From the NCBI GenBank assembly GCA_002104905.1, contig MCFE01000273.1, positions 1-64,000 on the forward strand: a stretch of DNA of 64,000 nt. Reading direction: 5' to 3'. Position numbers and translations under genes: made by a program. Shown in pieces: positions 1 through 64,000 of the stretch (the stretch's first letter is position 1; every line of letters starts with the position of its first letter). Under the pieces are notes generated by a model. It made no database searches and was not told the DNA's origin. It worked only from the letters and a program-made list of their open reading frames with translations. This DNA comes from Basidiobolus meristosporus CBS 931.73 (taxonomy: Eukaryota > Fungi > Basidiobolomycota).

Positions 1-479
1 AGGTAGTAGTGGGTAAGCAAATAAAGAGGGGTGATTCTACAGTGGAATATATGATTTGCACAAAGGGAGGTAGAAAAAGGAAATACCATTTGGTAAATTG
101 GTATGGTAGTATTGTACAGAACCAGCTGTAGGCTGCCATACTTTAGATATGATGCCATCAGAGTTTTGCTGTGAGGCAATTGAACTACCATAAAGTCTCT
201 TGCAATATAAGGCAATTGGATGTCCTGGCCATTAGCTCCATTTAATATAGTTGTAGAGCGCAATAAGACTGCAACAATACCATGCAAATATTGTCACAGC
301 ACCAATAAATATTGTCAAGCTTTATCCCTTTATTTGGTAGTTAAATTGGCAAAACATTGTTGTGATCCCATCATAAGATTGTTAAGAGGGTCACTAATTC
401 CAAGCTGCTGGTATTACAACAGTCTTTTAACAGGATTCTGATGGCTGATCCGGATTGGATTCACCTGTGTAGGGTATGT

Positions 480-2138
480 TGTAGCCTTGTCTGTCAGTGG
501 GATCTCCACTCTGTCAGCAATGGAAGATATGAAGGCTGTGGTAGACAAATTGTCCTTTTCTGCAAAGTCATCTACCTTGCGTGAGTGTAGCTCAACTGGC
601 TACGCTTCCAGCTTTTGTGAAAACCGCTGTTTTCTTGTTGGTAATTCTTCTGGGCTTTGCAGAGATTCAGTTGTTCCAGGCTTGCAATATTGATTAGCAA
701 GAATTGCAGTTTTTTTTGCGTGCTTCCCTGTCTCAGGCTTAGGTAGACATTTTTCCCTTGACTTTTTCATTTATTGCTGACAGGTCTTTCACTGCTACTT
801 TGTCTGAGTGCTTCTTGTAATGAACTACATTATCCTGTGGATAAATTCTGCTCTAATGTATCTGATTTGGCCTGCTTGTCCCTTATTTGCACTCTACTGA
901 CAAATTGATGGTTCTTTACCGCTTGTTTTGAGCTTCCAGCTGTAGTTGTGACAGGCTCCTGAGAAAGCTACTGGTTTTTAGCACTGCCAGGTCCTTCACT
1001 ACTACTTTGACTGAGTGCTTCTTGAGTAGTACTCCACTGTTTCCTTGATGAATGTTGTGCTGGTGCATTTGTGTCTGCCTGTTTGTTCCTTATTGGCACT
1101 GTTCCAGCTACCTGACATCTTTTTGATGCTTGTGTGGGGCTTTTGCACCAGCTTGTAACAAGCTCTTGAGGAAGTTACTGACTTTTAAGCATGGCACCCT
1201 TGTCCTTCTGCCTTTGACAGTTTCTGCTATTCTCATGATACTATCCTAGCATACCAATGCTGGCCCAAAATTCACTTGCTTGTTTGAGTCCAGGATAATG
1301 CTCATAGATCAAGTCAAGCACATTCTGCTTGGCCTTGAGTTGCTGATGGTCCCATGGTATGCCAGCCCTGAGGTGATGGTGTGCTAGACTTCTGATGGCC
1401 TCTTGAAAATTGGCCCGCTCTTCATTTTTGAACTCAATGGCTTCACTGATCTTCAATGTCTTTTGATTTTTCAGCTTTAGTATAAGCGCCACATTGTCAC
1501 CCTCCCATACTGTTATAGGTCTTTTGGTGGGCTTTATCTTTGGGCACTGTTGTTGTGCTTGAATGACTGTACAGTGTTATTCTGCTGTTACATTGGAAAT
1601 GGCTCAATTCTTGGCAGTAACATTCAGCTACCTCAGTTCCTTCTTTGCAGCACAGATATTACTTTCTCTACCTGGGATATTGATTGCTCTACACATAGTA
1701 TCTGCTCATCCAGTTTCTGGACTATTTACTGATTTCTCTGGGCCATTGCATCTATCCTATCAGCCACTGCACCTAATTGCCTCATTGATGCTTTGGTTGG
1801 AGCTGACAACATAATTGCTATTATGGATGGTTGTGATGTCATGACAGCCACTTGCTAGTCTTCAACATAAGGTACTGCATTTTCTACACCCTCATCTGCC
1901 AGAGCATAACAGTCAGCTTGCAGCTCTGCAGAGGTTCTCAATTGCCTACTTGACTGAGAGCCTGAGCAGGCTACATTAATCCCTTCAGTGGGCACACTGC
2001 CAACATGGCCTTTTTGGATGTAGCCCTGCTTGTTGCACTGAATGTGAAAGCAAGCTGTTGTCCATCCATTCTTCTACTGCTGCAAGTTGTGAGGCTTTGT
2101 TGAGAACCAGATGGCTTTGCTTTATTTTTTGGCAGCAT
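480..2138 (-). pseudogene. Partner ORF2 of the CACTA-like unit (unknown function), disrupted by stops
   Basis: ATG at 2138; fragment 1241-1492 (AIRSLAHHHLRAGIPWDHQQLKAKQNVLDLIYEHYPGLKQASEFWASIGML) is conserved in copies at 42527-43030 and 58272-58523; 3' boundary approximate. Confidence 0.6.
772..1185. repeat. 207-bp (69-codon) imperfect tandem duplication inside ORF2
   Basis: CAGGTC(T/C)TTCACT motif recurs with GG at 783 and 990 (period 207); same period at 57814/58021. Confidence 0.75.
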
Positions 2139-2515
2139 ATATATGGAAGTGAGTCAAACCAAAGGAGAAATAGTGTCACATATACATGTGAATATGGTGC
2201 CACAACTTTATTTATAATGCTTACTATTGCAGGTAATCATTGAATCTTACATTCATGCTGGTGCAATGTCTCAAATACAAGACTGTCTTAAATTCAATAC
2301 AAGTATTGACCACAAAGTGATGTAATAGCTTTATACTTGTTCCATTGGATAGTGCCGCATAGTGCCAGCCTGTTTATGGTGCCGGATTGATCTGGCACTC
2401 TACGGCACTATCTGGCACTATAATTTCTATCATGATGCCAGTGGTATGATACAGTTACTGGTAATTTTACTCAATCTTACTTATGTTGCTCAGAATAGTG
2501 CTTTCCTTGCTTTAT

Positions 2516-2864
2516 TTACTCCTCATAATGCTCAGACACATTTCTCTCAGTGGATGTCTTCTTGTATGAACATACTGTGCATTAATAAGTATCTTAACTA
2601 TTTTACCTATTCTGCTGCTTTCTCCTATATATGACTTTCCTCTGTATTTACCTGCCAATATGCTGAATCTCTTCAGATATCCAAATGTGTGCTCTACCCT
2701 CACTCTGAAATGATTAAATATCTCATTGTAGAGCTTCTGCTTCCTGCTAAGCACATCATTCCTTGACTTCCTATAAGCTGTAATACATCCTAATCTCTTA
2801 CAATCCTCTCCTATATATGCTAAGTCTGCCATACATTTCTCCCCTCAACTGAATTCAGGATGAT
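2516..2864 (-). pseudogene. H1 transposase, 3' part (split by the Gypsy insertion; 1-bp deletion near the end)
   Basis: ADLAY...NHFRVRVEHTFGYLKRFSIL, matching the C-terminal half of 59412-60296. Confidence 0.9.
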
Positions 2865-3561
2865 TGTTGTGCATCAACATTTAAAACTTTGCCAATTTTA
2901 CTCTGTTTGAAAATCTAGTACCCTAACTGATTTTCCCTAACCCAAACATAACAAATCCCAGTTACAGTTTATTTGATCCCACCTCAGTATCTATTTTTAG
3001 CTATCACACCTGATCTATTTTCAAATGGTCATCACGTTATCAACCTATCTGCCAAGCCTTCCCAGGTGATTAGTCATCTGAGATCTATCCAACCACTGTG
3101 CAGTTGCCAAGACATCAGTTGATTAATGATGTAATTTTCATTTATCTTATGCACCTAAGAACACCCAAATTGATTTCAATCAATCCAGTCCCTTGGCGCT
3201 TACTAATTCAACTTGATCAGAAAAGTATAAATAAAGTGTACTGAACCTTTTGGTTTAGTGTGTGTCTCAACAAAATTAACATTCTGTCTCAACAAAAATA
3301 AGAATCCAACAATTCCGTTCTAGTTTCTATCCAAGCCTAGTATATCTAGCACTCCAAAGAACACCAAGCCTAGCCTGCCTAGCAAACAAATATCATTGCC
3401 TTTATAGCCAACCCAGCTATATCCAAGACCAATATTAGATCAGAATCTTTCTGCTAATATTTCCGCCACTCTCTGACAATTCTAAGATTCTGCACTTAAT
3501 TGTCCCTTTGGTTCAGTTAAACCATTCAAGAGTTTTATTACACTTTCTCTTGGATACAACA
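2865..3561 (+). repeat. G1 5' LTR (697 bp)
   Basis: TGTTGTGCATC...GGATACAACA; about 9 differences from the 3' LTR by eye; TATAAA at 3226. Confidence 0.97.
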
Positions 3562-3601
3562 TTTTTTTCGTTGAATTCCATTGCATTCAGCCGATTAGAA
3601 G

Positions 3602-5035
3602 ATGTCCTCAGCAGCAAGCAATCCAAACCTTTCCATGTTGGAAGAAGCCAGAAGAAATCAGGAAGAACTTACTGAGCAGCTTGAAAACATCATGCTTGAA
3701 AGAAATACCATGATGATTGAGCACTCAAAGCTTGCCAAAACAAGATCTGATAATCACCGTAGAGATGAACTCCTTGAAGTTATATCCGGTTACCAAGATG
3801 AAATTGGAATAATCAAGGAAGCACTGGAGAATGTTGCCATAGTAATTGACAGCATTGAAAATCCACCAAGCCTTGCTCTGCATCAGCCACCAAGAAGTCA
3901 TGCCTTTGAATCCTCCAGATCTACATCTCCTTCTAGACCTGCCCCGGTGGTTGTCCCAAGATCTTTGCCTGTTTATGCTGAAGGCACCAATGCCATCAAG
4001 AATCCAACTGAGTTTCTTTACAAGTTTAGTCACGTCTTAGCTGCACACCAGCTAGACCCTGACACCAACTGGGCTAGACTTCTGCCTCTCTGTCTCACAA
4101 TGCAAGTTGCTGACTGGGTTGAAGTGAACATTCCTTCCAATAGTACGTGGAAAATTGCCCAAAACCTCTTTTGCAGCCATTTTGAAGATCCTCTCAAGAA
4201 AGCACATCTGAACTGCGACTTATGGAAAACTAAAATGCAAAAAGGTGAATCTGTGCAACACTTCTGTGATAGATTCCAAAGACAAATGAGATTAGCTGGA
4301 GTTAGTGATGATAATCCATTGCTTACTGCTCATTTTCTTTCAAACTTTTCACACCAGCTACAGAGCAATATTGCTATTGTCAAAGCATGCAACCCTGCAC
4401 GTACCTATGACCAGATCTCAGAGATATGTACACTGGCAATCACCTTGACTGCAGCTGTTAGCCAGACTTCAGGCAGCTCATCCCAATATCCCACAACAGC
4501 CGGAAAAGAGACCAGTCATGTGACCAAGAAGCAGTCAACCGCTACAAAGCACTGTGAGCTTCATGGAAAATGCTATCATTCTACCAGTGAATGCAAAGGC
4601 ATCACCAAGCAGTCAAACAAGTCAGGAAACACCGCAGAAAAGCAGCAAAACACCAAAACTGATAATCCATATGCTGATGACAAGTGCTTTAAATGTGGAA
4701 ATAGGGGACATAGATCACCTGCCTGTCCTGATAAGAACTCCACACCATCAGCCAAAATTACCCAGATCCTTGATGATCATTCAGCCAATGATACAATGGG
4801 GTATGAAGAAGCATATGAAGAACTTACAGTTCAAGATTATCACAACCTCTTTGAGTTTCCGGCCAAAATTGCAACTGTCAAAGAAAAGAAGCAACCAATC
4901 ACACAGCTCAAAGCCATAGAAGTGCCACTCACCCTCAATGGCCAATCATATGTAGCACTACTGGATACTGGATCATCCAACTCTATTGTATCACCCAATG
5001 TAGTCAGAGAACTCAATTTGGAGATAGAAAAATGA
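3602..5035 (+). pseudogene. gag: G1 Gag plus aspartic protease N-part (premature TGA at 5033)
   Basis: CCHC knuckle CFKCGNRGHRSPAC; protease VALLDTGSSNSIV. Confidence 0.9.
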
Positions 5036-5265
5036 CCAGGAAAAATCATTCTTGCAGCTAAGGATCTCTCAGCCCCAAGAATTGGCATTACCAACCCAAT
5101 CAACATACATTGTGGCTCAGTAACCATAATCCATCAGATGGAAGTGATTGACATACCAGATGGACCTCAGGTAGTCATTGGTCTGGACACCTTCACCAAA
5201 CTTGGCTTTCACATAGGCAGACTACCGGTTCCTATCCAGGAATCACTAAATCTCAGCCGCTCATA

Positions 5266-5991
5266 ATGGATCAAATCCCAGAGATTATCTCATCCCAACC
5301 GGAAGAAGAAGAGTTAACCCCAACTTTTCAAGAATATTCTCAATCAGTCAAATTAGATATTCAGCCAGCCATAGAGAGAAATCAGGCCATTCCAAGCAAC
5401 AGCTTCTGCACCATCCCAGAATCCATTGTTACACTAGAGACCCCACCTGGTGAGTCAACATGGAGGAGGCAATACCCAATTCCGCATTCATGTCAACACT
5501 TAGTTGATGAGATAGTCCAAAAATGGGCTGACAATGGAATTATCACTCAAGCCCCTGTCAACACAACATTCAACAGCCCTTTGACGCTTGCACCAAAGAA
5601 AGATGCTGATGGAAATCTAACCCTGAAGAGACCCTGCTTGGACCCCAGACCTCTGAACAAGCTTCTCCAAGATGACAAGTTTCCAATTCCAAGAATCCAA
5701 GATATCTTTTCCGCACTATCAGGAGCAAAAGTATTCTCCAAGTTGGACTTGAAGGATGCATATCACCGATTCCAGATCCATCCTGATCATCAGCATAAGA
5801 CTGCCTTTACTTGGAATAATATGCAATGGATGTTTCAGGGAGCTCCCTTTGGCCTAAAGACACTTACCAGCAAGTTTCAGAGAGTCATGACTATAATACT
5901 CAAAAATGCACCATACGCATTGGTATTTGTTGATGATGTCATCATATTCTCCACTAACGTGATGATCATGCAACCCATGTCACTGATGTAA
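5266..5991 (+). pseudogene. pol: G1 reverse transcriptase (frameshifted near 5960)
   Basis: RPCLDPRPLN, FSKLDLKDAYHRF, PFGLKT, FVDDVII. Confidence 0.93.
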
Positions 5992-6209
5992 TCAACAGAC
6001 TGACAACTGCTGGACTGATTCTCAATGCTGAAAAGTGCAGTTTTGCCCGCCTCAAAATCAATCTACTTGGATTTATAGTCACACCGGCTGGCCACCAATT
6101 AGATCCTTTCAAACTGGTCAATATCCCAGAATGGCCAAAACCCACTAGCGCCAAGCAACTTCAACATTATCTTGGAGTATTCAACTATTTCAGGGAACAC
6201 ATACCACTC

Positions 6210-8084
6210 ATGTCCTCATTGAGTGCCCCATTAGATGCATTACGCCATAGCCCTGATCTCACCTCAGCCTGGAACAAGACTCATGACCAAGCCTTTGAGT
6301 CACTCTGCCAACTGCTTCCACAAGCACCCACCTTATCCTACCCAGACTTTACTAAGCCCTTTGTTGTTGCTACAGATGCATCTAATGTTGGGTTAGGGGC
6401 AGTCCTCTATCAAGATGAAGACCAAAATCCACCTCACTGGATCTCTTTCCAAGCCAGGTCCCTACAACCTGCTGAGAGAAACTACTCTGCTACCAAGAAG
6501 GAGCTACTTGCCATAGTCTTTGCCTTGAAGAAGTTTCATCAGTATCTATGGGGTAATCCTTTTACCTTGTACACTGACCACCGAGCCCTTGTCTATATCC
6601 ACACTCAGAAGACTCTGACTCCAATGCTTACCAACTGGCTTGATACTCTACTTGATTATGAATATACAGTTATTCATTGCCCAGGAATTCTCAATATCCT
6701 TCCTGACCACCTGTCAAGACTTTTTCCAACTTCACCTTGGGAGGGACATGTGATTACTGATGTAATCAGTAAACTCTCTACAACTTCCAAAATAATTCCT
6801 CAACTGGATTCAGCAACTTGGAAAATCCCACCTAAAGAACAAAGGAAAACATTGATACAGAGGAGTCATTTACTTGGCCACTTTAGAGCTGACACACTTA
6901 TGAAGAAGCTACGCTCTGATGGATATCACTGGCCAAATATCAAAGTTGACTGCTTAGAATTTGTCAAGTTGTGCAGAGAATGTCAACTTTACAATATCAG
7001 CTGCCATGGATTTCACCCTTTGAGCCCCATCCATGCAAGCCTTCCTATGGATCATATTGCAATTGATCTAGCTGGACCTTTCACCACTAGTGATGATGGT
7101 AATCACTACCTCTTTGTAATTGTGGATGTCTGCACATGTTTTGTCTTCCTCAAAGCCATCCCAGACAAGTATGCGGCCACTATTGCACAAGAACTATTCA
7201 AGCTCTTCTGCCTTTTTGGATTCCCTAAGGTCATTCAATCGGTTAATGGAACAGAATTTGTGAATCACGTGATCAAAGCCCTTTGCCAGAATAGCGCCAT
7301 TGATCATTGTCTGATCACTCCATATCATCCCAAAGCTAATGGACTGGCTGAAAGACATGTTCAGACCTCAGTGAACATCATCAGGAAATCTATCAAAGGT
7401 ATCAAGAAGAATTGGGACAAGTACATTCCAACTGTACAGTATGCTATCAACACCAAAATTGCCGCTCTACATGGATCAACCCCATTTTCCTTGATGTTTG
7501 GAAGAAGATACAACCACTTTGGAGACTACCAGAATACAGAGTTAGCAAGTTTGAATACAGATAAGCTAAAGAACCGGCTTGAGTACCTTACCAACATTGT
7601 CTACCCTGCTATCAGTGCCAGAAGTAAGGCCTCTCAGCAAAAGATGACTTCAACATACGCCTCAAGACACAGGAACAGCAGCTTCCCAGATGGGTCATAT
7701 GTCTTGACACTAGATCCAATCCAGCAATCTAAGCTTGACCCCAAGTATGAAGGACCATTCAAGGTTGTCAGACGCACTACTGGAGGATCTTATGTACTTC
7801 AAGATAACACTGGAGCACTGCTACCCAAAAACTTTCCACCTTCCTCACTCAAACTTATTTCTCAAGACCCAGTAACTTCAGAATCCTATGAAGTTGAAGC
7901 TATTTTGGACCATGATGGAGAAGAACCAAATTGCCTTTATTTAGTCAAGTGGAAAGGCTATGATGCCAAACACAACACCTGGGAACCTTACACCAACTTT
8001 GATGATGTTGCCATTATCAATCAGTATTGGAGCTGCAGAGGAACCCAGAAGGTATCAAAAAACTCCTCTTCCGGAAGGAAGTGA
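6210..8084 (+). pseudogene. pol: G1 RNase H, integrase and chromodomain
   Basis: TDASNVGLGAVL, YTDHRAL, HHCC zinc finger, IAIDLAGPF, YEGPFKV, chromodomain YEVEAILDH...YLVKWKGYDAKHNTWEP. Confidence 0.95.
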
Positions 8085-8780
8085 TGTTGTGCATCAACAT
8101 TTAAACTTTGCCAATTTTACTCTGTTTGAAAATCTAGTACCCTAACTGATTTTCCCTAACCCAAACATAACAAATCCCAGTTACAGTTTATTTGATCCCA
8201 CCTCAGAATCTATTTTTAGCTATCACACCTGATCTATTTTCAAATGGTCATTACGTTATCAACCTATCTGCCAAGCCTTCCCAGGTGATTAGTCATCTGA
8301 GATCTATCCAACCACTGTGCAGTTGCCAAGACATCAGTTGATTGATGATGTAATTTTCATTTATCTTATGCACCTAAGAACACCCAAATTGATTTCAATC
8401 AATCCAGTCCCTTGGTGCTTACTAATTCAACTTGATCAGAAAAGTATAAATAAAGTGTACTGAACCTTTTGGTTTAGTGTGTGTCTCAACAAAATTAAGA
8501 TTCTGTCTCAACAAAAATAAGAATCCAACAATTCCGTTCTAGTTTCTATCCAAGCCTAGTATATCTAGCACTCCAAAGAACACCAAGCCTAGCCTGCCTA
8601 GTAAACAAATATCATTGGCTTTATAGCCAACCCAGCTATATCCAAGACCAATATTAGATCAGAATCTTTCTGCTAATATTTCCGCTACTCTCTGACAATT
8701 CTAAGATTCTGCACTTAATTGTCCCTTTGGTTCAGTTAAACCATTCAAGAGTTTTATTACACTTTCTCTTGGATACAACA
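8085..8780 (+). repeat. G1 3' LTR (696 bp), preceded by a purine-rich tract GGAAGGAAGTGA
   Basis: Near-identical to 2865-3561. Confidence 0.97.
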
Positions 8781-9320
8781 ATGATTCTCTACCCGGAGTG
8801 CTTTGTCATGCCTACTTCCAGCAAATGGCCCACTAAACCAGATGATGTCACCCTCTATGTCAGACAGTGCTTGAAACTTCACACAGTGTGCCTTGTACTT
8901 GCCTGAATAAATGTGCCTCTGCCCTCTAGAAGGTCTGTTAATCCTCACTGGGAAGGTATCCAAAATACTCCTGATATGGAACCTGTTGCTGAACACTCTG
9001 GGATATGGAAGTCTATTGGAACTTCTGAACCTAGTATTCCAAGCTTGCTCTAAGTCATTCATACCCTCTGCAAGGTGGTTCTCTATTGCTGTCAGCTGGG
9101 AACAAAAGCTTCTAGGACTTTTGTTGCCATGGATGGTGGGATGAAACCTTGTAGGGCAATAGTTCTTGTAATAGCAGAGAAGCTTAACAAGGGATCTCCT
9201 TGAGTAGATTGGGGTTGATGGTCCACAGTACTTGGAATAGATCTCCTCTAGTGTGTCAAAAGGAAATCCAGTGGTAGTGATGGGATTGATGGGAAAAGAC
9301 CATTCAGATGAGTAAGTCAT
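8781..9320 (-). pseudogene. H1 transposase, 5' part
   Basis: ILDTFPVRINRP, YSGKYKAHCVKFQ, GSRHD; matches the N-terminal part of 59412-60296. Confidence 0.92.
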
Positions 9321-9679
9321 ATTAAAATTGGTGGATGATTGAATGGAGGTGGTTTGAATTGATTTGGCGCAATCTGCATTATTTATCTGATTTTTAATAC
9401 ATTATGGTTAAATCTCCATCAATTGCCATGTATCCCATCATTATGTTGCAAAAATAATCCGCAAACAATGCCTTGATACTTTTATTGATGCTTTAATCAT
9501 AGATCTATAATCAAATAGGAAATCTGCAATTGATGTGATCTGATCCATGTCAACGCAATCCAAGATGCATCATGCATAATATATGGAAAATTCAACAATC
9601 ACATTAGTTTTCATATATAGTTCATATAAGACCAGGTTGATGCCAATATACTGCTGTATAAGTATCTAAAACTGTTGCT

Positions 9680-10912
9680 ATGGTCCCCATACCAAGCCTC
9701 AACTCATCTTTAGTACAACCTAGACAAAACCCATCCCCCAGCTCTCAAGCATGGTCTGGACCGGAAAAGTCAATGTTGGATCCGTTTGAGCTTTTGCCAA
9801 ATGATTTTAGTATGGCCCAAGTGTCTATGATGAGCCTTCATACAGATATTTGGGCACTACTGATTAATCTAGCAGAACTAGATACCTCAGAGAGTCAACA
9901 AAGATGAAAGAATTTGAGTAGAAAGCGGTGGCATGAGTTCTACATCAAGATGCCAGCCAATGTATGTAAGAAGATATATCACAAGACAAGTATTGAAATC
10001 AAGAATGAGCTGAGAGTAAGGGGATTTGACAAAGAAGCTGCGTGGGAACAATTTTGCGTGCAATTTGCACAGTACAGGCCGGACACATCCGTTCGTGCCT
10101 CAACTTTGGGAACCAAAGAGATTTTGAATGAGTTTCTGCCTCAAATGACTAATGTACTAAGCAATATATTAGTAGAGCTAAGTGGCTTCCTAGAGCAATA
10201 TACACAGGACTCATCCAGGCAACAGGTCCAAAGTATCAGACAGAGGGTAAGTGAATACCTTGAGGAATCAGATGGTGAGCTTCAGGAGGAAGAATACAGA
10301 CCGCAAGCAACATTGTCCAGATTGCACCAGCACACCTTGCTGGATTCCCTACCATCTCTTGCAACCACAGCATGCTGGCACACGTCAGTCCAGACCACGC
10401 CAACACCCTTTACCAGAACACCCTGCATCAAGTCAATGCGCATGCTTCAGAGCAAAACTACAAGAACTCACCAAACTGCTCATTTAGACACAAGTCCATT
10501 GGAGCAGACCAAGTCACGTCAACATGCAGCATCACATCAAACTCAACCAAGGGCCATCTCAATGCGTCAAGGCGCACCTGTGCATGCCGTTTTGCCTGAC
10601 CATCAGCAAGTTACTTCTGGTGAACTGACTGATGATGACCAACATGAAGTGCCTCAGCCACCGGAGCCCTTGGCAAGTAAAAGAACGCGTCAGCGCATGG
10701 CACTACAGGCCGGTTTAGTTGGTTCAGTTGGAGCAATTCAGCACGGCCAAGCTGCAGCATTGCACTCATCAACTAGGAGGCAAAATACTGACTACAAAAA
10801 CACAAGTAGCCAAGATGATAGTCAGCCAGGAAGTAGTATAGGTGTGCAAAGTGAGTCACTACCAAATGCTTCAGTAGTAATCCCTGTGAGAAAAAAACCC
10901 AGGAGAAGATGA
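9680..10912 (+). pseudogene. H1 ORF2, about 410 codons, putative Myb/SANT-like DNA-binding protein; one TGG-to-TGA stop at 9905
   Basis: 9680-9907 and 9914-10912 are in frame; copy H2 has TGG at that codon; DIWALL...QRWxNLSRK resembles the Myb/SANT-like helix; basic C-terminus PVRKKPRRR. Confidence 0.6.
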
Positions 10913-11643
10913 TTTGATTGCTTTGAATTGCTCAGATTTGTAATGATCCCAACAACCCATTTTTTTTGCAATCCAAATTGAGCCATTGCAAATCAGTGAT
11001 CATCAAATTTTTGATATAAGTAATATCAAGGTTGTCTCAGATTTGAGACAGAACCCCTATAAATAAACACCCTGCTTATATATACTTCATCTGTAATACC
11101 AGTGCAGCTATTGAATCTGTTTTGCACCTACACAATTGCTGGCATGCTAGCTATGACACCTTGTCCAATCACTAGGATCAGGGATTTAATTGCTCAATGG
11201 GCAAAATGGGATATTTGATGGCAAATCAGGTAGCTTTTTCAGTAGTCAATGAGCCAATTGGGGGCTGCCAGCTTCAGGATACTTTTGGACCAATGAACCA
11301 CTGAGATACCGTTCAATTGGAGTGAGGGTAACCAAAATGGTAGTTCATAGTGTGACACACATTTATTTCCATTTACATTAAAGAAACATATCCAAGTACC
11401 GGATTTTACCTGCCATAATAGCGGTATCCAATTGCGCACGTGATGCAAACATTATGAGTTGGTGCAATCATCCGTGCCAACCTCATTGTGTCAGATTGTG
11501 CCATAGTATGCAAGATTGTCCCGCATAGTGCTAAATCATCCAAGAACAATCCTGCCTTCTGGTAGCTTTAATATTGCGCCCAATTGTTCTTTACAACCAC
11601 AGATTGTGCTGTGCGCCCTGGCACTGTACAATGGAACAAGTCT

Positions 11644-11740
11644 ATTAAGTTGTTGAAGGTCAAACTGCTTGCCACATGGACAAGACTACTTTGATTCAAC
11701 ACTCTAAGAGGAGAAAAAAAGAGAATGTAGCTATTGTAGC
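11644..11740 (+). mobile_element. U1 resumes: spacer end and start of the CACTA-like transposase, cut by Copia B1
   Basis: ATTAAGTTGTTGAAGGTCAAACTG... matches 44403-44500. Confidence 0.8.
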
Positions 11741-12089
11741 TGTTGTAAAAATTTGTAATTCCACCTGAATATTCACCTAACTTAGTCACTTAGATCATTA
11801 GCTTCAAATCCTAGAGAATACTGACCAAATTCCTTGTTGGGATTTACTTAGAATATTTTCACCAAAATACCAGGGACCCAGAACATGAAAATTCTCAAAG
11901 TTGTCCAAACAGCCCCAAACTTTGCACACATGTTCTCGGGACCTTTCTTAACCTATCCCACATGTTTGTAATGCCAAAACCAGGTAAAAGTATAAATACT
12001 ACTTTTACATTCAATAAATCATTACGTGAAAACCACATAATCTACTTGTTCTCCCAATCACTTCCAATATCTCCAAGACTCTTACAACA
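11741..12089 (+). repeat. Copia B1 5' LTR (349 bp)
   Basis: TGTTGTAAAA...CTTACAACA; reverse complement of the LTRs at 45621-45969 and 49954-50301. Confidence 0.93.
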
Positions 12090-12120
12090 GGTTCTGAGCC
12101 CCAAGCTGTCTCTCTCTGCA

Positions 12121-14280
12121 ATGTCTACTACTGCTATTACTGGAATTTTTCCCTCTGCTGAAAAGTTGGATGGATCTAACTACCAAGTGTGGAAGGTGAA
12201 GATGAAGATGCTGCTACAAGAAAGAGGCCTTTGGGATACTGTCATGGGAGAAGAATGCCCTCCTAAAAATGTGGGAGAGGAAGCCTTAAAGTACCAGAAG
12301 AAAGAACAAAGTGCCTTTAACTGCATTTGCCGTAATGTTAAGGACAAATTGCTAATTCAATGCTTAAGAGCAAAAACGGCAAAGAATGCCTAGAAGGCAT
12401 TAGAAGACACCTACCAGTCATGTTCAGCTTCCAAGAAAATGTATCTGAGACAAAAATTCTTTACTACAAAGATGCTTCCAGGAGAAGAAATGAAAAATCT
12501 AATTAACAGAATTACCCTGCTGGTTGATGAGATGGAATCTGTGGGCATACCAACTACTGATGAGGATGTGATAGTTACCATCCTGAATAGCCTGACAGAC
12601 AAGTTTCAGGGCCTTGTATCAGCCCTAGAGTCCAGAACTGAAGATTTGACCTTAAATTACGTATATGGAAGGCTCCTGGATGAAGAATTAAGAAAATCAA
12701 GCGCCAATAAGAAGGAAGAAGAAAATGCTTTAATAAGCAATGATAACCAACAAAAGAGGTACCCAAGACCCTACAAAGGCAACAACAACCTATTTTGCAA
12801 CTACTGCAAAAGGAAAGGACACACATCAGAATGGTGTCTCAAAGAGAGAGATTATCAGCAAAAGAAGCCTGAATATGGAAATGCCGCAACAACTGAAGAT
12901 AGACTATTCATATCTGCACTAAATATGACCACAAACAAGGATTCTCAGACATGGTATATTGACTCTGGAGCATCTCAACACTTTACACACCAAAAAGAAC
13001 TTTTACCCAATATCAAGAAATTCCAATTAAGAAGGTTTTCATGGGTGACAATAGAACACTTGTGCAGTGGGAGAAGGAACTATCCAAGTAAACTTTAGAA
13101 GCAGTGGAGGAAGCCATCCACTGACCTTTAAAGAATTACTCTATGTACCAGAAATAGCCAAGTACCTACTCTCTGTAAGCAAGGCTACAGCAGAAGGACT
13201 CAGTTTCAGTTTTGACAATTCTGGATGCAGGATCACTGATCAAAATGGTGCTCATATTGCTTTGGGCATCAGAGATCAGAATCTATACAAGTTGACCTAT
13301 ATTCCATCATATTTGGAAGCCAATATAAGTAACTTAAATGAAGAAACACCAATGCTTTGGCACAGGAGATTTGGACACATCAATTTTGATTATTTGTGTA
13401 AAATGATTAAAGATCAGCTAATTTCTGGAGTGAAAATTGATCCCCCAGCTAATTTGGAGCACTGTGAAGACTGCATATATGGGAAACAAGCCAGACAACC
13501 GTTCAAGAGCTCTGTGTTAATCAAAACTAAGAAAAAATTAGATCTAATTCACTCAGATCTGTGTGGACCTATGCAAAACTTATCCTTAGGTGGGATGAAG
13601 TATTGAATCACTTTTATTGATGATTATACAAGATACACAAGGGTCTACTTCATGGAGAAAAAGGAAGAAGCTCTGTCTAAGTTCAGGGAGTTTAAAGCCA
13701 TGGTGGAGAGAGAAACTGGTGGAAAAATCAAGAAAATATGCTCTGACAATGGTGGAGAATATACCTCAAAACTCTTCATCCACTTCTGCAAAATTCATGG
13801 GATAAAGCAAGACACTACTGTACCATACTCCCCACAGCAAAATGGAGTAGCAGAACAAGCTAACAGATCAATAATTGATATGGCAAGATCTATGATCCAT
13901 GATCAAAAATTATCCTATGATTTTTGGGCGGAATCAGTTGCCACTGCTGTATTTCTTAAAAATAGGAGTTATAACAGAATACTTCGTGATTCTACTCCAT
14001 TTGAAGCATGGTATGGATACAGACCAAGTGCAGAACATCTAAAAATATTTGGGTGTACAGCATATGCCAAAAAACTGGCTGGAAATCAGTCAAAATTTGA
14101 GCCAAAATGTGTAAAATGCATATTTTTGGGCTACTGCAATAAGAGTGAGGCATACAGACTCTACAATACCAAAGCAAAGTAGCTGATCAAGTCCAGGGAT
14201 GTGTTGTTTGATGAAAATTCAAAATTTTCACAAAAAATGACATCAGTTGATGAAGAAAATTTGATCTCAAGTCCACCAAT
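12121..14280 (+). pseudogene. gag-pol: Copia B1 gag-pol fragment (stops and frameshifts)
   Basis: ORF pieces 12121-12393, 12439-13098, 13067-13606, 13652-14182; CNYCKRKGHTSEWC knuckle, GAG-pre-integrase LWHRRFGH. Confidence 0.92.
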
Positions 14281-14780
14281 TGGCAGACTTGGCTTATATA
14301 AAAGAGTATTGTAAGATATTAGGGTGTATCATAGCTTATATGAGGCTACAAAATGGCTTGCTTAGCAGGAAGCAAAAGCTATACAATGAGATATTCAGTC
14401 ATTTTAGAGTGAGTTTAAAGCACAAATTTTGGTATTTATAGATATTCAGCATATTTGCAGCAAAATACAGACAAAAGTCATATATTAGAGAAAACAACAG
14501 AATAGGTAAAGTAGCTCAGACACTTATTAATGTACTGTTTGTTTGTACAAGAAGACATTCACCGAGAGATATGTGTTCAGAGCTTTACAAAGAGTAAATA
14601 AAGCAAGAAAATCACTATTCTTAGCAACATAAGTAAGATTTAGTAAAACTACCAGTGAGTTTATCCTACTGCTGAGAAGATGGAAGAAGTTCTAGTGCCA
14701 GGTGATGCCATAGAGTGCTGGATAGATCAAGCACTAGAAACAGTCTGGCACTATGTGGCACTATCTAATGGAACAAGTGT
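14281..14780 (+). mobile_element. Old Harbinger-like fragment H3: transposase 3' end plus adjacent TIR
   Basis: TGGCAGACTTGGCTTATATA... is a diverged reverse complement of 2333-2832; ends GGCACTATCTAATGGAACAAGTGT. Confidence 0.8.
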
Positions 14781-14782
14781 TA

Positions 14783-14877
14783 GATACTTGATGGCAAACA
14801 TAACAAAATACAAAGAAAGGCTACTTTGAAGGTATGGATAGCCATGCCTTTGCATGGCACTTGATGGATGCTTACTG
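14783..14877 (+). mobile_element. Short CACTA-like transposase fragment
   Basis: GATGGCAAACAT...TACTTTGAAGGTATG...CCATGCCTTTG...GCACTTGATGG matches about 54690-54780. Confidence 0.7.
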
Positions 14878-15226
14878 ACCCTGTGAAAAATAATGTGGTC
14901 CCGCAGGTGGCTCCAATTGGGATCAGCCACCAGGATCCCATTTAGGAACCATCATAATACAAGCATGACAATCTTATGATAGGATCACAACAGCATCTTG
15001 CTAATTTAGCTGCCAAATAAAGTTATAAAACTTGACAGGGTTTGATTGGTGCTGTGACAATAACTGCATGTCATTGATACGGTATTAATGCACTCTATGA
15101 CAATTTTGAATTGATCAAACCAGCCAGGACATTCAATTGCTTTAAGTGGCAAGGGACTTGATGGTTTTTCAACTGCCTCAATGCAAGACTCCAATGGCAT
15201 TATTATGGCAGTATGGTGGCTAACAA

Positions 15227-17971
15227 CTAATTCATTATATTGCTGCAGTAATAAGTTGCCAAATGGTATTTCCTTTTACTACCTCCTCTTGTGCAATTCA
15301 TATATTCCACTGTAGAATCACCAATCTGTATTTGCTTACCCACTACTACCTTGAGTATTCCACATATAGTTTGAATCAAAAAAGCTGTGGCCTCCTGCTT
15401 ACTAACCTCTGCAAATGCATACACCGGCTGCATTTGAAATACTTCTATCACCTCAACTTTACAGCTTTATAGTGCAATGCTTGCAAAGTTACCACTTTAC
15501 TTGTACTGCTGGTAGTGTATTCATCTTAGTGTATTCCTATTGCAGACATATGCTTGGTAGTTGCCACTTCTGCCATGAATACCTCTTCAATATTTGCAAA
15601 GAACATTTTTGAATTTAGCCAATGTATTCCTTCTCCCTGCTGGATTCAAGTCCCCCTTATGGGTGCACTCTGGCACTTGTTTGCGTGAATTCCATATTAA
15701 AAGGTGTAGAAGCTGGCTTGTGACCATGAAAATTCTGACATATCTTGGTAAAGTTCTCCTGCTAAGAATTAGTTGTTTGTTGCACCCAACCCACTTTGCA
15801 TTATTTAATGGATTACCCATGCATTGGGGCTGCTTAGCTTCTTACTGCCATATGCATAGGTGGCTCCTTGTACCCATCTGTCCTCAGTATTTTCTAACCC
15901 TTTGTGGCTCTCCTTGATGTGCCAACTCATCACATCCATGACAGACTTGAAGTCAATATTTGTGAGGAGACTGGGATTTGGTAGCACCTACAACTCAACA
16001 CCTTTTCCTATCTCTTCACACATCTGCTGCATAGGAAACTCCTAAAAGGTGAAGCAAGGCCTAATATTCTCAACACACTAAGCAAGATGTAATAGAGAAT
16101 GGATACAGTAGAGGCAGAGATCTACATGATCAGCTTTATACTTGTAGTATAGCAGCTCAGATCCTGTTACAAACTCCTTGCACAACAGTGGTAGATGCAT
16201 CAAGTTGGCACTGGTGATCTGCTTCTGGATAAATGTTCCAACAATGTCCACATATGTATCCCAATGCTTTCAGTGTACTCTTGGTAGGAATGGCTTCAGA
16301 ATGCCACTTGAATAAATACATAACTAGTTCATACACTCTTTGCATTTGTATTGTTTGATATGCATATGGATATTGATTGAAAGCCCTGAGACAAACTTGG
16401 GGTAGCTGATAGTCTGTAATGTTCTGCCAATACTTTCAAATTTCTCAGGTATCTCAAAGTTCTCATTTGGCTTGATATTACCCTGTACAATTTTGTCATC
16501 AGTACAGGGCTATTGTTGATAAGCAAATGCATTGCTCCCAGTGGAAATCTTTTGCTCCAACAGATACTCCTATCTTAAGTATCTCCAGTTTCCAATTGAT
16601 CCCATATTCTGGCCAATGGCTTATAGTTTGCCAACTTTGCTATCATTGCATGCTGACTTCTATATGCTATCTCTGTGGGAAGATGATGTTTTTAGTGTAG
16701 GTGTTTGGGTAATAATATGTGCAAGTTACAGAGTAAATCCCCTTGATCTCACATACTTGACAACAATACTGTCTATTGTGCCCAGAAAAACTGGATACCT
16801 TGCTAATGGTTGGGGTATCTCTAATGCAGATGATAAAATACACTTTTACATGATGGCCATTGATTGTTATCCTCCTGGAAAACATACAAAATTCACTCAG
16901 CAATAGATACAGGTTGCTATCCAGGCTGGAAGGCGACTTAGGCCAGATACCAGTGAGACTATCATCCAATCTTTACACCAGTACTGTAAGATGGACGGCA
17001 GATTCAGGTGGATGAGAATCAGTAGCCAGCTGTATGCAATGGTTTAGTACTTGTTTAATGAGAATCCATTAAGTGTCAATGCAAAGGCATGGTCATATAT
17101 ACCTTCAAATTAGCCTTTGTTTCTTAGCTGTTTGCAATGATTACCATTTAGTATATTGGATATGTTTACGCATGATTAATACTGAGTGCGGTACTGTATA
17201 GCTTTGCAATATTTGTTGGACTGCATGAGCTTCCTTAGATGGGGTATAACCAGAATATATCTGGAGTGTGAGCAATGTTTTCTTGCAATGGTAGCATTTT
17301 CAGATATGAATGCCATGCAACAGTTGACACATGCTGGAATCAGGACAGTCACTGGGCCATATGTTGCCAGCTACATGACTGTTGTCCATTTGTACCATGC
17401 ACATTGTAATTTGCATCCTGGAGTGATTTTGGCAAGAAGCAGTAATAAATACTCAAAGCCCCCATTATTGATATTAGTGGAAATACACCACTTCTCTAGC
17501 TACAGCACTACATCATTCCCCAGAAGATGGAATACTAGGCTCTCTTGACTCCATAAGGTATCCTTGGCAATTGTTTCAGCAGGTGTTGTTGCATGTCATG
17601 TTGGGATTTGACCAAGCTCAGGCATGGTACTGTTGTTAGGGGAGATAGGCTCATAAACCATCAAAGAGCCTTCTTTGTCAGAGCTATCACTCTGCATGCC
17701 ATATTCAGAAGGCTGAGGTGAGCCCAAAGGCATCATAACACATCTCACTAAGTTTCAAAAGGTGACAAAGATGGCCAGGTGCCAATGTAGAAATTTCATC
17801 TGGTCAGCAAGATAATGTTGGTACTGTAATGACTGATGAATGGTCAAATATGACCTGTGTGGCAAAACACAGGCCATAATCCATACAGTACTTCCTATGC
17901 ACTCTGCATGCTTCATGGCTGATAGGCTTGCTACAATAGCCACCAAGTCTTTTTCTCTTCTCTTAAGGTAT
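15227..17971 (-). pseudogene. CACTA/EnSpm-like (Tnp2-family) transposase, heavily degraded
   Basis: NLYLLLSEFCMFSRRITINGHHVKV...RDTPTISKVSSFSGHNRQYCCQVCEIKG (16667-16969); collinear with 44458-57142. Confidence 0.82.
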
Positions 17972-18216
17972 TAAGTCAAAGTAGTCTTGTCCATAGGGCA
18001 AGTAGTTTGGCTTTCAACAGTGTAATACTATTATATGACTTTATGGTCAATATTCATGTAAATATAAGACAGTCTTGCATTTGATACATTGCACCTACAT
18101 GAATGCAAGATTCAGTGATAACTCACCATAATAAGCATTTTGAACAGAGTTGTGACACCTCATACACATGTATATGTAACACTATTTCCCCATTAGTTGG
18201 CCTCACTTCCATATAT

Positions 18217-19877
18217 ATGCTACCAAGAAACAAAGCAAAATTATCTGGTTCCTAACCAAACCCCATTACTGACAGCAGCAGAAGAGCAGTTGGACAACAG
18301 CTTACTTTGACATTCAGTCAGCAAACAGGACTACATGAAATAAGTCAATGTTGACAGTGTACCCACTGAAGGTAAAAGTGAAGACTCTCCAAGCTCTCAG
18401 TTGAGTGGGCAAATGAGAACCTCTGTTGAGCTGCAAGCTGACTGCTATTCTCAGGCAGATGAGAGTGTGGCAAATGCAGTACCATCAGTTGAAGATTAGC
18501 AAGTGGCTATCATGACATCACTAAAACCCATATTAGCAAGTATGTTGTAAGCTCATACCAAATCATTGATGAAGTCATTAGGTGCAGTGGCAGAGAGGAT
18601 AGATGCAATAGCCCAGGGAATTCAGGAAATTGTCCAGAAACAGGATGAGACAATAATATGTGTAGAGCAATCAATATCCCAGGTAGAGAAAGCAGTATCT
18701 GTGCAGCAAAGAAGGAACTCAAGTAGCTCAACGTTTCAGCTAAGAGATGAGTCATTTCCCAATGTAACAGCAGAGGAACACCATATGGTCTTTGAATCAC
18801 AACCACAGTGCCCAAAGAAAAAGCCCACAGAAAAACCTATCATAGCATAGGAGGGTAACTATGTGGTGCTTACACCAAAGCCTACAAATCATAAGACATG
18901 AATATCTGAGATGCTGCTGAGTGCAATATTAAGGAGTAGGCTAATATTCAAGAGGCCATTAGAAGTCTAGCATGCCATCATCTTATGGCAGGCATACCAT
19001 GGGACCGTCAGGAACTAAAGGCAAAGCAGAATGCGCTTGACTTGTTCCATGAGCTTTATTTTGAATTCAACTGGGTGAACAGATCTTGGGCCAGTAATAG
19101 TATGCTAAGAAAGTATTATCAGAATAGCCAAGACTATTAAAGGCAAAAGAACAAGTGTGCTATGGCTGGAAGTCAGCAGTTTCCTCAAATGCCTGTTACA
19201 AGCAGGGCCAAAAGCTCCAAACAAGTGTAAAGCAGACATCATGCAGCTGGAAGAGTATCATTAACAGACAAGCAGGCAGAAACATGTTCACCAGTATAAC
19301 ATGTATGAAGAAAAAAGCATAGGACCACTCAAGAAGCACTCAGTCAAAGTAACGGTTAAGGATCTGGTAGTGATAAATACCAGTAGCTTTCACAGGAGCC
19401 CACCACAATTAAGTCTGAGAACTCCAAACAAGCCAAAATCAAACATCAGATTGCCAGAAGAGTGTCAGCAAGAGACAAGCTGGCCAAAACAGATGCATTA
19501 GAGCAGAATTTATCAAGGAGAAGCTCAGTTCATTACAAAAAGCACTCAGACAAAGTAGCAGCAAAAGACCTGGCAGTGAAAAAGGAAATGGTAAATGGAA
19601 AAATGTCTGCCCAAGCCTGAAACAAGGATGCATGCAAAAAAACTGCAGTTGTTGCCAATTAATGCCACAAGCCTGGAACAGACTGAATTCCATCATAGCT
19701 CAGAAGAATTACCAATATGAAACCTGCTGTTCTCACAAGAGTTTGAAGCACAGCCAGTTGAGCTACACTCCAGTGAGGTAAAAGAGTTTGCAGAAATAGG
19801 CAATTGGTTTACCACAGCCTCCAAATCCTCCATTTTTGACAGAGTGTGCACCCCACCTACAGACAAAGTAACAGCAT
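18217..19877 (+). pseudogene. CACTA-like partner ORF2 in U2
   Basis: ATG CTA CCA AGA AAC AAA GCA at 18217; piece 18566-18850; homologous to 57370-59170. Confidence 0.6.
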
Positions 19878-19878
19878 C

Positions 19879-20735
19879 AAGAACTCAAAAGGATATCACA
19901 ATGGCTTCAGGAGTGTCATCAACTATGACTAGGATATGTCTGAGGCTAGAAAGCATTAAAAGACTAAGCCAAAAGGCTACAATCACTATGTAGGCCTTTG
20001 CTTCAATTATCACCAGCATGAGCATATGTCAATGTACTGCCCTCAGAGAAGAAAGGAGTATCAGTAAAACAACAACCTTTAGCAACATAGAGGCCTGTCA
20101 GTATAGTAGCATAGAGGACCAACATGAAGAAGACTTGGAGCTCAACCACCACATGGCAGAAGAACACTTAACCCTTGTAACCTCATTTCAAGGATGCAAT
20201 TATACTGAAATGGAGTAATCAATGCAGTACCTGCCAAGATTATGCTTGACTCAGGAGTTTCTCATCAGTACAAATCAGACCAATTTGCCTTGAACACTGT
20301 TATCAACCTGAATGTGCCAAAGCAGCTTCAGCCTCCTTGAAGAAAATAAGAAAAGACTAGCAAAATACCATCATTTTTTCTACTGAGTTCCAAGTTTCTC
20401 AAAATAGACAGCTCTCAATATATCTGTTGTTAACTGATGGGCATGCAAGCAAACAAATTCTCTGGTAGGAGACTAGGTCAACCAGCATCCATGCCAAATT
20501 TGGCAATTAGCTGCCAATTACTTCTATCAAAAATTGCATTTGGAATTCAAACCAAAAACACCAGCTGAATAACAGATTAGTAACAATAGAATACCAGTTG
20601 AAAATTAGAAGAATTCTAAGCTTGAGATTTTCATAGGGTCTCAGCAGCTGATGGGAACTCCCATATACTCAGCCATATTACTCTGCTATCAGGAATGAAG
20701 ATCAATGACTATAAAGAAGATCTACAGGCCTATAT
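19879..20735 (+). pseudogene. Old Gypsy family C gag/protease fragments, with an unassigned insert at about 20312-20635
   Basis: QKGYNHY, GLCFNYHQHEHMSMYCPQ, PAKIMLDSG, MKINDYKEDLQAYI match C1 (25272-26761). Confidence 0.75.
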
Positions 20736-20736
20736 A

Positions 20737-20990
20737 CAATGAAACACCCTTCACAAGAGCACCCTGCATCAAGCCAATGTGTGTCAGGTCAATATGTGTA
20801 CTTCAGAACAAAACCACCAGAACTTGCCAAACTGCTTAGTTATACAAAAGTCCATTGGAGCAGGCCAAGTTGCATCAACAAATGGCATCACATCAAACTC
20901 AGCCAAGGGCCATGCCAGTATCTAGTTGTGCCTGTGCATGCCATTACACCAGACCATCAGTGGGTTACTTCTGGTGAACTGACTAATGAA
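20737..20990 (+). pseudogene. Harbinger-like ORF2 fragment
   Basis: ACACCCTTCACAAGAGCACCCTGCATCAAG...GTTACTTCTGGTGAACTGACT matches about 10400-10630. Confidence 0.75.
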
Positions 20991-21003
20991 GCATCAAGAT
21001 ATT

Positions 21004-21736
21004 AGACTTGTTCCGTTGGATAGTGCCACACTGAGCCATGAGTGCCAAATGATGCCATAGTGTGCCAGGGAGGCCAAGTGAGCCTACACTTGGCCACAGA
21101 GTGTGAAATATAGATCTGCATCTTCATGCAAAGCAGCCCCTGTGTCTCACTCATTGTGATGGAGAAAATCCATTTTTTGACCTTTTTTTTAGGTCAATGT
21201 TGTACAGGATGTGCAAGAGCATTAAAGGATTGAAGATATACATCTGGTGCTCAATACCCATGGCACTCTGAATCTAGCTCCTGTGGCTTGTAGCATGTCA
21301 CAAAAATGCATGGCACTATCTTGGTCCACTGGTACTATCTGGCACTATAAGTGCTTTGTATTGAACTTACTTTAGGGCTAATATTTAAATATAGTGCCAG
21401 ATAGTACCAGTGGACCAAGATAGTGCCATACATTTTTGTGACATGGTACAAGCCACAGGAGCTAGATTCAGAGTGCCATGGGTATTGAGCACCAGATGTA
21501 TATCTTCAATCCTTTAATGCTCTTGCACATCCTGCACAATATTGATCGACAAAAAAACGTCAAAAAATGGATTTTCTCCTGCATCATAGGTGAGACACTT
21601 GGGATGCTTTGCATGAAGATGCAGATCTATATTTCACACTCTGTGGCTAAGTATAGGCTTACTTAGCCTCTCTGGCACACTATGGCATCATTTGGCACTC
21701 ATGGCTCAATGTGGCACTATCCAACGGAACAAGTCT
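21004..21736. mobile_element. 733-bp foldback MITE of the Harbinger-like family
   Basis: Arms 21004-21349 and 21390-21736 are inverted copies around a 40-bp spacer; termini AGACTTGTTCCGTTGGATAGTGCC; TSD ATT at 21001-21003 and 21737-21739. Confidence 0.93.
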
Positions 21737-21738
21737 AT

Positions 21739-22107
21739 TGTTGAAATATTGGACTATTTGGTATCATTCTGCAGCTTAAAATTTACTTAACAATTCTGGA
21801 CTAGTCTAGGTCACTGTGGGACTAATTTACAGCTATAACTTTGCCAATTTCTTCAGATCTATGATATTATGATTATTCCCCTATAGTCAGGATCAAATTA
21901 ACACTAATACTAACTGTTATGTACTAACCCTGAAACTGTTACAGAATGCTCCAGAATATTAAGAAACCCTCCTTACCTAGTGTTACAGCTGTATTACTTC
22001 TACAAGGGTATAAATACTGAGCTTCTTTAGTAATAAACAACAGTTCAAGTATTATCACTATTTCTTGATAAGTTCCTAATATCCAAATCACTTCTTAAAT
22101 TGCAGCA
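21739..22107 (+). repeat. Copia family A solo LTR (369 bp)
   Basis: TGTTGAAATATTGG...TTGCAGCA; TSD GATAT at 20998-21002 (now separated by the MITE) and 22108-22112; no PBS or PPT adjacent. Confidence 0.92.
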
Positions 22108-22112
22108 GATAT

Positions 22113-22254
22113 TGCTATCACAAGAAAAGAAATTCAGAAGAACCATCTCAACTTTATTAGGGGAGAATGTTGTGGTCTACTGCTTGAATGTTTGAGTTAG
22201 ATCAGCTTTTAATCAAATCAAGAAGTTTATGGATTGTTGATCAGTATATAAGTG
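22113..22254 (+). mobile_element. Old Gypsy C 3' end, PPT and start of its 3' LTR (LTR from 22168)
   Basis: TATCACAAGAAAAGAAATTC...TAGGGGAGAA|TGTTG matches 31320-31400; the LTR continues at 27192. Confidence 0.8.
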
Positions 22255-22622
22255 TGTTACAAGTCTTGGTACAAGAGTTGTAGAGGAATAGGGAGTTTAG
22301 CTAGTATTGTATTCACTAGAACTTGAACTGATTTTTATTGAGGTTCCAGCAGCTCCTTATACACATTTTGACAGACCAATTGCTGACTAATTGCATTACC
22401 TAATATAGGTTGTGGCTGAAGACTCATTTGATTGCGTCATCATCACCCAATAAGATCCTACTTAATATATCTATTTCTGTCTGAGAAGGATCTGCTGATT
22501 CATTTGTTGACTAATGCTACTGATTTGATAGATAATACTGATATACTGATAACCTAAACATATACTAATTGATTTGACTAGAAACTGATCTAACTTAAAC
22601 ATTCAAGCGGCAGATCATAACA

Positions 22623-25600
22623 TTCTCCCCTACTAGGGTTGAGAGGGTTCTCCTGAATCTCTTTTCTTGTAATACCAATATCTGATGGTTCAGTATTATC
22701 AGCAAGTCTTGCAAGCTTGAGTCTGTCCCTATCCTCTAAGTCTTCCCGGATATTGCCCTGTGTTTCCACCAGTTGGTAAGTTGCATATGGGCATTCTGTG
22801 ATGATCTTGAATGGTCCTGTCCATTTTGGCTCAAACATCTTCCATGTGTTGTTTCTTTGCAATACAAAGTTCCCAACTGTCAATGCCTCTGATGATATAG
22901 TCTTATCAAATCTCTGCTTCATCTTTTCTGCACTTTGAGATACATTGGTCTGTGCCTCTTGACGTCTTTGTTCCAGTTGCTGGTGTCTACTTGGCTGACT
23001 GGCTTCATCTTCTAAGGTGTCTGTAAGCTTTGGTTGTGTGAGATCTCCTGGAATCCTTGGTTCACATCCATAAATAAGTAAAATGGTGATTGCTGGGTGG
23101 TGTTGTGTACTCTGACTCTGCATGCAAAGAGTGCTTGGTCTATATACTCATCCCATCTACTGACCACTTCATTTGCATACTTGGTCAGCATTTTTCCAAA
23201 TAATCCAGCAAACCGCTCAGTGACTCCATCAGATCTGGGGTCATATGGCGAGGTTTTCAAGTGTTTAATCTGCTGCATTTCCAGGTAAGCCTCTAATGTC
23301 TTTGCCATAAAGTTTGCTCCTCTATCAGATAAGATCTCCACAGGGCATCCAAACTTCATCGGGATCTCATGGTAAATGAAACTTGCAACTTCTTGTTCAC
23401 TGGCTATTGGTACAGCTTTAGCAACTGGCCATTTAGTGGCATGGTCAATTGCTACTAGGATCCATCGGTTGCATTTCCTGGTAGTTGGCAGTCTTCCGAT
23501 AAAGTCAATTCCCTATCTTTCAAGTGGTCTTACAGGCTCCTAGGGAAAGAGTTTGGCAATTATCTGTGATTGGCTTTGGTTGATTTGGCCATTTGGGCAT
23601 GTTTTCACTAGCTTCTCAATGACTTGTTTCATTCTGGGCCACCATGCTCTGGCTTTCACAAGGCTATAGGTTCCTTCAATCCCAAGATGTCCATATCCAT
23701 TGTGTAGCTTATGTATTAAATACAGGCAAGAAACATAAGGGCAATAGGCAATAGGGCTTCCATCAACAATTTGGTAGAGTGTTTTATCCTCTACTACAAA
23801 TTTGCTGGCTTCATCACGGATTATCTTCTGGATATCTTCATCCACCTCATTAGGAATGGCTTGGTCCTCCAAGTACTTTGGTAATAGGCTTGGCCAATTT
23901 GATTCATGCACCAAGTTGAGTTGTGCAACTTGATCTAATCTTGATAAGGCATCAGCAATCATGTTGTTTTTTCCAGGGCAGTAGACAATCTCCAGGTTAA
24001 ATTGCTGAATGTATTCATTCCATCTTGTCATTCTTCTAGAGAGTACCTTCTGTGTAAATATATACTTGAGGGAGGCATGATCAGTCTTCACAGTGCATTT
24101 GACTCCTTCAATGTAGCATCTCCATGTCTTCAAGCAGTGTATTATAGCAAGCATCTCCTTCTCATGGGCTGGATAGTTTGTTCTGCTGAGTTCAGTTTCT
24201 TGGACTCAAAGGCAACAGTGTAGTCCTTTCCCCTGTGTTCTTGGCTAAGCACTCCACCAATTGCATAATCTGAAGCATCCGTGCACAGATTGAACTCTTT
24301 TCTGAAGTCTGGTATTCTTAAGCTTGGTAGCTTAGCAAGTTCATTCTTGAGCGTCTGGAAGACAGTCTCACAAGCTATGTCCCACTTGTAGGTATTGTCT
24401 TTCTTGAGGATATCAGTTAAAGGGGCTGCAATACTTGCAAACAACATGAAAAATCTCCAATAATAGGAAAACATTCCAAGGAATCATCTGAGCTCTGATA
24501 TGCTATGGGGCTACTTCAGATTCTTGATTACTTCCACCCTCTTGGGGTCTAAGGTTACTCCTGTGCTAGTCACTATGTGTGCCAGATATTCAATGTGTTC
24601 CTTGAAGAATTCACACTTGGGTAGCTTGCCATAAAGCTTGTTCTTTTTTAGCTTCTTCAGGACCTTTTCAATGTGCACCAAGTGATCCTCTTCTGTCTTG
24701 CTGTATATCAGTATATTATCTAGGTAGATTATGACAAACTTGTCTAAGTACTCCTGGAAGACAGTCTGCATCAGGGTCATGAAAGTTGCAGGGTCATTGA
24801 TGAGGCCAAAACTCATGACTAAGTACTCATAATGTCCATATCTGGTTCTGAATGCTGTCTAAGGGATGTCTTCTGGCATCACCCTAATCTGGCTGTATCC
24901 TGACATGAGTTCAATCTTGCTGAAAATAGTGGCTCCATTAAGCTGGTCCAAAAGCTCATCAATCCAAGGTATGGGGTACTTATTCTTGGTGGTAACTGAG
25001 TTCAGGGCTCTGTAGTCAATGCACATCCTAAGTGCTCCATCCTTCTTTTTCACAAAAAGCAGTGGTGCTTCCCAAGGTGACTTGCTGGGTTTGATGTATC
25101 CTTGCTCCAATAGCTGATCAATTTGTCTCTTCATTTCCTCCAATTCCAATGGACTCATTCTGTAAGATGACTTGCTCACTGGAGGGCTATCTCCTGTGTC
25201 AATGGCATGATCCACATCTCTGACTGGTGGTATGCTTACAAGCTCATCTGGAAACACATCTGAATATTTCTTCAAGAGAGTCTGGACCTGCTGGGGTGCT
25301 GGGGTAGCGGAATCCTCCTGTAATACTGCCATGAGGAACATCTGGGTACCTTTTCTAAGCGCTCTACAGAACGGGTCTTGCTAAGTTCACTTGTCTCATA
25401 CATATTGGAATTGACCAAGTTGAAATCCAGCCTGGCAGGTAATAGCTCATAGGTCTTGTTGTCTTTTTGGATCTGAGTAGCATGGGTTCTCCAGTTGATT
25501 GATGGATTACAACAAAATAGCCAGGTTTTTCCAAGTACCAGGTCAAACTTGCAGTTCCCAAATATATAAGCCTGTAGGTCTTCTTCATAGTCATTGATCT

Positions 25601-25994
25601 TCATTCTTACTGGCTGAGTAATACGGTTGATTATGTGAGAGTTCCCATCAGCTGTTGAGACTGAAGTTGATTTGTTAGGTTCCAAGTTGATTCCAGCTTT
25701 CAGAGCAAATTGCTCTGACAGGTACTCATGCAATGCTCCTGAGTCAATCATGATCTTGGCAGGTACTCCATTGATTACTCCATTCAAGTATAATAGCTTT
25801 CCTGAGTTTGAGGTCATCTGGGATAGGTATTCTTCTGTCATGTGGAAGGTGAGTTCTGAGTCTTCTTCAAGTTCATCCTCCATGTTATTATGCTCCATGG
25901 CCTCAATACGGTTAAAGGTTATTGATGGCTGGTGTCCATTTCTTCCTGAGGGCAGTACTTTGCAATATGTCCATGCTGGTGGCAATTGAGGCAA
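22623..25994 (-). pseudogene. pol: C1 pol (PR, RT, RNase H, integrase) in several broken frames
   Basis: [64 protein letters not shown]. Confidence 0.93.
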
Positions 25995-26761
25995 AGTCCT
26001 CTCTTCTTACATTCTTCTGAGGTAGGATTCTTCTGCATAGCATCTATTTCCATTGGTACTGCTTCTGAATATCTTCTTTCATAATGGTTGTAGCCTTTCT
26101 GATTAGTCACTGTAGGCTTCCCAACTCCAAACATAGCTGAGTCATAGTCAATGGCAATCTTGATGGCCTCTTCTACACTCTGAGGTCCTTGATAAATCAC
26201 TTCTTTACAAGTTCTTTCTTTCAACCCATCAATAAAGTATTCAACTTGATCCAAGGGGTCCATTCCTTCAATTTGTCCAAGTGGACATCTGCACTTGTAG
26301 ATGTATTCTTGAACCATTCCTTTCTGTCTGAGTGTCTTTAGCTTCCTTCTTGGCAGTGTCTGCTGGTGTGGAGGTTCAAAAGCATCCTGAATTTCTGACA
26401 CAAACTCATCCCAGGTAGAGATTGTAGAGCATCCCATCATAGTGGCTGACCTGATCTTGTTGTGGTACCACTGTAAAGCTGCATCTGCCAGGTAAGAAGC
26501 TGCATAATGCAACTTACTTTCTGGAGCAATTCCTTTAGCTTTAAAAGCTTCTTCAATCTGAAAGAGCCAAGTTGCCAGGTTTTCATTGGCTCTACCATGG
26601 TACCGGTTGACCTTCACACTAAAGTTGCTCTTGATAGGGCTTTGCTGGCTCTGAGCCATGATAGTCATTCCTTGTTGCTGTTGGCTGAGGATCTGGAGTA
26701 ATTGTTGCTGTTGGGCCAGGATTTGCTGCATGGCATTCTTCCATTCTTGATTGTCCAACAT
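25919..26761 (-). CDS. gag: C1 Gag (open, 280 aa)
   Basis: RYHGRANENLATWLFQIE, AASYLADAALQWY, knuckle CLNCHQHGHIAKYC; directly downstream of the 5' LTR. Confidence 0.85.
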   Translation of the reverse strand: MLDNQEWKNAMQQILAQQQQLLQILSQQQQGMTIMAQSQQSPIKSNFSVKVNRYHGRANENLATWLFQIEEAFKAKGIAPESKLHYAASYLADAALQWYHNKIRSATMMGCSTISTWDEFVSEIQDAFEPPHQQTLPRRKLKTLRQKGMVQEYIYKCRCPLGQIEGMDPLDQVEYFIDGLKERTCKEVIYQGPQSVEEAIKIAIDYDSAMFGVGKPTVTNQKGYNHYERRYSEAVPMEIDAMQKNPTSEECKKRGLCLNCHQHGHIAKYCPQEEMDTSHQ

Positions 26762-26806
26762 CTTGAGGGTGGTTTCTTCTTTCTTTAGGAGGGAGGCTTC
26801 TGGTTA

Positions 26807-26818
26807 CTGCTGCTACCT
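26807..26818 (-). other. Possible degenerate tRNA-iMet 3'-end PBS of family C (AGGTAGCAGCAG)
   Basis: One base after the 5' LTR; resembles TGGTAGC...; only one copy available and it is mutated. Confidence 0.35.
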
Positions 26819-27191
26819 ATATTACAAGTCTTGGTACAAGAGTTGTAGAGGAATAGGGAGTTTAGCTAGTATTGTATTCACTAAAACTTGAACTGATTTT
26901 TATTGAGGTTCCAGCAGCTCCTTATATACATTTTGCCAGATCAACTGCTGACTAGCTGTATTTCCTAATGTAGGTTGTGGCTGATTACTCATTTGATTGC
27001 ATTATCATCACCCAATAAGATCCTACTTGATATATCTATATCTGTCCGATACAGATCTGCTGATTCATTTGCTGACCAATGCTACTGATTTGATAGATAA
27101 TACTGATATACTGATAACCTAAACATATGCTAATTGATTAGACTAAAAACTGATCTAACTTAAACATTCAAGCAGCAGATCATAACAAGTG

Positions 27192-27370
27192 TTATCTATT
27201 AGATCAGTAGTATCAGGCAGCAGATGAATCAGCAGGTCCTTAGCATAAAGAAATAGATATATTAAGTATCATAAAAATGGGTGAAAATTATTCAAACATG
27301 TGAGTCATCAGCCACAACCTACATTAGGGAACTCAATTAGTCAGTAATTGAGCTGGCAAAATGCTTTATA
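27192..27370 (+). repeat. Remainder of the old Gypsy C LTR split by C1
   Basis: TTATCTATTAGATCAGTAGT...GAGTCATCAGCCACAACCTACATTAGG matches 31460-31640; right boundary approximate. Confidence 0.8.
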
Positions 27371-27379
27371 TAGCCCTGA

Positions 27380-27940
27380 TTCATTTGAAGGAATATTCTG
27401 ACATGATTCCAGTTGAGCTTGTAAGCCTACCACCAGTCATGCATGTGGATCATGCCATTGATGCAGAAGATAGCCCCCTTTTGAGCAAGACAACATACAG
27501 AATGAATCCATCAGAACTGAGAGAGATAAAGAGACAAATTGACCAGCTACTGGAGCAAGGATACATAGGCCTAGCAAGTCAATTTGGAGAGCACATGTGC
27601 TATTAATAAAAATAAGCATAGAAAATTTGGGATGTGCATTGACTACAAAGCCTTCAACCCAGTTAATGTGAAGAATAAGTAGCTCATAACTTGGATTGAT
27701 GAGCTTTTGAACCAATTCAGAGAAGCCAGCATATTCAGTAAGATTGACCTCATTTTAGCATAAAGCCAGGTAGTACCAAGAGAAGTTTGCAATGATCTGC
27801 TTATATAACCCAATGATATGCAGCAACACCAAAAAGGTCTTGAAGAAGCTAAGAGAGAACAACCTATATGGCAACCTAGCAAAGTATGAACTCATCAGGG
27901 AACTTGTTAACATTGCACACATAGTTCAAATCATAAGAAA
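27380..27940 (+). pseudogene. pol: Degenerate Gypsy C RT fragment
   Basis: EYSDMIPVELVSLPPVMHVDHAID...[11 protein letters not shown] and KKVLKKLRENNLYG. Confidence 0.78.
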
Positions 27941-27944
27941 CAAT

Positions 27945-28915
27945 GGTATCCTGCTTACTAACCTTTGCTTCATGCACACCTGCTGCAATTGACACACATC
28001 TATTAGCTAAACTTTACATCTTCTCAGTGCAATACTTGCAAGTGTTCCTTTACCATGTACTGCTGGTATCTCATACATCTTGCAAGCATATGATTGGTTA
28101 CTGCCACTTTTGCTTGAATACATCCTTAATATCCACACAGAACATCCTGGTAATTAGCCAATATATTTGTTTGTAAACCAAGCTGTAGCACAGCATATTG
28201 ATGGATATGCAGCACTGTTTCCTCCTTGGCTTGATTCACTTCCACAGATATGTTGCAAAAAAATAAAGCACCCTTGTCTAGCTCTCAACTACACCTCACT
28301 GCAAACCATAGCAGTAAAATAGTTAAAAATAGTTTGCTTAGTTGTTCAGTGCAGCAAGTGGGGCTACATCCAAAAAAGGCCATGCTGAAAGTGTGCCTAC
28401 CAAAGATAGAACACAGACTCCTAAGGCTTTCAGTCAAGTAGATAATTTAGCATCTCTGCAGAGCTATATATACATAATGCTCAGTAAGATGACCATGTAG
28501 CAAACCTGCTAGCACTGGTGGAGACCAGCAAGTGACCATCCATACATAAACACCCCCAGTACTAGCAAGTACATTTTTAGCTCATACCAAAGCATCAATG
28601 AGCAGTTAGATGCCAAGGCTAATAGGATAGATGCAATGGCCCAGGGAAATCAGGAATAGTCCAGATAAGGTATAAATGGATAATTTGTGTTGAGCAATCA
28701 ATATACCAGGTTGAGAATGCTGTATCTGGGATGCAAGGATGCATCTAAAGCAGCACAATGTTACAGATTAGAATTGCTCCATCATTTGATACATCAGCAG
28801 ACAAACAACATAGAGTCCTTAAAGCTCAGCATCAATGTCTAAAGATAAATCCCACAGAAAAGCCTATCACATTATGGCAGGGAAAAACTGTAGCTGCTCA
28901 TGACCCAGCAAGTGA
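27945..28915 (-). mobile_element. CACTA-like fragment: transposase 3' piece (minus) joined to ORF2 5' part (plus)
   Basis: 27945-28190 matches about 15390-15640; 28250-28441 MLQKNKAP...SVQQVGLHPKK matches the ORF2 start. Confidence 0.7.
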
Positions 28916-28919
28916 CCTT

Positions 28920-31741
28920 GGGGAGCACCAGTGCTTTTTATGAAAAAGATGGATGGAACACTTAGGATGTGCATTGACTATAGAGCCCTGAACTCAGTTA
29001 CCATCAAGAATAAGTACCCCATACCTCAGATTGATGAGCTTTTGGGCCAACTTAATGGAGCCACCATATGCAGCAAGATTGACCTCATGTCAGGATACAA
29101 CCAGATTAGGGTGAAACCAGAAGATATTTCTAAGACAGCATTCAGAACCAGATATGGACATTACAAGGACTTAGTCATGAGTTTTGGCCTTACCAATGCC
29201 CCTGCAACATTCATGACCCTGATGTAGACTGTTTTTCAGGAGTACTTAGACAAGTTTGTGATAGTCTACCTAGAGGACATATTGACATGCAGCAAGACAG
29301 AAGAGGATTGCTTGGTACACATTGAGAAGGTCTTGAAGAAGCTAAGAGAGAACAAGCTATATGGAAAGCTAGCAAAGTATGAATTCTTCAAGGAACATGT
29401 TAAATATCTGGGACACATAGTGACTACCACAGGAGTGACCTTAAACCCTAAGAAAGTTGAAGTTATCAAGAACTTGAAGCAGCCCCATAGCATATCCAAA
29501 CTCAGATCATTCCTTGAAATGGCATCCTATTATTGGAGATTTGTCAAGTCCTTTGCAAGCATTGCAGCCCCTTTTACTGATAATCTCAAGAAAGACAACA
29601 CCTTCAAGTGGGACATAGCCTGTGAGACTGCATTTCAGATGCTCAAGAGTGAACTCACTAAGCTGCCAAGCTTAAGAATACCTGACTTCAGAAAAGAGTT
29701 TATCCAGTGCACAGATGCTTCAGATGATGCAATTGGTCAAGTACTAAGCCAAGAATACAAGGGTAACGATTACCCAGTTGCCTTTGAGTCCAAGAAACTG
29801 AACTCAGCAGAACAAAACTATCCTCTGCATGAGAAGGAGATGCTTGATATAATACACTGCCTGAAGACATGGAGATGCTATACTGGAGGAGTCAAATGCA
29901 CTGTAAAGACTAATCATGCCTCACTGAAGTATTTATTTACTCAGAAGGTTCTATCCAGAAGAATGACAAGATGGAGTGAATACATTCAGCAATTTGACTT
30001 GGAGATTGTCTACTGCCCTGGGAAAAACAACACGGTTGCTGATGCCTTATCAACACTGGAGCAAGTGGCACAACTCAACTTGGTGCATGAATCAGATTGG
30101 CCTAGCTTATTACCACAATAATTGGAGGACCAAGCCATTCCTAATGAGGTGGATGAAGAGATAAAGAAGATAATCTGTGATGAAGCCAGCAAATTTGTAG
30201 TAGAGGATAAAACACTCTACCAAATTGTTGATGGAAGCCCTATTGCCTATTGTCCTTATATTGCTTCCCTGTATTTAATACATAAGCTACACAATGGATA
30301 TGGACATCTGGGGATTGAAGGAACCTATAGCCTTGTGAAAGCTAGAGCATGGTGGCCCTGACTGAAAAAAGGTATTGAGAAGCTAGTGAAAACATGCCCA
30401 AACTGCCAAATCAATCAAGGCCAGCCACAAAGAATTGCCAAACTCTTGCCTTGAAGCCTGCAAGACCATTTGAGAGATGGTGAATTGACTTTATTGGAAG
30501 ACTGCAAACCACCAGGAAATGCAACCATTGGATCCTAGTAGCAAACGACCATGCGACTAAATGGCCAGTTGCTAAAGCTGTACCAATAGCCAGTGAACAA
30601 GAAGTTGCAAGTTTCATTTACCATGAGATCCCGATGAAGTTTGGATGCCCTGTGGAGATCTTATCTGATAGAGGAGCAAACTTTATGGCAAAGACATTAG
30701 AGGCTTACCTGGAAATGCAGCAGATTAAACACTTGAAAACCTTGGCATATCATTCCAGAACCAATAGAGTCACTGAACACTTTAATGGATTATTTGGAAA
30801 AATGTTGACAAAGTATGCAAATGGAGCTATCAGTAGATGGGATGAGTATATAGATCAAGCACTTTTTGCCTGCAGAGTTAGAGTGCACAACATTACCCAA
30901 CAATCACCATTTTACTTAGTTTATGGATGTGAACCAAGGATTCCAGGAGATCTCACACAACCCAAGCTTACAGATGCCTTAGAAGATGAACTTAGTCAGC
31001 CCAGTAAACACCAACAATTGGAACAAAGACAACAAAAGGCACAGGCCAAAGTATATCAAAGTGCAGAAAAGATGAAGCAAAGATTTGATCACACTATAGC
31101 ACCAGAAGCATTGACAGTTGGGAACTTTGTATTGCTAAGAAACAACACTTGGAAGATGTTTGAGCCACAATGGACAGGACCATTCAAGATCATCAGAGAA
31201 TGTCCATTTGCAACTTACCAACTAGTGGATAAACAAGGGAATATCTGGGAAGACTTAATTCATAGAGACAGACTCAAGCTTGCAAGACTTACTGACAATA
31301 CTGAACCATCAAGATATTGGTATCACAAGAAAAGAGATTCAAGAAAACCCTCTCAACTTTAGTGGGGGAGAATGTTACAATTAACCGCTTGAATGTTTAT
31401 GTTAGATCAGTTCTTAGTTAGATCAACTAGTTTTATGTTTAGCCTATCAGCACATCAGTATTATCTATCAAATCAGTAGTATTAGTCATCAGATGAATTA
31501 GCAGATCCTCATCAGACAGAAATAGTTATATTAAGTAGGATCTAATTGGGTGATGATGATGCAATCAAATGAGTCATCAGCCACAGTCTACATTAGGAAA
31601 TACAATTAGTCAGCAAATGATCTGGCAAAATGTATATAAGGAGCTGCTGGAACCTCAATGAAAAACAGTTCAAGTTTTAGTGAATACAATACTAGCTAAA
31701 CTCCCGATTCCTCTACAACTCTTATACCAATACTTGTAACA
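28920..31741 (+). mobile_element. Gypsy C copy C2, 5'-truncated (RT, RH, IN, 3' LTR 31373-31741)
   Basis: ORF pieces 28931-29227, 29258-30121, 30122-30361, 30634-31362; PPT GGGGGAGAA; LTR TGTTACAA...TTGTAACA. Confidence 0.93.
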
Positions 31742-31884
31742 CATGAATAACCATAAGATCATAGATCTGAAGAAAGTTGAAAAGTTAGAGCTGTACATTG
31801 GTCTCACAGTGACCAAGACTAGTCCAGAATTGTTAAGTAAATTTTTAGCTGCAGAATGATACTAAATAGTCCAGTATTTCAACA
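31742..31884 (-). repeat. Partial Copia A LTR (its 5' portion), directly abutting the C2 3' LTR
   Basis: Reverse complement reads TGTTGAAATACTGGACTATTTAGTATCATTCTGCAGC... Confidence 0.85.
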
Positions 31885-31989
31885 ATAAAAGCAATACTCC
31901 AGCCTACAGGTATACTTAATCTCTTGTATGTGTAATAATATATTGAATGATGTAGCAGCTGGCCTGAGATCAAGAGAAAACCAGCATAC

Positions 31990-32785
31990 ATTGGTAAAAT
32001 TGTTCTAATAGAAATAACCTGCTTCTTGTTTCCTGCTCAACCATGCATAACTAAACTGATTACCCATGCATTGTGGCTGCTAAGTTACTTAATTCCAAAG
32101 GCATAGGTGTCTCCATTTGAACATCTGTCCTCAGTGTTTTCCAACTCTACCTGCCTGTTCTTCATGTGCCTACTTGCCACATGCATAGAAGACTTAAACA
32201 TAATATTTTTTGATGAGACTGGGATATGGTCAAACTTGTAACTTGACTTGTTGCCTTATCTCCCAACATATCTACTCCATACAAAGCTCTTAAAAGGTGA
32301 AGAAAGGCTCAATATTTCTACACACTGAGCAAGATGGAGTAGAGAATGGATGCATTAGCAGCAGAGATCTATGCATTCAGCTTTATACTTGTAGTATAGC
32401 CACTCAAATCCCATCTGTAGATGCGCCAAGCTGGCATTGGTGATCCATGTATAGACAAATATTCCTACAGTGTCAATGTATGTCTCCCAATGCTTCAAGT
32501 GTACTCTTGGTCAAAATGGCTTCAGAAGGATACCTGAATAACTGCATATCCAGCTTGTCCAGTGCTTGCATATGAAGAGTGCAATATCAATATGAAAATT
32601 GATTGGAGCCCTAGAGAAGTACTTTGGGTAGCTGATACTCTTTGAATTCTTGCCAACTTTTTATATTTCTATGCTATTGTAAGAGCTCTTTAAGGTTGAA
32701 ATTACCCATGTGTACGATGACCATTAATATAGGAGTATAGTTGAAAAGCAAATGCTTAGTTTCCAGAGAAAAGTTTTACTCCCAT
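31990..32785 (-). pseudogene. CACTA-like transposase fragment
   Basis: Reverse complement aligns with about 55790-56640; boundaries approximate. Confidence 0.75.
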
Positions 32786-33289
32786 AGATTTAGTGTGAAG
32801 AATAATTGTGATAATTTCATTTAAACACCATCACAAAGTTAAAGTCCTAGGACTGAGAGGTATTGATCCCATTAGGACACCATGCAAAGACAATTGAAAA
32901 ATAATCGGAGCCTAGATTTTGTTGAAATGTTGGACTATTTGGTATCATTCAGCAGCTAAAAATTTACTTAACAATTCTAGGCTAGTCTTAGTCACTGTAG
33001 GACTCATTTACTGCCTTAATTTTGCCACTTTCTCCAGATATATGATCTTATGATTATTCCCCTATAGTCAGAATCAAATTAGCACTATTACCCAAACATT
33101 ATGTACTAACCCTGAAACTGTTACAGAATGCTCCTGAATATTGAGAAACCCTCCCTACTTAGTGTTGCAGCTGTATTATTTCTACAAAGGTATAAATACT
33201 GAGCTTCTTTATGAATAAACAACAGTTCAACTATTATCACTATTTCTTGATAAGTTCCTTAGATCCAAATCATTTCTTAAATTGCAACA

Positions 33290-33301
33290 GGTTATGAGCC
33301 C
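33290..33301 (+). other. PBS GGTTATGAGCCC, complementary to the anticodon stem-loop of initiator tRNA-Met
   Basis: Immediately after the 5' LTR; same motif at 45007-45018, 49942-49953 (minus) and, with one change, 12090-12101. Confidence 0.85.
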
Positions 33302-33325
33302 CGATTGCCTTAATCTATTCTAAAG

Positions 33326-36300
33326 ATGACTTCTACCAGCAAACAAAGCAATACCAACATCTTCCCTGTAAAGGAGAGGTTTGATGGGAAGAACTACAGA
33401 CTTTGGAGAATCAAGATGCAGATCCACCTTGAGGAAAGAAAGCTTTGGAACATAGTAACAGGAAAGGAAGTTGAGCCCAAAGGAACAGCAGAAGATGTGG
33501 AGAAATTTCAAGAGAAGGAGAGAAAGGCCTTCAATGCAATATGCATCAATGTGCAAGACTCCTTCATTGGACAAATCCATGCCTCAAATACTGCCAAAGC
33601 AGCATGGGAATCCTTAGAGAAGATCTTTAGAGCAAAGTCAGTATCAAGCAAGCTTTATTTGAAACAAAAGTTCTTCAACATGAGGAAGAAGCCAGATGAT
33701 GACATGCTACAACTCATTACCAGAATGGAGACACTTGCAGAAGAACTTTACAGTATTAATGCTGGTGTAGATGATGAAGAAAAGATACTCTGTCTGCTTT
33801 GCAGCCTACCAGACGAGTATGAGCCACTCATACCTTCTTTTGAAAGCAGAGAAGACAACTTGACTTTAGACTATGTCAAAGGAAGACTTCTCCATGAAGA
33901 ACTCAGACGTAATGATCAAGCAGAGAAAATTGAAGATAATGCTTTATTCAGTTCAGAAAGGAATACAGAAAAGAAGGGAAAGCAACAAAACCAAAGAAAA
34001 CCTGGCTGCTGTAACTACTGTAAGAAGCCAGGACACTGGGCAAGAGAATGCAAGAAGAAACAAGCAGACAAAAAACAGAAACTAGAGCAGGCAAACCATA
34101 TAACTACTGATGAACAGTTATTTGTCACTGTACAAGAGAGTGCAAGTAACCAAAGTAATGAATGGTATATTGACTCTGGAGCATCACAGCATATTTGTGG
34201 TATAAAGGATTGGTTCAGCAACTTAAAGACTATTCCCGTAAGAAAGGTTTATCTGGGAGATAACTCTGCATTTGAAGCCACCGCTAGTGGGTCTATACAA
34301 CTAAATATGAGTGATAAATCAGGGGCAACAACAGCAAAACTGACTGACGTACTCTATGTACCTGGAATAGCTAAGAACCTACTCTCAGTCAGTAAAGCAA
34401 CTACTCAGGGACTGAAATTTGTTTTTACTAAGCTGAGCTGCTCAATATTGAGTGAAAATGGACAAAAATTAGCTTTGGGAATCAGAGATCACAATATATA
34501 CAAGTTACAATGCAAGATCATTGTACCTGAGTATGTCAACATTGCTGAAACTGATGAAACCAACTGGGAGACGTGGCATAGGAGGCTAGGACACATAGGG
34601 GAACAGAAAATGAGCCAATTGGTGAAAAATCAGCTTGTTTTGGGCCTAAAATACTCAATTCCAATCAAATTGAATGTTTGTAAGGGATGTTCATATGGCA
34701 AACAAGCTTGGCAACGTTTCAAGAGCTCAGAAGGCATTAATACCACCGAAATATTGGCTATTGTACACTCAGACATATGTGGCCCCATGAGAACACTGTC
34801 CTTTGGAGCCAAGAGATACTTTATGACGTTTATTGATGACAAGACAAGATATACATGGGTGTACTTCCTCAAAACAAAGGATGAAGCTTTAGAGACGTTT
34901 AAGCACTTCAAGAACATGGCAGAAACACAAACTGGGTGTAAATTGAAGGTACTACAAAGTGACAATGGAGGAGAATACTGCTCAAAGGAGTTTGCAAAAT
35001 ACTGTTTGTCTACTGGTAAACTTCAACAGACCACAGTTCCTCATACTCCACAGCAAAATGGAGTAGCAGAACGTGCAAATAGAACAATAGTAGAGATGGG
35101 AAGATCTATGCTACATGATAAGGGAATGGACTATAAGTTTTGGGCTGAATCTGTTGCTACCGCTGTATACATCAAGAACAGATGCCCAACAACAGCACTA
35201 CGTGATTCTACACCCTTTGAAGCATATACAGGCAAAAAACCAGATCTCCAGCACCTCAGGATCTTTGGCAGTGATGTTTTTTATCACATCCCTGACAAAA
35301 AACGCTCTAAGTTGGAACCAAAGAGTAGAAAAGGGATCTTTCTTGGGTATTGTGAAGATACTAAAGGGTATAGAGTGTATGATGGCAAAATTCAGAAGCT
35401 GATCAAGAGCAGGGACGTTGTATTTGAGGAGAATTCAGATCAGAAAGCCACAGAAATCATTGGCCAGGTGCCTGATGATGCAATCAACATTAATGAAGAA
35501 GATACGTACCAAATCCAGCCAGAGATGGAAGATACTTCTACCAGTTCCAGATCAGAACAGATTATCCCAGTTAGGAGATCTACCAGAATAAGAAATGCCC
35601 CTGGATCCTGGTGGCAGACATCCAATGATCATGAAGAAGCTTATCTTGCCTTATATGCCAAACCTCAGAATCTGGAACAGGCAATGTAAGGTCCAGATGC
35701 TACTAAGTGGCAACAAGCCATGCAGGAGGAGTACCAATCACTGATCAAGGCAAAAACGTGGGAACTGGTAGATTTACCGAATGGGAGAAAGCCAATAGGA
35801 TGTAGATGGGTCTACAAGATCAAGATAACCTCAAATGGTGCCGTTGATAAGTACAAGGCTAGATTGGTAGCTAAAGGCTATTCCCAGATCCAGGGACTAG
35901 ACTTTAAGGAAACATTTGCTCCGGTTGCCAAGTTTAACTCTATTAGGACAGTTCTAGCCCTGGCAGCTGCACACAGTCTAGATCTACACCAAATGGACGT
36001 CAAAACAGCCTTTCTAAATGGGGACTTGCAAGAAACTATATATATGGAGCAACCAGAAGGTTTTACCGATCCAAAAAGCCCCCATAAGGTGTGCAAACTT
36101 AGAAAATTGTTGTATGGGCTTAAGCAGGCACCCAGAGCATGGTATAACAAGATTGACACATATCTAGAGGAAATTGGGTTCTCTTGTAGCACTGCAGATC
36201 ACAGTATATATGTGAAACAGCTCAAAAAGGGTGTGATCATCCTAGTTCTTTATGGGGACGACCTAATTATAGCTACAAGTGATCAAGAGGCACTTAAACA

Positions 36301-37243
36301 GACAAAATCAGATCTCTACAGCAAGTTTGAGATGAAAGATCTTGGAAAATTGAGCTATTTTCTTTGAATTGAGGTCAAATTTGACATACCTACGCAGAAA
36401 ATTGTGCTAAATCAGTCTAAGTACATCAGGGACATTCTTAGACGCTTCAAAATGGAAAATTGCAAGCCTGCAGCAACCCCTATGGATAATAACCTGAAAT
36501 TAAGCAAATCTCAGCCAGTTATATATGAAAATGGCTCAAATATGGACCATAACTTTCCCTATCACTCAATGGTTGGTAGCCTAATGTACTTGATGGTGTC
36601 TACACGTCCAGATATTGCAGTAGCAGTTGGAATAGTCAGTCAATTCATGCAGAATTATGGATCAGATCAAATTGCAGCAGTTAAGCGGATTTTCAGATAT
36701 CTACAAGGTACCATAATTATGGTACTGGAATACTCTGGAGCAGCTAATAGGAAAAAATCTGATGGTTATAGTGATTCAGATTGGGATAGGGATCTGATAG
36801 ACAGATGCTCTACCACAGGCTATGTATTTCTTTATGCTGGTGCAGCTATTACTTGGAATTGCAAGAAACAACCAACTATGGCACTATCTACAACTGAAGC
36901 CGAATATATGGCTGCATGTCAAGCAACTAAGGAGGCTATATGGCTACAAAAATTATTCAAAGACTTAGGTTTTAATTCAGGTGAACCAACATGTATTTAC
37001 AAGGATAATCAAAGTTGTATTTCATTAGCTAGAAATCCTACTAATCATGCCAGAACTAAGCACATTGATATACAGCATCACTTTGTGAGGGAAGCTGTAG
37101 AAAATAACTCAGTGGAGCTGGTTTACTGCCCAACTGACAAAATGGTGGCAGACATATTGACAAAACCACTAGCTAGGCCACAGTTTGAGATCCTTAGAGA
37201 GAAATTGGGATTAAGATATTTTTTAGTTGAGGGGGAGTGTTGA
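33326..37243 (+). pseudogene. gag-pol: A1 gag-pol polyprotein, single frame with two in-frame stops (35687 TAA, 36365 TGA)
   Basis: ORFs 33326-35689, 35720-36367 and 36404-37243 share one frame; [71 protein letters not shown]. Confidence 0.96.
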
Positions 37244-37769
37244 AATATTGGACTATTTGGTATCATTCAGGAGCTAAAAATTTACTTAACAATTCTAGGC
37301 TAGTCTTAGTCACTGTAGGACTCATTTACTGCCTTAACTTTGCCACTTTCTCCAGATATATGATCTTATGATTATTCCCCTATAGTCAGAATCAAATTAG
37401 CACTATTACCCAAACATTATGTACTAACCCTGAAACTGTTACAGAATGCTCCTGAATATTGAGAAACCCTCCCTACTTAGTGTTGCAGCTGTATTACTTC
37501 TACAAAGGTATAAATACTGAGCTTCTTTATGAATAAACAACAGTTCAACTATTATCACTATTTCTTGATAAGTTCCTTATATGCAAATCACTTCTTAAAT
37601 TGCAACAGATTTCACAAAAAAGTTTGTCAAATTTCTCAGTATAATAATACATAAGTGGATTTTGATTAGTCCTATGCCAACTCCCTCACTTTCTGATCCT
37701 GGACACTTGACCACCACCTAAGTACTCATACACTGATTGGCTATTGCCTCTTTTTGACACACCTACTTT

Positions 37770-40700
37770 TGGATTTGACAATTTGACTTTAGACTATGCC
37801 AAAGGAAGACTTCTCCATCAAGAACTCAGATGTAATGATCAAGCAGATAAAATTGAAGATAATGCTTTATTCAGTTCAGAAAGGCACTTAGAAAAGAAAG
37901 GAAAGCAACAAAACCAAAGAAAACCTGGTTGCTGCAACTATTGTAAAAAGCCAGGACACTGGGCAAGAGAATGCAAGAAGAGAAAAGCCAATTCAAAATA
38001 GAAACTAGAGCAGGCAAGCCATATACCTACTGATGAATAGTTATTTGCAACCGTACAAGAGAGTGCAAGTAACCAAAGTAATGAATGGTATATTGACTGT
38101 GAAGCCTCACAGCGTATTTGTGGTACAAAGAAGTGCTTCAGCAACTTAAAGACTATTCCTGTAAGAAAGGTTTATCTGGGAGATAACTCTGCTCTGGAAG
38201 CTACCGCAAGTGGGTCTATACAATTAAATATGAGCAAAAGCTCAGGGGCACCAACAGCCAGACTCACTGATGTACTCTATGTACCTGGAATGGTTATGAA
38301 CCTACTCTCAGTCAGTAAAGCAACTGCTCAGGGACTGAAATTTGTTGTTACTAAGATGAGCTGCTCAATATCAAGTGAGAATGGACAAAAATTAGCTGTG
38401 GGAATCAGAGATCACAATATATACAAGTTACAATGCAAGATTATTGTACCTGAGTATGTCAACATTGCTGAAACTGATGAAACCAACTGGGAGGCATGGC
38501 ATAGGAGGATAGGACACATTGGGGAACAGAAAATGAGCCAATTGGTGAAAAATCAGCTTGTTTTGGGCCTAAAATACTCAATTCCGATCAAATTGAATGT
38601 TTGTAAGGGATGTTCATATGGCAAACAAGCTAGACAATGTTTCAAGAGCTCAGAAGGCATCAATACCACCAAAATATTGGCTATTGTACACTCAGACATA
38701 AGTGGCCCCATGAGAACACCATCCTTTGGAGCCAAGAGATACTTTATGACATTTATTGATGACAAAACAAGATAGACATGGGTGTACTTCCTCAAAACAA
38801 AGTATGAAGCTTTAGAGACATTTTGCACTTCAAGAGCGTGGCAGAAACACAAACTGGGTGTGAATTGAAGGTACTACAAAGTGACAATGGAGGAGAATAC
38901 TGTTCAAAAGAGTTTGCAAAATACTGCTTGTATACTGGTATACTTTGGCAGGCCAAAGTTCCTCATACTTCACAGCAAAATGGAGTAGTAGAACATGCAA
39001 ATGGAACAATAGTAGAGATGGGAAGATCTATGCAACATGATAAGGGAATGGACTACAGGTTTTGGGCTGAATCTGTTGCTACTACAGTATACATCAAGAA
39101 CAGATGCCCAAAAACAGCACTATGTGATTCTAAACCCTTTGAAGCATATACAGGCCAAAAACCAGATCTCCAGCCCCTAAAGATCTTTGGCAGTGATGTT
39201 TTTTATCATATCCCGGACAAAAAACGCACAAAGTTGGAACCAAAGAGTAGGAAAGGGATCTTTGTTGGGTATTCCAAAGATACTAAAGGGTATAGAGTGT
39301 ATGATGGCAAAATTCAGGAGTGATCAAGAGCAGGGACATTGTAAGGGACATTGTATTTGAGGAGAATTCAGATCACAAAGCCACTGAACTCATTGGCCAG
39401 GTGCCTGATGATGCAATCAACATTAATGAAGAAGATATGTACTCAATCCAGTCAGATATGGAAGATACTTCTACCAGTTCCAGATCAGAACACATTATCC
39501 CAGTTAGGAGATCTACCAGAATAGAAAATGCCCCTGGATCCTGGTGGCAGACATCCAATGATCATGAAGAAGCTTATCTTGCCTTATGTGCCAAGCCTCA
39601 GAATCTGGAACAGGCAATGCAAAGTCCAGATGCTACTATGTGGCAACAAGCCATTTCAGGAGGAGTACCAATCACTGATCAAGGCAAAAACGTGTGAACT
39701 GGTAGATTTACCAAATGGGAAAAAGCCAATAGGATGTAGGTGGGTCTACATGTTCAAGATAACCTCAAATGGTGCTGTTGATAAGTGCAAGGTTAGATTG
39801 GTGGCTAAAGGCTATTCCCAAATTCAAGGACTAGACTTTAAGGAAACATTTGCTCTGGTGTAGTGGTGTATAGGTCCAAGGGAGAGATACGTCCAACACT
39901 TCTCAAGTGTTTTGTGTGTGGGGTGTTCACTGGATGCAATAACCTCTGGCAAAAGCTTGCTAGGAATACTTGGGTTCTGTCTCTAATCCAATGTGAAGGG
40001 TAATAAAGCCACAAGCTTGTCAAGGGAAAACTATTGAGCTACAATCCCCAACTTAGTTGGCATCTTAACAAAAGTATGCGCTGGGTTCAGCACCCTTTAA
40101 GATGACAATGTACTAAAGCTTCCAAAGTCAAAACAACCGTAAACTCCACCAGCAGGGACTTGATAAGAATGCAGCTGTGATCAATAGTTACAAAGACAGA
40201 AAAGTATCATTGCCTGTACAAGAACAAACTTGGGAAAGAATCAAATATAATAAAAGATATCTACTCTGAGTATTCCTCACAAGTAGTGCCTCCAAGGTCA
40301 GTTGGCTGTCAGCGTGGTTTCCTAGGAGTGTCCTGTGGTTGGAAGTTCAGGTAGCAGCAGGTAGCAGTGATCACACTAATCAACAAGTTGATGTATTGAT
40401 ACAAGGGATGATGATTTATTGCTGAGGGTAGCCTCCCTGGTATATTTTTCTTACTAGCTAAGTGATTACTAATCATGGTGTTCCAGAAGGTTCCTGATGT
40501 CAATAGAAGTCTTAATGACATCAGAATGACCTAAGAATGTTCTAAGTAGGTGCTGGAAGGTTCTAAGAGGCACGGCACATTCAACCAATCAGTAATCAGT
40601 ATTCTCTAATCTGTGTAACATAGGCATACCACATATGGCATGGAAATGGTAGGGATGGTGACATGGGTTGATCATGTGTCACAGGTACTGGCGCAGGTAC

Positions 40701-42540
40701 TTGCCTAATATATAAGCACTTATAGCTAGTAATCTTACATAAAGTGAGGGGTATCTTGTGTAATAAGGTAAGCAGGTGTGGCAGTCAACCAGCTTATAGA
40801 TAGCACTGATTGGGTAAGACAAATGGGATAAAACTAAAATAAGTGTAGTGAGATATAGGGAAGTAGAAAATAAGGGAATGAGCACATCTGTCAGTGGGTG
40901 TCACTGTCACCCCACTACACTGGTTGCCAAGCTTAAATCCATCAGGACAGTTCTAGTGCTGGCAGCTGTACACAGTATAGATCTACACCAAATGGACGTC
41001 AAAACAGCCTTTCTAAATGGGGATTTGAAATAAACTAAATATATGGAGCAACCAGAAGGTTTTTCCAATCCAAAAGACCCTAATAAGGTGTGCAAACCTA
41101 GAAAATTGTTGTATGGGCTTAAGCAGGCACCTAGAGCATGGTATAACAGGATTGACACATATCTAGAGGAAATTGGGCTCTCTTGTAGCACTGCAGATCA
41201 CAGTTTATATGTGAAACAGCTCAAAAAGGGTGTGATCATCCTAGTTCTTTATGTGGCCAACCTAATTATAGCAGCAAGAGACCACGAGGCACTTAAACAG
41301 ACAAAATCAGATCTTTTCAGAAAGTTTCAAATGAAAGATCTTTGAAAATTGAACTATTTTCTTTGAATTGAGGTCAAATTTGACATACCTACACAGAAAA
41401 TTATGCTGAGTCAGTCTAAGTACAACAGGGACATGCTTAGATGCTTCAAAATGAAAAATTACAAACCTGCAGCTACCCCAATGGACAATAACCTGAAATT
41501 AAGCAAATCTCAGCCAGTTATAGATGAAAATGGCTCAAATATGGACCAAAACATTCCCTATCAATCAATGGTTGGTAGCCTAGTGTACTAGATGGTGTCT
41601 ACATGTCCCGATATTGTGGTGGCAGTTGAAATAGTCAGTCAATTCATGCATAATTATAGATCAAATCAAATGGCAGCAGTTAAGCAGATTTTCAGATTTC
41701 TACAAGGTACCATAAATATGGTACTGGAATACTCTGGAGCAGCTAATAGGCAAATGTTTGATGGTTATAGTGATTTAGATTGGGGTAGGGATCTGATAGA
41801 CAGATGCTCTACCACATGCTATGTATTTCTTTATGCTGGTGCAGCTATTACTTGGAATTGCAAGAAACAACCAACTGTGGCCCTATCTACAACTGAAGCA
41901 GAATATATGGCTGCATGTCAAGCAACTAAGGAGGCTATATTGCTACAAAAACTATTCAAAGACTTAGGTTTTAATTCAGATGAACCAACATGTATTTACA
42001 AGCATAATCAATGTTGTATTTGATTAGCTAGAAATCCTACTAATCATGCCAGAATTAAGCACATTGATATACAGCATCACTTTGTGAGGGAAGCTGTAGA
42101 AAATAACTTAGTAGAGTTAGTGTACTGCCCAACTAACAAAATGGTGGCAGATATATTGACAAAACCACTAGCTGGGCCACAATTTGAGAATCTCAGGGAG
42201 GAATTAGGATTAAGAATTATTTAGTTGAGAGGGAGTGTTGAAATATTGGACCATTTGGTATCATTCTGCAGCTAAAAATTTACTTAACAATTCTGGACTA
42301 GTCTTGGTCACTGTGGGACTAGCTTACAGCTCTAACTTTGCCACTTTCTTCAGATCCATGATCTTATGATTATTCCCCTTTATTCAGGATCAAATTAGTA
42401 CTAATACTAACTATCATGTACTAACCCTAAAACTTTTACAGAATGCTCCTGAATATTGAGAAACCTTCCTTACTTAGTGTTACAGCTGTATTACTTCTAC
42501 AAAGGTATAAACACTGAGCTTCTTTACTAATAAACAACAG
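37770..42540 (+). mobile_element. Copia A copy A2, 5'-truncated, 3' LTR (from 42236) truncated; contains element E
   Basis: Collinear with A1 from mid-gag; many stops and frameshifts; PPT GAGAGGGAG then TGTTGAAAT at 42236. Confidence 0.92.
39859..40919. mobile_element. 1061-bp insertion E, probable solo LTR of a Gypsy-type family
   Basis: Termini TGTAGTGG...CCACTACA, 4-bp TSD CTGG (39855-39858, 40920-40923); Copia RT frame resumes after it (LVAKLKSIR). Confidence 0.75.
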
Positions 42541-44636
42541 CTCCTTGACTGGGTGCTTCTTGGGTGGTACTATACTTTTTCTTTGAAAAATGTTGTGCTG
42601 GTGCATCTGTGTCTGCCTGCTTGTCCCTAATTGGCACTCTTCCAGCTACCTGACATCTCTTCAAGGCTTGTCTGGAGATTTTGGCCCTGCTTGTAATGGG
42701 CTCTTGAGAAAGCTGCTGGTTTTTAGTCATGGCACCCTTGTTCTTCTGCCATTGATAGTTTCTGCTATTCTTAAGATACTTTCTTAGCATACCAATACTG
42801 GCCCAATATCTGTTTGCCCATTTGAATCCAGAATAAAGCTCATGGAACAAGTCAAGCGCATGCTGCTTGGCCTTGAGTTCCTGATGGTCCCATGGTATGC
42901 CAGCCTTAAGGTGATGTTGTGCTAGACTTCTGATGGCCTCTTGTATTTTGGCCCACTCTTCATTATTGCACCCAACAGCTTCACAGATCTTCAATGTCTT
43001 TTGATTTTTAGGCTTTGGTATAAACACCACATTGTCTCCCTCCCATACTGTGATAGGTTTTTCTGTGGGCTTTATATGTGGTCACTGTTGTTTTGCTTCA
43101 AAGACTGTACGGTGTTTCTCTGCTGTTACATCAAGAAATGACTCATTTCTTGTCTGTGACATTGAGCAACTTGAGTTCCATCTTTGCAGCAAAGATACAG
43201 CTTTCTCTACCTGTGATATTGATTGCTATACACCTATTATCTGCTCATCCTGTTGCTGGACTATTTCCTCACTTCTCTGGTCCATTGCATCCATTGTATT
43301 AGCCACTGCACCTAAATGCTTTATTAATGCTTTGGTATGAGCTGACAACATACTTGCTAATATGGGTGGTGGTGATGTTAACATGGCCACTTGCTGATCT
43401 TTAACTGAGGGTACTGTGTTTGCTACATTCTCATCTGCCTGAGCATAACAATCAGCTTGTGGCTCTGCAGAGGTTCTGAAATGTCTACTTGACTGAGAGC
43501 CTGAGGAGTATGCATTATTACCTTCAATGAGCACACTATCCACAGGTACTTTTTTGTATGTAGCCCGGCTTGTTGCACTGAATGTCAAGGCAAGCTGTTA
43601 TCCAACCATTCTTCTTTTGCCATCAGCAGTGGGGTTTGGTTGAGAACCAGACAACTTTGCTTTATTTTTTGGTGGCCTATATATGGAAGTGAGTCAAACC
43701 AAAGGGGAAATAGTGTTACATATACATGTGTGTGTGGTGCCACAACTGTCATGATCACATGACAACCATGAACACCCATGCCAAGCTTCAGCTTCCTAGC
43801 TCAATTTCTAAGAAATTCCTTCTGGAACCTTCTACCACCTTCCAGAAAGTTCCTGACCATTCCAAACCATTGTTACACAATGGAACATTCCATGGAAGCT
43901 TTCCATCGTATTTTTCATAGTCCAGTACCATATATGGAAATACCAGGTCACATGACTTAGTTACATGATCAGGTGACCCAATCCATCTCCCCATCCTGTC
44001 TCAGTGCCGTGTCATCTATGTCATTATCCCCAGCACCATTGCTGTGCCTCACCCCACAACCCCATTAGTATTAGCTAATATCTCTCAGCATCAGTATAGC
44101 CAAAAAGTATATATAGTCCTATCCCCCCTTAAGTATTCCTCAGTCTGATAAACACAGGTCTTGAATAAACAGCCTTGCCTTGGAAATCTGCCTTGCCTTG
44201 TTGATCCACACCTAAGTCCTTTCCTGGTCCTGCCTTGCTTAGCTCTACTCTCCTGCCTTGTGTCTATTCATAACAACAACTTTATTTATAATGCTTACTA
44301 TGGCAGGTCATCATTGAATCTTACATTCATGTAGGTGCAATGTCTCAAATACAAGACTGTCTTAAATTCACATGAGTATTGACCAAAAAGTGATATAATA
44401 GCATTATGTTGTTGAAGGTGAAACTGTTTGCCTTATAGACAAGACTTCCTTGACTCAATGCCGTAAGAGAAGAGAAAAGTACCATGTGGCTATTGTGGCA
44501 AGTCTCTCAGCCATGAAGCACACAGAGAGCATAGGAAGTATTACAAGGATCATGGCCAGTGTTTTGCCACCCAAGTCATATTTGACCAATCATTGGTCAT
44601 TACTGTACCAACATTATCTTGCTGGCCAGTTGATAC
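42541..44636 (+). mobile_element. CACTA-like chain U3, left part: ORF2 (minus, 3'-truncated), spacer, transposase start
   Basis: ORF pieces 42527-43030 and 43226-43588; spacer with the empty Harbinger site (44403 ATT); VPCGYCGKSLSHEAHREHRKYY at about 44480-44545; continues at 54012. Confidence 0.82.
43747..44275 (+). repeat. Family D solo LTR D1 (529 bp)
   Basis: TGTCATGATC...TTCATAACA, TSD ACAAC (43742-43746, 44276-44280); homologous to 55011-55536; orientation not established. Confidence 0.88.
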
Positions 44637-45620
44637 TGTTGAAATATTGGACTATTTGGTATCATTCAGCAGCTAAAAATTTACTTAACAATTCTAGACT
44701 AGTCTTGGTCACTGTAGGACTCATTTACTGCCTTAATTTTGCCACTTTCTCCAGATATATGATCTTATGATTATTCCCCTATAGTCAGGATCAAATTAGC
44801 ACTATTACCCAAACATTATGTACTAACCCTGAAACTGTTACACAATGCTCCTGAATATTGAGAAACCCTCCCTACTTAGTGTTGCAGCTGTATTATTTCT
44901 ACAAAGGTATAAATACTGAGCTTCTTTATGAGTAAACAACAGTTCAACTATTATCACTATTTCTTGATAAGTTCCTTAGATCCAAATCACTTCTTAAATT
45001 GCAACAGGTTATGAGCCCCAATTGCCTTAATCTATTCTAAAGATGACTTCTACCAGCAAACAAAGCAATACCAACATCTTCCCTGTAAAGGAGAGGTTTG
45101 ATGGGAAGTACTACAGACTTTGGAGAATCAAGATGCAGATTGACCTTGAGGAAAGAAAGCTTTGGAACATAGTAACAGGAAAGGAAGTTGAGCCCAAAGG
45201 AACAGCAGAAGATGTGGAGAAATTTCAAGAGAAGGAGAGAAAGGCCTTCAATGCAATATGCATCAATGTGCAAGACTCCTTCATTGGACAAATCCATGCC
45301 TCAAATACTGCCAAAGCAGCATGGGAATCCTTAGAGAAGATCTTTAGAGCAAAGTCAGTATCAAGCAAGCTTTATTTGAAACAAAAGTTCTTCAACATGA
45401 GGAAGAAGCCAGATGATGACATGCTACAACTCATTACCAGAATGGAGACACTTGCAGAAGAACTTTACAGTATTAATGCTGGTGTAGATGATGAAGAAAA
45501 GATACTCTGTCTGCTTTGCAGCCTACCAGACAAGTATGAGCCACTCATACTTTCTTTTGAAAGCAGAGAAGACAACTTGACTTTAGACTATGTCAAAGGA
45601 TGACTTCTCCATGAAGAACC

Positions 45621-48600
45621 TGTTGTAAGAGTCTTGGAGATATTGGAAGTGAGTTGGAGAACAAGTAGATTATGTGGTTTTCACTCAATGATTTATTGAA
45701 TGTAAAAGTAGTATTTATACTTTTACCTGGTCTTGGCATTACCAACACATAGAATAGGTTAAGGAAGGTCCCAAGAACATGTGTGCAAAGTTTGGGGCTG
45801 TTTGGACAACTTTGAGAATTATCATGTTCTGGGTACCTGGTATTTTGGTGAAAATATTCTAAGTAAATCCCAACAAGGAATTTGGTCAGTATTCTCTAGG
45901 ATTTGAAGGTAATGATCTAAGTGACTAAGTTGGGTGAATATTTAGGTGGAAATACAAATTTTTACTGCACTCCCACTCAGCTAAATGTTCATACTGACTA
46001 GTCCTAATTTTGACCTAAGATATTCAAACTTGTCTATAGCTAATGGTTTGGTAAATATGTCTACAATCATTTCATCTGTAGGACAGTAAACTAAGCTAAC
46101 TAAGTTATTCTCTATAGCTTCACATATAAAATGATTTCTAATATCTATGTGCTTGGTTCTAGCATGAAAATTTGGATTTCTACCTAATTGTATACATCTT
46201 TGGTTATCTTGAAATAAAGTAATAGGCGTTTTTTGACATAGGCCTAAATCTGTAAACAGCTTTCTTAACCACATTGCTTCTTTTGTAGCTTCACAGGCTG
46301 CCATATACTCTGCCTCTGTAGTGGAAAGTGCTATGGTTGGTTGCTTTCTTGAGTTCCATGAAATTGCTCCTTTACAGTAAAGAAAAGTGTATCCTGTGGT
46401 GGATCTTCTGTCTTCCAAATTTTGTCCCCAATCAGCATCAGAGTATCCCACAAGATCCTGTTCTGAATTCTTATAAGTGTATCTTAAGCAGATATCAGCA
46501 GTTCCTTTTAGGTATCTAAAAATCCGCTTAACTGCTGCAATATGATCAGATCCATAGTTCTGATTATGTTGGCTTACAACTCCCACTGAATATGAGATAT
46601 CTGGACGTGTTCCAAGCATGATATACATCAGACTGCCAATCATAGATTGATAAGGAAAGTGAGGGCTTTCAGATGGCACCAAGCTCTCTCGATTTGGTTG
46701 AGTTTTGACCAAGTGAAGGTTTGTCTCCATTGGGGTAGCTGCCGGTTTTCAGTCTTCCATTTTGTACTTCTTTAGTATATCTTGAATATACTTGGATTGG
46801 CTTAGGGTAATAGTCTGGGTACTTCTGTCTATGGAGAACTTAATCCCCAAGTAGTAACTAAGTTCTCCTAGATTGGACATCTTGAACTCCTTAGATAGGC
46901 TGGATTTAGTCTCTTTCAATGTTTCTAGGTTATTGGCGGCTATAATAAGATCATCCACATATAGAGCTAATAGAGCTGGAGTTGCTCTATCTGGCTTATA
47001 GTATATACTATAGTCAGCATTACTCCTTTTGAAACTCAAAGGTTCCAAATAAGAATCTATCTTGCAATTCCAGGCTCTTGGTGATTGTTTGAGACCATAT
47101 AGTGACTTTTTAATCTTGCAGACCAAATGGGGGTTATCTTAGTCAAAAAACCCATCAGGCTGGTCCATATACACGTCCTCATCAAGTTCTCCATTCAAAA
47201 ATGCAGTTTTACATCCATTTGATGAATAAAAAACTTATATTTGGCTGCAATAGCCAATATTAATCTGATGGAATTAAACTTGGCTACCGGTGCAAAGGTC
47301 TCAGTATAGTCAAGTCCTTTTGTTTGAGAGTATCCTTTGGCTACAAGTCTTGCTTTGTATCTTTCAATTGTACCATCAGCTTTGTATTTTGTCTTGAAGA
47401 CCCATCTGCATCCAATTGATTTTTGCTTGATTAGTAATTTGATTAAGTCTCAAGTTTGATTTTCCATTAGGGCCTGATATTCCTCAGTCATTGCAGATCT
47501 CCAAAGCTTTGTCTGAGGGCTATTTAGGGCCTCTTTTACAGTCTGGGGCTCATCCATATGGACTGAATAGGCATAGGCTAAGTTTATATCCTCATTGATA
47601 TAGTAATTTGGGCTATTTCTTGTCCAATTGGATCTCCAGGCATTTGATACTGATGCTCACTTCTGGGATATTCCTGGACACTGATTCTGGCTGAGCCACA
47701 GTTGTAGAGTCCTCTGGAGTGAAAAAATCTTCATTGTTTTGCTCTGATTCAATCCTGACAATTGGTGGACTTGAGATCAAATTTTTGTCATCATCTGATG
47801 TCTTTTTTTGTGAAAATTTTGAATTTTCATCAAACAACACATCCCTGGACTTGATAAGCTTCTTTGCTTTGGTATTGTAGAGTCTGTATGCCTTACTCTC
47901 ATTGCAGTAGCCCAAAAATATGCATTTTACACTTTTTGGCTCAAATTTTGACTGATTTCCAGCCAGTTTTTTGGCATATGCTGTACACCCAAATATTCTT
48001 AGATGTTCTGCACTTGGTCTGTATCCATACCATGCTTCATATGAAGCAGAATCACGAAGTATTCTGTTATAACTCCTATTTTTAAGGTATACTGCAGTGG
48101 CAACTGATTCCGCCCAAAAATCACAGGATGATTTTTGATCATGGATCATAGATCTTGCCATATCAGTTATTGATCTGTTAGCTTGTTCTGCCACTCCATT
48201 TTGCTGTGGGGAGTATGGTACAGTAGTCTCTTGCTTTATCCCATGAATTTTGCAGAAGTGGATGAAGAGTTTTGAGGTGTATTCTCCACCATTGTCAGAG
48301 CGTATTTTCTTGATTTTTTCACCAGTTTCTCTTTCCACCATGGCTTTAAACTCCCTGAGCCTAGACAGAGCTTCTTCCTTTCTCTCCATGAAGTAGACCC
48401 ATGTGTTTCTTGTATAATCATCAATAAAAGTGATCAAATACTTCATCCCACCTAAGGATAAATTTTGCATAGGTCCACACAGATCTGAGTGAGTTAGATC
48501 TAATTTTTTCTTAGTTTTGATTAACCCAGAGCTCTTGAACAGTTGTCTGGCTTGTTTCCCATATATGCAGGCTTCACAGTGCTCCAAATTAGCTGGGGGA

Positions 48601-50301
48601 TCAATTTTCACTCCAGAAATAAGTTGATCTTTGATCATTTTGCACAAATAATCAAAATTGATGTGCCCAAATCTCCTGTGCCAAAGCATTGGTGTGTCTT
48701 CATTTAAGTTACTTATATTGGCTTCCAGATATGATGGAATATAAGTCATATTGTATAGATTCTGATCTCTGATGCCCAAAGCAATATGGGCACCATTTTG
48801 ATCAGAGATCCTGCATCCAGAATTGTCAAAACTGAAACTGAGTCCTTCTGCTATGGCCTTGCTTACAGAAAGTAGGTTCTTGGCTATTTCTGCTACATAG
48901 AGTACTTCTTTAAAGGTCAGTGTGTGGCTTCCTTCACTGCTTCTAAGGTTTACTAGGATAGTTCCTTCTCCCACTGCATCAAGTGTTCTATTGTCACCCA
49001 TGAAAACCTTCTTAATTGGAATTTCTTGATATTGGGTAAAAAGTTCTTTTTGGTGTGTAAAGTGTTGAGAAGCTCCAGAGTCAATATACCACGTCTGAGA
49101 ATCCTTGTTTGTGGTCATATTTAGTGCAGATATGAATAGTTTATCTTCAGTTGTTGCAGCATTTCCATATTCAGGCTTCTTTTGCTGATTATCTTTCTTT
49201 TTGAGACACCAGTCTGATGTGTGTCCTTTCCTTTTGCAGTAGTTACAAAACAGGTTGCTGTTGCCTTTGTAGGGTCTTGGGTATCTCCTTTGTTGGCTAT
49301 CATTGCTTATTAAAGCATTTTCTTCTTCTCTCTTATTGGCACTTGATTTTCTTGATTCTTCATCCAGGAGCCTTCCGTATATGAAATTTAAGGTCAAATC
49401 TTCAGTTCTGGACTCTAGGGCTGATACAAGGCCCTGAAACTTGTCTGTCAGGCTATTCAGGATGGTAACTATCACATCCTCATCAGTAGTTGGTACACCC
49501 ACCGATTCCATCTCATCTACCAGCAGGGTAATTCTATTAATTAGATTTTTCATTTCTTCTCCTGGCAGCATCTTTGTAGTAAAGAATTTTCGTCTCAGAT
49601 ACATTTTCTTGGCAGCTGAACATGACTGGTAGGTGTCTTCCAATGCTTTTCAAGCATTCTTTACTGTTTTTGCTCTTGAGCATTGAATTAGCAATTTGTC
49701 CTTGACATTAAGGCAAATGCAGTTAAAGGCACTTTGTTCTTTCTTCTGGTACTTTAAGGCTTCCTCTCCCATGTTTTTAGGAGGGCATTCTTCTCCCATG
49801 ACAATATCCCAAAGGCCTCTTTCTTGTAGCAGCATCTTCATCTTCACCTTCCACACTTGGTAGTTAGATCCATCCAACTTTTCAGCAGAGGGAAAAATTC
49901 CAGTAATAGCAGTAGTAGACATTGCAGAGAGTGACAGCTTGGGGCTCATAACCTGTTGTAAGAGTCTTGGAGATATTGGACATGATTTGGAGAACAAGTA
50001 GATTATGTGGTTTTCACTTAATGATTTATTGAATGTAAAAGTAGTATTTATACTTTTACCTGGTCTGGCATTACCAACACGTAGAATAGGTTAAGGAAGG
50101 TCCCAAGAACATGTGTGCAAAGTTTGGGGCTGTTTGGACAACTTTGAGAATTATCATGTTCTGGGTACCTGGTATTTTGGTGAAAATATTCTAAGTAAAT
50201 CCCAACAAGGAATTTGGTCAGTATTCTCTAGGATTTGAAGGTAATGATCTAAGTGACTAAGTTAGGTGAATATTTAGGTGGAAATACAAATTTTTACAAC
50301 A
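45621..50301 (-). mobile_element. Copia B copy B2, full length, nested in antisense inside A3 gag
   Basis: LTRs 45621-45969 and 49954-50301, TSD GAACC/GAACT (45616-45620, 50302-50306), PBS 49942-49953, PPT next to 45970. Confidence 0.96.
45981..49923 (-). pseudogene. gag-pol: B2 gag-pol (stops and frameshifts)
   Basis: ORFs 49650-49997, 47613-49643, 46749-47126, 45981-46730; LYVDDLII, YYLGIKF, YSDADW, RTKHIDIRNHF. Confidence 0.95.
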
Positions 50302-53300
50302 GAACTCAGATGTAATGATCAAGCAGAGAAAATTCAAGATAATGCTTTATTCAGTTCCAAAAGGCATACAGAAAAGAAGGGAAAGCAACAAAACCAAAGA
50401 AAACCTGGCTGCTGTAACTACTGTAAGAAGCCAGGACACAGGGCAAGAGAATGCAAGAAGAAACAAGCAGACAAAAAACAGAAACTAGAGCAGGCAAACC
50501 ATATAACTACTGATGAACAGTTATTTGTAACTGTGCAAGAGTGCGCAAGTAACCAAAGTAATGAATGGTATATTGACTCTGGAGCATCACAGCATATTTG
50601 TGGTATAAAGGATTGGTTCAGCAACTTAAAGACTATTCCCGTAAGAAATGTTTATCTGGGAGATAACTCTGCATTGGAAGCTACCGCCAGTGGGTCTATA
50701 CAACTAAATATGAGTGATAACTCAGGGGAACAACAGCAAAACTGACTGACATACTCTATGTACCTGGAATAGCTAAGAATCTACTCTCAGTCAGTAAAGC
50801 AACTACTCAGGGACTGAAATTTGTTTTTACTAAGCTGAGCTGCTCAATATTGAGTGAAAATGGACAAAAATTAGCTTTGGGAATCAGAGATCACAATATA
50901 TACAAGTTACATTGCAAGATCATTGTAGCTGAGTATGTCAACATTGCTGAAACTGATGAAACCTACTGGGAGACGTGGCATAGGAGGCTAGGGCACATAG
51001 GGGAACAGAAAACGAGCCAATTGGTGAAAAATCAGCTTGTTCTGGGCTTAAAATACTCAATTCCAATCATATTGAATGTTTGTAAGGGATGTTCATATGG
51101 CAAACAAGCTAGGCAATGTTTCAAGAGCTCAGAAGGCATCAATACCACCAAAATATTGGCTATTGTACACTCAGACATATGTGGCCCCTTGAGAACACTG
51201 CCCTTTGGAGCCAAGAGATACTCTATGACGTTTATTGATAACAAGACAAGATATACGTGGGTGTACTTTCTCGAAACAAAGGATGAAGCTTTAGAGACGT
51301 TTAAGCACTTCAAGAACATGGCAGAAACACAAACTGGGTGTAAATTGAAGGTACTACAAAGTGACAGTGGAGGAGAATACTGCTCAAAGGAGTTTGCAAA
51401 ATACTGCTTGTCTACTGGTATACTTCAACAGACCACAGTTCCTCATACTCCACAGCAAAATGGAGTAGCAGAATGTGCAAATAGAACAATAGTAGAGATG
51501 GGAAGATCTATGCTACATGATAAGGGAATGGATTACAAGTTCTGGGCTGAATCTGTTGCTACCGCTGTATACATCAAGAACAGATGCCCAACAACAGCAC
51601 TACGTGATTCTACACCCTTTGAAGCATATACAGGCAAAAAACCAGATCTCCAGCACCTCAGGATCTTTGGCAGTGATGTTTTTTTAACACATCCCTGAAA
51701 AAAAATGCTCAAAGTTGGAACCAGAGTAGGAAAGGGATCTTTGTTGGGTATTGTGAAGATACTAAAGGGTATAGAGTGTATGATGGCAAAATTCAGAAGC
51801 TGATCAAGAGCAGGGACGTTGTATTTGAGGAGAATTCAGATCAGAAAGCCACGGAAATCTTTGGCCAGCTGCCTGATGATGCAATCAACACAAATGAAGA
51901 AGATACATACCAAATCCAGCCAGAGATGGAAGATACTTCTACCAGTTCCAGATCAGAACAGATTATCCCAGTTAGGAGATCTACCAGAATAAGAAATGCC
52001 CCTGGATCCTGGTGGTGACATCCAATGATCATGAAGAAGCTTATCTTGCCTTATGTGCCAAACCTCAGAATCTGGAACAGGCAATGCAAGGACCAGATGC
52101 TACTAAGTGGCAACAAGCCATGCAGGAGGAGTACCAATCACTGATCAAGGCAAAAACTTGGGAACTGGTAGATTTACCAAATGGGAGAGAGCCAATAGGA
52201 TGTAGATGGGTCTAAAAGATCAAGATAACCTCAAATGGTGCCGTTGATAAGTACAAGGCTAGATTGGTAGTTAAAGGCTATTCCCAGATCCAGGGACTAG
52301 ACTTTAAGGAAACATTTGCTCTGGTTGCCAAGTTTAACTCTATTAGGACAGTTCTAGCCCTGGCGGCTGTACACAGTCTAGATCTACACCAAATGGATGT
52401 CAAAACAGCCTTTCTAAATGGGGATTTGCAAGAAACTATATATATAGAGCAACCAGAAGGATTTACCAATCCAAAAGGCCCCCATAAGGTGTGCAAGCTT
52501 AGAAAATTGTTGTATGGGCTTAAGCAGGCACCCAGAGCATGATATAACAAGATTGACACATATCTAGAGGAAATTGGGTTTACTTGTAGCACAGCATATC
52601 ACAGTATATATGTGAAACAGCTCAATAAGGGTGTGATCATCCTAGTTCTTTATGTGGACAACCTAATTATAGCTACAAGTGATCAAGAGGCACTTAAACA
52701 GACAAAATCAGATCTCTTCAGCAAGTTTGAGATGAAAGATCTTGGGAAATTGAGCTATTTTCTTTGAATTGAGGTCAAATTTAACATACCTACACAGAAA
52801 ATTGTGCTGAATCAGTCTAAGTACATCAGGGACATTCTTAGATGCTTCAAAATGGAAAATTGCAAACCTGCAGCAACCCCTATGGACAATAACCTGAAAT
52901 TAAGCAAATCTCAGCCAATTATAGATAAAAACGGCTCAAATATGGACCAAAACTTTCCCTATCAATCAATGGTTGGTAGCCTAATGTACCTGATGGTGTC
53001 TGCATGTCCAGATATTGCAGTAGCAGTTGGAATAGTCAGTCAATTCATGCAGAATTATGGATCAGATCAAATTGCAGCAGTTAAGCGGATTTGCAGACAT
53101 CTACAAGGTACCATAATTATGGTACTGGAATACTCTGGAGCAGCTAATAGGAAAAAATTTGATGGTTATAGTGATTCAGATTGGGATAGGGATCTGATAG
53201 ACAGATGCTCTACCACAGGCTATGTATTTCTTTATGCTGGTGCAGCTATTACTTGGAATTGCAAGAAACAACCAACTGTGGCACTATCTACAACTGAAGC

Positions 53301-54011
53301 CAAATATATGGCTGCATGTCAAGCAACTAAGGAGGCTATATGGCTACAAAAATTATTCAAAGACTTAGGTTTTAATTCAGGTGAACCAACATGTATTTAC
53401 AAGGATAATCAAAGTTGTATTTCATTAGCTAGAAATCCTACTAATCATGCCAGAACCAAGCACATTAATATACAGCATCACTTTGTGAGGGAAGCTGTAG
53501 AAAATAACTCAGTGGAGCTGGTTTACTGCCCAACTGACAAAATGGTGGCAGACATATTGACAAAACCACTAGCTAGGCCACAGTTTGAGATCCTTAGAGA
53601 GAAATTGGAATTAAGATATTATTTAGTTGAGGGGGAGTGTTGAAATATTGAACTATTTGGTATCATTCAGCAGCTAAAATTTTACTTAACAATTCTAGAC
53701 TAGTCTTAGTCACTGTAGGACTCATTTACTGCCTTAACTTTGCCACTTTCTCCAGATATATGATCTTATGATTATTCCCCTATAGTCAGGATCAAATTAG
53801 CACTATTACCAAACATTATGTACTAACCCTGAAACTGTTACACAATGCTCCTGAATATTGAGAAACCCTCCCCACTTAGTGTTGCAGCTGTATTACTTCT
53901 ACAAAGGTATAAATACTGAGCTTCTTTATGAGTAAACAACAGCTTAACTATTATCACTATTTCTTGATAAGTTCTGTATATCCAAATCACTTCTTATATT
54001 GCAACAGATAC

Positions 54012-57000
54012 TTCTATATTGGCACCTTGCTGTCTTTTTCACCTTGTGCAAGCTGAGTCAGGTGAGTTTGTGACACCTTTAGGCTCACCTTGGCCTTCTG
54101 AGTATGGCATGCAGAGTGAGCTCTCACTAAGAAGGTTCACTGATGGATTTTAAGCCTATCTCCCCTAACAACAATACTATGTAGAAGCCCAGCCAAATCC
54201 CAATATGAAATGAGACAACACCCATTGAAACAAATGCCAAGGATACCTTATGGAGCCAAGTGAGCCAAGTAATCCATCTCCCGGTGAATGATGTAATGTT
54301 GTAGCTAGAGAAGTGGTGTGTTTCCACAAATACCAGTAATGGGGGCTTTGTGGATTTATTACTACTTCTTGCCAAAATCATACCATGATACAACTTACCA
54401 TTTACATGGTACAAGTGGACTACTGAAATGCGGCTGGCAGCATATGATCTAGAGACTGTCCTGATTCCAGCATGTGTTAACAGTTACATGGCATTCATAG
54501 CCAAAAATGCTACCATTGCAATGTGTTCAAATTGTCAGGAATCCACCACCATTGAGGGATAACATTGTTCACACTCCAGATATATTCTGGTAATACCCCA
54601 TCTGAGGAAGCTAATGCAGTCCAACAAATATTGCAAAGCTTTACAGTACCACACCCAGTATCAATCAAGCGCAAATGTACCCAATACATTAGATGGCAAA
54701 CATTGCTAACAGCTAAGAAGCAAGGGATACTTTGAAGGTATGTGTGACCATGCCTTTGCCTTAGCACTTGATGGAGTCTCATCAGACAAGCACTCTACCA
54801 GTAAATCTTGCTGGCCACTGATTCTCATCTATCTGGATCTGCCACCCATCTTATGGTATCAGATCAATAATCCAATGGTAGTATCACTTGTATCTGGGCT
54901 AAATCATAATCCAACCTAGATAGCTACCTATATCCATTGCTGGATGAATTTTGTATGCTTTCCAGCGGGATAAGAGTTAATGGCCATCATATAAAGGTGC
55001 ATATTATTATTGCAATGATCACATGATATCCCTGGTCTCCAATTATCTAGCCATATCAAGTTGGTGAAGAAATCCCAGTTCTGTCTAGAAATTTCTACTA
55101 CATTCTAGCAGCTTCTTGAAAGCTCCAAGTCAATGTTACACAATGGAACATTCTATGGACGCTTCCCATTTGAGCTTATGTATTCCTAAGCCATTTATGG
55201 TACTACATGTCACATGACCTAGACACATGATCTGCTTATCCCTGACATATCTCCATGTGATATTCCAGTCTGTTCTTTAGTATATTCTATCTTGGCACAC
55301 TTACTGTGCCTCACCCCAGTACCCCATCAGTATTAGCCAATATCTCTTGTCATTCATATTGCCAAAAAGCATATATAGTCCTATCACCCCTTATGTATTC
55401 CTCAGTCTGATAAACACGGTCTTGAATAAACAGCCTTGCCTTGGAAACATGCCTTGCCTTGTTGATCCACACCTGAGTCCTTTCCTGGTCCTGCCCTGCC
55501 TAGCCCTACTCTCCTGCCTTGTGTCTATTCCTAACAATTATCTGCATTGGAGATACCCCACCCATTAGCAAGATAGCAGGTTTTTCCGGGCACAATGGAT
55601 GGTATTGCTGTCAAATGTGTGAGATCCAGGGGATTTACTCCATAACTCACACACATTATTATTTCCCAAATGCCAGCACTAAGAACATCATCCTTCCACA
55701 GTGAAAACATACAGAAGTAAGCATGAAATTGTAGCAAAGTTGGCAAGCTATAAGCCATTGGCCAGAATATGGAATCAATCAGAAACTGGAGATATTTAGG
55801 ATAGAGGGTATCAATTGGAGCTAAAGTTTTCCACTGGGAGCCATGCATTTGCTTTTCAACAAAACCCCTATACTGATGGACAAGTTGTACATGTGGTATC
55901 TCAAGCTAAATGAGCCCTTTGAGATACTGGCAAAATATGAAAGAATTGGCAAGATATTACTGAGTATCTGCTACCCTAAGTACTTCTCACTAGATCCAAT
56001 CAATATTCATATGCATATGCCACCATATAAATGGAAAGACTGGATGAACTTGATTTATTTTTATTTAAGTGGCATTCTGAAGCAATTCCTACCAAGAGTA
56101 CATTGGGGGCATTGGGAGTCATATTTGGACATTGTAGGAACATTATCCAGAACTGGATCACCAATGCCAACTTGATGCATCTACAGCTGTTGTGTTATGA
56201 GTTTGTGATGGGATTTGAGTGGCTATACTACAAACATAAAGCTGAATACCTAGATCTCTGCCGCTACTGTATCCATTCACTACTCCATCTTCCATGGTGT
56301 TTGGAGAATATTGGGCCTTGCTTTGCCTTTTGGGGGTTTTCTATGCAGCAGATGTGTGGGGAGATAGGAAGACAAGTCAAGTTGCAGGTACAACCATATC
56401 CCAGTCTCATCAAGTATATTACCTTCAAGTCTGTCATGGATGTGATGAGTTGGCACATGGAGGACAGCCAGGATGAGTTGGGAAATACTGAGGACAAATG
56501 TGCACATGGAGACACCTATGCCTATGGCAGTAAGAAGCTAAGCAGCCCCAATGTGTGGGTAATCAGTTAAATAATGCAAAGCTGGGTTGGGTGCAACAAG
56601 CAACTAATCTTTATTAGGAAAGCTCTACCAAGGTATGCTGGATTTCTCTTAGTCACAAGCCAACTTCTACACCATTCAATATGGAACTCACACAAACAAG
56701 AGCCAGAGGGCACCTATAAGGGGGACTAGAATCCAGCAGGGAGAAGGAATATATTGGCTAAGTACCAAGAAGTTCTTTGCAAATATTGAGGAGGTATTCA
56801 TGGTAGAAGTGGCGGCAACCAAGTATATGTTTGCAAGATGTGTATGTTACAAGCAGTACAAGGTATATGGCAACTTTGCAAGTATCACACTAAAAAGCTA
56901 TAAAGTTGATGTAATAAAAGTATGTCAACTGCAGAAGGTGTGCACATTTGTAGAGGTTAGTAAGCAGGAGGCCATAGTTTTTTCTCATTCAAACTATATG

Positions 57001-57142
57001 TGGAATACCCAAGGTAGTAGTGGGTAAGCAAATAAAGAGGGGTGATTCTACAGTGGAATATATGATTTGCACAAAGGGAGGTAGAAAAAGGAAATACCAT
57101 TTGGTAAATTGGTATGGTAGTATTTTACAGAACCAGCTGTAG
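54012..57142 (+). pseudogene. CACTA/EnSpm-like (Tnp2-family) transposase; 5' piece at 44458-44636
   Basis: LALDG...SCWPLILIYLDLPP...LDSYLYPLLDEF; GDTPPISKIAGFSGHNGWYCCQMCEIQG; LYY...CIHSLLHLPWCLENIGPCFAFWGFSMQQMCG, all motifs typical of fungal EnSpm transposases. Confidence 0.88.
55011..55536 (+). repeat. Family D solo LTR D2 (526 bp)
   Basis: TGCAATGATC...TTCCTAACA, TSD ATTAT (55006-55010, 55537-55541); transposase frame resumes after it. Confidence 0.88.
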
Positions 57143-57369
57143 GCTGCCATACTTTAGATATGATGCCATCAGAGTTTTGCTGTGAGGCCATTGAAATACC
57201 ATCAAGTTTCTTGCAATATAAGGCAATTGGATGTTCTGGCTGGTTAGCTCCATTTAATATAGTTGTAGAGAGCAATAAGACCTCAACAATACCATGCAAA
57301 TATTGTCACAGCACCAATAAAATATTGTCAAGTTTTATCCCTTTATTTGGTGGTTAAATTGGCAAAACA

Positions 57370-59170
57370 TTATTGTGATCCCATCATAAGATTGTTAAGA
57401 GGGTCACTAATTCCAAGCTGCTGGTATTTCAACAGTCTTTCAACAGGATTCTGATGGCTGATCCGGATTGGATTCACCTGTGGGACCAAATTATTTTTTG
57501 TAGGGTATGTTGTAGCCTTGTCTGTCAGTGGGATCTCCACTCTGTCAGCAATGGAAGATATGGAGGTTGTGGTAGACAAATTGTCCTTTTCTGCAAACTC
57601 ATCTACCATGCGTGAGTGTAGCTTAACTGGCTATGCTTTCAGCTCTTGTGAAAACTGCTGTTTTCTTGTAGGTAATCCTTCTTGGCTTTGCAGGGATTCA
57701 GTTGTTCCAGGCTTGCAATATTAATTAGCAAGAACTGCAGTTTTTTTTGCATGCTTCCCTGTCTCAGGCTTAGGTAGACATTTTTCCCTTGATTTTTTCA
57801 TTTATTGCTGCCAGGTCTTTCACTGCTACTTTGTCTGAGTGCTTCATGTAATGAACTACATTTTCCTGTTGATAAATTCTGCTCTAATGTATTTGATTTG
57901 GCCTGCTTGTCCCTTACTTGCACTCTACTGACAAATTGATGGTTCTTTACCGCTTGTTTTGAGCTTTCAGCTGTAGTTGTGACAGGCTCCTGAGAAAGCT
58001 ACTGGTTTTTATCACTGCCAGGTCCTTCACTACTACTTTGACTGAGTGCTTCTTGAGTGGTACTCTGCTGTTTCCTTGATGAATGTTGTGCTGGTGCATC
58101 TGTGTCTGCCTGTTTGTTTCTTATTGGCACTCTTCCAGCTACCTGACATCTTTTTGATGCTTGTGTGGGGCTTTTGCACCAGCTTGTAACAAGCTCTTGA
58201 GGAAGTTACTGATTTTTAGCCATGGCACCCTTGTCCTTCTGCCTTTGACAGTTTCTGCTATTCTCATGATACTATCCTAGCATACCAATGCTGGCCCATA
58301 ACTCATTTGCTTGCTTGAGTCCAGGATAATGCTCATGGATCAAGTCAAGCACATTCTGCTTGGCCTTGAGTTGCTGATGGTCCCATGGTATGCCAGCCCT
58401 GAGGTGATGGTGTGCTAGACTTCTGATGGCCTTTTGAATATTGGCCCACTCTTCATTTTCGAACTCAATGGCTTCACTGATCTTCAATGTCTTTTGATTT
58501 TTCAGCTTTGGTATAAGCGCCACATTGTCACCCTCCCATACGGTGATAGGTCTTTTGGTGGGCTTTATCTTTGGGCACTGTTGTTGTGCTTGAATGACTG
58601 TACAGTGTAATTCTGCTGTTACATTGGAAATGGCTCAATTCTTGGCAGTAACATTCAGCTACTTGAGTTCCTTCTTTGCAGCACAGATATTGCTTTCTCT
58701 ACCTGGGATATTGATTCCTCTACACATAGTATCTGCTCATCCAGTTTCTGGACTATTTACTGACTTCTCTGGGCCATTGCATCTATCCTATCAGCCACTG
58801 CACCTAATTGCCTCTTTGATGCTTTGGCTTGAGCTGACAACATACTTGCTAATATGGATGGTTATGATGTCATGACAGCCACTTGCTAGTCTTCAACATA
58901 AGGTACTGCATTTTCTACACCCTCATCTGCCAGAGCATAACAGTCAGCTTGCAGCTCTGCAGAGGATCTCAATTGCCTACTTGACTGAGAGCCTGAGCAG
59001 TCTACATTAATCCCTTCAGTGGGCACACTGCCAACATGGCCTTTTTTGGATGTTGCCCTGCTTGTTGCACTGAATGTGCAAGCAAGCTGTTGTCCATCCA
59101 TTCTTCTACTGCTGTAAGTTGTGAGGCTTTGTTGAGAACCAGATGGCTTTGCTTTATTTTTTGGCAGCAT
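57370..59170 (-). pseudogene. CACTA-like partner ORF2 in U3
   Basis: Pieces 58886-59170, 58272-58523, 57370-57609; includes the 207-bp duplication at about 57803-58216. Confidence 0.6.
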
Positions 59171-59411
59171 ATTTATGGAAGTGAGTCAAACCAAAGGAGA
59201 AATAGTGTCACATATACATGTGAATATGGTGCCACAACTTTATTTATAATGCTTACTATTGCAGGTAATCATTGAATCTTACATTCATGATGGTGCAATG
59301 TCTCAAATACAAGACTGTCTTAAATTCAATGCAAGTATTGACCAAAAGGTGATGTAGTAGCTTTAGACTTGTTCCATTGGATAGTGCCACATAGTGCTTT
59401 CCTTGCTTTAT

Positions 59412-60296
59412 TTACTCTTCATAATGCTCCAGACACATTTCTCTCAGTGGATGTCTTCTTGTATGAACATACTGTGCATTAATAAGTATCTTAACTATTT
59501 TACCTATTCTGCTGTTTTCTCCTATATATGACTTTCCTCTGTATTTACCTGCCAATATGCTGAATCTCTTCAGATATCCAAATGTGTGCTCTACCCTCAC
59601 TCTGAAATGATTAAATATCTCATTGTAGAGCTTCTGCTTCCTGCTAAGCACACCATTCCTTGGCTTCCTATAAGCGGTAATACATCCTGATCTCTGACAA
59701 TCCTCTCCTATATAGGCTAAGTCTGCCATACATTTCTCCCCTCTACTGAATTCAGGATGATTCTCTACCCAGAGTGCTTTGTCATGCCTACTTCCAGCAA
59801 ATGGCCCACTAAACCAGATGAAGTTACCCTCAATGTCAGACAGTGCTTGAAACTTCACACAGTGTGCCTTGTACTTGCCAGAATAAAAGTGCCTCTGCCC
59901 TCTAGAAGGTCTGTTAATCCTCACTGGGAAGGTATCCAAAATACTCCTGATATGGAACCTGTTGCTGAACACTCTGGGATATGGAAGTCTATTGGAGCTT
60001 CTGAACCTAGTATTCCAAGCTTGCTCTAAGTCATTCATACCCTCTGCAAGGTGGTTCTCCATTGCTGTCAGCTGGGAATGAAAGCTTCTAGGACTTTTGT
60101 TGCCATGGATGGTGGGATGAAACCTTGTAGGGCAATAGTTCTTGTAATAGCAGAAAAGCTTAACAAGGGATCTCCTTGAGTAGATTGGGGTTGATGGTCC
60201 ACAGTACTTGGAATAGATCTCCTCTAGTGTGTCAAAAGGAAATCCAGTGGTAGTGATGGGATTGATGAGAAAAGACCATTCAAATGAGTAAGTCAT
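59412..60296 (-). CDS. DDE_Tnp_4 (PIF/Harbinger/ISL2-like) transposase, 294 aa, apparently intact
   Basis: ILDTFP, YSGKYKAHCVKFQ, GSRHD, MADLAYIG, NHFRVRVEHTFGYLK; open from ATG to stop. Confidence 0.92.
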   Translation of the reverse strand: MTYSFEWSFLINPITTTGFPFDTLEEIYSKYCGPSTPIYSRRSLVKLFCYYKNYCPTRFHPTIHGNKSPRSFHSQLTAMENHLAEGMNDLEQAWNTRFRSSNRLPYPRVFSNRFHIRSILDTFPVRINRPSRGQRHFYSGKYKAHCVKFQALSDIEGNFIWFSGPFAGSRHDKALWVENHPEFSRGEKCMADLAYIGEDCQRSGCITAYRKPRNGVLSRKQKLYNEIFNHFRVRVEHTFGYLKRFSILAGKYRGKSYIGENSRIGKIVKILINAQYVHTRRHPLREMCLEHYEE

Positions 60297-60655
60297 ATTA
60301 ATATTGATGGATGATTGTATGGAGGTGGTTTGAATTGATTCGGCGCAATCTGCGTTATTTATCTGATTTTTAATACATTATGGTTAAATCTCCATCAATT
60401 GCCATGTATCCCAGCATTATGTTGCAAAAATCATCCGCAAACAATGGCTTGCTACTTTTATTGATGCTTTAATCATAGGTCTATAATCAAATAGGAAATC
60501 TGCAATTAATGTGATCTGATCCATGTCAACACAATCCAAGATGCATCATGCATACTATATGGAAAATTCAACAATCACATTAGTTTTCATATATATTTCA
60601 TATAAGACCAGGTTGATGCCAATATACTGCTGTATAAGTATTCAAATCCGTTGCT

Positions 60656-61918
60656 ATGGTCCCCCTACCAAGCCTCAACTCATCTTTAGTACAACCCAGA
60701 CAAAACCCATCCCCCAGCTCACAAGCACGGTCTGGACTGGAAAAGTCAATGTTGGATCCGTTTGAGTTCTTGCCAAATGATTTTAGTATGGCCCATGTGT
60801 CTATGATGAGCCTTCATACAGATATTTGGGCACTACTGATTGGTCTAGCAGAACTAGATACCTCAGAGAGTTGACAAAGATGGCAGAATTTGAGTAGAAA
60901 GCTGTGGCATGAGTTCTACATCAAGATGCCAGCCAATGTATGTAAAAAGAAATATAACAAGACAAGTATTGAAATCAAGAATGAGCTGTGAGTGAGGGGA
61001 TTTGACAAAGAAGCCATGTGGGAACAATTTTGCGTGCAATTTGCACAGTACGGGCCAGACGTGTCCATTTGTGCCTCAACTTTGGGAACCAAAGAGATTT
61101 TGAATGAGTTTTTGCCTCATATGACTAATGTACTACATGATATATTAGTAGAGCTAAGTGGCTTCCAAGAGCAATATTCACAGGACTCATCCAGGCAACA
61201 GCTCCAAAGTATCAGACAGAGGTTAAGTGAATACCTTCAGGAATCAGATGGTGAGCTTCAGGAGGAAGAATACAGACCGCAAGCAACATTGTCCAGATCA
61301 CACCAGCACGCCTTGCTGGATTCCCTACCATCTCTTGCAACCACAGCGCGCCGGTGCACGTCAGTCCAGACCACACCAACACCCTTTACCAGAGCGCCCC
61401 GCATTGAGTCAACGCGCATCAAGTCAACGTGCATTGGGTCAATGCATGCGCTTCAGAGCAAAACTACAAGAACTTGCCAAACTGCTCATTCAGACACATG
61501 TCCATTGGAGCGGACCAGGTTGTGTCAACATGCAGCATCACATTGAACTCAGCCAAGGGCCATCTCAATGCGTCAAGGCGCGCCTGCGCGTGCTGTTTTG
61601 CCTGACCATCAGCGAGTTACTTCTGGTGAACTGACTGATGATGACCCACATGAAGTGCCTCAACCACCGGAGCCCTTGGCAAGTAAAAGAACGCATCAGC
61701 GCGTGGCACTACAGGCCGGTTCAGTTGGTTCAGTTGGAGCAATTCAGTGCAGCCAAGCTGCAGCATTGCACTCATCAACTAGGAGGCAAAATACTGACTA
61801 CGAATACACAAGTAGCCAAGATGATAGTCAGCCAGGAAGTAGTATAGGTGTGCAAAGTGAGTCACTACCAAATGCTTCAGTAGTAATCCCTGTGAGAAAA
61901 AAACCCAGGAGAAGATGA
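60656..61918 (+). pseudogene. H2 ORF2 (stops, frameshift)
   Basis: Pieces 60656-60874, 60992-61546, 61568-61918; homologous to 9680-10912. Confidence 0.65.
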
Positions 61919-62647
61919 TGCAATTGCTTTGAATTGCTCACATTTGTAATGATCCCAACAACCCTTTTTTTTTGCGATCCAAATTGAGCCATTGCAAATC
62001 AGTGATCATCAAATTTTTGATATAAGTAATATCAAGGTTGTCTCACATTTGAGACAGAACCCCTATAAATAAACACCCTGCATATATATACATCATCTGT
62101 AATACCAGTGCAGCTATTGGATCTGTTTCACACCTACACAATTGCTTGCGTGCTGCTATGACACCTTGTCCAATCATTCGGATCAGGGATTTACTTGCTC
62201 AATGGGCAAAATGGGATATTTGATGGCAAATCAGGTAGCTTTTTCAGTAGTCAATGAGCCAATTGGGGGCTGCCAGCTTCAGGATACTTTTGGACCAATT
62301 AACCACTGAGATACCGTCCAATTGGAGTGAGGGTAACCAAAATGGTAAGTATCAGTGTAGTTTATATTGTGATACACATTTATTTCCATTTACATTAAAG
62401 AAACATATCTAAATACCGGATTTTACCTGCCATAATAGCGGTATCCAATTGCGCACGTGATGCAAACATTACAAGTTGGCACAATCATCCATGCCAACCT
62501 CATTGTGTCAGATTGTGCCATAGTGTTCAAGATTGTCCCGCATAGTGCAAAATTGTCCAAGAACAATCCTGCCTTCTGGTAGCTATAATATTGCGCCAGA
62601 TTGCTCTTTACACTGCGCACCCTGGCACGGTACAATAGAAAAAGTCT

Positions 62648-64000
62648 AATATCAATGTGATGTATTTAAACTTGGTTACAGGTGCAAAGGTCTCAGTACA
62701 GTCAAGTCCTTTTGTTTGACAGTATCTTATGGCCACAAGTCTTGCTTTGTATCTTTCAATTGAACCATCAGCCTTGTATTTTGTCTTCAAGACCCATCTG
62801 CATCCAATTGATTTTTGGTTGATTAGTAATTTGACTAAGTCACAAATTTGATTTTCCAGCAGGGCCTGATATTCATCAGTAATTGCAGATCTCCAAAACT
62901 TTGTCTGAAGGCTATTAAGGCCTCTTTGCAGTCTGGGGCTCATCAATATGGACTGAATAGGCAGAGTCTAAGTTTGTACCCCCATTGATATAGTAATTTG
63001 GGTTATTTCTTGTTCAATCAGATCTCCTGGCATTTGATACTAGAATGATCACATCTGGGATATTCCTGGCCACTGATTCTGGCTGAACCATGGTTGTAGA
63101 GTCCTCTGGCATGAAGAAACTCACAATGTTTTGCTCTGATTCAATCCTGACAATTGGTGGACTTGAGATCAGATTTTTGTCATCATACAATGTCTTTTTT
63201 TGTGAAAATTTTGAATTTTCATCAAACAACACATCCCTGGACTTGATTAGCTTCTTTGCTGTAGTATTGTAGAGTCTGTATGCTTTAATCTCATTGCAGT
63301 AGCCCAAAAATATGAATTTTACACTTTTTGGCTCAGATTTTGACTGATTTCTGGGCAGTTTCTTGGCATATGCTGTACACCCAAATATTCTTAGATGTTC
63401 TGCACTGGGTCTGTACCCATACCATGCTTCAAATGGAGTAGAAACACAAAGTATTCTGCTTTAACTCCTACTTTTAAGGTATACAGCATTGGCAAATGAT
63501 TCTGCCCAAAAATCATAGGATAATTTTTGATCATGAATCATAGATCTTGGCATATCAATTAATGATCTATCAGCACATTCTGCTACTCTGTTTTGCTGTG
63601 TGGAGTGTGGTACAGTAGTCTCTTGCTTTATCCCATGAATTTTGCAGAAGTGGATGAAGAGTTTTGAGGTATGTTCTCCACCATTGTCAGAGTGTATTTT
63701 CTTGATTTTTTCACTGGTTTCTGCCTCCACCATAGCTTTAAGCTCCCTGAGCTTAGACAGAGCATCTTTCTTTCTCTCCATGAAGTAGACCCATGCATAT
63801 TGTATGATCATCAATAAAGGTGATTAAATACTTCATCCTGCCTAACAATAAATTTTGTATAGGTCCACACAGATCTGGGTGAATAAGATCTAATTTTTTC
63901 TTGGTTTTGATTAGCCCAGAGCTCTTGAACGGTTGTCTGGCTTGTTTCCCATATATGCAGGCTTCACAGTGTTCCAAATTAGCTGAGAGATCAATTTTTA
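62648..64000 (-). mobile_element. Copia B fragment B3 (integrase to RT start), runs off the window end
   Basis: ORFs 62608-62946 (YKARLVA), 63014-63307, 63461-63814 (SDNGGEH), 63753-63977; collinear with 47256-48610. Confidence 0.92.

What the first reader, a model, noticed from the sequence alone, without database searches (positions are those of the whole stretch)
14878..19877. Exactly one unit-length, circularly permuted CACTA-like monomer
Seen: the two ends of this 5000-bp segment are adjacent bases in the tandem copies. The minus strand at about 57530-57481 reads ...CACTGACAGACAAGGCTACAACAT|ACCCTACAAAAAATAATTTGGTCCC. The monomer ends ...CACCTACAGACAAAGTAACAGCAT at 19877 and begins ACCCTGTGAAAAATAATGTGGTCCC at 14878. 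The opening point lies inside a reading frame that runs through it in U3 (57370-57609). There is no TIR and no TSD, and the two flanks are unrelated (CACTA fragment on the left, Gypsy gag on the right). Inference: two independent deletions are unlikely to meet at the same base of a 5-kb unit. Either a unit-length circle was opened and captured at a break, or this site is the true TIR-less terminus. Neither is what a cut-and-paste CACTA normally leaves.
Basis: partly seen in the sequence, partly recalled or inferred. Interest (0 to 1): 0.78.

Follow-up and report, generated by a model that had tools for sequence, protein, structure and literature searches.

The report
Single-unit transposon copy without inverted ends
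This is a real, exactly one-unit-long (5,000 bp) copy of an old two-gene jumping element of the CACTA/EnSpm kind, inserted cleanly into another copy of its own family. It has neither the inverted ends nor the target duplication that such elements normally leave, so the family probably moved in an unusual way, but one decayed copy cannot prove how.

Summary
Observation confirmed. Similarity to the head-to-tail copies stops exactly at 19877 (…ACAGCAT) and starts exactly at 14878 (ACCCTG…). These bases are adjacent at 57507|57506 and at 476|475.

The unit carries a CMC/EnSpm (Transposase_21) transposase remnant on the minus strand (17484→15811). It also carries an orphan second gene on the plus strand. 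The two are divergently arranged, so the unit ends lie outside both.

The 96 bp on the left (14782-14877) is an inverted transposase fragment of another family member, X'. The first 11 bp on the right continue X' from where the left flank stops, apart from two absent bases (9/11, P≈3e-4). The unit is therefore a clean nested insertion with no TSD and 0-2 target bases lost.

No TIR, subterminal repeat or inverted partner of the left end exists in the window.

Best reading (0.5): 14878/19877 are the family's own unit boundaries, and a unit-length molecule was cut there and joined in without transposase-type integration. Capture of a randomly opened circle (0.25) is not excluded.

Other windows of this genome carry unchecked notes of similar arrays.

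The parts
14878..19877 (+). Solitary 5,000-bp unit of element family X. It begins ACCCTGTGAAAAATAAT… and ends …CAGACAAAGTAACAGCAT.
   Evidence: Self-BLAST. End alignments A1 and A2. About 80-82% identical to the array copies.
15811..17484 (-). Decayed CMC/EnSpm-type (Transposase_21/Tnp2) transposase. This is the part with detectable homology. The full gene is predicted at about 18027→15250.
   Evidence: tblastn with full-length fungal Tnp2 proteins: P0035 aa 180-739, P0012, P0145, P0001. Those proteins carry PF02992. The piece 54710-54916 (+) hits PF02992 at E = 7e-5.
18120..19384 (+). Remnant of an orphan second gene, transcribed divergently from the transposase. Its 3' limit is uncertain and may run to or past 19877.
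   Evidence: The longest open pieces of all copies in this region lie on this strand. Intervals free of stops shared between lineages support it. No Pfam, PDB or protein-database relative was found. The AF2 model is unusable, with pLDDT 49.
14782..14877 (+). Left half of the target: a fragment of another X-family transposase gene (X'), inverted relative to the unit. It corresponds to X 17154→17058.
   Evidence: BLAST and alignment A5. 81.5% identical to X and 80% to copy 3. The frame reads …FEGMD…ALDG…, as in the Transposase_21 piece.
19878..19888 (+). Right half of the target. It continues X' from where the left flank stops, apart from 2 absent bases (CAAGAACTCAA against CAAGTACTAAA and CAAGCACTCTA). 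Weaker similarity continues to about 19905.
   Evidence: Fixed-anchor match of 9/11 to both references, P≈3.3e-4 per position. The reconstructed empty site aligns through the insertion point with 2 target bases missing.
14281..14781 (+). 3' stump of a PIF/Harbinger transposon, ending in its TIR (…GGCACTATCTAATGGAACAAGTG). TTA target triplet 14779-14781 follows the TIR; the far-side copy is lost, so a duplication is shown only for copy 1. It is inserted into X' 96 bp left of the unit and cut at 14281-14286 by a truncated copia.
   Evidence: DDE_Tnp_4 ORF 60296→59412 in the paralogue. TIRs at 59374-59398 and 11630-11652, with TTA TSDs.
19906..20736 (+). Gypsy gag (from about aa 205) and downstream fragment. 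It is joined to the X' remnant by an illegitimate junction within 19889-19916.
   Evidence: tblastn with the gag of the gypsy element at 25922-26803. Frame translation shows …KGYNHY…CFNYHQHEHMSMYCPQ.
54012..59373 (-). Array copy 3, part 1. Read on the minus strand it covers X 18016→19877, the junction at 57507|57506, then X 14878→17796. A ~525-bp foreign insert sits at 55014-55537.
   Evidence: Self-BLAST. Junction coordinates. Transposase hits at 54335-56567 (+).
42545..44633 (-). Array copy 3, part 2: X 17792→19347. It is separated from part 1 by a copia insertion (44637-54007, TSD GATAC) and cut at 42540 by another copia. The same ~525-bp insert sits at 43747-44276.
   Evidence: Self-BLAST. 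TSD check. The two repeated stretches within the array are 84% identical.
1..2341 (-). Array copy 1, a 95% segmental duplicate of copy 3. It covers X 18016→19877, the junction at 476|475, then X 14878→~15351, and runs off the window. Its continuation, X 17930→18019, lies at 11653-11739 beyond a Harbinger insertion.
   Evidence: Self-BLAST. Sequence reads.

Best explanation
The segment is a genuine, discrete, single-unit insertion of a ~5.0-kb two-gene DNA transposon, here called X. X carries a CMC/EnSpm-type DDE transposase on the minus strand and an orphan gene on the plus strand, divergently transcribed. The unit sits inside the transposase gene of another, oppositely oriented member of the same family (X').

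Its boundaries, ACCCTR… and …ARCAT, are the family's own unit boundaries. In head-to-tail arrays the same two bases are abutted with no spacer.

Shown here:
- Exact unit length.
- Contiguous target halves on the two sides.
- No TSD, no TIR and no subterminal repeats.
- Transposase identity, and a gene layout that puts both ends beyond the 3' ends of the genes.

Inferred:
- There is no second inverted end and no staggered-cut duplication, so integration was not a canonical DDE cut-and-paste.
- The most economical mechanism starts from a unit-length molecule. This could be a circle released from an array by recombination or by end-to-end joining, or one array unit.
- That molecule was cut at the single recognisable left terminus, (A)CCCTR, and joined into a break by host end joining.
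- Homologous (Campbell-type) recombination of such circles with resident copies, or rolling-circle copying, would in turn give the zero-spacer arrays.
For: - **Ends exact to the base:**
- **Clean insertion:** the left flank 14782-14877 is X' (X 17154→17058, inverted). The right flank continues X' from where the left flank stops, apart from two absent bases, matching 9/11 at P≈3e-4 per position. The reconstructed empty site aligns through the insertion point, lacks only 2 bases and keeps the transposase frame.
- **Transposase:** PF02992 hit. 461 homologues, and the long ones carry Transposase_21. It maps to the minus strand at 17484→15811, with a stop predicted at 15200-15450. The left end is therefore 300-570 bp beyond its 3' end. 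Gene 2 pieces are on the plus strand at 18120→≥19384. The opening point thus lies in the 3'-3' spacer, which is 16-21% of the unit.
- **No nibbling at either end,** which favours enzyme-made ends over random breaks.
- **Star-like divergence:** X', X and copy 3 are all about 80-83% identical to one another. This is consistent with members of one old burst inserting into each other.
- **Lead from other windows (unchecked first-reader notes):** canonical 5.49-kb copies with two divergent genes, CCCTA termini and 4-bp TSDs. This unit starts (A)CCCTG, or (A)CCCTA in copy 3.
- **Literature:** Basidiobolus genomes have large CMC-EnSpm and PIF-Harbinger expansions (PMC5751038).
Against: - Only one solitary copy and one independent array junction are available. 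Copies 1 and 3 are duplicates of each other.
- The termini do not fit the clade. Described CMCT elements mostly have 5'-CA…TG-3' ends and 2-5 bp TSDs (PMC12730594). Here the ends are 5'-AC…AT-3' with no TSD.
- The right end has no feature of a transposase end.
- The right-flank continuation is only 11 solid bases.
- A randomly opened circle would by construction also give ends that are adjacent in the array.
- All copies are about 20% diverged and dead, with no codon signal left. Nothing about activity can be tested in this sequence.
- The link to the CCCTA-ended elements rests on unchecked notes about other windows.
Confidence: 0.5

Rival explanations
1. Capture of a randomly opened circle. 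Homologous recombination inside a head-to-tail array released a unit-length extrachromosomal circle. It broke at an arbitrary position and was ligated into a chromosomal break in X' by non-homologous end joining. Under this reading the ACAT|ACCC site has no special meaning.
For: - Exact unit length, no TSD, no TIR, and 0-2 bp lost at the target are all typical of end-joining capture.
- Arrays that could shed circles exist in the window. According to unchecked notes they also exist in several other windows.
- The ends lack any CMCT-type terminal motif (PMC12730594).
Against: - The opening falls in the 3'-3' intergenic spacer, which has a prior of about 16-21%.
- Neither end lost a single base, which is uncommon for random breaks.
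- The left end starts with (A)CCCTR, the terminal motif noted for canonical relatives in this genome (unchecked).
- A dispersed family needs a regular mobile form, and this clean insertion into another family member looks like that form.
Confidence: 0.25
2. Multi-unit insertion, later collapsed or mis-assembled. A concatemer of two or more units inserted here, or a single unit was duplicated in situ. Unequal recombination, single-strand annealing or assembly collapse then reduced it to one unit. The integer unit length is kept automatically.
For: - Recombination between direct 5-kb repeats always removes whole units, so the result would look exactly like this locus (reasoning).
- Assemblers do collapse near-identical tandem units.
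Against: - This does not explain where the outer ends come from, so it is an add-on to either of the first two readings rather than a true alternative.
- The unit is about 18-20% diverged from every other copy in the window, so it is not a chimera of those copies.
Confidence: 0.12
3. The true transposase ends lie elsewhere in the unit, and the locus is a permuted piece that contains an internal end-to-end junction. Candidates are the 12-nt inverted repeat …CCTGTGT/ACACAGG… at 17849-17878, or the …AGTG(7 nt)CAC… site at 19838-19856.
For: - The 17849-17878 repeat is 11/12 complementary with a 6-nt spacer, has CACAG/CTGTG tips like CMCT ends, and sits in a patch 91% conserved between lineages.
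- At 19846, GTG and CAC are 7 nt apart, and that 7-mer matches in only 3/7 positions between lineages.
Against: - Both signals are at chance level. About 0.4 such inverted repeats are expected per 5 kb. Windows with 4 of 7 mismatches are common at 82% identity.
- The arms do not extend.
- The 17849-17878 repeat lies in a frame that is free of shared stops from 18027 down to at least 17800 (the limit of the region analysed) and lines up with the predicted N-terminus of the transposase. No homology confirms this.
- The repeat's spacer is identical in both lineages, so it is not re-formed at each event.
Confidence: 0.08
4. LTR-retrotransposon-like structure. The 1.86-kb stretch 18016-19877 would be a long terminal repeat, and the locus would be 'internal region plus one LTR'.
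For: At first sight the array reads repeat-internal-repeat, and the same sequence (14281-14778) appeared to flank position 18016 in the arrays and position 14878 in the locus.
Against: - That shared sequence is the TIR end of a PIF/Harbinger transposon that inserted independently, with TTA TSDs. X continues on its far side at 11653-11739. Position 18016 is therefore not an element end.
- There is no PBS, no PPT and no conserved TG…CA.
- The coding content is a DDE transposase, not gag-pol.
Confidence: 0.01

Closest known systems
CMC / EnSpm (CACTA) superfamily DNA transposons, including fungal EnSpm and Plavaka (CMCT clade; PMC12730594, PMC5751038)
   Same: - The transposase is of the Transposase_21/Tnp2 type.
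- Its nearest named relatives are fungal Tnp2 proteins from Rhizoctonia and Ceratobasidium.
- The size of about 5 kb and the presence of a second accessory gene also fit.
   Different: - Described lineages have TIRs, mostly 5'-CA…TG-3' (EnSpm CAC…GTG, PlavakaA TGT…ACA, PlavakaB CATCA…TGATG), and 2-5 bp TSDs.
- This unit has no TIR and no TSD, ends 5'-AC…AT-3', and occurs in zero-spacer head-to-tail arrays.
RAG/Transib-type excision, with precise signal-joint circles
   Same: - RAG1 and Transib belong to the same CMCT clade (PMC12730594).
- By established V(D)J knowledge, cleavage leaves blunt element ends that are ligated precisely end to end into a circle. That is the kind of zero-spacer junction seen in the arrays here.
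   Different: - Signal ends carry the CACAGTG heptamer in inverted orientation. No such pair is present here.
- Signal-joint circles are normally dead ends and are not a route to reintegration or arrays.
Bacterial copy-out/paste-in insertion sequences (IS3/IS911, IS30, IS256), with circular intermediates and head-to-tail dimers
   Same: - DDE transposase.
- Unit-length circle with abutted ends.
- Tandem dimers with closely abutted ends, used as active junctions.
   Different: - Those elements have inverted repeats, a short spacer taken from the flank, and TSDs on integration.
- They are prokaryotic, and no eukaryotic CMC element is known to use this route.
Spy elements (PIF/Harbinger-IS5 group), DDE transposons without TSDs (Han et al. 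2014, PMC4122938; cited in PMC12730594)
   Same: A precedent for a eukaryotic DDE transposon that inserts precisely without duplicating the target.
   Different: Spy elements belong to a different transposase superfamily. They have TIRs and a defined AAA^TTT target.
Tandem TE dimers from double insertion, and satellites derived from TEs (McGurk & Barbash, PMC5932611)
   Same: Head-to-tail arrays of a whole transposable element.
   Different: Double-insertion dimers keep both TIRs and have the TSD as a spacer between copies. Here there is no spacer and no TIR.

Membership tests
CMC/EnSpm (CACTA) superfamily | DDE transposase of the Transposase_21 (Tnp2) type | tested here: met
   PF02992 hit at E = 7e-5 on the piece 54710-54916. 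The 179-aa piece has 461 homologues, and the long ones carry PF02992 above threshold. tblastn maps aa 180-783 of these proteins onto the locus and copy 3.
CMC/EnSpm (CACTA) superfamily | Terminal inverted repeats starting 5'-CAC(TA)… and ending …GTG-3' | tested here: not met
   The ends are ACCCTG… and …AGCAT. The terminal 500 bp show no inverted similarity above shuffles in either lineage. No inverted copy of the left 20-mer occurs in the window.
CMC/EnSpm (CACTA) superfamily | Target site duplication of 2-5 bp (3 bp for EnSpm) | tested here: not met
   The flanks …TTACTG| and |CAAGAAC share no repeat. The reconstructed target lacks 2 bases rather than gaining any.
CMC/EnSpm (CACTA) superfamily | Subterminal short repeats (binding sites for the accessory protein) | tested here: not met
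   No excess of shared 8-10-mers between or within the terminal 450 bp, compared with shuffles.
LTR retrotransposon | Long terminal direct repeats bounding a gag-pol interior, with PBS/PPT and a 4-6 bp TSD | tested here: not met
   The apparent repeat start at 18016 is a Harbinger insertion site, and X continues beyond it. The interior encodes a DDE transposase.
Helitron (rolling-circle) | Rep/helicase protein; 5'-TC…CTRR-3' ends; insertion between A and T without a TSD; tandem arrays possible | tested here: not met
   No Rep or helicase domain in 23 scanned ORF pieces. The ends fit on neither strand. Only the absence of a TSD and the arrays resemble Helitrons.
Crypton / DIRS (tyrosine-recombinase elements with circular intermediates) | Tyrosine recombinase gene (plus RT for DIRS); no TIR, no TSD | tested here: inconclusive
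   No recombinase or RT domain in any scanned piece. However, gene 2 is an orphan known only from decayed fragments. It had no hits and the model is unusable, so its activity is unknown.
PIF/Harbinger (the left-hand neighbour 14281-14778, not the unit) | DDE_Tnp_4 transposase, TIRs, 3-bp TWA TSD | tested here: met
   PF13359 at E = 1e-23. A 23-25 bp TIR at both ends of copy 1, with TTA on both sides.

The most novel reading that the evidence does not exclude
A eukaryotic CMC/EnSpm-type DDE transposon family that has lost one inverted end and propagates through unit-length circles or head-to-tail concatemers. The molecule is cut at a single terminus and reinserted without target duplication. 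This would be a eukaryotic counterpart of bacterial copy-out/paste-in, or a reintegrating 'signal-joint' circle.
Probability: 0.2. Interest if true: 0.8.

Novelty: new variant of a known kind. Interest (0 to 1): 0.5.

Why it matters
CMC/EnSpm elements, the clade that also gave rise to RAG1, are textbook cut-and-paste transposons with inverted ends and target duplications.

A family that spreads as exact units without either feature, and that builds zero-spacer arrays, would point to a circular or concatemeric route of transposition. That route has not been described for this clade in eukaryotes. It would also give a concrete route from a transposon to a long-monomer tandem array.

The finding makes this testable, because Basidiobolus-type genomes hold large expansions of these elements (PMC5751038).

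On the present evidence it is one old, dead copy. It shows that such an event happened at least once, not that it is the family's rule.

Tried and rejected
1. **LTR-retrotransposon reading** (repeat 18016-19877). My first hypothesis, rejected once 14281-14778 proved to be a Harbinger TIR end with TTA TSDs and X was found to continue beyond it.
2. **'Filler DNA' reading of 14784-14872.** Replaced by 'fragment of another family copy', because the right flank continues that copy.
3. **TIR searches.** Terminal 500 bp, k-mers and the whole-window pattern all gave nothing above chance. The 12/14 match between 14878-14891 and 19832-19845 is within shuffle noise and is only 8/14 in copy 3.
4. **A direct 'L-prime' duplicate of the left end just before the junction.** Not significant, p = 0.04-0.7.
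5. **Palindromic 'abutted ends' elsewhere in the unit.** Chance level.
6. **Codon-position periodicity to map the genes.** No signal even in the transposase, so the divergence is neutral decay.
7. **Shared-stop analysis to fix the end of gene 2.** Stop-free stretches cross the junction on both strands, so it is inconclusive.
8. **Identity of gene 2.** Ten more Pfam pieces, a protein word search, the Atlas, PDB sequences and an AF2 model gave no result.
9. **More copies.**
   - A protein-guided scan and a DNA-pattern scan of metagenome contigs found nothing.
   - The genome collection holds only bacteria and archaea, so it was not scanned.
10. **Sequence look-ups in the scan's own notes** were blank.

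No contig looked human.

Full report
**1. The observation**

The window is a dense nest of transposable elements with 40% GC. Self-comparison shows that 14968-19866 matches, on the opposite strand, two stretches that are head-to-tail repeats of the same ~5-kb sequence.

Read on the minus strand, copy 3 runs as follows:
- X 18016→19877
- junction
- X 14878→17796
- a copia insertion (44637-54007, TSD GATAC)
- X 17792→19347
- a cut at 42540 by another copia

Copy 1 (1-2341, plus 11653-11739) is a 95% segmental duplicate of copy 3. There is therefore one independent array junction, not two.

Alignments A1 and A2 show that similarity of the locus to the junction region stops exactly after …AACAGCAT (19877). 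It starts exactly at ACCCTGTG… (14878). In the arrays, ACAACAT and ACCCTA are adjacent at 57507|57506 and at 476|475. The segment is one unit to the base.

**2. What the unit encodes**

Twenty ORF pieces gave almost nothing in Pfam. The exception was 54710-54916 (+), which matches Transposase_21/Tnp2 at E = 7e-5.

The 179-aa piece 56031-56567 (+) has 461 relatives in the 1.84-billion-protein library. The full-length relatives, about 800-1,200 aa, carry Transposase_21 above threshold. The named ones are fungal 'transposase family Tnp2' proteins from Rhizoctonia and Ceratobasidium. The Atlas pointed the same way, to DUF4218 and Plavaka.

tblastn with these proteins maps aa ~180-783 onto the minus strand of the locus, 17484→15811. 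It maps them onto the plus strand of copy 3 and onto a scrambled fourth copy at 32055-32784. By proportion, the gene would start near 18025 and stop between 15200 and 15450. Two shared in-frame stops at 18028-18033 bound the start.

On the other strand, the longest open pieces of every copy lie between about 18120 and at least 19384. This is an orphan second gene. It had no hit by word search, Atlas, PDB or Pfam, and the single-sequence model is unusable at pLDDT 49.

The unit is therefore a two-gene, divergently transcribed CMC/EnSpm-type element. Its boundaries lie beyond the 3' ends of both genes. Differences between the locus and copy 3 show no codon periodicity even in the transposase, so the ~18% divergence is neutral decay of dead copies.

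**3. The flanks**

My first reading was an LTR-like structure, because 14281-14778 seemed to flank X position 18016 in the arrays but position 14878 in the locus. That was wrong.

14281-14778 is the 3' end of a PIF/Harbinger transposon:
- DDE_Tnp_4 ORF 60296→59412, E = 1e-23.
- It ends in a 23-25-bp TIR (GACTTGTTCCATTGGATAGTGCC and its complement).
- The partner TIR lies at 11630-11652.
- TTA duplications are present on both sides.

In copies 1 and 3 this Harbinger sits inside X between the two genes, and X continues beyond it (11653-11739 = X 18019→17930). In the locus a different Harbinger insertion abuts at TTA 14779-14781.

The 96 bp between it and the unit (14782-14877) is an inverted fragment of another X-family transposase gene, X'. 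It corresponds to X 17154→17058. It is 81.5% identical to X and 80% to copy 3, and X and copy 3 are 83% identical there.

The first 11 bases to the right of the unit (CAAGAACTCAA) continue X' from where the left flank breaks off, apart from the two absent bases. They match 9/11 to both references at the fixed expected position, against a background of 3.3e-4 per position. Joined, the two flanks align through the insertion point with only two target bases (AA/GA) absent. The transposase frame (…ALDG…W) is preserved, and weaker similarity continues to about 19905.

Beyond that lies a gypsy gag fragment starting at about residue 205. This is one of several illegitimate junctions in the region.

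The unit is a clean nested insertion into another family member, without a TSD.

**4. Ends**

No terminal inverted repeat exists:
- Left 500 bp against the reverse complement of the right 500 bp scores 22, while shuffles average 20 and reach 29-33. This holds in both lineages.
- Shared k-mers are at shuffle level, and there are no internal subterminal repeats.
- The left 20-mer has no inverted copy anywhere in the window at up to 3 mismatches.

Candidate alternative termini inside the unit are all at chance level. These were a 12-nt inverted repeat at 17849-17878, a GTG…CAC site near 19846, and a 12/14 match at 19832-19845.

The frame that 'runs through' the junction is uninformative. 82% of window positions lie in an open segment of 60 aa or more, and both strands are open at the junction.

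**5. Interpretation**

Two independent deletions, assembly chimerism with the other copies (18-20% diverged) and an LTR structure are excluded. A discrete, exactly unit-length molecule entered X'. Two readings remain.

*(a) Defined terminus.* The boundary is the family's own terminus. In its favour:
- It lies in the 3'-3' spacer, which is 16-21% of the unit.
- Neither end lost a base.
- The unit begins (A)CCCTG, or (A)CCCTA in copy 3.

First-stage notes on other windows of this genome describe 5.49-kb, two-gene, divergently transcribed CMC/EnSpm elements with CCCTA termini and 4-bp TSDs. These notes are unchecked and served as a lead only. What I could test here is that the left end carries that motif and the right end has no TAGGG partner.

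*(b) Random capture.* A unit circle shed by an array broke at random and was captured. Any such event also gives 'ends adjacent in the array'.

A hybrid fits all the facts. A unit-length circle or array unit is cut at its single recognisable (left) terminus and joined in by end joining. Recombination of such circles with resident copies, or rolling-circle copying, would give the zero-spacer arrays. The precise end-to-end joint resembles RAG signal joints, and RAG1 and Transib belong to the same CMCT clade (PMC12730594). These mechanistic steps are inference.

**6. Comparison and membership**

The transposase places the element in CMC/EnSpm. The defining terminal features of described lineages were tested here and not met. 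Those features are TIRs, mostly 5'-CA…TG-3', and 2-5 bp TSDs (PMC12730594). I therefore file it as a variant with a CMC-type transposase, not as a canonical CACTA element.

DDE transposons without TSDs exist (Spy; cited in PMC12730594) but belong to another superfamily. TE dimers from double insertion keep their TIRs and have a TSD spacer (PMC5932611).

Other agents' notes call the genome Basidiobolus. The heavy CMC and Harbinger load agrees with what is published for that genus (PMC5751038). I did not verify the species.

**7. Limits**

- Two metagenome scans returned nothing.
- The genome-wide end mapping that would decide between (a) and (b) could therefore not be done.
- Everything rests on one solitary copy and one independent array junction, both old and decayed.

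Noticed in passing
window 2342-11652; 59374-~62635; 14281-14778: A PIF/Harbinger family with a 23-25-bp TIR (GACTTGTTCCATTGGATAGTGCC) and a TTA TSD. Copy 1 carries a young LTR retrotransposon (2861-8780, 701-bp LTRs 98.6% identical, 5-bp TSD). The right TIR of copy 3 is cut by a copia.
   Followed up: yes
window 21003-21737: A ~735-bp foldback whose two arms are 90.5% inverted copies of each other, with Harbinger TIR sequence at both tips. It is probably a Harbinger-derived foldback MITE.
   Followed up: partly
window 1-11595 vs 57012-62612: A 95% segmental duplication that carries the X array together with the Harbinger nested in it. The two 'tandem copies' in this window are therefore one lineage.
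   Followed up: yes
window 43747-44276 and 55014-55537: The same ~525-bp foreign insert (81% identical; starts ATGATCACATGA…, ends …TGTGTCTATTC(C/A)TAACAA) sits at two different places inside X copy 3. It is a small non-autonomous element of unknown class.
   Followed up: partly
window 17849-17878 (and 44551-44580): A 12-nt inverted repeat, TATGACCTGTGT / ACACAGGCCATA, with a 6-nt spacer and CTGTG…CACAG tips. It lies in a 160-bp patch that is 91% conserved between the locus and copy 3b, against about 82% elsewhere. It is at chance level by count, but the reason for the local conservation is unexplained.
   Followed up: partly
window 32920-37608; 44637-54007; 45617-50297; 11740-14286; 62648-63998: Young copia elements. 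One is complete (TSD GATTT). One is split by a second copia nested in reverse (349-bp LTRs, 98% identical). Truncated copies abut the Harbinger stump at 14281-14286 and the Harbinger TIR at ~62635.
   Followed up: partly
window 27912-28167, 28171-28883, 31921-32789: A fourth, scrambled X copy (74-77% identical), interleaved with gypsy fragments. An X 18140-18860 piece lies between X 15357-15620 and X 15660-16560. Its order could not be explained.
   Followed up: no
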